Assembly: GCF_035594765.1 (NCBI RefSeq)
Contig: NC_085845.1
Span: forward strand, 188,806,897-188,870,896
Length of the DNA stretch: 64,000 bases
Reading direction: 5' to 3'
Origin: Anolis carolinensis
Lineage: Eukaryota
Shown: piece by piece, positions 1 to 64,000 of the stretch
Layout of the letters: each line of letters begins with the position of its first letter
Numbering within the stretch: position 1 is the first letter of the stretch
The notes under the pieces: model-generated
Database searches by the model: none
Told to the model about the DNA's origin: nothing
Seen by the model: only the letters and a program-made list of their open reading frames with translations
Program-made: the position numbers and the translations under genes

Positions 1-217
1 CACAACTGTGATATCTGGTGTGTTGTGTTCCAGAACTTTGTCAGTCTGGATTCGGAAGTCCCACAGTATCTTTGCGTGTTCATTTTCCACGACCTTTGCT
101 GGTTTGTGATCCCACCAGTTCTTTGCTGCTGGCAGGTGGTACTTGATGCATAAGTTCCAATGGATCATTTGGGCCACACAGTTGTGCCTCTGTTTGTAGT
201 CTGTCTGTGCAATTTTC

Positions 218-218
<1 letters not shown>
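1..218 (-). mobile_element. Dong/R4-clade LINE fragment (restriction-like endonuclease region), 5'-truncated against (TAA)n
   Basis: Minus-strand translation YKQRHNCVAQMIHWNLC...ILWDFRIQTDKVLEHNTPDITVV carries the RHN/WD/PD endonuclease motifs; it abuts a TAA microsatellite. Confidence 0.75.
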
Positions 219-270
<52 letters not shown>

Positions 271-358
271 TTGACACAGCAAACATTATTATTATTTTAT
301 TATGACACAGCAAACAAGATAGATATGCTGGATTTCATTATTATTTTGACACAGCAAA

Positions 359-409
<51 letters not shown>
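218..409. repeat. (TTA)n microsatellite interrupted by three short Dong 3'-end pieces
   Basis: TGACACAGCAAACA at about 272, 303 and 347 matches the Dong terminus at about 37494. Confidence 0.8.
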
Positions 410-728
410 CTGCATTTCTATACTGCTTTTCTCACCCCTGGGGGGACTCAAAGCAGTTTACAACATAATAAATGGCAAAATTCAATGCCTTACAAATATA
501 TAAAAATATGGAACACTTCTATGAAATATGAATATGAAATATGGAACACTTCTGGTCCCAAACATTTCGGAAAAAGGGAATTCAATTTGTACATAAATTG
601 TGTGATGGCATCGAGGCTTTTGATTTCTGTTAAGGCTGATCTCCAAGTGAGCATGGACAGGCTTGCAGCCTTAAAGTTGTTCCTGAGTCTAAAATAAGAT
701 TATACTTAATGTTTTTTTTCTATTGCAG

Positions 729-874
729 GATTAAAGTGCCCTTTGATGTTGATGAACAGAAAGCAAGTGTTCCTTACCAGATGCTTCTTCTCTTGGAGCA
801 GATGCAGCAGAGCAAACAGAAGTCTGTACATCCCATGAATCTCGTCCAGTGCCTCTCAAAACACGATGTGAAAT
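729..874 (+). CDS. USP18: USP18 exon (IKVPFDVDEQKASVPYQMLLLLEQMQ...HDVK)
   Basis: cag|G at 728/729 and T|gtaagc at 874; 146 bp. Confidence 0.9.
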
Positions 875-3800
875 GTAAGCAGCAACTGGAAATAGTTTGT
901 CCTTACTGGAAGAGGAAGAGATGGCTTGCAGTTGTCCCTCTCCACATGATTAAGGAATGGTATCAAAACATTGCAGTCTAGTAGGGAGTCTGAAACTGGA
1001 GGGAGCACAATAATGAAAGTGGGTGAGAATACCAGCCTTGGGAAGGGCATGAAGGAGCCATACAGATAATATATTGTGTTAAATCCTGGTTGTCATGTTG
1101 TCTCCTTTGCTAGTGTTTGTTCTTTATGATGCTGCTGAACTTTTCCTGATCCTATGGAATCTAATTAAGGACCAAATCACAAGCACAGATTTGGTAAGTG
1201 TTCCTTTTTTCCCCATACAACAACAGATTTTTACTGTGTTGTACCAACTAAGCATGCACCCTTGAGGCAAGGCCAACTAAAGATGGTTGGGATATGTCCA
1301 ACGAACTTCAGTTAGACACTTTCTACCACCCAAAATATGTACATAAACCAAGGAGTCCTGGAGGCTTATTATTTCTGCCCTTGGGACTCATTATTTCAGT
1401 CCCTGGAACCATGAGGGCATCTGAACAGATGGACTCTGTTCTCAGACCAAATGCCATCAATACATGAAGCTACGTGGGAGAGAGAATTTAAAAAAAAAAT
1501 CAAGACTGTAAATATAACTGTGATTGTTATTCTCCTAACTGCTCTGTCCTTGAACTATAAAATTAACTTTAATATCTTTAAAAATCCACTTTCCCAGCTC
1601 TGCCCAAAATAGCAGGCCAGGAATATTGGTTTGGCTACCAAAGATACAACAAGAGGCCAGTTAAAGGAGGAAGGATTTTTTTTCTGAGACAAGGTGCTCA
1701 AGCTTATGGCTTTCTGTTTTGACATTCTCTTCTGTTTTGACATTCTCTTCTTTTTTGAGACAAGGTGTTCAAGAATATGGCTTTCTGTTTTGACATTCTC
1801 TTCCTATTCCTTTTAAGGCTGAAAGACTCACTCATCAGTACACTATTCGACTGAAGGAACATCTAACATGCCAGGAGTGTTCGTGTGAAACAAAGAAGGA
1901 CAGCAACCTGATAATGCTTCCTCTCCACTTGTCTGATTCTGATTCTCATGCATTTAAGAAGTTGGTAGGTATATAAGGACATGTTTGGAGTTACATCTAT
2001 CCCTAAGGGATGAAATGTTAAGGGGAGTATTTTTTCAGGGGGTTGAATCTTGGCCTCCAGGATATATTAAAATGTAACTTTACATTGGCCATTTTGCTTC
2101 TGACATGATTAAAAAAAGGAGAAACTTAGCATCACCGTGAAATCGTTGTGGGTTTTTCGTGGTGAAGCTAAGATTCTCTTTCATAAATGAGGGAAATGAA
2201 TGGTGCAGAGTTGGCAGTTTCTCCCTCCAGAGGAGGAGACGACAGAACCAATCCAAAGGGAACCGAAGAGCAGAGGAGACAAGAACGGAGGCACTTCTTA
2301 ATTGAAAAATTAACTTCCATTATCCATATTATGAAAGTTGTAGTCTGACACATCAGACACTAAATTGGGAAAGTTGACTTAAAGTAAATTGAGAAGAAGA
2401 ATCTGCATTTTGCTTCATATAATCTTTCTTTGCTCTTTCTAGGAAGATGCATTGCACTATTTTTTTGCATCAGAACAAATGATGGAAGAAAGTGCATTTT
2501 GCTGTGAGCAATGTAACCGGAAAGCACCAAGATTACGGGTAATTTTGTCTTTTTTCTGTGGATTGCGGAGCTTTACTATTTTTTTTGGGTAAAATTCACC
2601 ATCTTCTCAGGGGTTTTTTTGGTGAGGATAAGAGGCAGGGCCTTCTTGGTTGCTGTTCCCAGGATTTTGAACACCCTCCCTAAGGGGGCTGGGATGACTC
2701 TGACCTTGCCCTATTTTTGTTGGCAATTTAAAACATTAATTTTTCAGACATAGACTGATTCAATGCTATGTGGTCCTGATTTTAAGGTCTTTATATAGTC
2801 TTTAAAGGTTTGTAACATCATAATTGTTTGATCGTGTATCAAACAGCATCTATATTTATTCTTTTACTGAAGTTTTTATATAGTTTGCAATCAGTATTGT
2901 TTTAAATATGTTTTTAATCACCTTGAGTTTCAATATTGGGTGAAAAATAGGGCAATAATAATACTGATTATGACATGAGGAATATTTATTCTCTATCCTC
3001 TTCTGGGAAGAAATCAGGAAGGGGCTCCATGGTGGTGGTCAGCTGAGTGCGGGATCTAGATTTTCTGAAGACAGAAGGGTCCACGAGATCTTTTCTAGTC
3101 ATAAGATCTCTATTCCCTTTTTTGCCTATTCCATCCTCTGTTCTCTAGTCTTTGCCTTCCAATATTTAAACAGGGTTATTTTGCAGGGTGTGAAAGTCAC
3201 ATATCTGCCACAGACACTCACCCTTCACCTGAAACGGTTCACCTCCAATGAAAGACATCGAACTCGGAAAATCTACAATTCCTTATCCTTCCCACAAAGT
3301 TTGGATTTCAGCCAGATTTTGACCCCAGAACAGTATTGTCCGGATATCCAGGAAAAGGTGGGATACTTCTCTGCCTCATCGTTTGCTGTGGTCTTAGAAG
3401 ACTTCATGAAATGGGTTGAGTGTATAGGAAGTGTTGTACACTTGATTTCGAAAATGTGTCACTACATGTGTAGTTAGCTACAAATCCCATTATCCGTAGC
3501 AAATATAGGTGATGGTGAGAAATTATGGATGTTACAGTCTGCCAACTTCAGGTGATGACTATGGGGATCTTAGGTGTTGCAACCTGCCAACACTGTTCCA
3601 TACATCTGTCAGACCATTGGCCCTTTTAATCTGGTTTGTTTTCCAGTGACTATAGGGTTGCAAGCAAGAAGTCTCCTGAAGGTACTATATATTGAATCTC
3701 AGATTTTTTGCATACTGATGGTCTGATTTACTGATAAACTCCTGTCCCTCACTGAAGTGGTTTTGTATGCACCAGGTTTAGCTAGAAAGTACCAAACTTG

Positions 3801-6800
3801 GTGGAAATTTTCAGATGGCCTAAAATGATACCTGCATTTGCTATGGCCTTAACATTACAGTAGAGTCTCACTTATCCAACATTCGCTTATCCCATGTTCT
3901 GGATTATCCAACACATTTTTGTAGTCAATGTTTTCAATAAATCGTGATATTTTGGTGCTAAATTCGTAAATACAGTAATTACTACGTAGCATTACTGCAT
4001 ATTGAACTACTTTATCTGTCAAATTTGTTGTATAACATGATGTTTTGGTGCTTAATTTGTAAAATCATAACGTAATTTGATGTTTAATAGGCTTCTCCTT
4101 AATCTCTCCTTATTATCCAACATATTCGCCTATCCAACGTTCTGCCGGCCCGTTTATGTTGGATAAGTGAGACTCTACTGTATTTGCATGCAGAAGATTG
4201 TTAATCTCAGGGGAATAAATTAGTATCTCATACATCTTTCAGTCTGTCAATCCCAATTAGATGTCCTCAAGGTGCCTGGCAGAAACAGCCTCTTCACAAG
4301 GATACCATTTGAGCTCTTGGGTTGCCACATTGTTGTTCTATGACCTCTAATGGTGGAAGATACTTTGAGATAGAGGAGCAAAACTGGATTGCTATTAGGT
4401 GAATCCACCCATTACTTGGCATATAGAATCAGTTTTGTCAAGGACTATGCCTGTGTTGGGAATCTGAATTATGTAGTGGTTTGAGTATTGGGCTACAACT
4501 CTGTGAGATTGGAGTTTACATCCCAAATTGGTCATGGAGATCTCTTGTCTGATGTTATGCAAATTAGAGAAAGTGATGACAACCCCCCTCTGAACAAATC
4601 TTTCCTAGAAAACCCAAACCCTACGCTAGGGTTACCAAGTGTCAAAATTGGCTTGAAGATATATAACAGCACCAAATGTATATATGCATTGATCTCATCC
4701 TTTCCCTGCATCAGACTGTGGAGGTGTGTGTGTGTGTGGGGGGGGGGGGGGGGTGGTGGTGTTGTAATTGAACCTATTTCTGGATGGTTTCCTTTCCGCA
4801 GTCTATATTAACAGACAACATATTTCTAGTGTTTTAGGTAGGAGTCTTTTCTAATCCTTCCAAATTATGCCTGGGGTTGAACCTGGGACTTCCTGCATGA
4901 AAAGCACACCTTCTGTCTATGCGATTCAAAGCCTAATCTACTTTTACTTCTCACCTTGGCACTTAAATTGGAGTCACCAGTAAATCTGCTTGCTTTTAGC
5001 TGTGTGCAGTGTTACCCTTCAAGAAGCTACATTTACTGAGAGAAGGTTTGGAAAGAAGGTGGAAGCAGGAGAACTTCTACTGCTTTGGAATCTCTTGAAT
5101 ATGATTTTCATGCTTCTTGGCATGGGGTCGGACTGGATGGCCCACAAGGCCTCTTCCAACTCTATGATTATAAGTTTTGCATCTGGGTTGTGCTTCCACT
5201 GAAAGTGTCTATGTATGTCTTTTTCCAGGATGATGGGCTGTATGATCTTTTTGCTGTTGTTGCACATTCGGGATCGGCTGACTTTGGTCATTATTGTGCC
5301 TATGTTTGGAGCCTCACAGAACACAAATGGTATTGTTTCAATGATTCCAGTGTCTGTCAGGTAAGCAAACTAGAACTTACAAAGTAAGAAATCTTTCCTC
5401 AATTTCCCTGAACATCTTGAAAAGAGTAGGACCTGAGATCTAAAAGATGTTGTAGCACACTGGGCATCCTTCAATGGATTTGGGGCCATTCTCCCCCAAA
5501 GCCATTTGAAATCTAAGGTAGCTATAGTGATGGGACAGTGTTTATCTTTTTTCAACAATAAACGCATGAAGGATTCAACAACATTCATGTAGATTCCATG
5601 TCACAGTGTTATAATTTAAATGTGCAAGTGCAAGGATTTTTCTAATACAAAATTATTCCTTGTAACATATCCAACTAAATTGTTATTTACTGAACATACC
5701 CAAATCCTTTAACACAAGGAAGTATTCTCTCTGTCACATGATCAACATTTAGTTGAAACAGAGACTTCCTTTCTAAATACAGTAGAGTCTCACTTATCCA
5801 AGACTCGCTTATCCAAGCTTCTGGATTATCCAAGGCATTTTTGTAGTCAATGTTTTCAATATATCATGATATTTTGGTGCTAAATTTGTAAATACAGTAA
5901 TTACAACATAACATTAATGCATATTGAACTACTTTTTCTGTTAAATTTGTTATATAACATGATGTTTTGGTGCTTAATTTATAAAATCATAACCTAATTT
6001 GATGTTGAATAGGCTTTTCCTTAATCCCTCCTTATTATCCAAGATATTCGCTTATCCAAAGTTCTGCTGGCCCGTTTAGCTTGGATAAGTGAAACTCTAC
6101 TGTAGCTGGTTTTGGTTCCCAGTTCACATAATGTGATTCTTTCACCCTTATATCTTTTAGAGGATTGACAGTTCTTTGCCACGTATCTGTTGTTCAAATC
6201 TGTTCAGATTTTCTAGAATTTGCCATATTGGTCACCTCAAGATTCCAAGGCCCAATCCAACTTGATAACGAGATCAATGTCCATGTGCCCCTTAAGTATT
6301 TCTTAAACCTTGGACTATTAGGAAAAATAGCTGAAGAATGAGTTACAAATTCATATTAATATTTTATTCTTGTTAACATGGATACACTGATTAACATGCT
6401 GTCCTCAATGACGTAAGGTGCAGTCATATTTAAGAGTAGACTCACTGAAGCCATTGGGAATTAGTTATGATTAGCTGAAATCTCGTTGCTTTTATTTGTC
6501 TTTTCTAAATATGGTCTACTCTAAGTAAATCAGAAGGTGCCTCCGGTGGCGCAATGGGTTAAACCTTTGTGCCGACAGGACTGCTGACTTGAAGGTTGGG
6601 TTGCTGAGCTGAAGGTTGCTGGTTCGAACCTGGGGAGAATGCAGATGAGTTCCCTCTGTCAGCTCCAGCTCCCCATGTGGGGGACATGAGAGAAGCCTCC
6701 TACAAGGATGGTAAAACATCAAACATCCGGGTGTCTTTTGGGCAATGTGCTTGCAAACTGCCAATTCTCTCACACCAGAAGCATCTTGCAGTTTCTTAAG

Positions 6801-7799
6801 TCGCTCCTGACATGAAAAAAAGTAAATCTTTTCTGTAAATGGTGTATTGTCAACACTAAGTATGGTTGGGACTTTGAATAAATCTCATAAGCATGTTTTT
6901 TGTGCTTTACACTATATAGGTATTCTGGGATGATATCAAATGTACCTATGGAAGAGCATCTCTCCGTTGGTAAGTGGAAAGGATTCCTAATTTTTCTCCT
7001 AATCGTACAAGAAAGGCCAGAGTGATAGTGTTAGTGATGTTAACATTTTCAAACTGCAATTGTAGCAAGATAAATAGTAAACATAATTCAGTATGCCCCC
7101 CTTTTCCCATGTGCAAGATTGGTGCCATTTTAAAATACAACAAAATACAGCTTGTCGAGGCATTTTTGAGTTCCTCCAATGTGATATTCTTGGGCTGGAT
7201 TTCAATAGGTTTCACTGTTATCCATGATTTTACATATTCACATCCACTCCAGGAACATAGCCCTTGCAGATATAGGGATAGGTCTGTATAACAGTTATGC
7301 AAGAGACTGAAAGATAAACTCCATGCTATGCTGAATATTCAGTTAAAGATCCTTATATTCTTTATATGTGTGTAATTGTGCACCAATGAGAAGATTTAAA
7401 CTAGGGTTGGAATTCTGTGGATCTCCAGATGTTATCAGACTGCAGCTCCTGGCAGGCTTGCAAATCCCATCCTGAGTTTAAAGCCTCCTTGCACTTGGAG
7501 CAGAAGAAGGAAAATACCACTTCTATCCATGATCTGCACTTGTACTCAGTATTCTCAATCCATATTGGGGTTTTGCATGTTTACTTGGATTTCAGAGAAA
7601 ATGTGTCGAGGAAAATCAAATTAATGGTTTGCTTGGTTTCTTTTGTGCCAATGCATTCTGAGGACTTGATGCACCTTGATCAGTAAAATACATCTTTGGT
7701 GTTTTTTCTTCCCTCTTTTCTCTTTCTTGTAGGGGAGAAACAGCCTATCTCTTGGTTTACATGAAAAAGAATTGCAAGGCGCTCTGGTCAGATTTATGA
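729..7799 (+). CDS. USP18: Ubiquitin-like carboxyl-terminal hydrolase 18 (USP18), 3' eight coding exons; 5' part outside the window
   Basis: Exons 729-874, 1114-1193, 1818-1964, 2443-2538, 3187-3357, 5229-5360, 6920-6969, 7733-7799 all have AG/GT ends and join in frame. Peptides are USP18-typical: SVPYQMLLLLEQMQ, LWNLIKDQIT, LPQTLTLHLKRF, His box HSGSADFGHYCAY...WYCFNDS, WDDIKCTYG, ETAYLLVY. TGA ends at 7799. Confidence 0.93.
1114..1193 (+). CDS. USP18: USP18 exon (LFVLYDAAELFLILWNLIKDQITSTDL)
   Basis: tag| and |gtaagt; 80 bp, phase fits the previous exon. Confidence 0.9.
1818..1964 (+). CDS. USP18: USP18 exon (AERLTHQYTIRLKEHLTCQECSCE...FKKL)
   Basis: aag| and |gtaggt; 147 bp; first CxxC of the zinc finger. 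Confidence 0.9.
2443..2538 (+). CDS. USP18: USP18 exon (EDALHYFFASEQMMEESAFCCEQCNRKAPRLR)
   Basis: tag| and |gtaatt; 96 bp; second CxxC. Confidence 0.88.
3187..3357 (+). CDS. USP18: USP18 exon (GVKVTYLPQTLTLHLKRF...DIQEK)
   Basis: cag| and |gtggga; 171 bp; LHLKRF box. Confidence 0.9.
3858..4180. mobile_element. Tc1/mariner (Tigger-like) MITE
   Basis: TIR CAGTAGAGTCTCACTTATCCAAC and TA target duplication. Confidence 0.85.
5229..5360 (+). CDS. USP18: USP18 His-box exon (DDGLYDLFAVVAHSGSADFGHYCAYV...WYCFNDSSVCQ)
   Basis: cag| and |gtaagc; 132 bp; catalytic His and Asn present. Confidence 0.93.
5780..6102. mobile_element. Tigger-like MITE, same family
   Basis: Same TIRs, TA TSD. Confidence 0.85.
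6535..6820 (+). mobile_element. tRNA-derived SINE (Anolis SINE2-like, A tail)
   Basis: A box TGGCGCAATGG, B box GGTTCGAACC, ends GCTCCTGACATG(A)n. Relatives at 9410-9681 (-), 37847-37929 (partial), 41022-41272 (-), 43858-44138 (+). Confidence 0.8.
6920..6969 (+). CDS. USP18: USP18 exon (VFWDDIKCTYGRASLR)
   Basis: tag| and |gtaagt; 50 bp. Confidence 0.88.
7733..7799 (+). CDS. USP18: USP18 last coding exon (GETAYLLVYMKKNCKALWSDL*)
   Basis: Long pyrimidine tract then tag|; AYLLVY terminal USP motif; TGA. Confidence 0.9.
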
Positions 7800-9409
7800 A
7801 CATTATGAGCGACTGGAGAGAGGTCCTAATAATGAGCAGAATAATGACATTTTCTATGTTATCAATGAAAAATCAAATCCCCAAAAGTCAAAATTGCAAA
7901 TGTGGAGAGATGACTGTATGTGAAATCAGCCCTATTATGATATCTGCTCAACTCATATGAACACTATGAACTATTCGGTTTGTACATTTTTGTTGCAGGC
8001 ACTCACACATGATCAGTGAGTGTTTAGCCAGGACCAGTTTGTGAAACTCTGTTTTATAGGAATTTTGTTTAAAATCAAAACTGATCTCAGACATGCTGCA
8101 TCACATAATTCTTTTCACAACTTGCTTTGAAGTTTTTATGTTTTATGAAAGAATGATGTCTGACACAACATCTATTTTGTTTTGTTTTTTAATTCAGCAC
8201 AAAAAAGATACATTAAAAACAGCAACAATACTGAACATTTTTTGAATCATCTGGTGTGATGGTAACCAGTGTTGCATAGGATCTTTGCTGGTATATTTTT
8301 TCTTTCCATTTCAATTTATAAATGTGTAGAATCCAGTCTTGGGTATCTGTCCCTATGTAACATGCTCTGACATTGTTATTTATGTGGAGTAGCTGACATT
8401 GTTAATTAATATATATTCTATGTAATGTATACTGATTATACAGTGATTTAAGTTATTGTGAAGCAGGCATACTATTATTATATTACTTTGTTGACCTTGA
8501 CATTGTTGTTACTATTGCCCTGGACTCATAGCAAAACAAAATGCCACAAACATTTGTGCAACTCAACACATTGTCCAGAACTCTTCAGCAGAGATGGCAT
8601 GCTTATCAAATAACCTTATTATATACTTTTTGTTTGTTGAATTTTATATCCCACCTTTCCATCAATAAGTTCAAGAATGGAGATATAGATCTCTTCCTTT
8701 CCACGTGATCTTCACAATAACATTTTGGAGTGGATCATGCTTAGGGAAATGATTGTCCAAAAGATTTTCTTGGCCATGTTGGAATCTTGGTCTTCAAAGC
8801 CCTAGTCCAACATATACTATCCTGTTCTAAATGTATTTTCTTTATAGGAGTCAACATGATGTAGCGAATCCCTCACATTTCATGAGATAAGAGAATGTTT
8901 GACCTGTTGGAGGCAAGCCTTCAGATTACTCAGATACTTTAGGCATGGGTGCTAAATTAAAATAAACAGAAAACCAGTATGTTGTTGTCCCAGTGTCAGT
9001 TTACTGGCTTCGTTGTTGAGCATCACAGTGGTGGCCATGGCTTGGAGGCAGACTGGCCATTCCCAGACTGCTGGAGTCAAACTGCTTGGAGAAGTAAGCT
9101 ACCAGCTCATACAATGACACTATAAACCATCATGTCTATGCATTTTTGTTGCAGTCACTCACACATGACAGATGAGCCAAAAAAATGTTTGTGAAATTGT
9201 GTTTTTGTGTGGATTCCCCTCCCCCCAAAGGTTGACAGCTTGATCTTGCAGAAAGTTATCTACCTTTAAGTAGAAACATATTCATAGAAGACGATGCAAG
9301 CAATTCAATTCACAGGCTTGCAAAATGCGGGCCATAAAAACTTTTTAAAAGAATGTTTGCTAGTTTTATAGGAATTTGGTGTTCTAAACCCAAAAACTGA
9401 CCTCAGACA

Positions 9410-9681
9410 TTTTTTTTTCATGTCAGGAGCAACTTGAGAAACTGCAAGTTGCTTCTGGAGTGAGAGAATTGGCCATCTGCAAGGACATTGCCCAGGGGAC
9501 GCACGGATGTTTTGATGTTTTTACCATCCTTGTGGGAGGCTTTTCTCATGTCCCCACATGGAGCTGATAGAGGGAGCTCATCTGCGTTCTCTCCAGGTTG
9601 GATTCGAACCTGGCAGCCTTTGGGTCAGCAACCCAACCTTCAAGTCACAAGGCTTTAACCCACTGCACCACCGGGGCCTCC
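9410..9681 (-). mobile_element. tRNA-derived SINE (Anolis SINE2-like)
   Basis: Reverse complement of the 6535 family. Confidence 0.8.
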
Positions 9682-10439
9682 TCAGAGATGACATTCTGTA
9701 ACTAAAAATACATTTCAAACAGCTACAATATTGAAAGCTTACAAACATTTGATGGGATGGTGATCAATGTTTGTTTACCAATATGTAGTAACAGTTGCTT
9801 AGGATCTCTGTTAGTATATTTATTAGTTTTCTTTTCATTTCAATTTATAAATGTGCAGAATACAATATCGAGTATCTATTCCTATGTATAATAAGCTGAC
9901 ATAATAAACTGACATTGTTTTTATGTAAAGCAGATGATATTGTTAATTAAAACATTTTAAATAATGATTTAAGTTACTGTGAAGCAGACATGCTGATATA
10001 TTACTCTATTGATTTTGAAATCTAAGTTGTCGTTTTGGGTGTGTGTGTGAGGGGAAATGCCACAAATGTTTGCACCAGCCTATACATTATCCAGAACTCT
10101 TCGGCACATATGGCATGCTTTGCTTGCTATCTTTGAAGAAAGGGCTCCAGACCTGGCATATTTTTCCCAACTGTCAAATAAACATCACTATATACTTTTT
10201 TACTTGTTCAAGGGCGTGGTTACAGCTCTCTTCCTTTCCACTTTGCCCTCACAATAATCCCGTGGCTTAGATCAGGCTAATAGAACTGACTGTTGAAGTG
10301 AATTTTTTGGCTCAGTTTGAAATCTAGATCTCTAAAGTCCTAGTCCAACACAAACCACACTGCTTTGAATGTATTTTTAGATGTTTATTGGAACATATGG
10401 GAGCAGTCATGGTGCAGCAAGACCTTCATCAGATATGAC

Positions 10440-10575
10440 CAGTGGTTCTCAATCTAGGGGTCCCCAGATGTTTTTAGCCTACAATTCCCAGACATCTCAG
10501 CCAGTTTACCAGCTTTTAGGATTTCTGAGAGTTGAAGGCCAAAAACATCTGGGGATCCCAGGTTGAGAACCACTG
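10440..10575. mobile_element. Palindromic hAT MITE
   Basis: CAGTGGTTCTCAA...TTGAGAACCACTG termini. Confidence 0.75.
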
Positions 10576-11879
10576 CATAAGATGTTAGACTTGTTAAAGG
10601 CAAGCCTTCAGGTTACTCAGATACTTTCTTCATGCAGAGATGTTGAAATATAATGAACACAAAACCATATGCTGTTGGGCTCACAAACCTGCATAGATTT
10701 CCTTACACTGTTTTGGCCATCATACAACGACCATATTTTGTACAAAGTGACTGAAGTGTTCCTATAACTCTAAATACTAATGTTAGTCCCAACTAGAGAG
10801 AAGCCATTGAAATTACATTTCTTGCTGTGTACGATTATCGTTTCCTCCTTATGGCAACCTTACAAGATTTTAATAAGGCTGAGAGTGTGTCACTTGCCAA
10901 GGATCATCCGGTGGGTTTTCACAGCTGAGTCAGGATTTAAATCATGATCTCCAGAATCACAGTCCAGTGTTCAAGCCGCTATGCCATTGTAACAATTAAT
11001 GAGGCTTTTTTGTTAGGAAATTGGTCAATCTTACCCACATAAGCCTGTAAGGGGCACAATTGATTTTTTGGGATGAGAGATTGGCCTATTTTAATTCCCA
11101 GAGAAGTCTTTTTAAAGTTATTTTTTAAAGACATCTCCCCCCACCAGGCGTGAAGCCCAGTCCTCTGAAAATTTCCAATGCTAGATGTTTTTAAAGACAT
11201 GTTTAGCCAATTACCAGACAAAAAACATTGGGTGAGCAAAAGTAGAAGTCCACAAGTGGCATAATACCCATATATACTTGTCTAGTCATGTATTTCCCCA
11301 GGTAATTTGAGTAAGTGCAGCAGGCATGACAAATTAATATAAGCTAAAAGGAGGCAAAGGAAGAAGTGGAGGCCTGGGAAAACATCAAGCAGCAGCAAAT
11401 GATTTCTGCAAGGCCATTTTGTATTTGGGCAGAGTTTCCAAAAGCTAGAACAATGAAGATACCACACCAGCTGTGAATGCAAATTCACGTCTGATCAGCA
11501 CATCCTTGATGCTTGCTCTCTTTTCTCCTAACAAGTAGATAATGCTGGAATAAGCAATGACTCTCTTCCAAGCCTCTTTCATGAACTGGCAGAAGTGTGT
11601 TTGAACTTAATACTGTCAGTTATCCTAACGAAGAGCTCTTTAGTGCCATTTCATCATTGAATTTTGACATCCCAAATTAAAAACTAACACACGGCTGTAA
11701 TTCCTATAGTTAATGGTCTGGGAGTTGAATTCAGTGGGATTAATGTGTGCTTAGAGTGTGGACTGTGATTCTGGAGACTAGTGTTCAGATCTCTGCTCAG
11801 ATATGGAAACCATTTCAGCTTCAGAGGATGGTAAACTCACCCTCCTCTCAACAAATATGTCAAGAAAAAACCAGGAATA

Positions 11880-12172
11880 GGGTTGCTGTAAGTTTTCCAG
11901 GCTGTATCTCCATGTTCCAGGAGCATTCTCTTCTCACATTTCGCCCACATCTAAGGCAGGAATCCTCAGAAATTGTGAGGTCTGTTGGAAACTAGTCAAG
12001 TGGGGTTTACATATCTGTGGAATGTCCATGGTGGGAGAAAGAACTCCTGACTGTTTGAGGCATGTGTGAATGTTGCCATTGGTCAGCTTGATTAGCATTG
12101 AATAGTCTTGTATTTTCAAAGCCTGGCTGCTTCCTGCCTGAGGGAATCCTTTGTTGGGAGGTGTTAGCTGGC
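11880..12172 (-). mobile_element. Older Penelope 3' fragment with a decayed hammerhead
   Basis: Homologous to 30380-30478; GAAACGTC is mutated to GAAATGTG. Confidence 0.7.
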
Positions 12173-12374
12173 TGCAGGAACTGCTACAGAAGAGCTAGAG
12201 ATGCATTATCCAAGTTTGTTGCTGCTGCGTCTTTGCATGCTCTTCTTCCCTACCTAGTTCTTAAAAGGTCAGAGTAATTACAATTAGTTTCAGAATGGTA
12301 GACAAATCAATGATTGCTCAAAATTTTAGATTTGACTGAGAATTAACAGGAAGATAAAAAAAAAAACTTAGGCA

Positions 12375-12680
12375 ACTTGGAATTCCCTGAACAGACTCAG
12401 AAGCGGAGTTGGCAGATCAAAAGACAACCTAACTAAATTTCACTACCTAGAAGAATCCTCCACCTTGTGCAACTTCCTGAGCAGAACAAACAACTCGGCA
12501 TCTGTATGCTTGCCCACAATGCCCTGCTTCATGCACAGAGGAAGAACGGTTTAAAACTAGACAATGTAGTTGCTATTGCCTGTTTTTTATCTAAATCTAT
12601 TAAGTAGCTTGTGATCCCTTTATTTTATTCTTTTTAAACTTATCTACTTATGCAACACTTTTTGACACAAAATAAAAATA
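12375..12680 (+). mobile_element. Vingi/Ingi-like LINE 3' end
   Basis: WNSLNRLRSGVGRSKDNL...STLC...HLYACPQCPASC (Cys/His knuckle) followed by an A-rich tail. Confidence 0.55.
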
Positions 12681-12850
12681 GAACGGAGATTTCTGGATTC
12701 TTTAATGATCAGGAATGGTTTGCAGTGTGATCTTTTATGGGGGAATCTACAGTAGGGAACGTCTCAGATACTTCAGTTTGCTAAGCAGACTTAATTTCAC
12801 CCCATCAGAACCAGTAATAGAGCCAAGACTTAAATCTTTACGAAGCTGTC

Positions 12851-12856
12851 TTTATT
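12851..12856 (-). terminator. Candidate polyadenylation signal of the perilipin gene
   Basis: AATAAA on minus about 500 bp after the stop codon. Confidence 0.4.
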
Positions 12857-13348
12857 TGAACACACTTTCAACACTTTCCCTGAAAAAAAACATTCTGTCC
12901 TTATGCCACTTCCCAGCAGCCCATAAACCCAAAATAGTATCACTAGTTCTTGATAAGGCTAGTCGCTTCCATCAGGATAGTACTACACTTTGGGTCATAT
13001 CAGGACTCCATTTTAAAATGTGTGTTTTGGAAAGTCTTACAATTTAGAGTTTCCCCAGGCAGGTTCTCTCCACACACAAACACCCTTTCCACCCACCACT
13101 CTGTAATGAAGTGTTCCCAGTAATATAACTAGTTATTGACAAAATAATTCATTACCATCACTTCCACATGAACAGGTCATAGCAGGATTTGGCAATTTTA
13201 AAATATGTTGGGTTTGGGAGGAGGGATGATTACTATTTTGAAGTGATGTCTGGGCAGTCTGCCACCCACAATTTACATCAAGTGAATTTGTCTCCCGTTA
13301 TAACCATAATTCAATACAGTCCTGCTCTCTGCAGCAACAGCAATATTA

Positions 13349-13711
13349 CTACAACAGATCTTGCCTCACTCCTTGGTCTCCCTCAGAAGGTGGCTTGGGT
13401 GACCGAGTGAAAGGTCCCACAAGCCAGGAGAGGGGTGTTTGGTGGCTGATGTATTCCCGCAGCTCTTCCATATATTCTTGAGCTTTTTGCACTGTCTGAT
13501 AGCTTTGGGCCAAGACGACGTTGGAGAGTTCCTGGAAGGAGCCAGTGTTTGATAAGGAAGCTTGGAGTTCTTTGGTGTTTTCATGGATTTGATGCATCTT
13601 GTCCTGCAAGCTGGAAGGAAATCCTTGTATGCTAGACGTCAGTGTCTGGAAAGTGGTCTGCAGCTGCTGGATCATGCTCCGGAACATTGAGATGGCACGG
13701 AGGTCTACCTC
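13349..13711 (-). CDS. Perilipin last coding exon ([11 protein letters not shown]...[10 protein letters not shown]...DLL*)
   Basis: 363 bp; tag| acceptor; four-helix-bundle region; TAG stop. Confidence 0.92.
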   Translation of the reverse strand, partial: EVDLRAISMFRSMIQQLQTTFQTLTSSIQGFPSSLQDKMHQIHENTKELQASLSNTGSFQELSNVVLAQSYQTVQKAQEYMEELREYISHQTPLSWLVGPFTRSPKPPSEGDQGVRQDLL

Positions 13712-16700
13712 CTAAAACACACAGATCATTACACAGCATCAATAAGAGCAGCTCAAAGTACTCCTGTTAACTTCTATTAATACAAAACATGACTGTAGCA
13801 CCTTTCCCTCTTGTGTTGCTCAGTATTACAACAGTTGAAAGTGAAAATGACTTATTCCTTAGCCCTGGCAACCATAGCTCTTCTCCAACTATCCCTCTCC
13901 TTCTGCATTCATGCAGCAAACAAAGCCCCCTTCTTTACATTTTCCTCAACTACTGGGCCAAAGCAGCATATTCAGTAGCGAAGGATTATGGGAATTGTAG
14001 TCCAAAAACATGTACAACAAAACTAGCTAGCGTATGATCCCTAAAAGCTGTTCTTGCATCCCTTGATCCTTCTTTTTTCCTGTAACACTAACCTTCTCTC
14101 CAGCTAAAAGAAAGGGAGAAACTCCTTTCTTGGGAGCTTCCTGGAAAGACAATTTCACCTTTTAAATGGAGCATGTTCCCTCTATACTGACTTCTTGTTT
14201 TCCCCCAATTTGGTTCTCCCCATGGTCACTTTCAGCCATCTATGTTATAATCAGAATTGCAAAGACAGAAAATTGACCATTAAAAACTCTTGGCTTACCA
14301 CGCAGACGCATGCTTCAGCCTTATCATCTGAGGTACCCTTGCTCCATTCTAGCACCATCTGGCGAAGCTTCTCCTGGTGCTCATTGAGCTTCTGTCCAGC
14401 TTCATTCTTCATATATTCAAGCTAAAAGGTAAAAGCAAAGGCAAGGATCAAAAATCATGCCATTAGTGGAACTCCACTTCCATCCTGATATGCCACCAGC
14501 TCATTTTCAATGGTCAGTGACATAAATGAGATCACAAACATTCGATTCTCCGGGGATTCCAAGTTACCGGAGGGACAGATGTTTTCTAACAACACTTCAA
14601 AGAATCCGCTAGCCAGTGATTGTGACTTAATTTCCTCCATCTAATTCCCAATGTTCAGGTCTGGAATGTTGCTAACAATTTTATAGAGCTGGAAATATTT
14701 CTTGTAAAATCAACAAATGTAATAAAGTATTCTTTAGCCTGCATACAAATTATCTACTACCGCAAATTTATTTTTATAATAATAATAATAAACTTTATTT
14801 TATTTTTAAGACCTTCAAGAAGGAACAAAGATTGTAAAGCCCTCAAATTACTTTGCTTTATTTGCTTTCAGCCTTTCAAAGCAGTTCAATGATATCTGTA
14901 AGAAGTTGGATATCAGTTGAAAACACAACATGCTCAGAATAAATATTGATCAAAAGTCATGAAACTATCATTTTTTCTTGCTTTAAGGGGCTTAGGATTT
15001 AAGTTTCAAGGAGTTACCCTTTTAGACTACGGCTCCTAGAATTTCTCAACCAACCTGACCATATTAGCTGCAGGACTAGAAGATCTGTGGTTCAAAAACA
15101 ATTTTAGATGTTTTAAACTCTGGCTAAAACTTATATTTGAAAAATAGAGAAATGGTCCATCTTAACCTCCAAAGTATTTGGAGGGTGGAAGCAAAGTTCT
15201 TACCAGGCGGATAGTTTGCTCAATCTGGGCCAGAGAGCTCTGGATCCTTTGCCTGGTTTTTTTCAGCTTGTCTACAGAATGGCGGTAGGCCCGGTTGCGG
15301 AATTTGGCTGAGAGGGAGCCCAAGCGCACTAGATACTCTTCTCGTTCATTGTGCTGCATTGCCACAAGATCACCATTCCTTACAGCTCTTGCAAGCTCAG
15401 CTAAGAGAGAACCACAGAATGTTATAAGTCAACACAGGCCAGTCTTGATATCTCATGCATCCTCAATAACATCTGCAAGAAAAGAAGCTTTCATTCCTTA
15501 TTGACTGTCTAAAGGACAGTTGTTTGAAAAATCAAGGGCCTTTGGGCACTCTTCCAGATAGATTGTTCTATTTCAATGGGCAAAGTTTGGGACACATGTA
15601 ACCTCTCCAGGGCCCAGGAGGAGGCCACTGTCAAGGGACATAGAAGGGAACACAAAGTGATGCATACATGTCCTTTCTTTTCACTCTCAGATTTTAGAAA
15701 TGTTATTTTTCATGAAAAGTCCAAGAATCCCCCAAGCATTCTGGCTACTGAAGTTGGATTAGGGATTCTGGTAACTACAGACCTGAATTATTTTCCCAAG
15801 GTTTTGTCACTCCAAAGTACAATACTTCGTAATAGCAGGAATGTACCCTTAACATATACTTTGAATACCCATGCTATTTTAGAAACTGTTACTTAGCTGC
15901 AAGACTAGAAGATTCTGGATGTTTAGGCGACATACCCAATTCTTCTTCCGTCATGGGAAGGTAGTCATCGATCAGTTCTTCAGCACTGTCAAGTATTGCT
16001 TCAGCCCCACTCACAGCGATCTGGCCCACTCTGGATTCCACCACAGTGGACACACTGTGGCTGATAGCAGACCTGGTTGCATCCATGCCAGTCTGCACAG
16101 CATCTTTGGTCATGTCTACAACCCCAGATAGCTTGTTGGCAATAGCCTCTTTGGCATTGGACACCATCTCCTTTGTACTTGACGCAATCTACAAGGCAAC
16201 AGAGATATTAACTTTGGAGTTATAGGATTCACCATCAATGAAGTCTTTAAAAAATACTGTCATGCTGATAGCCCTCTTTTCCATTTCATGTTGACATTAG
16301 TGCCTGGGTTAGATTAGGAAGGCTGGTCAAAGGACACAGCAGCTATCTTGTCCCTGCTCCTCTTCACCCAGCCATCATTTATATCCACGTTACCCCTAAA
16401 CAGAGACTCAAGACAATTTCCAAACATTAGCATCAAACAGATGTAGCGTTGACCCAGGACAGTTAAAGCAATATCAAACAGCTTTAATTTTACAGCACAT
16501 GAACCCTAAGAAAGCCTTTTGAGGGGTTTCTATTAGACAGGCGAGGATGATAAGGCCAAGAAGAGGCTTCCCAAGGACCTCAAAGCTCAGGCTTGCATGG
16601 GAGGAGGCAGCCCTTCAGATAACCTAAGCCATATCTCCACCACCCATTCGGTATGCCCAGAAACAGAAGAGTAATCAGCACAGATATTATAACAAGGAAT

Positions 16701-19700
16701 GTGTGTGCTTCAAATATTCAGCCAAACATTCTCTCTCCTTTTCTCCCTAACCAAGAGGAAACTATGCATCTTACTACGGATTAGATCGACATACCTCATC
16801 TGCTGTCAAATGTAGAATTGGTAGCTTCTCCTCCAGAGTATCCAGACCTCTAGAGGCATACTCATTTGCTGTTGCAACTGTGGAGCACAGATATGGTATT
16901 TTAATAATAATAATACTTTATTTTTCAATCCCACCACCATCACCCTGAAGGGATGTGGGGCGGCTATCATGGGGCGATGCCCAAAACAAAACAGAATAAA
17001 GCAATTACAACGAATATCAAAACAAAAACAGTAATAATATAAATCAAATAAAATAAACAATTTAAACATTTTAAAAATACAATAAAACACATAAAATCAG
17101 AACAAATGAGTAATAATACAGCATCAGCCACTGGAGATGAAAGGGGTCAGGCATATAAAACACAATATCAAAAGCTTTAATAAAGTGCATAAACAAGTGT
17201 CAGAGAGTCAACTGGGATAATATGGGATAAGGTAAGGTAGGAAGGGATTGAAGTGCTAAGAAGTAACCACTGTCTAGTGTCAGTATGAGAAATCCAATGT
17301 ATTTGTAGAGCTTGGAAAATTTTATTTGAGCTACAACTCAAGAGTCTTCAAAGCACCTGTGACACTGGGGAATATAGTAATAAAACTAACTGTCCCAAAT
17401 TTTTGTATATTTCTTAATAAAGAATAAGGGTACAGAAGCACTATATATCTGAATACTATTTATCTGGAAAAGTGAGTCAGAGTTATAACCATTGTGTCTT
17501 GCCTGTGGCTTTCCCTAGGCATTGACTTTTTCATTGTAGGATACTAGACTAGACAGGACTTTGGTCTGATCCAACAGGGATCTTGGGTCCCTAGACCTTT
17601 GTTTTGATAAGGCTTAGTTTCCAAGTTTATTTATGCTGCATTATAGCAGCTAGTAGATTGTATCCTGGTCCTATAGGATTCAAGGCTGTTTCAATTTAGT
17701 AGTAGAGTTTAAACATTTCAACTTGTTAAAGCTCAGAATAAATACACTCAACATTACAAAGTCTAAGAAGGTGATAATCCGGTCTTATTATTAACTAAGA
17801 AAAAACAGCAGTGCTTTCAATGTTTGCCACAGAGGTTACTAAAAAGGGACCAGACTGGACAACTGAAGCAAAAAGGTTGAAGCATCCAGGAATGGAGCAC
17901 AAGCCTCAAGGTTGGGTGTTTGTGCACTTGTGAGAAATTAGTGTCCCAATGCCTCATACCGCTATCTGTTTGGGGAGCAGAGAAGAGCACAAACTACACC
18001 ATTATGACTACTGTTTATTCCCATGCAAGACTAGCATGCATGTTCCATCTCTGTAACCACATAAAACTGTAAAGCTGAGTGAAAACATTTGGCTTACTTA
18101 CTCTGGGGTTCTAGCTTATTCAGGATAGGCTGAGCTGTATTGACTGCCACCTCCGTTATGGTCTTCACTCCTTTCTCAGCGACATCCAAGATGGATTTCA
18201 CATAGGGGTGGCTATCCTTGGTAGAGCTGTAGGCTGTCGCAGCCATGTCATATGTGGAGCTGACCAAAGGCATGTTGGCCACTCTTCTCAAGACATTCTA
18301 AAAGTAGAGAAGGACTGGTTATAGTATGTTAGAAGAGTCCATACTCTAACATGGGGAAGTGTAACAGTTCAGAGTCTCTTGCTAAACCATGGTCTCCTGC
18401 CTTATATTTTTTTTCAGTGCCATAGCCAGATGGTGTAATTTGAGTGTTGATTAGGATTCAGAAAACCGGGTTTCAAATCCCCACTCAGCATGGAAAGTTG
18501 GAAACCAACTGGGGACTTGGGCAAGTCACATTCTCTCAGTATTAGAGGAAGGCAGAGACAAAACATCTCAAAACAAACCTTGCAAAGAAAACTTCATGAT
18601 ATAGAAACCCCTAGGTGAATCTAAGTCAGAAATGACCCAAAGGCACACAACAACAGAAATGGTTGGGAGGTTTGCAGTGTTCCCCTCAAAATCCAAAATT
18701 GTTCCCAAACCACATTTCCTCCTAAAGATGTACCAACAGTTAAAGGAGAGCAGATTCAAACAATCGTGCACAACAGCACTGTTGTAGCTGCCTACTGGAA
18801 CCTAAAAAATTATGATAGCAATACTTACTACCTGGTTCTCATAAACTGACATAGGATTTTGTCATTCCAGTTGTACAAAAATTGTTTTAAAAGTATTTCA
18901 ATCTATTTTCTGGGTAAACTGTTTTACCGACCAAATCTGATAATCTGATGCCAAACCAAATAATCTACAACACATTTTATGTTCTTAAAGTAAAAATTAC
19001 TGTAGGGTGCCAATAGTCCCTTTATCAAAATTTCTTTCTTCCAAAGAAAATTAAAAACCCCAAACAAGCAGTCTGGTTTATTCAGCAAAGCTCCAACATA
19101 TTTTATCTTGCTAGTAACCTCCAGAGCAGGAGATCAGTTAAGAGTCGGGATGGTGACCAAGGATTCCTATAATAATAATTTTATTTATACCCTGCCTTTT
19201 CTCTACACAAGGAGACCCAACATGGCTACCTTTGCTATTGACTCTCATGTCACTATAGGCAAGCTACGCTTTGTATCTTTGGTCCTCTTATCTGCCATAT
19301 AGGATATTATACAGCCCTTATGGAGATTACGTTATCATGGGTGCATGCAGTGATACCCCACCTCGAAACTGGAAAAACTTAAAGTTTTTCTGCCTCTATC
19401 TTCATCCTTCGCAAGTAAACAACATTTTAAGTTTGCTTTTCATTCTGTTTCAGGATTAGCCTTCATTTGTCCAACTCTTCGCCTCTATCCACTTACGGAC
19501 ATCAGTGGCCTTGAGTCTTTTTATTTAACTGTCTAATTAATTATGGAGATTGAGTTTACCTAACCACCACCAACGAAAGATCCGAGAACTATTTGCCATT
19601 CTCCATTTCAGCAGGAAGGTGAAAGTGTAGCAACACAGAAGGAACAGCAGGACTAGAAGAATTATAAAATTTGGATCAGTTTATTTTTATTACAGGAGCC

Positions 19701-20720
19701 AGATTGCCTGCACTGAATACTAGGAGATGTCTTGTGTAAGAAAGAGAAACGGGAAGAAAAAGCTCTCAGATTAGCCAAGAGGGGAAAGACCTTAAGTAAC
19801 TTGCTCTGGATTTGCTGAATCTAGCCACACTCAGACCTGCATCTTTAGCTTGGCCTATAGTGGACTAAGGAGCCCCACGTGGCGCAGTGGATTAAACCAC
19901 TGAGGTACTGAACTCAGTGGTTGGTGGTTCGAATCTAAGGAGCGGAGTGAGCTCCCACTGTTAGCCCCAGCTTCCGCCAACCTAGCAGTTTCAAAACATG
20001 CTAATGTGAGTATATCAATAGGAACCGCTCCAGTGGGAAGGTAATGGCACTCCATGCAGTCATGCTGGCCACATGACCTAAGAGGTGTCTACGGACAATG
20101 CCGGCTTTTTGGCTTAGAAATGGAGATGAGCACCAACACCCAGAGTCAGACACGACTAGACTTAATGTCAGGGGAAAACTCTTTACTTTTTATCTAAAGT
20201 GGACTGGGATTGTGGAGCACAGGCCTCCATCTATGGGTTATCAATGACAGAGCATGGAAAACAGTTTTGTACTATAAATCCCAGAACACCCAGCCATTGT
20301 TTGTGCAGGCATGTGCAAGGCATCTCGAAATCTTTCCATCAAATTGCTAAAGTCTAACATATCACCACAAAGGAAAGTCCAGCCATTTTTTTTGCATATC
20401 AACCTCCTTTAGAGAACTCTTGTTAAATTACCCCTCAAATAACAGTTGTCACCATTAAAAGGTAGATAAAAGCTTCTTTCTGTCAGCACATCAAGCCAAA
20501 CTAGTGGCTGAATCCTTGACCCTTAAACTTTGCTCAGGCATAAGAGAGTTCAACGTGCTGACTAAAGTAAGATCGCGTGCTGTTCATACCCTTCTTTCAA
20601 TACTCATTGACTCACCTCCTGTCCAGCTTCCTTCAATTCCTGTCCAGCTTCTTGCACCTCCTGTTCAACTTTCTCAACCTCATCCTGGGAGGACACATTC
20701 ACTTGCTCATTGGAAGCCAT
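13349..20720 (-). CDS. Perilipin family lipid-droplet protein (PLIN2/PLIN3-like), complete, 439 aa, 7 coding exons
   Basis: Minus-strand exons 20720-20616, 18297-18102, 16877-16795, 16188-15936, 15400-15204, 14421-14299, 13711-13349 (105+196+83+253+197+123+363 = 1320 nt), all GT-AG and in frame. PAT domain ([14 protein letters not shown]...[19 protein letters not shown]), 11-mer repeat region, [18 protein letters not shown] and the C-terminal [10 protein letters not shown] motif. Confidence 0.93.
14299..14421 (-). CDS. Perilipin exon ([28 protein letters not shown]...CVCV)
   Basis: 123 bp; tag| and |gtaagc. Confidence 0.88.
15204..15400 (-). CDS. Perilipin exon (AELARAV...[17 protein letters not shown]...TIRL)
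   Basis: 197 bp; tag| and |gtaaga. Confidence 0.92.
15936..16188 (-). CDS. Perilipin 11-mer-repeat exon ([14 protein letters not shown]...YLPMTEEEL)
   Basis: 253 bp; tag| and |gtatgt. Confidence 0.92.
16795..16877 (-). CDS. Perilipin exon ([28 protein letters not shown])
   Basis: 83 bp; cag| and |gtatgt. Confidence 0.93.
18102..18297 (-). CDS. Perilipin PAT exon ([16 protein letters not shown]...KLEPQ)
   Basis: 196 bp; tag| and |gtaagt. Confidence 0.93.
19869..20190 (+). mobile_element. Sauria SINE
   Basis: tRNA head and RTE/BovB-like tail GAGTCAGACACGACT...GGGGAAAA(CTTTA)n. Confidence 0.8.
20616..20720 (-). CDS. Perilipin first coding exon ([35 protein letters not shown])
   Basis: Acceptor tag| at 20733/20732, ATG at 20720, donor GAG|gtgagt; phase 0 joins the next exon. 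Confidence 0.8.
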
Positions 20721-21416
20721 TTGGCTTTGTAACTAGCAAAAAGACAGGGCTGGAAGACAAAAAGTCAGCAATAGTTTGTTCATCACATATAAGCTGCAGT
20801 GCCAAAGCCTGTATAGGTCCAAGATGTTAGCGGCTCTAGCTTCACTGAATAGCACTGCTTTGCAATTAAGACTTTTTACTATCTCTAAGATTACTAAAGC
20901 ATGTAATAGGTAGTAGGAGTTGCCTCAGTAGAATTAGCATAGCATAGTTTGAAAATAGGACAATGACCCTGGAAGCTAGGATTCAAATCTCCACTGGATC
21001 ATGGAAACCCACTGGATGACGCTAAGTCACTCTCTCTCAGCCTCAGCGGGAGGCAAAGGTACCCCACTCCCCAACAAATCATGCCAAGCCAATCTTGTGA
21101 TAGGCTCAGCTAAAACCTGCTGTCATGCAACAGTAACATGCAGCTGTCTCTATCACTGCAATATTAAAGCAAGAGAATAGGGCGCATTTAATACTGCTGG
21201 TGTTTATAGCTATTCCAATGTCACTGTCTTTCTCTGCATTGCATTCAGGCTTTCTAAAGCTTCCCTCTCCACTTTTCTTACTGGGCAGATTAAATATACA
21301 ATACTAGTTGGAAAGGGCTAGGTCCATGTAAGACTAAAATTGCTATTCAAAGCATACCAAACTTCAAGAGTTCTGCCATAGTACATATACTATAGAAAAG
21401 GAAATCGCACCAAATA

Positions 21417-21739
21417 CAGTAGAGTCTCACTTATCCGAAACTCGCTTATCCAACGTTCTGGATTATCCAACGTATCTTTGTAGTCAATGTTTTCAATACA
21501 CCATGATATTTTGGTGCTAAATTCGTAAATACAGTAATTACTACATAGCATTACTGCGTATTGAACTACTTTTTCTGTCAAATTAGTTGTATAACATGAT
21601 GTTTTGGTGCTTTATTTGTAAAATCATAACCTAATTTGATGTTTAATAGGCTTTTCCTTAATCCCTCCTTATTATCCAACATATTCGCTTATCCAACATT
21701 CTGCCGGCCTGTTTATGTTGGATAAGTGAGACTCTACTG
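21417..21739. mobile_element. Tigger-like MITE, same family
   Basis: Same TIRs, TA TSD. Confidence 0.85.
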
Positions 21740-21860
21740 TAGTTCCAAAGGGTACTTCATCATGTCTTTCTTCAGAAGGAAGTTAAACAATGTGATGAAA
21801 ATTTAGATTTGAGAACTCTTTGAGATGTGAACGTTAAGTTTGTGTTCAGAAAAGGTATTA

Positions 21861-22164
21861 CAGTAGAGTCTCACTTATCCAACATAAACGGGCCGGCAGA
21901 ATGTTGGATAAGCGAATATGTTGGATAATAAGGAGGGATTAAGGAAAAGCCTATTAAACATCAAAATAGGTTATGATTTTACAAATTAAGCACCAAAACA
22001 TCATGTTATACAACAAATTTGACAGAAAAATTCATTACACATTAATACTATGTAGTAATTACTTTATTTACGAATTTAGCACCAAAATATCACAATGCAT
22101 TGAAAACATTGGCTACAAAAATGCATTGGATAATCCAGAACATTGGATAAGTGAGACTCTACTG
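21861..22164. mobile_element. Tigger-like MITE, inverted relative to the 21417 copy
   Basis: Same TIRs, TA TSD, opposite orientation. Confidence 0.85.
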
Positions 22165-23436
22165 TATATGTGGTTGTCAAGGAAGGGAAGGGGGAAAAAA
22201 GAAGAGGGAAAGGAAAAAAATAAAAAGAAATACGTAATGCTATTTGGACAAGCTGGAATATTACAAAATTAGAAATAGGTGATTCCTGGAAAGGTTAAAT
22301 ATGTTGGAATAATGTTAATGAAACATTTGATTATGATTTAAAACATCTTTCAATTTATGCAAATTGGGTTTTTTATAGTTATCCACACTTGTGTATATAA
22401 AACAGTCAGGAAGCTCAAATCACAAGAACATATTTTATTGCCTGTTCCCATTCTTATGGGGTTATTTTTTTATTAATGTGATATCATTATGTGTTTAGAC
22501 ATATTCTGAAATTTTCTTGAGCATGAAGATATATTCCCTGCCTTGCAAGGAGTCTCTTTAAAAAATTACATTAGGATTTTTGCATATGAAATGGGGGGGG
22601 GGGGGGGGGGGGAGAGAATTAGCCGGTGGCACTATTGCCAGATAGAAACAGTTTTTCCTAAAACATAGTAACCAATAATTCTAGTTAGGAATAGTTTGCA
22701 TGGATTTTGCTTTGAAAATGTCTTGAATTTGAGTGAATGGTAAAGTATGTTATACTTATTCTGCACAAGTTGCCATTTGAATACAGATCTAGACACGTTT
22801 CATTATTTTTGAATGTATATTTTCTGATTGTATATTAGATTGTGTCAAATAAAATATTTTTTTTAAAAAAAGAATATACCAAACCTCAGTCAGCATGAAG
22901 CCTAATAGGCAGAGAAGTTCAATGGATCTCAGCAGCCTTACTTTTTGAATATAAGAGAGTACAGTGTCAAGCTACAAATAACGGTGAGCTAAAAAATGTT
23001 TGTAGCAGGCATGTGTTTATTACGAGGTCACATTTTTACTTATTCTTCCTTAATACCTATTGATGTTTCTGCTGAACAGATAGAAGACTAGGATAGCTTC
23101 AGTCCTGTTCTTGTTTATTGCTCAAGATAAAAAAAAGGAAAACAAAGAGCTATGTAAAGTCTGTTGCTCTCTACATACATTTAGAAATCTGGACTACAAC
23201 TTCCAGAGCCTCCAAGCCAGCATAGTCTGACCCATTCCAAAAACTGTAGTCAAAGAAAATGACTTTTTTTTCATAAGCAGTACCCATACAGAGACTAGCA
23301 ACAAAACAGCAAAAGCCACATTAAGCCATGTAAGAAGATGGAATAGAAAAGCAAACTCTTCAAATATTATACAAAATGATTAGTAATCTGTGTATCACAC
23401 ACACCACACTACCAGCACATCTACAAGTCCACTTAC

Positions 23437-23560
23437 CTGGAGGTGATAAATCACAAGAAACAATTGAAGACAAGGCCTACTCTCACCTTTATATACTAAC
23501 AATGATGATGTCATGGAGGTAGGCCAAAGAGATCAAGATTGACATTTGGAGAACCAATGA
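23437..23560 (-). promoter_or_regulatory. Putative perilipin core promoter and short non-coding exon 1
   Basis: TATATAAAG on minus at 23495-23487; consensus donor CAG|GTAAGT at 23437/23436 about 50 bp downstream; CRE-like TGATGTCA at 23506-23513; CCAAT at 23554-23558. Confidence 0.6.
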
Positions 23561-23874
23561 ATAGAGCCTCATTTGTTCGTCAATCAGTTAGGGACAAGAG
23601 ACAGATGGAGTCAATGAGGGTCAGATAATGATCCTGATAAACAATGACTGGAGATATGAAACCCCTCAGCTGTATTTAAGGTATTTTTATTGGCCCACTT
23701 AGCTGCAAATCTTTGGTTTAGATTTAAAGCACAATAGAATGCCATTAAAGACATAGTTGCCGATACTCCTGTTCTTGTGGGCTTTCAAGTTGTTATGGTG
23801 ACCTTGTCACAAGATGTGTGTGTAGAGAGCCAGTATAGTGTTTAGTGTTGCTTCCAGTTTGGCTATAGAAGCAA

Positions 23875-24075
23875 GTTTATAGTGGTTTAAGTACTGGACC
23901 ACAATTCTGGAGACACTGATTCAAGTCCATGTTCAGCCATGGAAACCCATCGTGTGGCTTTGGAGGAGTCACTCAGTCTCAATCTCAGAAGAAGGCCATG
24001 GCAAACCTTCCCTTGTCCCCCCCCCCCCCCCCCCGCTTGTGATAGAGTCACCAAGACCTGAAGGCACACAACACA
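23875..24075 (+). mobile_element. Old MIR/CORE-like SINE (relatives at about 11740, 18425, 20935 and reversed at about 10830 and 52960)
   Basis: Degenerate tRNA head and the CCATGGAAACCCA...AGTCAC...CTCAG core. Confidence 0.55.
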
Positions 24076-25124
24076 CCATTTTGGCAGATGCTTCATTAAA
24101 AAACACCAGAGGATGATCCAGGAGATAATTAATCCAAAACATGTGTTTTCAGGATACTTCACTCTATTACAACTCACTGAAAATCCTGTGATGAGTTTCT
24201 TCAGGATTGCTGTAAGTCAGAAACAACTTGCAGACACACAACAACAAATAAATAATTTAAATAAAATGAGAAGATGTGGGGAATGGAGTCAAATCCTATT
24301 TTCTCCCATTTGGAGGGGATATCACTTTTCTGTCGTTAACCCTTTTAGGACAGGCAGTATATCAACAGTGAAGTTAATATGCTGATACAATGTTAGGACA
24401 ATTCTACTTGTTGAGTTACACTTGCTGTGGCTTAAAGACACCAGTACCCTGCCAAAAGAAAATGTAGTATCCTGTTCTCATGACATGAAAATAGTATGTT
24501 CCAGGTCTCCATTTACACTACACAATTATAGCAGTAAAATCCCACTTTAACTGACTTGTCTGTATCCAATGGAATCCTAGGATTTGTAGTTTGGTGAGAC
24601 ATACAAACACTTTGGCAGAGTACTCTAAATTGTTGTTTTTGTGTGCCTTCAAGGTGTTTCTGATGAATGACGACCCTAAAGCAACCCCATCACAGGGTTT
24701 TCTGGCGCTGAGTGTGTGCTTTGCCTTGGATCACACAATGGACTTTCATGGCCAAGCAAAGATTTCAGCCCTGGTCTCTAGAGTTGTCTTCCAACACTCA
24801 AACTGGTATAAACTGAAGAATTCCATGGGATGCCACATAATCATAATGCAATAACTGTGTAATGTGAAAGGGTCCCTGGGAGATTCTGTCCCTCTCCCCT
24901 ACAAGTCACCCGACATTCAGAATCCCTTGCCATCTTAAAGTAAAGGTTCAGGAGTCCTGTTTGAGTCTTGTGAATCATGGTGTTTCAACATATTGCTATG
25001 ATAGCTTTGGGGTTAATGTGAACTAAGGATGGAAATCCACTGCTACCCATAAGGCTGAATTCAGAGATATTTTGGCCAGCTTCATTCAAGTGGAGCTGAA
25101 AGCAGAAGTTTGGGACTCAAATTA

Positions 25125-25912
25125 CCAATTTAAAGAGGCCCTAAAGAACTCGTAAAAGGCACCAAATAGGCAAAACAAGCCCTGGACAACCTGAAGGAGG
25201 CTCTTAAAAACTTGTAAAACACAACAAAAGGGCAAAACGGGCCCTGGACAACCCTAAAGAGGCCATAAAAACGTGTAAAAGGCACCAAATGGGTCCTGCA
25301 CAACTGGAAGGAGGCCCTAAACAGTTTGTAAAAGGCACCAAATGAGCAAAACAGGCCCTGAACAACTCTAAAGAGACCCTAAATAACTTGTAAAAGGCAC
25401 AAAAAAGGCAAAACAGGCCCCGGTGAACCCAAAAGAGGCCTAAACAACTTGTAAAAGGCACAATATGGGTAAAACAGGCCCTGGACAGCCATGAAGGGGC
25501 CCCAAACAACTTGTAAAAGGCGCCAAATGGGAACAGTGAGCCTTGGAACACCCTAAAGAGGCCCAAAACAAATTGTTAAAGGCACCAAATGGGAAAAGGG
25601 GCCCTAGAACACCCTAAAGAGGCCCGAAACAACTTGTAAAAGGCACCAAATGGGCAAAACGGTCACTGGGCCACGCAAAGGGAGCCCTAAACAACTTGCA
25701 AAGGAACACAAGCGGGGAAAAAAGGGTCCTGGGCCACCCTAAGGGAGCCCTAATCAACTTGCAAAGGAGCCCAATTGGACAAAACGGGCCCTGGACCACC
25801 CTCAGACAGCCCTAAACAACTTGCAAATGAACACAAGTGAGCAAAATGGGCCCTGGGCCACCCTAAAGGGGCCCTAGACAACTTGCAAAGGAGCCCAATT
25901 GGGCAAAACGGA
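25125..25912. repeat. Minisatellite, unit about 60-62 bp, about 13 copies
   Basis: Unit CCCTAAACAACTTGTAAAAGGCACCAAATGGGCAAAACAGGCCCTGGACAACCCTAAAGAGG is visible in successive lines. Confidence 0.9.
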
Positions 25913-27116
25913 ATGGTGAGAGCTGAAGTCCAAAACACCTGGAGGACCAATGCCTGAGAATCACCACTCTAAGGCAATGTTTCTTTAAAACCTAATACAA
26001 TAACAATTGGTAGTTGGTACTATGGATACCAGAGAGCACACACACACAAACAAACAACTAAACGAGTTTGAGGGTGAATCAAAACTGAACTCTCACTAGA
26101 ATTAAAAAACTATGGGTTATAAGCCTCGGACACCCAGAGTGCAACCAGGATCCATTTGGGTGTCAGCTGATGCTGGAAACATAATCAGAAAAACACTAGA
26201 TCTCCTCATTCACAATTTTCTATTGGTCTTGATTGAATGTCATTTCAATGTTTAGGGGGCCCTCTACTGTCAGCATTTGGAATTATACCTTCTCATTTAG
26301 AACAGCTTCTACAGATTGAATCCAGCAAAAAAGGCTGAAATATCTAATCTCTGTATAATGATTTGGATACATTTTTACCTACTGAAAAGCTTTTTCCTAG
26401 AAACTTCCACACACCTCTCCCGTAGAACATTTTTACTGTGAAAAGTGAACTTCTGTAGTCAGCCCTCCATATCCATAGATTTTGTATCAATGGATTCTCT
26501 ATCCACTGAGTCAGTGATCCATGGCTTGAAAATATTCCAGTCAATTAATGAACCAAGCAAATCTTGACTTTGCCATTTTATTTAAGGGATACCATTTTAT
26601 TATGTCAATGTATATCACAGAACTTGAGTATCCACTGATTTAGATATCCATAGATATCCTGGAATCAAACCACAATGGACACCAAGGGCTCATTGTATAA
26701 AGGCAAGTATAAGCAAGGACACCTATGAAAATAATACAGAAAATATAGTAATTTCTGATTTGGTTGGCAGAAATTATTAGCGAGGAAAGCAGAAACACCA
26801 CATCAAACAGAAAGGCTGTTACAGGGTGTAAAAAAGTCAGAAAATAGTTGGTTATCTAATATTTTTGATGTCTCTGCGTTCTCACTCCCAGGGAACAATA
26901 TTCAATATTCAAGAAATGTTCTAATTGAGTTCCATAATTTGGCTGACTTGGCTAATGTGAAAGTTTGTGTGTATGTTTTGGGGCGATGGTGTTGGGCCAG
27001 ATCTCAGATATTAGACCTGCTGTATATCACCCAGAAAATACATGGAATGTGGGAGCATACTGAATTAGCTTGGAAATATTAGTTTTCAAAAACAAACAGT
27101 CCAAGTTCTTCTAGAT

Positions 27117-27232
27117 CAGACATGGGAAACTTAGTCCCTCCAGGTGTTTTGGACTCCAAATCCCACTGGCTGTTAGGAATTGTGGGTGTTGGCGTCCAAA
27201 ACACCTGGAGGGCTGAAGTTTGCCCATGACTG
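27117..27232. mobile_element. Palindromic hAT MITE, same family
   Basis: 8-bp TSD TTCTAGAT. Confidence 0.85.
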
Positions 27233-30067
27233 TTCTAGATGAAGACAGGAGTAACCGTTTTTTGGAGGGAACACAAAGTATTTTCTAAAAGTTCAGCATA
27301 CAGTGACATCTTACAACATTCAGTGCATGTGCCTATAAAGATTAGTTTAGTTCTCACAGTAAAAGTTACAACATCATCAAAGGAGAAAAACAAAGGACGA
27401 TGGTTCAGTCATCCGGTCTTTAGTTACAATGCTGGGTGATTTGATTTTGTCCTTGAGAAGTTATCTTTTATACATAAATGTGGGTGAGAACTGGGTGAAG
27501 CTGTTGACTTGCTAATATGGACCTCAGCATATTCCTTTCGTCTTATAGTTTATCAAAATTGAGGGGAGAGAGATACTTTGGTTCTAAAGCAAAATGGTCT
27601 TTTAAACTCTATATCCCATAGACACAAGTTAATCTCTTTTTTACCTCCTAAAGCTGAATTAATTGGGCAATATTTATGGTAGTTTTTAAACAGTGTTAGG
27701 GAGTCTACAGGGGTCAACCATATACCATGCAGCTGTGAATAAGTCTACATAGGGACCACCAAATGCAGCATTGCCCAGACATAAACCAAGGAACATGAAA
27801 GGCACTGCAGACTAATTCAATCAGAGAATAATAATAATAATAAAATAAAACTTTATTTATACCCCGCCACCATCTCCCCAACGGGGACTCAGGGCGGCTT
27901 ACATGGGGCCATGCCCAAAGCAATACAATATAAACAGCATATAAAAACAACACATCACAACACAATAAGCGATACAATAAATAATAATATCCAATTACAG
28001 TACAAGAGAAGTCAGCCATAGGAGAGCACTTGATGAACCAACCTGGACACAGCATATTATATGAGAACACAGAAATGCTGGACAACTTCGACAACACAGT
28101 GTTAGGGAAGTCTATTCTCCTGAGACCCTTTTATAATTTTTTTTCTGTGTCAGGAGTGATGTGAGAAACAGTTTCCTTTATAGTACAATTTATATTATTT
28201 GGCAGACAGTAAAACATCAGGGTCAGCCCTATAAGGTAATGGGTCACTGGCAGGAAATGGTGAACACACATGGAAGGGGCAAAACTACCTACTTACCTAC
28301 ACATTATCTATTACAAGTGTGTCCCTTGAGTTTATACAAGTATGGCTTTGAAGATGGATATTTTTTGAGGGTACATCTGCACTGAAGCATTAATGCGGCT
28401 TGATACCACGTTAATTGCCATGGCTTAGTGCTATGGAATCCTGTCAAACTACATTCATTCTATAGTGTCGTTGCACCCAAAGTCACCCTGTTTTATACAT
28501 AGCACACTTTATTTATATTTTATATAGTTTTTTCCTCAGTCTTTGAGACATGCAAAACCAAACTGCTCATGACGGAGTCTCTGGAACATATTCTCCAAAC
28601 ATTCTTGTCAACATTTAGAGAAGGCATGAGTATATGTTGTTAGTACTAAATTGTTTATTATGGATTTAAAATTAATTTACATTCTCTTCCTATGTTTATG
28701 TTGGTAGCAGAATACAGGGGGAAAAGCCTCTGTGCAAAAAAAAAATCCATCAAGAATGGCATCTCTTTCAGTTATTTGCCTGCTTGTAATTAGTAACAAA
28801 GAAAGAATTATTTTTTATATCTGCTGTCTCCTTTTTTAATGTCACAAACCCAGTGTGGGTAGATGAGGTCAGAATTTGTATAAAATATGGGGGGGGGGGG
28901 GGGCTCTGCACTGTAGAATTAGTGCCGTTTGGTACCACTTCAACTACCATGGTGCTGTAGCATAATGGGAATTGTTGCTGTGGCAATTAAAGTGGTGTCA
29001 AATTGTATTCGTTTTATAGTATCCTGTCTCACTTTTCTTTAGTTTCTAAATTTTGCAGATGTGTTCTCAACATTTCCAATATTCTGGACTCAGTTCTTGC
29101 ATTGATTGTTCCAAACAAACTTGAAGGCTGAGCCCCCTCCACTCCGTCAGACTTGTCCTGTCCACATACCAGATATGTTAACCAAAGGAATCATGCTATG
29201 GTTTTTCATCTACAAGTATGCAGCAATCCCAGGACAAAGAAGCACTGTTATGTCATTTTACCAGCAAAGCAAAGTCCATTCTTTTGGCATGCATAATAAT
29301 AAAGGACAAGAATGCATCTAATGTTCTTTACTCTGATAGCTGCAGGCTTAACAGATGGCATTTTTAAAGTTGACTCCCCATTCTGACAACCATGAAATGG
29401 ATAGTGAGCAATCCCTTCATAAGTTGGTGAAGAATGCATTGTGACACCACTTGAGCTGCCATGGCTCAATGCTATGGAATCACAGGAATTGTAATTTTAC
29501 AAGGTCTTCTCTATGTCAAAGAATGTTGGTGCTTCACCAAACCACAACTCCCAGGATTCCATAGCATTGAACCATGGCAGTTCCAGTGATTCCTCCAGAG
29601 GAACAGTGGACATGATCTTCATTGCACGACAGATCCAAGAAAAATGCCGGGAACAAAATCAACCTCTGTACATGACATTCATTGACCTTGCAAAGGCATT
29701 CGACACAGTGAATCGCAGTGCTCTCTGGACCATCCTCCAAAAAATCGGGTGCCCTGACAAATTTGTGAACGTCCTGTGACTCCTCCACGATGACATGATG
29801 ACAACAGTCTTGGACAGCAACGGCTCCCAAAGTGACCCATTTAAGGTGGAATCAGGTGTCAAGCAGGGATGTGTTATTGCCCCCACCTTATTTTCCATCT
29901 TCATTGCTATGATATTTCATCTTGTTGATGGGGAGCTTCCGAACTGTGTGGAAATCATCTATTCCACAGATGGTAAGCTATTTAACCTCAGCAGACTGAA
30001 AGCCAAAACCAAGGTCACAACAACATCTATTATAGAACTCCAATATGCCTATGATAATATAGTCTGT

Positions 30068-30478
30068 TGTCGAAGGCTTTCATGGCCGGGATCACAGGGT
30101 TGTTGTATGTCTTTCGAGCTGTGTGGCCATGTTCCAGAAGTATTCTCTCCTTTGCGTTCCAGGCGGTTGTAAATACGATGAGCCTGTGGTGTTTTGAAGG
30201 TCCTTTTGGCTGCAAGAAATTGTGGGATGGTATCTGTGTCTCTGCAGCGTAGAAGGAAGGTCAGGGAGCACAGCAGATGTGCTTTCCTGGTCCTTAGTTT
30301 TTCCAATCTCCGTGTGTCTTGGAACAATTTCTCCCCGTAGAGATGTTCAATGTGTTGTCGAAGGCTTTCATGGCCGGGATCACAGTGTTGTTGTATGTCT
30401 TTCGGGCTGTGTGGCCATGTTCCAGAAGTATTCTCTCCTGACGTTTCGCCCACATCTATGGCAGGCATCCTCAGAGGT
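30068..30478 (-). mobile_element. Penelope-like element: partial tandem pseudo-LTR with ORF N-terminus, inserted in the RTE
   Basis: About 85-bp direct repeat (30068-30151 and 30356-30439); frame ...DPGHESLRQHIEHLYGE...LTFLLRCRD...IPQFL; the RTE frame resumes at 30479 (EEDLQATLNTF). Confidence 0.8.
30435..30478 (-). ncRNA. Minimal type I hammerhead ribozyme motif of the Penelope pseudo-LTR
   Basis: Minus strand reads A-CCU-CUGAGGA-U-GCCUGC-cauagau-GUGGGC-GAAA-C-GUC^AGG: core CUGANGA and GAAA, 6-bp stem II, CCU/AGG stem I, palindromic ACGU stem III, GUC cleavage triplet. Confidence 0.75.
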
Positions 30479-33400
30479 AGAAGAAGACCTACAAGCCACT
30501 CTAAACACCTTTGCAAAAGTATACGAGAAGCCAAAAACCAAAGTGCTCTTTCAACAGTCATTAGCCAATCTATCTGCAATGCCAGAAATACAGCTTATTG
30601 GTGTAACATTAGAAAATGTCGACCATTTCCGCTACCTTGGCAACCACCTCTCCACAAAAGTCAACATTGACACTGAAATACAACACTACCTGAGCTCTGC
30701 AAGTGAAGCATTTTTCTAAACAAATCAGAGTGTTTGAGAATTGGGACATCCGTAGAGATACCAAGGTGCTTGTTTATAAAGCCATTGTCCTCCCAACCCT
30801 GCTCTACTCCTGCGAAACGTGGACTGTCTACAGAAGCCACACTCAACTCCTGGAACGATTCCATCAGTGTTGCTCTGAAAAATCCTGCAAATCTCTTAAG
30901 AAGATAGGCAGACAAATGCCAGCATGCTTGAAGAAGCAAAAACCACCAGCATTGAAGCGATGCTCCTACGCCATCAGTTCTGCTGGACTGGCCACGTTGT
31001 CCGAATGCCCGATCACTGTCTCCCAAAGCAGCTACTCTACTCCGAACTCAATAACGGGAAACGGAATATTGGTGGGCAGGAAAAGAGATTCAAAGATGAG
31101 CTTAAAGCCAACCTTAAAAACTGTAGCATAGATACAGAGAACTGGGAAGACCTGGCCCTCGAGTGCTCTAGCTGGAAGTCAGCTGTGACCAGCAGTGCTG
31201 TGGAATTTGAAAAGGCACAAATGGAGGGTGAAAGGGGGAAACGTCCCAAGAGGAAGGCACGTCAAGCCAACCCTAACTGGGACTGCCTTCCACCTCGAAA
31301 CCGATGTCCTCACTGTGGAAGAACATGCGGGTCAAAAATAGGGCTCCATAGTCACCTACATATCCACTGCCAAGACACTGCACTAGGAAGGCCATCATAC
31401 TCAGACAACAAGTGATAGCCTAAGAAGAAGTTCCGGTGGTATCAAACTGCATGAATTCTACATTGTATATCCACCCTAAGTTTAGGGAGGAGGTTCTGTG
31501 CTTTATGAGTGCAATGTTTCTTCCCTTCCAGCCATTGCCTGCTTTTGCTGGATGCTTCTGGATAGTTTGGAGGAAATGAGAATAAGGCCACCTTGCCATC
31601 AGAATCAATAAACTTTGGCTACTCTGCAGTCAGTCAGCAAGTTTAATTTTTATCAGCCACAACATGGTTAATGAAAACAGGGTCTGAACTCTCTTTTCAG
31701 CCCCATTAGAGTAGACCAATTGAATCTGTTAGGTTTACCTATGTGTTGACTCTCAATTCCACAAATTGACTCAGATCTTTTTCAGTTACACAACCCTAAC
31801 ACTCTGATATCACTTTAACTACCATTTTTTGTCCTATGAACTATTTTCTAAGGTGTTTCATATTAATTACTGGTAGACTGAAAGGTGGTATATAAGCTAA
31901 TAATGCAATCAAGAAAAGCTGAGAGCCCATCACTCTTTTTTAAAATTAGGAATATATTATCATTATAACATTAATATACAAATATGTATTTGATTAACTG
32001 TATGAGGGATATATTACTTCTTATGGCCACACTTTATATTTGATTATAAAATTGTTCTTCAGTTCCAAGTAAGTTTTTATCTAATATGATGTCCAAATGG
32101 TCTAGCAAAACAAAAGTGGGTGTGTGGAGCTGCTGTTTTGTAGATTTAAGATATTTTTTAAATCTGTTGTTTTCACCTTTTCATGAGGTAAATTGGGATA
32201 TAGAGATTTAACATTCAAAGTGCATGCAATATCCTTTTTGCCAATATTCAAATCTATCACCTGACGAATGAAATTGGGTGGTTCTCTAATGAAAGATCAG
32301 GCTTAGATACAAAAAAATTATAGGAATTAATGCACAAACCTAGTGGTTCAAGCAATGACTGAGAGTACATCTACACTGTTAAATTAATGCAGTTTGACAC
32401 CACTTCAGCTGCCATGACTCAGTGCTATGAAATGCTGAGGGTTGTAGTTTTACAAGTTCTTTAACCTTCCCTGATTAATAGTTCTGGTGTCTCACCGGAC
32501 TATAAATCCCACATTGTAACATAGCATTGCACTATGGCAGTTAAAGTGGTGTCAAACTGCATTAGTTCAACAGTGTAGATGCACCCCTAGAAACTAATAC
32601 CATGTGTCTTCCTGGCAGCGGCCTCTATTACTAATTTTAGGCAACTTAAACAAGGGATTAATCAAAGGTTTAGCTACTGTATCCTGTATATGTCAGAATG
32701 CTTGAGCTTTGTATACTCCAACCTTAAGTAGAGATAAAATGTGTGCAGGATGATTTTTTATCTTCTTATAGAAAGTCTTATTGCATTATCTACTCCTCAG
32801 CTCTACATGTACGTATATTGTAACTCTGTGGAATAAAACTGGCTTTTTTGTTGTTGTTGCTTTTATTTTGAATTCTCTGGCAAGGTGCTCTAGTGCCTCA
32901 TTCAGTTACAAATCTCAGGATTTTACATGATGCAGCCAAGACAGTTCAAATTGTTCTAAAGTTATATAACTGCATAGTGTGACGGAGACTTCAGAGTGTC
33001 TATTCTAATTGGGATTCAGAATATTCAAGATAATGTGTCCTGTCTCATCTTGCATTTTAATTTAATCCTGTTAGTTTCTTTCTCTTACACGCCCATAACT
33101 CTGTACAAAGAGACCAACGTCTTCTTTTGTTGCCTCTTTCTGTTGAGACTTGCAAGTCAACCAAGAATCTCAAGCAGTAGAAAATAAATAATCAAAGGCC
33201 CAGATGAAAAAGTTGCATTAGTACCATTTCTATGTGTCTCTTAAAGTAGCCTGTGTGCTCAAATTTGAGACAAAGAGAACTTTAGGTGACACACTGAGTA
33301 AAGCTGCCTTAGGAACAGAGAAAGGAAACCTTATAAATCACTTCTAGTTTCTAGTCATGGGAAGTCTAGTTTCTTAGTCATGGAAAGTCATAGTACCTTG

Positions 33401-33689
33401 TGTGATAAGAGGAAAGATGTGCTAATGATGGAGCAAATAACTAAACATTGGCGAGGTGATAATTGTTTTTATTTTGTCTTCTTAAAAAAGTACCTTTCCT
33501 CTAAGTCTTCTTTAGGAAAAGTAAGAGAAACCACAAAGCTGGTAACTGATGTTGAGTATAATCATTTTCACCATGTTCTGTTAAGAAAACCCTTTTATAG
33601 GGTCGCTATAGGTTAGAAACAACAACATGCTACACAACAGCAACAAATATTTATTAGAATGAAGAAGATTCTTCTGCTGCTCAAGACAT

Positions 33690-34157
33690 TTATTTATATA
33701 TTTACAGTATTTATATCCAGCCCTTCTCACCCCAAAGGGGACTCAGGCGGATCACAATGTACATATACATGGCAAACATTCAATGCCATACGACATAACA
33801 TGTTCTAGCTTCCAGACTTCATGAGGGTGTGCTCGATTCCGGCCAAAGGAGGAGCTGCTGCTTCATCATCCACTGTGACACTGAGTCCTTGATAGATTAC
33901 TTCCTCATTCCTCTCCACACGCTGCTGGATGATTTTTTATGGTGTTGTAAATTAGTTAAATTAGCCTCCCCACATAAGCGGTGCCTAAATTTCCTACTTG
34001 ATAGATGCAACTGTCTTTCAGGTTGCTTAGGTCAACAACAAACTGAGCTATTTTTAATGGTCGGGCACTCAATCCGATGCAGGCTAGCTTCGAACTCATG
34101 ACCTCTCGGTCAGTAGTGATTTATTGCAGCTGGTTACTAACCAGCTGCGCTACAGCT
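33690..34157 (-). mobile_element. tRNA-derived SINE with an L2-type 3' tail
   Basis: Minus strand starts GCTGTAGCGCAGCTGG (A box)...GAGTTCGAAGC (B box) and ends in the CCGCCTGAGTCCCC...GGATATAAATA tail shared with L2 ends. Confidence 0.6.
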
Positions 34158-34790
34158 CTTATATGCTGTTGCATATAAGATATCTGATGTTGTCATAGTT
34201 GTCAACTGATTTCTTAACGAATTTGCTTAGCACAGGCATTCTTAGAATTGTTTTGGAATTATTCTGGCATGACACTGATGTAATTGTGTAATGCAGACAC
34301 ATTCCTATCCTCACTAAGTAACTGATTTTAATAAGATCTCTGTGTAGCTCACTTTACCAAGCCATTAATTTGCTTTGATTGTCTTCATACAGTCTGGCCA
34401 CTTTCAGTGTAGCTAATACATATGCAAGTTATCCTAGAATCTATGGATCGAGACTTGAAGTAGATAAAGGGTTCTGTTTCTTTCTGCATATAGTCTTTTG
34501 CATCCTGCTCCTTCCTTCCTAAACCATTTAGCATTTGAGTCTGGTTGGTGAATACTGGAAGCTCATTGAAAAAAACCCACACAAAGCCGATATTACAAAC
34601 TTAAAATGTTCCTTTTTTTAAGTATTATTCTAATGCGAGCAAAAGAAACGTTGGTGTTTTATTATGTTCTAAAATTGTTTGAAAATGCAGACCTTGATTT
34701 TTTTTTTTTAGTAGAATGTTTTCCCTACTAAAACAGAAACAATAGTACATATATATTTTATTAGAAGCAATTTCATTTAAAAAGCAGGAT

Positions 34791-34799
<9 letters not shown>

Positions 34800-34844
<45 letters not shown>
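34800..34844. repeat. (AT)n microsatellite 3' of AKR1B
   Basis: Seen directly. Confidence 0.9.
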
Positions 34845-34847
<3 letters not shown>

Positions 34848-35114
34848 TGAAATTTACAGTAGATATAAGATTAATGGGGAAAAAAGATTAAGCGCTTTGG
34901 ATATTATATCTGCTGTATTATAAATGTATTGATTTATTTTACAAAAATAAAAAAAATATTTTTTAAAAAAGCAGGAAAATATAAAAGCATTTCAAAGAAT
35001 CAAAGGATCATAGCAGTTCTCTAAGAATTAGTACTCAGAACATACTAAACCTGGACAAGAAAAACTTGGACACTGTTTACTCTATGGTTTGAAGACTTTC
35101 TGTATAATCAGGCT

Positions 35115-35157
35115 TTAATATTCAGCATTGAAAGGATAATCCGGGTGGCTGCTGCAC
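35115..35157 (-). CDS. AKR1B10: AKR1B exon 10 ([13 protein letters not shown])
   Basis: 43 bp; tag| acceptor; TAA. Confidence 0.92.
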
Positions 35158-37439
35158 CTAGAGAGACAAAGTGTTGATCAGAAGCAAGAAACAAACTGTA
35201 TTTATGTCTGTTTTGTAAGGAGTGGATAAAACGTGAACAATGAGTTGTTGTGGGGTAGAGAGATTTTGTGCCTTGAGACTCTCTCTGGACCATGCAGAGT
35301 GCCAAAAATAATTCCTCAAAAAAGAAAGAAATCCAAAAGTGACCATCTTTCTAATGCTAGTTGTTTTAGTTGTTTCTAAACAAAGGTCAAAACTTTCTAT
35401 AATTAGGCAAACATTTCCATCTCACATTGTTGAAGCACTCCTGATATGGCAGGATATATACCATTTCCTTCAAGTATGGAAGTGGGAGGTGGAGAGTCAG
35501 TAGAAAGAGTAAAGATTTCCCCCTGACGTTAAGTCTAGTTGTGTCCAACTCTGGAGGTTGTTGCTCATTTTCATTTCTAAGCCGAAGAGCCAGCGTTGTC
35601 CATAGACACCTCCAAGGTCATGTGGCCAGCATGACTGCATGGAGCAACATTACTTTTCCGCTGAAGTGGTACCTATTGATCTACTCACATTTGCATGTTT
35701 TTGAACTTTTAGGTTGGCAGAAGCTGGGGCTAACAGTGGGAGCTCACCCTGCTCCATGGATTCGAACTGCTGACCTTTCAGTCAGCAAGTTCAGCAGCTC
35801 AGCGGTTTAACCCACTGCATCACTGGGAGCTCCAGAGAGTCAGTAAAACTGCAAAATATACATACCCAAATATTTCTATATACAGTAGAGTCTCACTTAT
35901 CCAACATAAACGGGCCGGCAGAACGTTGGATAAGCGAATATGTTGGATAATAAGGAGAAATTAAGAAAAAGCCTATTAAACATCAAAATAGGTTATGTTT
36001 TTACAAATTAAGCACCAAAACATGTTTAACAAAAAAAATTGACAGAAAAAGTAGTTCAATACTCAGTAATGCTATGTAGTAATTACTGTATTTACGAATT
36101 TAGCACCAAAATATCACGATGTATTGAAAACATTGACTACAAAAATGCGTTGGATAATCCAGAACGTTGGATAAGTGAGACTCTACTGTAGTTGGGTTTT
36201 TAGAGTAAGATGAAGCTTTCTCCATCCACTCAGGGATTTTAATGAGTGGTTCTATATTAATCTCAATGATACACATATTTCTGGTGGACTTTTAGATGTT
36301 TTTTCAAGTACTGCTCCTTACCCTTCAACTGTACACGCTCTCCAGTTCCTGTTAAAACCAAGGATGATTTTCATTTCTTGCTCAGACAACTTAAAGTCAA
36401 ACACCTGTCAAAAAGGATAAAGAGTTTTGCCAAAAAGGTGCCCAAAGAGTCACAAGAGTCGCAAAGGTACAATTTTTTTACAGATATCCCCACCCCCTTC
36501 AAACAAAGGTCAGTGTAGCATTCATAGGAGTTATCTCCCTAACATTTAGTGAAGTAGGTCAAATGTAAAGTAATGAATGGCTCAAGTGCACGTTTGAAGG
36601 TATTGAAAATGAAAGAAGGGAAAAGATTACCTCTGAGGATGCCTGCCATAGATATGGGTGAAACGTCAGGAGAGAATATTTCTAGAACATGGCCATACAG
36701 ACCGGAAAACACACAACAACTCCGGGAAAGATATATGTGAAAATTAAAAAATCAGAAACTAGTAATCCTTTTATGAGATTCATTGAAGTGTTATAGTAGA
36801 GGTGGGAGGTCTGCAGGTTTGAATAACTTTCTACTTGGTGAGAATGGAGGGAAATCCCATTAGCCACATCCAGCAAGCTGACCATAGAAAGCATCTCATT
36901 TTCCACTGAACTTGTAGCTACAAGACAATTAGGGCAGAGAAACACCATGGCCAATTCACCAAGCCTCATTTTTAAAAAGAATGTATGTTCCTTCTTGTCT
37001 CCACTAATTTTCGTATCATCAAGTCTAATGAAGTTCTGGAGAATTTGGACATTTGTGTCACTTATGTGCTCCTTTTGGCACACATTACCTTGAAAAGAAC
37101 AACACTAAAACACAACCAACTCTATTTGACAACACTATTGTGAAAGGATGAGAAGGACATATTGACATGTCTCTAGTAAAGCAGCAATTCAGGGAGTTTC
37201 CACCAAATTCACAGCACATTACACTAACATTATTTGAACTATTTACCTGGAATGCAAAATTGTTCTTGATATGATCCTGACAAATGACGCATAGCAAAAC
37301 CTGGCAGATGACCTTTCTTTTGCAAACCATTGTGTTTATTGCATTTGTGTTTTTAAGGCACTGAATGTTTGCCTTCATGTTTGTGATCGCTGGAATTCGT
37401 ACTAAGTCCCCTCGGGGAGATAGGGCAGAATATAAATAA

Positions 37440-37487
<48 letters not shown>

Positions 37488-37719
37488 TTATTATGACACA
37501 GCAAACAAGATAGACATGCTGGATTTTGTATCACAAAATCAGAAGTCGAACACTTCCCAAGTGTCTAGGACTGTGTGATGTATTTTCGGATGATGTGTGC
37601 AGATCCCAGTAGGGTGGCCTTTTGCAGTTGGCAGATTGTGATTTTGTCAATGTCTATTGTTTCCAAATGCTGGCTGAGATCTTTTAGAACGGCACCCAAT
37701 GTACCGATCACCAGCGGCA

Positions 37720-37766
<47 letters not shown>

Positions 37767-39477
37767 TGCACAGAATGTGTCTTAGGTTGTGCCTTTTTAA
37801 TTTCACATCATTTGACTGTACGGCTTACAATAATGTTTTTTTTTTTAATGGTAAAAACATCAAAAACATCCGGGCGTCCCCTGGGCAACGTCCTTGCAGA
37901 CAGCCAATTCTCTCACACCAGAAGCGACTAGCAATAATGGTGTAAAGCCCTTTTCTTTATCTATTGAAAGCAAGTGATCAGTGAGGTAGAACAATCCAAA
38001 TATAATATTGTTCTTTAATACACCCGTGATTTCAGCAGCATCGGGATCACTGGGGATTAGGACAGGTTTTTGCCTGTCCCATTGCCCAACAAACATTAAA
38101 GAGATTACAGTTTCTCCTGAGTGACTTTGCTATTTTTCTCTTATCCAACCACAGGCGAGAAGCAAATACTCAAGAGTAATTGATATTTCTCAAACGAGAC
38201 ATTGAGTGAGAGACAGAGAGAGAGCAGAAGATAGAGAAGAAATATGGAAGGGTTGCAGGTTTCTCAAACAAATTTTATTTACTATCTCGTCCCTCCTAGT
38301 TTTTATATTGTAGGGAACTGACACGGATACATTGACAAGTGAAAAGGCTGAGTTTCCTATTGAGCAGAGGTTCTTAGCTTCTAGGTAAGCAATGTTACAT
38401 GAAATCACCCATTATCCCCAGTTGGCATGGGCGAGAACTATTGGCCTTCCAATAAATCTTTCAAGGGTACAAGATCTGGGAAGGCTCATTTACAGAATGA
38501 TGCATTCTCTTACCTTGAAATTTTCCTCAATTCGTGAAGCGGTGACAGATTTGGGAATCACAGTTATATTTCTTTGGATTTGAAATCGGAGCAGGACCTA
38601 AGAACAAGGATAACACCAAACAAAGATAAATCTCCTATTTCAATAAATTTATACCAAAGTTGTTCAGCCTTTTTCAGCCTAAAATCTGAATTCAATTTTA
38701 GAAAAATTCTCAAAAGATTGTACAGTAGAGTCTCAGTTATCCAACACTCGCTTATCCAATGTTCTGGATTATCCAACGCATTTTTGTAGTCAATGTTTTC
38801 AATATATCGTGATATTTTGGTGCCAAATTCATAAATACAGTAATTACTACATAGCATTACTGCGTATTGAACTACTTTTTCTGCCAAATTTGTTGTCTAA
38901 CATGATGTTTTGGTGCTTCATTTGTAAAATCATAACCTAATTTGATGTTTAATAGGCTTTTCCTTAATGCCTCCTTATTATCCAACATATTTGCTTATCC
39001 AACATTCTGCCAGCCCATTTATGTTGGATAAGTGAGACTCTACTGTATTTCCATGTTGTGTGCTGTCAAAGACAAAATAGTGTAACCCAGAATACTTGGA
39101 TATTTTTTCATAAAGCTGTTCTTTTAGAAAATTGGTAAACTACAAACAATGCTGCCACAGGAAAGGAGGAACAGCCACGTGGAGAACCACAAGGGACTAC
39201 GCTGGGCCCCAGGAATATGAATTTTGGATCCTGGGACCCAGGTTTCCTTTCCCTGATTCATAGTAATGTACACAATTTAAAAGCTTCCTAACAATTGTAT
39301 ATATCCTGGTTTATTAAGGCAGGAGTGTATTATGATCCATATGTGTAATAGCCAACAGCCAGGAAAGTGCCTGCGATGTCTGTGTTGATTGGACTCTGGC
39401 ATCCTGCAGATTCAAATGTTAAAATGACAGCTGTGATTCTTCAAATTGATACATTTATCTTACAATTAGGGTTCTTG

Positions 39478-39508
<31 letters not shown>

Positions 39509-42500
39509 AGCCTTATGTTTTAGTGCTGTTAGCTATGCCCGTCAAGAGCTTCATTCACCAGCTTGTTAGTTTTTCAGTTTTCTCAATCAGCTTTTGATCT
39601 GGCAGTGTTATAGTATTTGCACTGTTAAATCTCACTGAAATTCTGATTATAGCTGTAGAAGGGACTCCTTTATACTCCTTTGAGTTTCCTTACTGCAAAG
39701 AGTAATTAATCATGTCCTTACTGAACTGTCCTTAGCCTGTTGCACATCATTTCTGATACCAATGTTAGAGCTCTGCTAGCAACGAACAGCTTACTCTTGG
39801 TGTGGGAAAAAGTCATCAGATCAAGATCTGACATCTCCATAGCATTTTGCTTTATAACCCCCTGAGACTGCAGTGATAATTTCTTTATCTTTTTAGTTCA
39901 ATGAAGCAAGGTCTGAACCTTTTTCATTCAGCACAGATTATCTAGGATTAACTGTGTTCCCTTTCTCAATCTTCTTTCCCTTTCGTTCAGCTCTCCTCTG
40001 TGGGTACACACCAGTATATACATTGGCAAACATTTGAAGTGGCACCTTTATTTACTTTTCTCTTGTGAGTCGCTTTATCCAACGAGGCTTTTTCAACAAC
40101 CTTCACTACGGGCTGAGTATAACTGGTATTAATTGAGTTGAGTTACTAAGGCATTTTTATTTTTCCCTTTCAGAAAGGAAGGGTGGTTTTGTTGTTGTTG
40201 CTGCTGCTGCATTTCATTGCTTTTAAAATGTATTTTTTTCTGGCGAAAATGTGTCGATTGGTAGCTATAAAATGTCAACAACAATTTTGGTGAATAAATT
40301 CTACTCCCATGCATGCTTTTTATTCAACTGTGAACCCCTACTTTATTTTTCCCCAACCCAGCAACTTCTCTAGTTGTGTTCACACAACTCCCTACTTACC
40401 TGTGCTACAGATTTATTGTGCTTGGCAGCTATCTCTTTGATCTTAGGATCATTCAGAAGAGATGGGTCATCTGGCTTGGCCCTAGGAAACATGAGCAACA
40501 AAAGCTAACTAACGAAAATTGCATGTAAGAGGAACACAATAACTTCCAATAGCTAGGCTGACCAGAGAAGAAAACTCCTACACAGTTTAAAGAGGAATCT
40601 ATGAATGGGTCATTCCCATTTGGCCCCAGATCAATGTGTTACCTCTAACACTGTATCCTGCTTGTTGATTTTAATGATTGTTTTTATTGATGTTGATGTT
40701 TTTTACTGGGATAATTGTTTTATTGCTTTGTTACTGTTTTGTTTGTTTTATCGGGCCTGGCCCCATGTAAGCCGCCCCGAGTCCCTTCGGGGAGATGGGG
40801 CGGGGTATAAAAATAAAGTTGTTATTATTATTATTATAAAATCACACGGTGACCTTAAACTACCCTGGTCAACTCTTTTGCAACAGAAATAATAGTACTA
40901 ATAACATGTCTTATAGTGAAATTGGGCATTTCCATTAGCTGGATGAAGGAATACAGTGCACCCCCCAAATGAATATACCCAATTGTGTACATTTGGCAAA
41001 GTGACAGCCATTTTAAAAATCCTGTCAGAAGCGACTTGAGAACATATTGCAAGTTGCTTCTAGTGTGAGAGAATTGGCTGTCTACAGAGATGTTGCCCAG
41101 GGGACGCCCAGATGTGTTAGCTGGGAGGCTGATTTCATGTCACCGTGAGCTAGAGCTGACAGACGGGAGCTCATCCCATCTTGCAGATTTGAACTGGCCA
41201 CCTTCAGGTCAGCAACCCAACCTTCAGGTCAACAGTTCAGCCGGCACAAGGGTTTAACTATTGTGTGACCGCGAAATGCCCTTTGTTCTAAAATCAAAAT
41301 ATAGCTGTTTTGCTGCTATGATTTGGGGTGTGACTACAAATTAAGCAAAGGGAGCCACAAAGATAGTACATGTGGTCCAAAACCTGCCTTATGGGGCAGA
41401 TGTAATGTTCAGTTATAAAATCCACATGCAATGATTAAAAATGCATAATGACATTATAAATGCTAAGTTTTAAGCATAGCATTCTTCTTCTGTGCCTCAT
41501 GCAGTATTATTGCAAATCACTTAAAGACAGTTTTGATGCTCTCACTGCTATCCTAAGTCCCATTAGCATTATACAGTCAAGCTAGGTATCCCTTAATCTC
41601 ATTTTATTACCTGTTTTCCTATGCTGATGTGGTCACTTAAGGCAAGAAGCCAACTTTGTAGAGTCCTGAACCCAGGATACATTTCATCAGACACTAAAGA
41701 GCAGAAGTTTACCCAACTTTTCTCACCATGGTCTGTCGGGAGAGCCAAAGGGACTGTACGCTGTGATAGTGATCCCTTTGGAATGACAGTAATTAACCAG
41801 CTTTTCCTGGATAAGGTATGGGTGACATTCAACCTGGAAAAGATATGCATCCATAATTTATTTCATGTCTTCACTTGTTTATGACCAGCAATGATTTCTT
41901 ACAAATAGTCAAATGTTTGATTTAAAAAGTCAGTAGTGTATGAGCATAGCAGGAATGGCCTAGAGGCAAATATGTTGGGAGTGGTGCTAGGATTTTGGAG
42001 AACAAGAGAAAGTTTTGAACATCTTAGGAGTACGTCCTCGTAGCTAAGAGACAAAATGCAGCATAGAAGTGGTGTTTCAACAAGCCCTGGGATTAGCACT
42101 AAATCCTCCAAATTCGCAGTGATATTAATGACGGCTGCTGATAAAGGGACAGGATCCGCCCTCTATGTTGACTTGGTTTTGTTGAATTAAACTAGTTATA
42201 ACTGCTTGCTTGCAGCATAGAGGCTCCACCCAAAAACTCAGTGAATTGGATTTTTGCCCAATTTGGGCAAACCACAGAAGGCCATTATCAATATGGCTGG
42301 AAAGATACAACCATTTTCAATGGTATTCTGTAGAGATATCAATAGTTTGATACATGTTTTCTGCTCTTCTGCACCCAAGACACCCAGGTCTTGGTGCTTT
42401 TCACTACTGATTTCAGTAGTAAATTTATTAAGTCACTTCTTGCAGCACAGAAAAATATTAAACCAAGTTGTGAAAAAAATTGTGATGGAATGAATCCAAG

Positions 42501-45500
42501 ATCATTTGTGAATTTATCATGCCAAATTCCAATATAACCAACTTATACAGTGTGTGTGTGTGTGTGTGTGTGTTTTTATGATCCTCAGTTTTGCAAGCCT
42601 TTCTAATCTCTCCACCTCAAATTGGTAGTGGTAAACCTTTTGTAAATAAATTTCGTCAAGAAAAGCCTAGGAGAGGGTTGCCATGAATTACATTCACCTT
42701 CAACGCAACAGCACAAATGTTCCTGTGTTGAAAAAATAGTCACTAACTTTAGCAATCCCCTAAATGCCTCCAATTTAAAATGCTCACCTGATTATTTGCA
42801 GGCCTGTGCTTCAACCCAGGCTTTTTCAGGATTCTCTCAATTTGTTCATGGTTGAAATTGGAAACCCCAATGGCTTTGACTAATCCAGCATCCACCAGCT
42901 CCTCCATTGCCTAAAGGTACACCAAGAGCTAGATATTATCATACGGCACACTTCTTCCTGGGACTATACTACTTAGAATTTTATTTATTTATTTATTTAC
43001 TCTATTTATACCTCAAGGCAGCTTACATGTGACAATTATTCAATGCCTTAACACATACAAAATTAAGCTGAAAATAGATTGAATTAAAAATGAATGCATA
43101 TTAACATTTAAAAACATTACATTCAATATTAAAATAATGCGATCCAAAAATCGTAGCCTGAGACCGTTCTGTAGTCATTGCATATGTGCCGAATCCATTA
43201 TTGCACTAAGCTATTCTCTGAAAGCCTGATCCCAGTGTCAGGTTTTTACTTTCCTTCTGAAGTCTAGGAGGGGAGGGGGCGGATCGAATGTCACTAGGGA
43301 GGGAGTTCCGCAACCGGGGGATCACCACTGAGAAGGCCCTGTCTCTCGTCCCTGCCTGTCATGCTTGTGAAGCAGGTGGGACTGAGAGCAGGGCCTCCCC
43401 AGATGATCATAATCTCTGAGGTGGTTCATAGAGGTAGATACGTTTGGACAGGTAAGCTGGGCCAGAACCATTTAGGGCTTTATAGGCTAAAGCCAGCACT
43501 TTGAATTGCGCTCAGAAGTGGACTGGCAGCCAGTGGAGCCAGTGTTGTGTGCTCCCTATACACCGCTCCGGTGAGTATCCTGACTGCTGCTTGTAGGATC
43601 AATTGAAGCTTCCAGGCAGTCTTCATAGGCAACCCCACGTAGAGTGTGTTGCAGTAGTCTATATGGTATGTAACAAGAGCGTGGCCCACTGTGGCCAAGC
43701 CAGACTTCCCAAGATACAGGCGTTGGATTTTTGACTAAAATGTTTAGATACATCTATGAGTTTATAGAGTAGTTTAACCCAAAGCCTTCTCTGTATTGAC
43801 TTCAGCAAATAGTATTCTCTCAATCATATAAATTTCAAAGTGGTTTATTCCAAGAATGGAGCCCCTGGTGGAGTAGTGAATTAAAGCCTTGTGACTTGAA
43901 GGTTGGGTTGCTGATCTGAAAGCTGCCAGGTTCGAATCCCACCTGGGGAGAGAGTGGATGAGCTCCCTCTATCAGCTCCAGCTCCATGCGGGGACATGAG
44001 AGAAACCTCCCACAAGGATGATAAAAGCATCAAAACATCTAGGTGTCCCCTGGGCAACGTCCTTGCAGACGGCCAATTCTCTCACACCAGAAGAGACTTC
44101 TGTCAAGACTGTCAAGTTGCTCCTGACATGGAAAAAATACCTAGAATTCTCCTTTTTGCATGAGTGTATATAGTCCTTTTGATTGCTGAATAGATGACTA
44201 AGTATGCTAGTGGATATTCAAAATCATGATGGCTATTTTGCCATGGAAGAGCCTCAGAGCGGATATGAAAAGATATGAATACCTCACCCCACCCCTAAAT
44301 ACAGAATCCTTTCTTCCCCACCAACTCATGCAAGAAGATTAGAGGAATGGAACAAAGAGCTATTAACAGAATTTAAAAGAAAAGAACCAACCATCATGAA
44401 CAAGAAAATCTTTCCACACATGGAATACAATAAGCTCTTTTGAACAGAAAGGGAAGGAAAAACTGCAACATTTTAATCTGAGTTTCTTTCTTCTGTCCTT
44501 CTGGCACAGGACAGTTTACATTATATTTGTTCCATACATATTTGGAAATATTCTTAATTGTCCAAGTGGAATGTTCTTCTGTCACTTAGAAATTAAAATA
44601 GCAAATCCAGTTTCACATTAAATTAAAATTAGAAGCAAAATAGGCAAATGGAAAAATTAGGAAGAAACATATTAACAGAATTCAACATATTTGAACCTGT
44701 GATATTTGCAGTAATGCAAGGTATGCAAAAAATCTTCACTGAACGTATTATTATTGTTGTTTACTTTTATACCCCACCTTCCTCCTAGTGGGGACTCAAG
44801 GTGGCTAACAACCACACACTTTGATTAATTAGAACAAAGCAAATACAAACATTAAAAACAATTAAACAGTATTGTGTGTGTGAGGTTACAAATACAGTTA
44901 AATTACAATACATATAATTAAAATGCATTTCAAAGCACCCAATCCCACCCACGACCTGCCCCGCAACATGCCGCTTATCCTTCTCCAAACGCTTGCTTGA
45001 ATACGGGACAAATAGAAATGTTTAGCTGCAAAACATACCTCCCAGGTTTCTAGAGGATTTGCATTACTGGGTATGATCACACCTTTTTCATCAGTAGGAA
45101 ACAGATTATCTCCTGCCTGTCAATGCAAAGCAAGAAAGCAAGTGGGTCAGTTTTCAGGTGTTTCCATTGTCCAACAATGAGTCTGCAGTGATTGTTTCCA
45201 CTGTTTGGTTGGTTAATGCAGGGAAGATACAGCTGAGGAGTGTGCTGGCTGCATGTTCTTCAACTCTCCCCAGAACTGGACATCAAGAGATCAATTACAA
45301 CAAACTTGGTTTCATGCATAACCAGCCATGAAGGGTGTGGGGTGAACATTTAATCCTAACCTTCAGTTGTTATTTAGCTACAGTATTTATATTTCAAGCT
45401 CTTCGACACGTTTCACTTTCTCCCCATATTTTAAGTACTATCTTATACAAATATTGCATTAGTGACACAGGGATTTTTTTAATCGTAAATCCATAGCATA

Positions 45501-48500
45501 TGTTCTGCAAAATATCAATGTGGCTTTGTTCTATTTCAGGAGTGGGGAAATTTTAGCTTGCCAGATGTTTTGGACTAGAATTCCCACAGCCCCTTGTCAT
45601 TGGACAAACTGGATGGGTCTGATGGAATTAATAGACTGAAATGTCTATAACAGAGGAGGATATCAAGACCTCCAGGTGTTCTAAAATTGCAAATCCTGAA
45701 AGCCCTAGCCAGCCAAGACAATTAAAAGGAAGGCTGGAAGTTGCAGTTCAACAAAATCTGGAGGTCTGCATGACTCCCATTCCTGGAGGTCCAAGAGCCT
45801 CAATCCTAGGAAGCCATGATAGACTCATAGAAAACTCCAGATTCAGGGGACCACAAGGGCCATCTAGTCCAGTGGTTCTCAACATCCCTAATGCTGTGAT
45901 CCCTTTATACAATACCTTATGTTGTGGTGAGCCCCAACCATAACATTATTTTCGTTGCTACTTCATAACTGTAATGTTGCTACCGTTCTGAATGTAAATA
46001 TTCAATCTGCAGGATGTATTTTCATTCACTGGACCAAATTTGGCACAAATACCCAATACGCCCACATTTGAATACTGGTGAGGTTGGGGGGGGGGGGGGG
46101 CTGATTTTGTCATTTGGGAGTTGTAGTTCACCTACAATCAAAGAGCATTCTGAACTCCACCAACGATTGAATTGAACCAAACTTGGCACAACAGAAAATA
46201 CTGGAAGGGTTTGATGGGTATTGACCTTGAGTTTGGGAGTTTTAGTTCACCTACATCCAGAGAGCACTATGGACTCAAACAATGATGGATCTGGACCAAA
46301 CTTGGCATGAATACTCAATATGCCCAAATGTGAACACTGGTGGAGTTTGGGGAAAATAAACAGTGACATTTGGGAGTTGAATTTTCTAGGATTTGTAGTT
46401 CACCTACAATCAAAGGGCCCCTTGAACCCCACCAACAATAGAATTGGGCAAATTGGGCTTTTGGGGGGAGGATTTGCTGCCTGTTTCCAAAAAGCAAGAG
46501 AAGTACAGGCAAAGATATATTCAGCCTTCTCTGCCAAAGGGGTTTCTAAGACCACCAGAAATATGTGTCTTTGGCAACCCCTCATGACCCCCCCCCCCCA
46601 GGGGTCCCGATCCCCAAGTTGAGAAACACTAATCTAGTCAAACTTGCTGCCTTGCAGGAAAGTGAAAAAGACAAATAGTTCTGAAAAAGATAAATTAATT
46701 CAGAATACCTTGAAACTTATAGGCCAGTGAATTATGTAGAGGTCCAGGTAATCCAATTTCAGGTCTGAGAGAGTTTTCTTACAGGCACCCTTCACCAGCG
46801 CTTTCTCATGGAATGTGCTCCAAAGCTGCAAGAAAAGAGATAGGTTCACTCACCAAATGAAGGTCACCTTCAATAACGATCTTGTAGGTACTTTTGTCTT
46901 ATTTGGAACCTTTGGTCTGTTCTGAATAAGGCTGTGTTCTTCCTTACAGATCCAATTCACATCTTGGAAATATTAGATATAACCTCTTTATATGATCTGG
47001 AGCAGATTTAACAAAGCTTTCTGGTTCCCAGTTCTCTACTAAGTGATACAACAAAATGACATCTCATGTTCCAAATTATATTCATTTCAATGTGAGCACA
47101 TTGATCACATCCCAAAACGGCTTCTGCTACCAGCACAACTGCTTGCCGATTTCTTGATCAATGCCTTAAATATTTGATATTTTTTGGCAGTAACACTTTC
47201 CCCAAGAAAGCCTCTCAGTTAAACTTTTCATTCAGGTTTTTCATTTCTATGAAGCATTTTGTGACCCCTTGATTGAACTGATTTTAAAACATGTTAGATA
47301 TTATTCTGGCTCAGCTTCACTTTTAATCATAATTACAGCAGACTTAGTGAAATCAACAAGACTTTAGATACATCTACACTGTAGAATTAATGTAGTTTGA
47401 CCTCAGTGTTATGGAATCACAGAAGTTGTATTTTTACAAGGTCTTTAACTTTCTCTTACAAAAAGGCTTGGTGTCTCACCAAACTACAAATATATAATTT
47501 GAGAAGCATTTGGGATTGTATAAAAAAGTTATAAACTTTGTGAAATCCTATATAGGCAATTTAATAACAAGAGGAGGGGTAAGAAGAGACATAAGGATAA
47601 ATACCTTGCTGACAATAAAAAGATCCTCACGCTTTACAACCCCTTCCTTGATTTTCTCTTGGATGGCACAGCCAATTTCATCTTCATTGTGGTAAACGTA
47701 AGCACAGTCAAAATGGCGATATCCCACATCAATGGCCTTTTTCACAGCTGCTGCTACTTGCCCTGGTTGAGACTAAAGAACAGCCAGTTTGTTAATTCAT
47801 CCTATGCACCTGTATCTTTCCCCCACAATCCTCTTTTCAAAAATGTCATGTCTGACAATAGTCACCATACTGAAATAATACGATAATACTGTACTTAATT
47901 GTGGGCAGTAAGGTAAAGGTAAAGGTTTTCCCCTGACATTAAGTCCAGTCATGTCCGATACTGGGGGTTGGTGCTCATATCCATTTCTAAGCCGAAGAGC
48001 CGGCATTGTCCATAGACACCTCCAAGGTCATGTGGTCGGCATGACTGCATGGTGCGACGTTACCTTCCCACCGAAGCAGTACCTATTGATCCACTCACAT
48101 TTGCATGTTTTCAAACTGTTAGGTTGGCAAAAGCTGGGGCTAACAGCGGGCGCTCACTCCGCTCCCTGGATTCAAACCTATGACCTTCCGGTCCGAATGT
48201 TCAGCAGCTCAGCACTTTAACACGCTGCACCACCGGGGCTCCAGCATGTTAGTAGCCACCATGTGGGCAGTAGCCACCATGATTTGTTATATGAGATCTG
48301 GATGAAATTGTAAATGGAGTCAAACTATTCAGCTTAGCACACCAAACAATGTCCTGCTTTGTAAACACAAAGAGAAGTGAAAGAACTCCAGTAAACACAT
48401 GCAATGTATAAACTACCAAAATTCAAAGTATACAAAGCAACTTCAAACCATGGTTTGGCCTCTTGATGCATGGAAAGTAACTGTACAAATGCAACCAGCT

Positions 48501-51500
48501 AATGTGAATCATTACTGGAGTGTAGTGTGGAGCATATGTTAGATAAGAAAACACTAAGGGCAAGTGGAGATATGGAGTGCCTTGCTTCTATTCTTTTCAG
48601 TTTCAACTACCTGAATAGACCATAAAAGATAGGAGATCTGAACGGCAGCCTTTTAGTAGGAAAAGACAATTTAAAACATGTTTACATTTTGCCCAAAGTA
48701 TTTCAAGTACATCAGTTCAAGCTGTCTTTGCTATATAATATTCATAAAAGGAATCCACACTCTGTTAGTGAATACTTGTAACAGAATGCATTAGAAAAAC
48801 CCTCTGTACGTATTGCATTCTTTTTTTTTAATAGTTCTGCTTCTTTCTCACAGTTATTCAAGGCTAAATGAATCCATTGCAAATGAGTTTCATGTTGGTA
48901 CAGGCATCCCATTCACTTCTTTTTGACCTCCTTCCCTGATGCAAGAGGCTACATAAACACAACAAATGACTGATTTAGAAAGTTGTCTGAACAATTACTA
49001 GGTTTGCTGGAGCTTTTATAAGGCAGGACTTTAAATAAGAGCTTATTCATGGTTTAGAAACACTGGCTTGTAGGCTTTCCTACATGTACACCAAAGTTAT
49101 TTTCTCCACTTTAATGCCTTTCCTCCTTTTCCATTCAGATCCAAGGGAAACAGGTTAAAAAGGAAATATAGAGGAACGGGGAGATGTCATGAGCCTGCAG
49201 AATGAACAAGACTGCCCTTTCTAGCTCTCAATCTGGCTAAACAAAAAAATGAAATGGTAAATAATTTGCAAAATCAGTTTTGTTGCGGATCTCCAGAAAC
49301 CATCAGCCTTTAAAGCTACATACTGCAATATTTATTCAAAAAAGAATTAGAAAGTTAAAAAAAAATCAAATGTCTATTTTCCCATGACATCTTAAATCCA
49401 CTGCTTATCTTGGCCTCATGGCCAGTTTAGACAACACAGTACTTTGGCTTGCATTGCGACATGAACTTATTAAGAACTACCAACAGAAAAACAACAAAAA
49501 CAAATACTGAAAAAACAAAGGTTCTGGGACAAGGATTTTCTGCTGGAAGGATGGATAAAGCTTCTGCTATGGGATAAAGCTTCACACTTGGGATGTGATG
49601 AGAAAAAAAAATTCCTTGTCACTAGAAATGGGTGGGTTGGTGGAAGAGCTGGCAAGGGATCAATGGTTTTTAATGGTTTTCATAACTTTCAGGGAAGGCA
49701 TTAGGGCAGGCATGGGCAAACTTCGGCCCTCCAGGTGTTTTGGACTCCAACTCCCACAATTCCTAACAGCCGATAGGCTGTTAGGAATTGTGGGAGTTGG
49801 AGTCCAAAACACCTGGAGGGCCGAAGTTTGCCCATGCCTGCATTAGGGACTTCCTGAGTCTTGATGGCAGTTAATTTTTCCTTAAAGATATCCACCAACA
49901 CTGATCCTTCCTTGCGGAATCATATGTCCAGTTCATATCTTCCATATTTCCCTCTGAACTTTTGCATTACAGCAACCTTCCAAGTATTTTCTTTCCATTC
50001 TTCACACTGGTCCCTTGTTCCACCCCACACTGGATAAGAGTGATCAAATATATGAACAACAAATGCAGTTATCTAATGACCACTCCTTAACGGAAGATTA
50101 ACCTTTGAGATTAAGGGAACTAAAGGTTTTGATAACAAGCAAATATAAATCCAAGATGGCATAGCTGACTGTAGAGTGCAGTGCAATTGTATTCCACTTC
50201 CACTTTGTTGTGGTTGTGTGCCTTCAAGTTGTTTCTGGCTTAGTGTGGGCTTAAGGCAACCCTAGTACAGGGTTTTCTGAGAGTGTGTGATTTGCCCAGT
50301 GGGTTTTCATGACTGGTTGAGGATATGAATCCTAATGGTGATCTCCTGAATGAGAGACCCTGTTGTCAACAACCCTGCTGAGGTCTTGCAAACTTACAAC
50401 TGTAGCTTTCAAGTGAGTCTTTCTACCTGGAACATTGTCTTTACTGCCTTTTATCTTTCCAAGCATTATTGTCTTTTCTAGTGAGTCGTATCTTCTCATG
50501 ATATATCCAAGCTATGATAGTTTGGCTTAAGTCATTTTGGCTTCTAGGGAGAATTCAGGTTTGATTTGCTCTAGGACCCATTTGCGGTATTTAGCCATTA
50601 TGTTATAACAAACCTAAAGTTTGCCATGACACATCAAGCCAACAGGCTGCAATCTAGACCCTTAGTAGCAGGTAAGGATTATTTGTTACTCTGTTTCAGT
50701 AGGCATGAAGCTGCATTAAGGTTGTCAGTTCAGGATCATCACAGGTCCCGAGGTTCTGGGCAAAAACTCAAGACCCAGAGACTATTCCTGGTGATGTAAT
50801 TAAGTGATATGCAACTACAGTTACTCTCAATTTGACATCCAAAAAGAGAAAGAGTGAGTGAGATCAATGGAGAGCGGGTACCTACACTATAGAATTAATA
50901 CAGTTTGGCACCACTTTAACTGCCATGGCTCAATGACATGGAATCATGGGATTTGTACTTTGACATGGATGGCTAAAGACCTTGTAAAACTACAACTCCT
51001 AGGAATCCATAGCATTGAGCCATGGCAGTTAAAGTGGGGTCAAAACTGCATTAATTCAACAGTGTAGATATGCACATACACAGACAAACATTTTTGGTTT
51101 AGAAATTAAATTAAACATTCAGTTAAGCCTATAATATGCAGCAAAGGGCCCCTTCCAACTCTATGATTCTATATTTTGAAGTACACACAGCAGTTTTCAA
51201 ACAATATAAAAAAGCACAACATTCTGTCTTAAGGCATGGAAAAAAAGCACAAGCAGATTCAAAATAAACTTTTGCATGCAAGCACCTGGCACAGGTCCAG
51301 CGAGTGCTAAGCAGCTCATTTTAGGGGAAGTTCAGCTATGGAAAGCTACCTTGGACAGGTCGTTTTTTGCCTTTGTATACAGTGGCATACAATACTAAGA
51401 GAAAGAAGCGAGGGGTGATGGAAGAGGCCAGAGAGCTGTCTTGGCAATGCCTACCTTCCAGGTGCCCAGCCCCACAATGGGCATCTTGGCCTTGGTGTAC

Positions 51501-51520
51501 AGCTCCACAAACTTAGCCAT
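35115..51520 (-). CDS. AKR1B10: Aldo-keto reductase family 1 member B (AKR1B10-like), complete, 316 aa, 10 exons
   Basis: Exons 51520-51455, 47772-47605, 46825-46709, 45116-45039, 42910-42788, 41833-41727, 40481-40400, 38597-38514, 36404-36322, 35157-35115 (66+168+117+78+123+107+82+84+83+43 = 951 nt), all GT-AG. Protein runs [22 protein letters not shown]...DYPFNAEY*; catalytic Asp, Tyr, Lys, His and IPKS intact. Orthology among AKR1B paralogs is not resolvable here, so the symbol means 'AKR1B10-like'. Confidence 0.92.
35507..35833 (-). mobile_element. Sauria SINE
   Basis: Reverse complement of the 19869 family. Confidence 0.8.
35883..36188. mobile_element. Tigger-like MITE (reverse orientation)
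   Basis: Same TIRs, TA TSD. Confidence 0.85.
36322..36404 (-). CDS. AKR1B10: AKR1B exon 9 ([27 protein letters not shown])
   Basis: 83 bp; GT-AG. Confidence 0.93.
36629..36722 (+). mobile_element. Short Penelope pseudo-LTR with hammerhead motif (antisense to AKR1B)
   Basis: ACCT-CTGAGGA-T-GCCTGC...ATGGGT-GAAACGTC-AGG; stem II weakened by two substitutions. Confidence 0.75.
37441..37765 (-). mobile_element. Dong/R4-clade LINE 3' end inserted in (TAA)n
   Basis: ORF end [10 protein letters not shown]...[20 protein letters not shown] plus a short 3' UTR; TAA arrays on both sides. Confidence 0.8.
38514..38597 (-). CDS. AKR1B10: AKR1B exon 8 ([28 protein letters not shown])
   Basis: 84 bp; IPKS cofactor motif. 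Confidence 0.93.
38723..39045. mobile_element. Tigger-like MITE (forward orientation)
   Basis: Same TIRs, TA TSD. Confidence 0.85.
39477..39508. repeat. (GTT)n microsatellite
   Basis: Seen directly. Confidence 0.9.
40400..40481 (-). CDS. AKR1B10: AKR1B exon 7 ([27 protein letters not shown])
   Basis: 82 bp; GT-AG. Confidence 0.93.
41022..41272 (-). mobile_element. tRNA-derived SINE (Anolis SINE2-like), diverged
   Basis: Homologous to the 6535 copy. Confidence 0.7.
41727..41833 (-). CDS. AKR1B10: AKR1B exon 6 ([12 protein letters not shown]...[11 protein letters not shown])
   Basis: 107 bp; GT-AG. Confidence 0.93.
42788..42910 (-). CDS. AKR1B10: AKR1B exon 5 ([20 protein letters not shown]...ANNQ)
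   Basis: 123 bp; GT-AG. Confidence 0.93.
42980..43722 (-). mobile_element. L2-clade LINE 3' portion
   Basis: [24 protein letters not shown]...KLQL...AAVRILTG (L2 post-RT region) and (TAAA)n tail. Short L2 3' ends also at about 410, 2620-2960, 16900, 27830, 37320, 40650, 44745 and 60020. Confidence 0.8.
43858..44138 (+). mobile_element. tRNA-derived SINE (Anolis SINE2-like)
   Basis: GGAGCCCCTGGTGG head, GGTTCGAATCC B box, A tail. Confidence 0.8.
45039..45116 (-). CDS. AKR1B10: AKR1B exon 4 ([12 protein letters not shown]...LETWE)
   Basis: 78 bp; GT-AG. Confidence 0.92.
45870..46631. mobile_element. Non-autonomous hAT element with SPIN/URR1-like ends and foreign internal sequence
   Basis: TIR CAGTGGTTCTCAAC / GTTGAGAAACACT; 8-bp TSD ATCTAGTC; inserted in a CR1 3' tail. 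Confidence 0.8.
46709..46825 (-). CDS. AKR1B10: AKR1B exon 3 (LWSTFHEK...[16 protein letters not shown])
   Basis: 117 bp; catalytic His. Confidence 0.93.
47605..47772 (-). CDS. AKR1B10: AKR1B exon 2 (SQPGQV...[14 protein letters not shown]...FIVSK)
   Basis: 168 bp; catalytic Asp, Tyr and Lys. Confidence 0.93.
47908..48242 (-). mobile_element. Sauria SINE
   Basis: Full length with (ACCTTT)n tail. Confidence 0.85.
49707..49840. mobile_element. Palindromic hAT MITE
   Basis: 65-bp perfect arms, 4-nt loop, 8-bp TSD CATTAGGG. Confidence 0.9.
50335..50585 (-). mobile_element. RTE/BovB-type LINE 3' fragment
   Basis: [17 protein letters not shown]...[17 protein letters not shown] on minus. Confidence 0.7.
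51455..51520 (-). CDS. AKR1B10: AKR1B exon 1 ([22 protein letters not shown])
   Basis: Kozak-like GCCATGG; |gtaggc. Confidence 0.93.
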
Positions 51521-51592
51521 GGCTCCTCTCTCGTCTGAAGCCTGGCAGGAAACACACCACTAGCTGAAACAACCACAGCAATGCACTCTTTG

Positions 51593-51602
51593 GCTGAGTC
51601 AC
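51593..51602 (-). promoter_or_regulatory. Antioxidant response element (NRF2/AP-1 site) upstream of AKR1B
   Basis: GTGACTCAGC on minus, an exact RTGACnnnGC match with embedded TGACTCA, about 75 bp 5' of the ATG. Confidence 0.6.
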
Positions 51603-53133
51603 GGCAAGAAGCCTGTTACATAAGCCACAGCCCCTCCTTGGCAAATGGGAGAGGAGCTGGAGAAATGCCCAGATAATATTTCCTTTGAGGAAGGAGCATC
51701 CTTTCAAACAGGCATTGAATGCTGCACTCTTCGGCCTGGGCTGTATCTACGCTGTGTGGATATGCGCTTTTGATATCACTTTAACAGCCATGGCTCGGTG
51801 CTATGGGATCATACGAGCTATAGATTTATAAGGTCTTTAGCCTTCTCTGCCAGAGAGTGCAGGTGCCTCACCAAACTGCAAACCACAGAACTCCCTAGTA
51901 TTGAGACATGGCAACCACATTCCTGTCCATCTGCATTAATTTTACAGTGTAAATGCAGCCCTGATGAGCTTTGGCTTAGACTGGTTCAAAAGAGCTGCGT
52001 CTTTCTGAGAAGGTACGTGTTATGCCAGCTTTCAAAGTTGGCAAATGGTGGTACGGAACTGAATAGGAGTGCCATACCTTGGCTCAGCCACAGATCAGAG
52101 TGGAGAGTAGAGTCATGAAATCAGAAGAAGACTAGGGGTGCATCTACACAAGAATTAATGTAGTTTGATACCACTTTGGGTGCATCTACACCACAGAAAT
52201 AATGCTGATTGATGTTCTTTTCATGGCCATGGCTCAGTGCTATGGGAGTTTATTCCCTGTCCAGCCTTCACAACTATAGATAGAACTGGAGAATACATTG
52301 ACATGGACCTTCCTCACTTCAGCATTTGGTGATATATCTTTACATTTAAGTTTTTTGAATGTCACCTAGTGTCCATTTTAGACATTCATACCAATCTGTT
52401 GTGCAGTATTTAAAATAGACACTGCAGAAGATGCTTCAGCTGTAATTCATATAAAGGAAAATCTTTCCTGGTTCAGCAGTTTCAGTTTGGTAGATGGAGT
52501 GAAAGTTCCCATGATTCATGAGAGGGACAAGTGATGGGTGAGGAAGTCCTCGACCTCTTTCATGTAAGCTCCTTCAAGAGCTTTCTTTGCTGTCTAGGAG
52601 CTGTGTACCTGAATTCCTGAAAGAAGGCAAGAGCAGATGAGGAAGCATGGAATTATCTGGTGTTTTGGTAAATCTGATGTGCCTCATTCTGCAGGTTGGA
52701 AGGGAATCATTGGATATTTGGCAAGCAGGCTGCTACTGGTGGAACATTATCATTATTAGGAATATTACGATGGTTCATGTGTCTGCCTGCCAAGACGTTA
52801 TTGTTATTTTTATTTACCTTCAGGTTACGTATTCCTGACCCTAAAGCTCCTTCTACAGGTTATCTGGCAGTGTAGACTCACATAATCCAGGTCAAAGCAG
52901 ATAATCTGGGGTCAGATCCTGGTATATAGGGTAGTGTAGAAGGGCCATAAGACAAACTTATTATGGGTTTTTCTCTGGCTAAGAGTGTGTGACTTACCAA
53001 AGTCTCTCAGTGGGTTTTCATGGCTGAATGGGGATTCAAACCCCATTCTTCAGAGTCGTAGTTCAATGCTCAAGCATGGACCATAGTTCAGCACCAAGGG
53101 GTCTCTTACTCAAAGCAGGTGAAAGTATTCTGC

Positions 53134-53135
<2 letters not shown>

Positions 53136-53183
<48 letters not shown>
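53136..53183. repeat. (TTA)n microsatellite
   Basis: Seen directly. Confidence 0.9.
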
Positions 53184-54821
53184 CAATAATAATAATTTTA
53201 CATTCTCTTCCAACAGAAGTGAGCAAGTGCAGCCATTCAGAATTTTTTAAAGTCTACAATTCCTAGTTTGCATAGGCAATGGTGAAGAGTTATGAAGGCT
53301 GCAGTCCAAAAACCTCTGGTGCAGATATTTAAAAATTCTAGATGAAGCTTAGGTTGCAACCCTGTTAATATGTGAAGAATTATTCTTCTTTCATTTCCAA
53401 AGAATTCAAAAGACCTAGTCGAAGTTCATACTAGGAGAAAAGTTTGCTCAAACTGGGAGACAGGTCTTGTTGCAGACTTTTTCTGGCAGGGAATATACTA
53501 AATACAGTTGGCTCCCCATTCCACCATCCTTAGCTTGAAAATATACACATACATTACATACATACATACATATGCTCAGAAAAGCAAACCTTTGATTTTG
53601 CCATTTCATGTAAGGAATACCATTTTACTATGCCACTATATACAATGGGACTTGTGCATTTTAAAAAAATTGGGATCCACGAAGGGTCCCAGAATAAAAT
53701 CCGAGCAGAATAAAATCCGAGCAGAATAATATCCCGCTGTATTCTTCCTGTTCATTTTCTTAAGCAGCAATTGATCTCATGTCTGCCATTCTCTATAGTT
53801 GCTGCAATCTCAGCTAAGGAAGAGAGAACTGAAGCATTTCTCAAAGGGTCGGTAGAGGGCAGCCTTCAAGAACAAAATAGCATCCAGCAATAACTTAATA
53901 ACATAATTTGAAAATAAAAACATTTTCCTTTCAAACAATTTCAAAGTAACAGGAAACTGCATGGGGAAAATTTTTGATATTAAGCTCACTAAATCATTTT
54001 AGAGTTCATTTAAACTGTAGAATTAATGCAGTTTGATATCAGTTTAACTGCTATGAAATCATAGGAGTAGTTTTTGCAATACTTTAGCCCTCTCCGCCAA
54101 AAAGAGCTGGTACTTCAAAAAACAACTCTCAAGACTCTACAGCATTTAGCCAAGATAGTTAAAGGGGTGACAAACTGCATAAATCTTAGTGTAGATGCAC
54201 CCTTAGAGATACTATTATTCACCCATCTCATCTTCAGCTTCTTGGAGGCCAAATCTATCTCTTCCTTGTGCTGAAAGTCAGGATGGCTCCACTTTGGCAA
54301 AGGACAGCATTAAGGCAGACTTCTTCAATCACAGGCAGGTACTACCTTTATTGCAATAGCTACACATGTTTAATCTGTTTTCCTGGCTAAATGTTTCACT
54401 AGGATTGTGAGAAGAGAGAATTTGACAATAAATATTTTTGACAGTGGTCCTAATAATGTAACAGAATGTAATTGTAGTCCTAATAAATGTCACGGGCGAC
54501 TTTAGACCAGGCTAGCTTGCTTTTTATAGAGTAAAACAGGTATCTATGTTGATTACCTAGTTCTGGAAATTAAACAAAGGTATGTGCCTGGAATCCTTGC
54601 GGTGCAATCTAGGGCTTTTGATGCTGGGAATGAAATAAGACTTCACTCTGTAGAATATTCTATTGGGTTTTGATTTAACTTTATTTCAGTGTTTACAGGG
54701 CCCTCTACTGTCAGTATTATGAATTACATATCCTAATTTAGAACCCATCAACGAGGCTGAAAGGTGTTATTCTTGCTTTATACTGACCTACACTGTAGTA
54801 TTCATGCAGTTTGCCACTAAC

Positions 54822-55611
54822 TGTTAGGTGATTTTAGCTCTGCGAAAATAGTGGGTTTAGAAGCCTGGAATGTCTAGCTAATCCAGAAGGCCAAACAGAC
54901 ACTGATGGGTTCGAAGGCAAAAACAAAGGTTTTTATTCTTCCCGAGTAGAAAGAATGTCAGAGGAGTCTGTGCTCCCAAAGAATGACATACCCCAACAGT
55001 AAATTTGATAGAAAGAAGAAGAAGAAGGTACAGAACAATTGAAAATTACCACTCTGGTTTCCCATTGATCTGGGAGGGTACTATCTAGGGTTCACAGCCT
55101 CATTGGAGGAGGTGCGGGTTTGCTTCTGTATCTGAACCAAAGGTGAGGTCGGAAATTTAATAAATTGTCATTTATGGATTTGAGGTCCTTTGAGTCCTTC
55201 CCAGACACTGGGTGCATCAGGATGGAATGCAGTTTGGTTGGTGATTGGTGGGTCATGATGGTCTAATGCCAGCTAGGCAAAGGAGGTGCTGGCCGAGGGA
55301 CAAAAGGTATTTAAGGTGCAGTTACATACAATGGAGGACTCATGGAGGGGATCTGGATAGGTGTTATATATGAGGCAATGTTCCCAGGGCTACCTGAGAT
55401 CATATCATGCCAGAAGACAAAGGAAATTGGATTGAGGTGATTTTCTCTGGGTGAGGGTGGAGCAAGGGCGAGCTGAATTGATTGAAAGGATACTTTTTAA
55501 GGCAGTTAGAAATGCCTGTGTGGCTAGCTATATTTTCCATTGGAACCATGTTTCATTATTCCTATATTTTCTATAATTCATATTATTGGGGGATCTGATT
55601 TCCTGATGACA
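54822..55611 (-). mobile_element. Probable solo LTR inserted in a palindromic MITE
   Basis: About 790 bp interrupts the MITE; TGTTAGG...CCTGATGACA ends; minus-strand TATA-like TTAAATA at about 55310 followed by AATAAA at about 54935. No clean TSD. Confidence 0.45.
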
Positions 55612-56814
55612 CCACTTTACCTGCCATGGGTCGATGGAATCCTGGAAGTTGTGGCTTTACAAAGCCTTTAGCCTTCTCTGCCCAAAATTGTTGGTGTCTC
55701 AGCAAACTACAAATCTCAGGATTTCATAGCATTGAGTCATGACGCTTGCGGTGGTATCAAACTGCATTAATTCTGCAATGTAGAAGCAATCTCAGATACA
55801 TCTTTGCTCATTCAAGAAACCTTCCCAAGAAATTTTCAATATGCCTCTCTTAGGAGCATGGAAAATTTCAGATGCAAAGTGAGAGCTTCCAGAATGCTGA
55901 GAGCAAGCAAGGACAGCTATAACAAGTTACTGTGTTGATCTGTCTGCATAAAAGTGAAACAGAGACATAATGTCTCTAAGATCCTGAAAACTGAAAGGAT
56001 TCTTAGAAATGTTGTTTCTAACTGCCTTGCAGCTCATGTTTAGTTTTATGCTGAAAACATCACAGGACACTACACAGTACATTTCCCAAAATCTATGATG
56101 GTTAAGGGCATTCACTTTCTAATTTTTTAAAATGATCATAGTTTGAAGTGAGTGAAAGAAAGGGCAGCCACTGGGCCTGTCTTTAATTCCCTTTTCTTCC
56201 AAAATGAGAGTAATAGAGTAATAGCATAGCATACAATCTGACTATTTTGATTTGGTAGGGATAGTCACAATAAATCCACTGCTGTGACATTTTTTTCAGC
56301 TTCTTTGAAAATGTCTCAGTTTCTCTTTCCTCCCATTTGCCTTCTGTGTCAATTGTTTGCTGCAAATTAAGTTACACTCCATTAATTCAATATGAAAGGA
56401 GAGGAGTGGTAGACTGTTGCCTTTCCTGGCAGATTCAGGCAACGCAAACCACCTCAACCTTTCTTTGATTGTCTGTTCTCCCTCATTAATAACTCTTGCA
56501 ATCTTGACCACACTACAAAACAATTTTATTGATCAGCCAATTAGCCTTATCAAAATAGAGAATATAAACATTAAAGTGTAACAGCTGAAATATACATTTT
56601 TTTAAAAAAGGAATTAAATTCAAGACTCTTAAATAAAACACTCATTTAAACCAATTTGAAACACATTGAAACTCACCCCTTGCATTACCCAACCAAATAA
56701 AAAATTGAATGGCTATTAAATAGGAAGGTCTTGGCATCCTGGTGGGAGGAGAGCAGGGATGAGGCCAACTCAGCTTCCCTTGGCAGAGGGTTCCATAGTC
56801 TGGAAGCAGCCACT

Positions 56815-57034
56815 GGGTGCATTTACACTAGAATTAATGCAGTTTGACCCCACTTTAACTGTTATGACTCAATGCTATGGGATCTTGGGATCTGTTGTTT
56901 TACAAGGTCCTTACCCTTCTCTGGCAAAATGTGCTTGTACTTTGCCAAATTACAGCTCCAAGGATTCTATAGCATTGAGCCATGACAGATAAAGTAGTGT
57001 CAAACTGCATTAATTCTACAGAGTAGATGCACCC
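56815..57034. mobile_element. Palindromic MITE (GGGTGCATCTACAC termini, Harbinger-like). Further copies at about 28370, 28905, 29440-31475 (split by the RTE), 32365-32586, 47367, 50876-51075, 51738-51962, 52137, 54005-54203 and 54785-55790 (split)
   Basis: Long inverted arms shared by more than ten copies; superfamily assignment is tentative. Confidence 0.7.
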
Positions 57035-57376
57035 ATTGAGAAGGGTCTTTCTGGAGTCTGACCAAACATAGTCTAGGCTATGGGTGGACAACTTCCCAGT
57101 TCTCTTGACTTGGATAATTATTAGTTCTTCTTTCACTGAGATTTCAGGGCTAAACCTTGATGCCAGAGGAGGAAACCTTGAAATGCTTTATAGCCAGATC
57201 CTTGGCTGTCAAAAAGTGGAGAAAGACTTGCTTCTGGGTCAGCAGATTATGCAAATGTTTGTGAGGACAGTTTAGATCAGAGGGTTGTTGTGAGTTTTCT
57301 AGGCTGTTTAGATCAGAGTTTCCCAAATGGTGCTCCCCCAGATGTTTTGGACTTCAGCTCCCACAATTCCTAACAG

Positions 57377-57628
57377 CTGACTCTGGGGGTTGGTGCTCAT
57401 CTCCATTTCTAAGCCGAAGAGCCGGCATTGTCCGTAGACACCTCCAAGAACATGTGGCTGGCATGACTGCATGGAGCGTTGTTACTTTCCCGCCGGAGCC
57501 GTACCTATTGATCTACTCACATTGGCATGTTTTTGAACTGCTAGGCTGGCAGAAGCTGGAGCAACAGCGGGTGCTCACTCCGCTCCCGGGATTTGAACCT
57601 GTGACCTTTTGGTCTGCAAGTTCAGCAG
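57377..57628 (-). mobile_element. Sauria SINE, truncated
   Basis: Internal homology to the 47908 copy. Confidence 0.75.
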
Positions 57629-58358
57629 TCTAATTGTCCTAATTTGACATGGACATCTCTGATTAATTGTATTTCATCCAACTTGTTAAGATGCTTTTAA
57701 AATGTCCCAGCTTCTCTCTGCTCATCCCACTTTCCATCTTTGGATCTCTTCACACATCCCTCCCCGCTGTACTGTTTTGCCAGAAGTCATGGGGCATCTT
57801 GCATGGGGTGCCTCGTGGCACCCCGTGTGCCCTTCCTCCTTCCCCCATCAGACAGGGAGAACGGGACTAGGCGTGTTGGTGTTCTGTCCCTGTCCCCATC
57901 AGATGAAAGGCGGCAACACGCATTGCCCTTTCCCCCATCAGATAGGAAAAAAAAACCCAACAAAAATGTGGGTAGTTCTGTCGGAGGACTTTTCCAGTTC
58001 TTGTCTTTTCCATCTACTGAAGTTGGAGGTTTTCCCTGACGTTGGACTTATGTGCATATTTTTATTGGCAATTGCATGCAGACCTCCCCTTTTGCACAGC
58101 ATCTCTTAACCAGCTCCAGGTCATATTTCTGTATACCTCATTGCAAATTCCTTCAAAAAAAGAAAAAAAAGAAATTGTTATTGAGAAATTATATCCCTCA
58201 AAATATGAATTAAATACAATTATTCAAATCTCCATGAATTGACAGATCCCCAGTCCTGCAAACTGCTAGGGGGCTGTTTCCTCTGACTCACTTCTTCTTT
58301 ATTCATCAAAGCTCACCCTGGGAAGCCACCCGGCTACATAACAAATTTATATAATCCT

Positions 58359-58951
58359 CAGGGCCGGTTTAACCCATACGGCCGCTGAAGCGCCCGCCTC
58401 GGGCGCACGCCGCTAGGGGCGCTGTCGAGGCGTCGACAGCGCCCCCGTAGCGCCGCCGATGCTGCCGCTGCGCCGCCGCCGTTTGGCTCAACGGCCTTGC
58501 AGCCTGGGCTCAACACAGGCGCAGATCGCCAGCCGATCTGTGCCTGCGTTGAGCAGGCAGGGAGGAAATGGGCGATCTGTCCCGTGCGCACGCGCGCGGG
58601 GCAGATCGCCCATTTCCATGCTGCCTGCTCAACGCAGGCGCAGATCGGCTGACGATCTGCGCCTGCGTTGAGCAGGCAGCATGGAAATGGGCGATCTGTC
58701 CCGTGCGCACGCGCGCGGGGCAGATCGCCCATTTCCATGGTGCCTGCTCAACGCAGGCACAGATCGCCAGCTGATCTGTGCCTGCGTTGAGCAGGTAGGG
58801 CGGAAATGGGTGATCTGTCCTGTGCGCATGCGTGCAGGGCAGATCACCCATTTCCACGGAGCCTGCTTTCTCGGTGATTGAGGTTTTTTGGGGGGGGGGG
58901 CACCAAAATCCTTTTTCGCTTACACTTGAAAATTTCCTTGGGCCGGCTCTG
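58359..58951. mobile_element. Non-autonomous hAT element with an internal GC-rich palindrome array
   Basis: Termini CAGGGCCGG / CCGGCTCTG; perfect 8-bp TSD ATAATCCT (58351-58358 and 58952-58959). Confidence 0.88.
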
Positions 58952-61239
58952 ATAATCCTCTTACTAAACATGTTGCCTTGGGACGAATCAACTAAGAAGG
59001 AAATGGCTAAGCACTCCAATCTCTCTGATACAATCAGGTCAGACCATATCCATTCATAACATTTTCCATTCACGAACCTTCAGAAATCCACTTTGCTCCC
59101 TCTCACCTATTCATAAACTCTAGAAGTCAATTCATAATTTTATGTTTAATATTTCTTTCATGATCTGGCAATCTTGGCAGATGGTCACCCCAGGGATGTC
59201 AAGCAGGCTCCACCCCCTTTTCTTTCCAAAGTGTAACCTGGAATGATTGTTTAGCTGCACTTGGATGTGTATATTCAATTTGTCTAATCTTATCACAATA
59301 GCACCAGGGGTAGAAGGTAGAAGCACTTAAGGTACACAAACAAAACACTCCCATAGATGAGGTCCATATTAACTCGATTAACTGAAACTCACTCCCATTG
59401 AGAAATTCCCATTTCATTGACATTGTCAGTTTCCTTCTGGCATTGAGGTTTTTTTCTGTCTTTCTACTAATATTATTTGCTGATGAGAGTCAGTGCACAA
59501 TTTTCTGGAAAGGTTTCACCCATTGTACTGTTTATCACTCATAATTTCTCACTGTGTTTATCAGACCCCCTTCCTTTGTGTGTGAATCTGAATTGTCAAT
59601 CAAAAACAACTCATTTACATGTTGCCACACTTCATTCCTGGGATTTGCACCCCTCTTGGGAGGCGGAACAATGAATGAACAAAAACATCAAACGAATAAC
59701 AGCGGTTTATTTTTCCTGCCACAGGGCAACACCAATCCGTAATGACATCAGAGGCAACCCCCAGCCAACGGGAGCCCAGACCCTAGATGTGTCATTTTTC
59801 AGCCAGTCAGAAGCTTGTATGGATATTCCAAATGGCTGTCGACAATAAATAAATATTCTCTGTATTTTCCAGTGAGGCATGTCAGAACTTTAGAAGCACA
59901 GACTCTATTCTGACATCCTTTCAGGCTTGAAAGAATAAACGTCTGTTCTTTTTGCCTTCAACCCAGTTCATGTCCTGATTTGACCATTGGACACGAGATT
60001 CTGACTCTGCATTTTATATGGTTTTTGATCTGTTAGATGATTTAAATGTGTTTTAATTGCTTATATATTTAGATTGTTTATATTTTGATGAGATGTGTTT
60101 TATTATTTACCTGTGTGGCATTGAATTTTTGCCGAATCTGTAAACTGCCTTGAGTCCCCTCAGGGATTGAGAAAGGTGGGGTAAAAATGAAGTAAGTAAA
60201 TAAATAAATAAATTGGTGTAGCATACAGAGGTGAGCTAGTCCCAAGTTCTTAGCGGATATTAAAATCACTCAAAAGAATGAACTCAAGTGTAATTGGATC
60301 ATTTTTTCAAAGGTAGGCAGCCTGTTCTGCCCTGCGTCCACTTTCCATAGTCATTTGGAGTCAGCCAACTATTTATTCAGCGATGAGGAAGATTATCACA
60401 AATTAATGCTCTTTGAATGGCCACTCTGATGTTTATCATGTTTACTTTGCCTAGCAATTTCACATTCTGTACTTTTTGCATTCCACGGCAATTTGGTGCA
60501 TTTTCACCCTTCTAGTATGTATGGATATTTGCCAGCTGAAGCAGAGTAGCAGGCAACATTTCACACAAGGGTTTTCATCTGTGATAGTACAATAGATCTG
60601 TTAGGGCTCATCTATACTTAACACAAAACAATATGTCCTATACCATTTATAGATGCTGTGACTGAAACACGGGGGAGTTAAGTAACAGTGATAAAAATAC
60701 ACAAGAAAAGCATATTACTAGTTCATTAAAATCCCCTTTCCAGTGTTTGCTGAAACTCTGCCTGAATAACAGGTCTTTGTTTCCTAGTGAAAGAATAATA
60801 AGAACTGGACCAATATTTATTGGGAAAGTGTTCTGCAGCTTGGGTTTAGCCACTAAGAGCCTTCCTTGGTAAAAATATGAGCTAACTGGGGAATGTAGAC
60901 AGGCCTGGAGAGATTAAAACAGCTATTTGGTGACTGGTGGGATGCTAAAAGCTAACTAGGAAGGAAATGCTTTTTTTTGGTAAAGGGATGTAGACAAAAT
61001 CATTATCATGGGAAAAGGAGGGATGTTATCATTAATAATATAAATAATATTTCAAAATAGTAGTACTGAAGTGTGTTTGAATTACAGTACAACTGAATTT
61101 AGATAGACTTTTACATATCAAGCTGTATCTCAGCAGAAATTTCAAGGAACAAGATAAAATTATCATAATTTTGCAGTTGAACATCAATAACAGAAGAGGT
61201 TTTAGAACAAATAAACAGTCAATCTGTGCACACTGAGAA

Positions 61240-61400
61240 AGGCATGCTATACATGTTTCTCTCCATCAAGCAATACTAATCTTTCTTTTTTTTGATAGCT
61301 TGGTAAATTGAGGGAGTGCTATTGATGTAGTATATCTTCATTTTAGCAAGGCTTTTTAACAAGATTGCTCATGATAATCTTTCAGGTAAGCTGGAATACT
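61240..61400 (+). mobile_element. Decayed CR1 reverse-transcriptase fragment
   Basis: AIDVVYLHFSKAF...HD motif. Confidence 0.5.
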
Positions 61401-62007
61401 CTTGTTCAGTTCTGGTTAGCACAGTTCAAGGACACCAACTAGCTGGAATATGTATAAAGCAACATTTCTCTCTCTCTAAAATCTCAAATTACACTGGTTA
61501 ACTGTATTATTATGACAGGGAAAACACAATTATTTCTGTATTGCTGAGTTGATGGTAAGAGCTTTAAAATATATATTTTTGGACGTTAACATCAGTTGGA
61601 TCTACATTGCCATATACTGTAATGCAGTTTCAGAATGCAGATTAACTGCGTTCAATTGAATTATATGGTAGTGTAGACTCATATAATCCAGATTCAAAGC
61701 AGTTAACCAATATTCTGAAACTGCATTATATAACAGTGTAGATCCAGCCTCAGAAACCCTTAAATTCTGGACAGTGACAATTATATATAGAGCCTGCTTA
61801 TCAGTAATGATGTAACAGTTTTGAAAGTGTGGCAAAGAATGCAAAAGTTGGTCTTCATGCACATCACGACAGATTATGTGACTTGTTTATCTCTTTGTCC
61901 AACATCACAATGCTTAAAATGATGTTAAATCTGGTTAGCAAATGCATTGCTGGAATCCTTTAAATTGGAGCCAGGACAATGACAGTGGCACAAAACTTAT
62001 AATACTA

Positions 62008-64000
62008 CTAGCTGTGCCCGGCCACGCGTTGCTGTGGCGAAGTCTGGTGGTCTGGGAAATAAAGTATTGAGGAATTGGTGGTAGTTAAGGTCAAGGGTAA
62101 AGGTTTTCCCCAGACATTAAGTCCAGTCGTGTCTGACTCTGGGGGTTGGTGCTCATCTCCATTTCTAAGCCGAAGAGCCGGCGTTGTCCGTAGACTCCTC
62201 CAAGGTCATGTAGGATGACTGCATGGAGCGGTGTTACCTTCCCGCTGGAGCAGTACCTATTGATGCACTCACATTTGCATGTTTTCGAACTTCTGGGTTG
62301 GCAGAAGCTGGGGCTAACAGTGGGGGCTCTCTCCGCTCCCCCAATTCAAACCTGTGGCCTTTCAGTCCAGAAGTTCAGCAGCTCAGCGCTTTAACACGCT
62401 GCGCCATCAGGGGATATTATTTCCTAAAGGTTGTGAATATACAATATTTCTGATTGGTTTTTTTTTTGTTGGAGGCAAGTATGAATGCTACAATTAGGAA
62501 AAATGATTAGGATGTAATGGCCTTGCAGCTTTAAAGCCTGGCTGTTTCCTCCCTGAGTGAATTTTTTGTTGGGAGGTGTTAGCTGGCCCTGATTGTTTCC
62601 TGTCTGGAATTCCCTTGTTTTCAGAGTGGTGTTGTTTGCAATATTTTATGTGCTTCTACTGTCTGTGGCCCTGAGAAAACAGGATTTGCCAGACTTTGAT
62701 GATGGGAATACTTTGTTGGGACATGTTAGCTGGCCCCGATTGTTTCCTGTGTGGAATTCCCCTGTTTATTTACTGTCCTGGTTTTAGAGATTATATTGTT
62801 CTGCATTATTCTATCCCAGTAATTATTTCATATTAAAGAAGAATCGCACTTATCCAACATTCGCTTATACAATGTTCTGGATTATCCAACGCAGTCTGCC
62901 TTTTCATAATCAATGTTTTTGTAGTCAGTGTTTTAAATTCATTGTGATATTTTAGTGGTAAATTTGTAAATACAGTACAGTAGAGTCTCACTTATCCAAC
63001 ATAAACGGGCCGGCAGAACGTTGGATAAGCGAATATGTTGGATAATGAGGAATTAAGGATAACCCTATTAAACATCAAATTAAGTTATGATTTTACAAAT
63101 TAAGCACGAAAACATCATGTTAGACAACAAATTTGTCAGAAAAAGTAGTTCAGTACACAGTAATGCTATATAGTAATTACTGTATTTATGAATTTAGCAC
63201 CAAAATATCACGATATATTGAAAGTATTGACTACAAAAATGCGTTGGATAATCCAGAACGTTGGATAAGCGAGTGTTGGATAAGTGAGACTCTACTGTAA
63301 ATACTACATAGCATTACTGCGCATGGAACTACTTTTTCTGTCAAATTTGTTGTATAATATGATGTTTTGGTGCTTAATTTGTATAACGATTACCTAATTT
63401 GATGTTTAATTGGCTTTTCCTGAATCCCTTCTTATTATCCAACATATTCACTTATCCTGCCGGCCTGTTTACGTTGGATAAGTGAGACTCTACTGTATAT
63501 TGATAATCTTATATTATCTGCTCAGAACTGGATTATCTGAGGCCCCTTCTTCACAGCTGTATAAAATGCACACTGAAGTGGATTATATGGCAGTGTGGAG
63601 TCAAGATAATCCAGTGCAAAGCAGATAATATAAGATTATAAATGGGTTATATAGCTGTGTGGAAGGGCCTTGAGTCTACACTGCCATATAATCCAGTGCA
63701 AATTAGATAATCCGTGGAAGAAGTCTAAGTGAGGCCTAAATCTGCCTGTCCCCTAACTGAAACCTGGCTGTCCCTTGGTTGCTAGGCAACCAAGTGGGCA
63801 GAGATTAGCCCTCTAAACTGGCAGCAATTGGATAAAAAAATTATTCCTCTCCCTCTAATTAGGACTTTATTTTTCTTTTCTTTTTGTTGTATCAACCTTG
63901 AGGCGTGGATGATGGGTTGTGTTGTCAAATTTTGAGGTTGGGGGGCCTGTACTTTTGTTGTTTTGTGAATTGCCGTGATGCCATCACTCTTTTATATATA
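62008..64000 (-). mobile_element. Non-autonomous Helitron carrying transposon fragments (5' end just outside the window)
   Basis: Minus-strand 3' end is hairpin GCCACAGCAACGCGTGGC, 9 nt, then CTAG|T; the window ends in TTTTATATATA, the complement of a TC(TA)nAAAA Helitron start. Confidence 0.75.
62978..63297. mobile_element. Tigger-like MITE nested in opposite orientation in an older copy (about 62837-63495)
   Basis: Host text AATACAGTA|...|TAAATACTACATAGC is split at a duplicated TA. Confidence 0.85.

Follow-up and report, generated by a model that had tools for sequence, protein, structure and literature searches.

The window analysed here, a stretch of 64,000 nucleotides of Anolis carolinensis DNA, contains an intact perilipin gene, which sits on contig C5 between USP18 and a gene of the AKR1B family. 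The 3′ part of USP18 (640..7796, plus strand; best PDB matches USP18, E 4e-14) is the convergent neighbour, and the AKR1B-family gene (35115..51520, minus strand) lies upstream of the perilipin gene on the same strand; it is AKR1B10-like, one of its exons having a rodent AKR1B and AKR1B10 as best matches. The genes of the wider neighbourhood comprise tubulin, USP18, AKR1B, BPGM-like, caldesmon and RERG-like genes, and copies of perilipin and AKR1B alternate along one strand, the perilipin gene having been re-duplicated locally beside the AKR1B genes. A decayed copy of the last perilipin exon, carrying stops and frameshifts, is found between two AKR1B genes (52404..52796, minus strand); it is 58% identical to positions 13718-13305 over 433 columns and scores 218, where the highest of 200 shuffles reached 71.5; its tblastn E is 2e-8. 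Near this copy, remnants of the other perilipin exons did not rise above noise, scoring 57 where a control stretch gave 56.5. A sister perilipin copy 370 kb away, at 189.19 Mb, has a remodelled, hydrophobic C-terminus.

The gene lies on the minus strand and is built of seven coding exons that encode 439 residues, with no internal stop in frame, separated by six introns that are all of the GT-AG type. The first coding exon (20616..20749) contributes 105 coding nucleotides (20720-20616) from an ATG at 20720; it has two possible acceptors, placing the exon start at 20749 or 20732, and contigs end at 20749 and 20754. The N-terminus that it encodes is acidic and includes an imperfect tandem repeat of 21 nt. 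In the gene model and the contigs alike, the PAT domain is encoded by exons of 196 nt (18102..18297) and 83 nt (16795..16877), the 11-mer amphipathic repeats by an exon of 253 nt (15936..16188), the alpha/beta subdomain and the start of the four-helix bundle by an exon of 197 nt (15204..15400), and a further portion of the four-helix bundle region by an exon of 123 nt (14299..14421). The last coding exon (13349..13711; 363 nt with the stop) encodes bundle helices, the cleft-rim serines 345/346 and the cleft motif P-L-x-WLVGPF at residues 412-420. It is followed by a 3′ UTR (12835..13348, minus strand) with an AATAAA at about 12856 and contig ends at 12835-12896.

Spliced contigs from four runs of four studies, presumed to be RNA, join six (X1), six (X10), five (X4) and one (X8) of the six introns, and together they cover every intron. 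The gene stretch is contained in 19 of 24 sequencing-run rows, none recorded as RNA. Intactness, introns and position between USP18 and AKR1B, all asserted in a preliminary description of this DNA, are thus borne out by the gene model, the six GT-AG introns and the contigs. The same description proposed a likely TATA promoter, of which the sequence elements stand: a TATA-like box, TATATAAA (23488..23495, minus strand), precedes a candidate short non-coding first exon (23437..23465, minus strand) that ends in a GTAAGT donor (GT at 23436) and whose 5′ end was placed from the TATA spacing. In AT-rich DNA an 8-mer like this box is estimated to turn up by chance about every 15 kb. The upstream exon is covered by none of the listed contigs, so the box is a plausible but unproven candidate promoter; as a weak hint, one contig ends in five letters common to the end of the candidate exon and the acceptor at 20750. 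A scan of 20734-26500 for PPAR-type DR1 sites returned two weak sites against six expected by shuffling.

The window exons match the Perilipin family PF03036 above its cut-off, and the encoded protein is an extra member of this known family. The best database matches carry the label ‘perilipin-3-like’ and come from Anolis sagrei (92% identity, with the same length of 439 residues), other lizards and turtles. The A. sagrei ortholog matches the Pfam Perilipin model with 517 bits over residues 2-400 of 403, and its only PDB sequence match is the mouse PLIN3 C-terminus, 1SZI (E 3e-50). A fold search with a structure model of this ortholog, of moderate quality (mean pLDDT 67, pTM 0.46), likewise returned 1SZI as the only match at E ≤ 0.001 (E 1e-7). 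The 10-letter C-terminal cleft motif is kept exactly in 25/27 orthologs and the rim serine pair is kept as SS in 22/27. Both features have been tied to phosphatidylethanolamine (PE) binding (PMC13382019). The PAT and 11-mer repeat helices are amphipathic, with windowed hydrophobic moments of 0.36 and 0.32 vs 0.18 and 0.17 in shuffled sequences; for the repeats (residues 126-204), 1 of 1000 shuffles reaches 0.32, and the moment taken over the whole 77-residue repeat segment is no higher than in shuffles (0.09 vs 0.09). C-terminal PKA sites were sought in the window perilipin and none was found.

The protein thus resembles PLIN3 (TIP47, M6PRBP1; 1SZI) in its PAT domain, 11-mer repeats, four-helix bundle with P(L/V)xWLVGPF and intron phases, the last of which agree with those of the PLIN3-cluster genes of this genome. 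It is about 49% identical to marsupial PLIN3 and has Leu236 where human PLIN3, mapped by motif spacing, has Phe236. PLIN2 (adipophilin) is also alike in domain layout and exon phases. In this genome's PLIN2 and in one PLIN3-cluster gene the repeat exon has 286 nt; the exon here is 33 nt shorter, the length of one 11-mer. Exon sizes had earlier been read as a mixture of PLIN2 and PLIN3 values; six gene models from this genome speak against that reading, since models of both the PLIN2 and the PLIN3 type share the 196-nt exon (6/6) and 5/6 have the 83-nt exon, as does the sixth once an upstream acceptor is set aside, so that these sizes are family-wide.

The published perilipin set comprises PLIN1, 2, 3 and 5 in tetrapods, with PLIN4 in mammals. 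This anole genome holds about ten perilipin loci, including separate PLIN1, PLIN2 and PLIN3-cluster genes, and offers candidates for droplet specialisation. The PLIN2 ortholog lies at C2:233.09 Mb, and the PLIN3-type genes are on C9, one at 36.86 Mb and others at 37.65-37.72 Mb. Going by gene order, an SRA-domain gene 30 kb from the 36.86 Mb gene is presumably UHRF1, and we take C9:36.8-37.7 Mb, where five other perilipin loci are found, to be the counterpart of human 19p13 (UHRF1, PLIN4/5). The perilipin of the USP18/AKR1B block differs from PLIN3 in chromosome: it lies outside this UHRF-type region and is not the positional ortholog of PLIN3. As had been suggested, it is an extra paralog at a locus where mammals are not known to have a perilipin.

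A tree of 229 rows, chosen by length and score, unites the lizard, tuatara and turtle orthologs in a clade of 28 rows with support 1.0; the contigs listed for the turtle orthologs measure 335-380 Mb. Birds, crocodilians and mammals contributed no ortholog to the best 120 of 1629 matches or to the 229 rows. BLAST scores of the perilipin protein descend from a turtle ortholog (461 bits) through turtle PLIN3-cluster proteins (421-425), wombat PLIN3 (393) and PLIN2 (323-341) to PLIN1 (115-122) and plin6 (90-148, N-terminal half only). In a 35-row IQ-TREE analysis, which left out plin6, PLIN1, PLIN5 and other long branches, the protein falls within PLIN3 (100/98), and successively within tetrapod PLIN3 (100/99), an amniote group (94/93) and the reptile clade (100/98); PLIN2 forms a separate clade (100/97) that does not include it. 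AU tests reject trees that put the protein outside jawed-vertebrate PLIN3 (p=0.005); for trees that put it outside tetrapod PLIN3 the rejection is marginal (p=0.038). The former result rejects a lineage dating back to the vertebrate genome duplications, and the idea that this perilipin matches plin6 in age is not supported.

Tree position, orthologs and the roughly ten loci with separate PLIN1, PLIN2 and PLIN3-cluster genes together indicate an old PLIN3 duplicate that kept its introns, moved chromosome and was re-duplicated locally. We therefore hold it highly probable that the intact, spliced gene at this locus belongs to the PLIN3 lineage and has lizard, tuatara and turtle orthologs; it is likely an intron-keeping DNA copy from the PLIN3 cluster and is predicted to encode an exchangeable droplet coat, as PLIN3 does. 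Its departure from the ancestral cluster would date to an early amniote or an early reptile. By analogy with mammalian PLIN3, the monolayers of nascent droplets would be bound by its PAT domain and its 11-mer helices, and the cleft of the four-helix bundle would recognise phosphatidylethanolamine and thereby hold the coat in place. Small droplets would be stabilised by this coat with no direct switching through PKA. The protein is likely to be an ordinary lipid-droplet coat; our best guess for the cargo is a tissue-specialised neutral-lipid or wax droplet. The gene defines an old reptile perilipin clade hidden under the ‘perilipin-3-like’ label of the A. sagrei, lizard, tuatara and turtle records, an automatic annotation; no paper giving this clade a name was found in the literature. 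The clade matters when orthologs are named in transcriptomes of reptile fat, skin and yolk.

The timing of the copy is less firmly fixed. An origin in the stem amniote, with losses in mammals, birds and crocodilians, rather than in the reptile stem, is a possibility that we entertain tentatively: in the 35-row tree mammalian PLIN3 does not fall outside all reptile groups with support, and in a second tree, of 59 out of 96 selected rows, PLIN5 joins one reptile cluster gene (95/90), so that part of the duplications may be older than the divergence of mammals. An origin of this kind needs one more loss, however, and the monotreme, marsupial and placental rows of the 229-row set include no member of the ortholog clade.

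Two proposals would give PLIN3-derived copies a part in pigmentation. It is quite unlikely that non-avian reptiles rebuilt a specialised droplet toolkit from PLIN3, with the USP18/AKR1B clade or the sister copy 370 kb away coating carotenoid or retinoid droplets of the skin and so replacing, convergently, a lost plin6. It seems likewise quite unlikely that a PLIN3-derived copy convergently came to coat the pigment droplets of reptile xanthophores, perhaps under shared regulation with the neighbouring AKR1B retinaldehyde reductase. The latter draws on the distribution of the clade in lizards, tuatara and turtles, animals with skin chromatophores, and its absence from the birds and mammals sampled, as well as on the alternation of perilipin and AKR1B copies. 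Perilipins are, moreover, able to coat carotenoid as well as ordinary lipid droplets (PMC5342826, discussion). The reptile perilipin, however, has no PKA sites for pigment trafficking, and a literature search found no paper tying a perilipin to lizard colour. AKR1B-BPGM-CALD1 is an old gene block that mammals keep and in which they are not known to have a perilipin, so insertion together with local duplication accounts for the adjacency to AKR1B. The carotenoid/retinoid pairing with AKR1B put forward in the preliminary description has nothing but adjacency behind it, and a colour role for the anole perilipin is unsupported.

That description also named the gene a possible counterpart of plin6. 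DAP3 is a marker of the plin6 (human-1q) region; in this genome DAP3 lies on C16, where no perilipin match was found. Searches for FLAD1 (PF01507) and LENEP (PF15221) did not locate them in this genome and carry no weight either way. Plin6 of ray-finned fishes, likewise an extra perilipin that mammals are without, arose by genome duplication and lies in the human-1q region (FLAD1, SYT11) (PMC5342826). It shares the PAT domain, but its similarity to the anole protein (31-37%) is confined to the N-terminal half, whereas PLIN2 and PLIN3 match over the full length. The C-terminal parts differ: plin6 is without a bundle match (the Pfam match of gar plin6 spans residues 7-256 only) and a cleft motif, W-x-x-GP-F occurring in 0/73 plin6-type proteins vs 26/27 orthologs, and has conserved PKA sites, at least two C-terminal R-[RK]-x-[ST] sites occurring in 71/73 plin6-type proteins vs 0/27 orthologs. 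That fish plin6, the fourth genome-duplication product, has its reptile ortholog in the anole gene, and that the latter coats carotenoid droplets, is accordingly very hard to credit, even though the gene lies apart from the PLIN1, 2 and 3 loci. With plin6 included, the 59-row tree has an unsupported backbone, and a forced union of the reptile clade with plin6 is tolerated (p=0.48) because plin6 floats; the plin6 rows nonetheless form a 100/100 clade of their own without the anole perilipin, and a reptile clade outside jawed-vertebrate PLIN3 is rejected, as given above. A genome search with a lungfish plin6-like protein gave nine matches at E ≤ 1 and no separate plin6 locus, eight falling in PAT exons of known loci and one, weak and stop-ridden, on C3 (E 0.22). 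The tree, the domains, the PKA sites and the location all led to the rejection of plin6 orthology, and the plin6 story is not overturned by the anole gene.

Some turtle orthologs are labelled plain ‘perilipin-3’ in the source databases, which would suit a translocated sole PLIN2 or PLIN3 copy, yet this reading, like a recent anole-specific duplicate or a retrocopy, is virtually discounted and was refuted by the ten loci, the tree and the identities: PLIN2 and PLIN3-type genes exist separately, six spliced introns argue against retroposition, and the protein is closer to its tuatara and turtle orthologs (56-57%) than to PLIN2 and the two nearest PLIN3-cluster genes of the anole itself (43-49%).

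The window perilipin is a spliced gene lying between USP18 and an AKR1B gene, as the preliminary description stated. Seven coding exons run from 20720 to 13349 on the minus strand, separated by six GT-AG introns, and encode 439 residues. The introns are joined exactly in contigs of four runs, one from each of four studies (RNA by the tool's guess): all six in two runs, five of six in a third and one of six in the fourth. An AATAAA at about 12856 lies close to the 3' ends of the spliced contigs (12835-12896). The TATA promoter thought likely at the outset stands as a candidate: a TATA-like TATATAAA (23495-23488, minus strand) and the donor of a candidate upstream exon (23436, minus strand) are present, and that exon is covered by none of the contigs listed. 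The supposed mixture of PLIN2-like and PLIN3-like exon sizes carries no signal, since the 196-nt exon (six of six models) and the 83-nt exon (five of the six gene models built from this genome, in a first pass) occur in PLIN2 and PLIN3 types alike.

The last exon finds its best matches among proteins from Anolis sagrei, other lizards and many turtles that already bear the annotation ‘perilipin-3-like’; a tuatara protein at 68% joins with a turtle query (best 120 of 1629 matches). In a 229-row FastTree phylogeny, 28 rows form the ortholog clade at a support of 1.0: besides the window protein, 10 are from lizards, 1 is from tuatara and 16 are from turtles. The next clade outward brings in 23 further rows from turtles, a second from tuatara and one from a cobra. 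This tree, drawing on the best 120 of 1629 turtle-query matches, placed no bird, crocodilian, mammal, amphibian or fish row inside the ortholog clade; on that sample, birds and crocodilians have likely lost the lineage. Many turtle members are carried on contigs of 335-380 Mb, which fits the expectation for the largest chromosome. A second, larger set of related perilipin-3-like genes is also present in turtles, on contigs just as large and in several copies per species (same tree and same 120 of 1629 matches). A search with most subscription journals outside its reach found no paper on a reptile PLIN3-like paralog; the figure supplements of PMC5342826 may show such rows.

Named plin6 proteins, collected by search, were included as tree rows. 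The preliminary description anticipated a distinct clade grouping with plin6 in a maximum-likelihood tree. The distinct clade was recovered by IQ-TREE from 59 rows, with the window protein in a 14-row reptile clade (100/99), but plin6 grouped apart (100/100), with the backbone open. Constraining the two together was not rejected (p=0.48), a value that we read as reflecting a floating, long plin6 branch, since plin6 aligns over its N-terminal half only, and that still counts against a clean rejection. With long branches taken out (35-row tree), the reptile clade nested within PLIN3 (100/98), tetrapod PLIN3 (100/99) and amniote PLIN3 (94/93). Branching outside all jawed-vertebrate PLIN3, our criterion for plin6 orthology, was rejected on this set (p=0.005), as was branching outside tetrapod PLIN3 (p=0.038). 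The window gene is an old PLIN3 paralog of reptiles; with the amniote fork open, it may have arisen before or after the mammal split.

The proposed squamate counterpart of plin6 is rejected on this nesting together with the helical bundle and its cleft motif, the PKA sites and the locus. PMC5342826 places fish plin6 in the human-1q region, with FLAD1 and SYT11 as neighbours, and defines it partly by conserved C-terminal PKA sites. At least two such sites occur in 71 of 73 plin6-type proteins, none of the 73 having a W-x-x-GP-F motif; among 27 orthologs of the window gene none has two sites, one has a single site, and 26 have the motif. A site scan found no C-terminal PKA site in the window protein. 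DAP3, which we take to mark the human-1q plin6 region, is on C16 of this genome, where the Pfam search found no perilipin match; FLAD1 and LENEP were sought in the genome and neither was located.

Lungfish P0207 (uncharacterized LOC122808904) and a horn shark ‘perilipin-2-like’ protein (P0224), both long branches with C-terminal PKA-type sites, group with named ray-finned plin6 (100/100); the match of P0207 to the family profile is confined to the N-terminal part. If orthologous, they would extend plin6 beyond ray-finned fish, with retention in a lobe-finned fish. Shark proteins P0174 and P0208, annotated perilipin-2-like, group with PLIN1 and not PLIN2, and that annotation may be wrong.

The A. 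sagrei ortholog, 92% identical to the window protein, matches the whole Pfam profile, whereas gar plin6 covers only positions 7-256 of 403. Its single PDB sequence match and single fold match at E<=0.001 are both the C-terminal domain of mouse PLIN3 (1SZI); the model has an overall pLDDT of 67, rising to about 90 across most of the bundle. PMC13382019 describes a bundle cleft that binds phosphatidylethanolamine and is lined by P(L/V)xWLVGPF, F236, W416 and serines 343, 346 and 347. Mapped by motif spacing, the window protein carries the full motif, T342, S345, S346, Q348 and W415, with L236 where human PLIN3 has F236. Windows of 22 residues show its PAT and repeat regions to be amphipathic, a property not seen over the repeat segment as a whole. 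By analogy with mammalian PLIN3, the protein is most likely a PLIN3-type exchangeable coat: its N-terminal helices would attach to droplets as they form, the cleft would recognise monolayers rich in PE, and droplets would be stabilised by the coat with no direct control by PKA. A pigment role gained by convergence is an unlikely reading, with the distribution of the clade and the adjacency to AKR1B in its favour.

A Pfam search of the genome reduced 48 candidates to 40 perilipin matches at ten loci. Tree placement identifies PLIN2 at C2:233.09 Mb, a PLIN1-grouping perilipin at C13:13.14 Mb, and a PLIN3-type gene at C2:206.41 Mb whose tree neighbours are proteins of monitor lizard and snakes. 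Another PLIN3-type gene model, whose repeat exon measures 511 nt and whose tail is long, lies at C9:36.86 Mb, and Pfam matches place four PLIN3-type genes, two only partly recovered, at C9:37.65-37.72 Mb. The window gene and a second C5 copy at 189.19 Mb complete the ten. SRA-domain genes lie 30 kb from the C9:36.86 Mb perilipin and 7.5 Mb from PLIN2; from human gene order we take them to be UHRF1 and UHRF2, which would make C9 the ancestral PLIN3 region. With PLIN2 and PLIN3 at separate loci, the window gene is not the only copy of either, in keeping with the extra paralog first proposed. Its intron phases are kept, and it thus most likely derives from the PLIN3 cluster by DNA-level duplication.

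The order on C5 is two alpha-tubulins, USP18, the window perilipin, AKR1B, a decayed perilipin last exon, AKR1B, a BPGM-like gene, caldesmon, AKR1B, a second perilipin and a RERG-like gene; TUBA8, BPGM and RERG are presumptive names, assigned from Pfam family. The decayed exon (window 52796-52404, minus strand), which sits about 0.9 kb upstream of an AKR1B start codon, aligns to the window gene's last exon at 58% with a score of 218, where shuffled sequences reached at most 71.5, and is a trace of perilipin-AKR1B tandem duplication. The alternation of perilipin and AKR1B copies, all on one strand, suggests that a two-gene unit was duplicated locally once the perilipin had arrived. The three AKR1B genes span C5:188.84-189.17 Mb, with the BPGM-caldesmon block separating two of them from the third. 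The tandem alpha-tubulin pair (loci L089, L090 and L088) occupies C5:188771956-188792011, just upstream of USP18, and broken reverse-transcriptase-like frames at about 29500-31400 of the window are probably a decayed LINE fragment.

The second C5 perilipin (L032; C5:189183513-189188556, minus strand, at 189.19 Mb), identified by Pfam match and exon comparison, has normal PAT and repeat exons and a remodelled, more hydrophobic C-terminus without the cleft motif; for one bundle exon, no matching sequence was found in it. No similarity to plin6 was found beyond the PAT domain. The N-terminal half is 68-74% identical by exon to a Hemicordylus ‘perilipin-3-like’ protein, the last exon being likewise conserved. 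Its placement varies, inside the reptile clade in two trees (the 59-row tree included) and outside in two (the 229-row tree included). Compared with the window gene, it is the stronger candidate for having gained a new function.

Follow-up and report, generated by a model that had tools for sequence, protein, structure and literature searches.

A tandem join at the hammerhead cleavage site of a Penelope-like element in the green anole and a modest genome-wide excess of junctions at the same bond

The closest described system is PAc/Poseidon_Ac, the Penelope-like element (PLE) of the green anole, whose hammerhead ribozyme self-cleaves in vitro in a protein-assisted manner and loses cleavage upon introduction of the core mutation G8C or C3G (Frangieh et al. 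2024, PMC11167929). In the portions of that paper used here, the cut is mapped 26 nt after the ATG, reverse transcriptase (RT) initiation is mapped to nucleotides 111 to 118 of the open reading frame (ORF), priming is described on both target strands, and a GIY-YIG endonuclease domain is documented; RNA-seq reads ending at the cut were not found, insertion products were unchanged with ribozyme mutants, and unprocessed RNA was the dominant template in vitro. A tail on one end of PLE insertions is already known from other work, as far as the consulted sections go (Craig et al. 2021, PMC8557442; Arkhipova et al. 2013, PMC3846280). Outside the PLEs, the 5' junctions of R2 are reported to record the cut of its HDV-like ribozyme, with nontemplated bases (Eickbush et al. 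2013, PMC3774820, in the part considered). The relevant passages of Cervera and de la Pena (2014, PMC4209133), PMC8557442, and PMC11167929 all treat in vivo cutting by the minimal hammerheads of animal Penelope elements as an open question, and we found in the open-access literature neither PLE junctions mapped to the hammerhead cut nor in vivo evidence of cutting. Neither the element and its ribozyme nor the partial tandems, inverted copies, and tail are new. What we describe is a precisely placed join in this known element, and following it up across the genome revealed a modest signature, open to testing, of hammerhead cutting in vivo as a side route of Penelope transposition.

The window, by which we mean the whole analyzed stretch of 64,000 nucleotides, carries a 414-bp PAc/Poseidon insertion on its minus strand, at positions 30065 to 30478. 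We number the element from the first base 3' of the hammerhead cut (+1, window position 30439, minus strand), with the C of GUC as -1 (30440). The insertion then consists of the segment from -39 to +288, joined without microhomology to the segment from +1 to +87. Its features and those of its surroundings are as follows.

30437..30477, minus strand: minimal type I hammerhead, core fully parsed, with features as in the consulted part of PMC4209133
30439..30440, minus strand: scissile position of the upstream hammerhead, left uncut and read through in the upstream piece; the C of GUC is 30440 and the next A is 30439
30466..30468, minus strand: ATG of the PAc ORF, inside the ribozyme; the frame runs on to the RT domain in the intact relative L115
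30152..30478, minus strand: upstream piece (-39 to +288), with the pseudo-LTR (pLTR) end, the intact hammerhead, and the first 317 nt of the PAc ORF
30065..30151, minus strand: downstream piece (+1 to +87), ending at ORF nucleotide 116, within the published RT start zone (ORF nucleotides 111 to 118)
30151..30152, minus strand: join of +288 to +1, blunt, with no microhomology and no added bases
30065..30067, plus strand: three bases common to the element end and the target, as judged by setting the left flank against a consensus built from the loose ends of related repeat copies at 30479
29780..30064, plus strand (opposite to the element): left flank, a decayed RT-coding repeat that is the insertion target and resumes at 30479; RVT_1 match with an E value of 3.1e-06, below the curated cutoff

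A preliminary description of this DNA had proposed that the tandem junction falls exactly on the hammerhead cut, and our data confirm this, as the second piece opens, at 30151, on the very base that follows the cut in the first copy. The cut itself had been predicted between 30440 and 30439; this placement also holds, lying 26 nt after the ATG as published for PAc, and the site has been mapped experimentally for the family (PMC11167929, in the part consulted). The extent had been given as 30068 to 30478, which located the element correctly, but its end can be drawn at 30065 rather than 30068, since positions 30065 to 30067 match the target as well.

The hammerhead comprises a 3-bp stem I, a CUGAnGA box, an extra U, helix II, GAAA, a self-complementary stem III remnant, and the triplet GUC. 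The features by which minimal hammerheads are recognized, all present in the window sequence, are the CUGAnGA and GAAA boxes, an extra base after position 9, a G10.1-C11.1 pair, a palindromic stem III remnant, and an NUH triplet. An Rfam scan of positions 26000 to 34000 matched no hammerhead model and returned only weak hairpin matches, and free-energy folds give helix II and not the catalytic fold; we did not count these folds as evidence. Compared by eye with the sequence in the consulted part of PMC11167929, the hammerhead is the assayed template except for one subfamily base at +11, and the tandem unit of L115 has the sequence of the printed PAc/Poseidon template. The upstream piece matches this unit at 324 of 327 bases, and L115, 99% identical over these common 327 nt, encodes an RT domain (RVT_1, E value of 9.7e-14) and a motif-like GVY...YIG, with no Pfam GIY-YIG match at an E value of 0.01. 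In L115 and L103, the tandem units that form the pLTRs have a period of 2,664 to 2,666 nt, with identity at 369 of 369 positions.

The 87-nt downstream piece is 97.7% identical to the first copy, from which it differs at +35 and +54. We considered two different templates for the two pieces and discarded this idea for want of support: the variants are rare among the copies examined (2 of 154 and 3 of 154) and fit decay after insertion. At the join, the ORF goes on past +288 with C in 92 of the 93 genomic matches listed, found with a pattern that misses matches with A at its last place, and the join of +288 to +1 was seen among these matches at the window locus only (1 of 93). The element base before +1 is C, where the window has A. 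Since the base after +288 and the base before +1 are both C and the window base is A, the join lacks microhomology on either side. No listed contig bridges the join with 31 letters on each side; repeats of this kind interrupt contigs, so that this has no bearing on the join.

The order of the two pieces is that of a single pLTR-ORF-pLTR transcript from which 2,378 nt are missing (the tandem unit is 2,666 nt). This colinearity is what one would expect if a pLTR-ORF-pLTR copy had lost 2,378 nt through a common kind of internal deletion or template switch whose break fell on +1 by chance, and a near-register match to GAGAGA at element +295 to +300 points the same way. We regard such a coincidence as a serious possibility, though on balance a doubtful one, and return to it with the genome-wide counts. 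Nothing that we found explains the choice of +288 as acceptor. The ORF just past the join (element +286 to +297; window 30152, minus strand) nearly repeats the 5' strand of hammerhead stem I, which places the acceptor site immediately ahead of a CCU that can pair with the cut end. At L176 and L454, +1 is joined to the real stem I strand (at -39 and -36, respectively), excising the ribozyme core; these cases are few.

The target repeat of the left flank is presumably an RTE-like LINE. Contigs of related copies of this repeat join across the insertion site, and the target consensus at 30479 derives from 25 records of such copies (agreement of 0.75); an intact copy was not found among the loci examined. 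Judged from these paralogues rather than from an empty allele, the target appears to have lost about 8 bp, apparently with no target-site duplication. Elsewhere in the window are two older short copies of the PAc family, at 36629 to 36720 (plus strand, 90% identity) and 11879 to 11970 (minus strand, 83%), both of which read through the cut; an array of a repeat of about 62 nt at 25111 to 25945; and short inverted-repeat elements, MITE-like by appearance, at 27124 to 27224, 29448 to 29588, and 32365 to 32584. The latter two have sequence in common with each other and with 28366 to 28443, and weak miRNA-family matches in the inverted-repeat elements fall below their thresholds.

To judge a single join, the behavior of the whole family has to be considered. 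The exact 21-mer starting at +1 occurs 47,599 times in the genome, and about 99% of copies read through the cut site. We estimate that about 360 copies (0.76%) start at +1, compared with 240 at +2, 268 at -1, and 226 at +3 (0.47 to 0.56% for each neighboring base), a ratio of +1 over its three neighbors of 1.48 (1.13 to 1.89), or 1.52 (95% range, 1.04 to 2.14) without chance one-base extension. The raw counts of copies preceded by two nonconsensus bases were 296, 214, 128, and 248 at +1, +2, -1, and +3, respectively; the first 66, 51, 30, and 51 rows were classified, giving 45, 32, 22, and 26 distinct true junctions, and the estimates were corrected for the filters under an assumed base composition of 30/30/20/20. 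By these numbers, 34% (4 to 53%) of all +1 joins lie above background. A sharp genome-wide peak at the cut had been named as the sign that would support the model; there is an enrichment, with a ratio of 1.5, but the peak is not dominant, and approximately 99% of copies read through. The background itself, 226 to 268 joins per neighboring position among 47,599 copies (about 0.5% per base), is enough to lend weight to a chance break at the window locus.

A junction trap over -10 to +8 points in the same direction as the counts. Among the matches listed (the first 100 of 810), 16 of 99 distinct events start at +1, and the other 18 classes hold 1 to 10 events each, with a mean of 4.6 (Poisson P of 2.7e-5, or 5e-4 after multiplication by 19). 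The trap covers one subfamily, and the 99 events result from merging two identical pairs, entering two events from another locus, and leaving one out; relative to the whole-genome counts, it overstates the +1 peak. None of 30 unselected copies (L001 to L030) starts at +1, and 15 of them start between -59 and -28, just downstream of sequences that we take to be TATA-like (a run near -80) and initiator-like (a motif near -50). The main, uncut template likely starts at this cluster, and the window copy, starting at -39, falls within it. We also tried non-C at -1 as a quick count of junctions (428 of 15,667) and abandoned it, as it mostly reports substitutions in read-through copies. Small insertions at the cut, considered as rejoining scars, occur in single rows at +1, yet one-base duplications are found at -1 and +2 too. 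The loci L038 and L051 (G000:C1:25.85 Mb and 89.71 Mb) carry the same +1 join to the same nonelement flank at two distant places, so that some junctions must be duplicated or carried by another element; these two were merged before counting.

When the joins are divided by partner, the excess lies with microhomology-free joins of element to element, most of all head-to-head pairs. Joins to plain genomic flank show none, with 88 at +1 compared with 97, 73, and 61 at the neighbors (ratio of 1.1; 0.6 to 2.1). Microhomology-free joins of element to element, in contrast, number 232 at +1 compared with 75, 134, and 96 (ratio of 2.4; 1.4 to 4.2), so that 58% (27 to 76%) of those at +1 lie above background. 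The reference slice ran from -400 to +1803, and partners from the other 463 nt of the unit would score as genomic. Element-element joins lack microhomology in 29 of 34 cases at +1 and in 32 of 54 at neighboring positions (Fisher P of 0.017); the more frequent use of microhomology by neighboring joins (22 of 54) speaks against a chance origin of the window join, which has none. Some +1 joins nevertheless owe their position to 3 nt that match stem I in antisense. As in R2, blunt or nontemplated joins are in excess exactly at the cut; the microhomology-free, head-to-head, and go-back classes were defined after the data had been seen. The cut does not, however, hold most full-length 5' junctions of PAc; 0.76% of copies start at +1.

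Head-to-head loci were collected with a trap that requires both arms to start near the cut, and we examined the 50 of 83 loci that were listed. Both arms start at +1 in 8 of the 50 (exact) or 10 (one substitution allowed), with untemplated spacers of 0 to 2 nt, mostly A or T, and 29 of the 56 arms in microhomology-free head-to-head joins start at +1; each such +1/+1 locus contributes two entries to the +1 set. In eleven loci the arms meet at the self-complementary ACGT (-5 to -2), a kind of join that needs no cleavage. Perfect zero-spacer palindromes number seven at ACGT, four at +1, and none at six other centers that are not self-complementary, among them +4, which has the same T|A as +1. The most permissive symmetric scoring places 12 of 31 at +1 and 4 to 6 at four other centers (P of 7e-4).

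The other ends of these arms lie at two internal RT starts, clustering at about +55 and at +87 to +92, and the window insertion ends at +87. Of 40 scorable pairs, 36 combine an arm ending near +55 with one ending near +89, where 50% would be expected if the starts were independent; this corresponds to the one-ended tail already described for PLEs. The pairs (loci L181 to L195 and L316 to L350) were grouped by hand, and ten with an arm end below +40 were left out. This near-strict pairing suggests one start per target strand, with both cDNAs made in one complex, which would explain why both arms stop at +1.

Direct go-back tandems, the class of the window locus, show a weak excess only. The +1 position accounts for 4 of 25 loci (from 30 rows, with one nonelement row dropped and rows of one locus merged), and 7 or 8 are microhomology joins at -5/-6. 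We therefore set go-back traps aside as a test, having too few loci and a dominance of microhomology, and the lack of a strong +1 peak among them is compatible with chance at the window. The per-position samples argue the other way: direct go-back joins occur at +1 in 2 loci in 66 rows and at +2, -1, and +3 in none of 132 rows. Six loci besides the window have a direct go-back join at +1 (L353, L373, L448, L425, L440, and L444). Two of these, L353 (G000:C1:184471342-184472496) and L373 (G000:C1:340703939-340705084), are tandem arrays with units of 66 nt and 123 nt, respectively, each unit starting at +1, and repeat the +1 join two or three times running, a pattern expected from successive jumps or from rolling around a small circle.

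These arrays bear on the idea that joining takes place at the RNA level, where the 5'-hydroxyl cut end would be ligated to another RNA end, forming a linear chimera or a circle that is then copied. Circular intermediates have been proposed for PLE hammerheads (PMC4209133, in the part consulted), and the runs of +1 joins in L353 and L373 are compatible with, though not diagnostic of, such rolling, as successive jumps or a later duplication of the DNA may also give repeated units. Many +1 joins, on the other hand, contain untemplated bases, which fit polymerase runoff. At the window locus, the units neither run from cut to cut nor repeat a closed circle, as those of a retrozyme-like circular RNA intermediate would: the upstream piece includes -39 to -1, with an intact, uncut hammerhead absent from a +1 to +288 circle, and ends at +288, which excludes a simple circle of that extent. 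Altogether, we consider RNA ligation very improbable.

A real excess at +1 could also arise if RT halted at the folded hammerhead or at a bound protein, with the RNA intact. Stalling would likewise put cDNA ends at one place with untemplated bases, and it accords with uncut RNA being the dominant template in vitro and with the lack of cut ends in RNA-seq (PMC11167929, in the sections used). It would, however, be expected at the 3' foot of a helix, that is, at +4 for stem I or at about -8 for the stronger helix II, and these positions hold 3 and 1 of the 99 trap events, whereas the peak sits on the sole bond that the ribozyme cuts. We therefore think stalling unlikely, though less so than ligation.

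The family-level excess at +1 probably reflects ribozyme cleavage, and given that such joins are modestly over-represented genome-wide, the ribozyme is likely to cut on occasion in the living animal. A small fraction of templates would have a physical 5' end at +1; RT would run off this end, often adding one or two bases, and the runoff end would then join the other cDNA head to head or resume on element RNA, as at the window locus. At the window, the downstream piece would be copied first. RT may have primed at its usual internal start at +87, within the published start zone and, to judge from the sequence, aided by 3 nt of target homology. If the template had already been cut at the hammerhead, as others have shown in vitro and as the genome-wide excess suggests for the animal, copying would end at +1. 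RT or host repair would resume at +288 of an upstream element stretch, donated most simply by the 5' portion of the same transcript with its two hammerheads, or else by a second RNA, both fitting equally. Copying would then pass the uncut upstream hammerhead and end at -39, the observed end point, where many ordinary copies end.

For the window join itself, the case for RT running off a ribozyme-cut RNA and rejoining is evenly balanced; the join does not clearly exceed chance as a single event, which we would call about an even bet, and the excess appears at the level of the family. An earlier proposal had RT run off a self-cleaved RNA and jump to a second, uncleaved RNA. The excess of blunt and head-to-head joins at +1 favors the runoff, but a second RNA is not required, since the pieces are colinear with a single pLTR-ORF-pLTR transcript lacking 2,378 nt. 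The further suggestion of a genomic record of in vivo cleavage draws on the same excess at +1, though only 27 to 76% of microhomology-free +1 joins lie above background. The cut-RNA route is minor, accounting for roughly 0.2 to 0.3% of copies above background, and the main template is uncut RNA. We see equal grounds for and against the broader reading that the genome holds a fossil record of cleavage by Penelope minimal hammerheads, in which a minority of complexes would contain cut RNA, both target strands would prime, one per internal start, and the cDNAs would run off at the cut to be joined head to head or to jump back.

If junctions are in excess at precisely the bond that is cut, as counted in tens of thousands of insertions, the genome itself would supply the evidence. 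By its effect size, cleavage would be a side route that gives truncated, fold-back, or internally deleted copies and not the normal way of making templates, and such a side route, with the cut inside the ORF, points to a limiting or regulatory role rather than to obligatory processing. If the fossil-record reading is true, counting junctions could serve generally to assay PLE ribozymes for activity in vivo. As a working in vitro system exists for PAc, the claim is directly testable.

With respect to the described systems, each compared through the parts of the papers used here, the window element has the same ATG, cut 26 nt downstream, and internal RT starts as PAc/Poseidon_Ac, and its sequence is equal except for the subfamily base and private changes (PMC11167929). 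That study detected no sign of cleavage in vivo and found it dispensable in vitro, whereas genomic junctions are modestly enriched at the cut here, mostly as blunt and head-to-head joins. As in the minimal hammerheads of metazoan PLE pLTRs, the window ribozyme has a short stem I, a long helix II, an extra base after position 9, and a self-complementary stem III remnant; the same authors call in vivo evidence absent and propose circles for the tandems, but the window join is not the product of a full-unit circle (PMC4209133). Complex PLE insertions likewise include partial tandems, head-to-head (inverted 5'-truncated) copies, palindromes at inverted junctions, and a tail at one end only, although their junctions were not mapped to the ribozyme cut in the sections considered (PMC8557442 and PMC3846280). 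The junction palindromes have been ascribed to self-priming (PMC3846280), whereas our +1/+1 class has no self-complementary sequence to prime on. The nearest parallel in principle is R2, where, as in the minority class of PAc, the junction position records cleavage, with nontemplated bases (PMC3774820). R2 is nevertheless another class of element with another ribozyme, whose cleavage defines full-length copies, whereas PAc carries its cut inside the ORF and reads through it in about 99% of copies.
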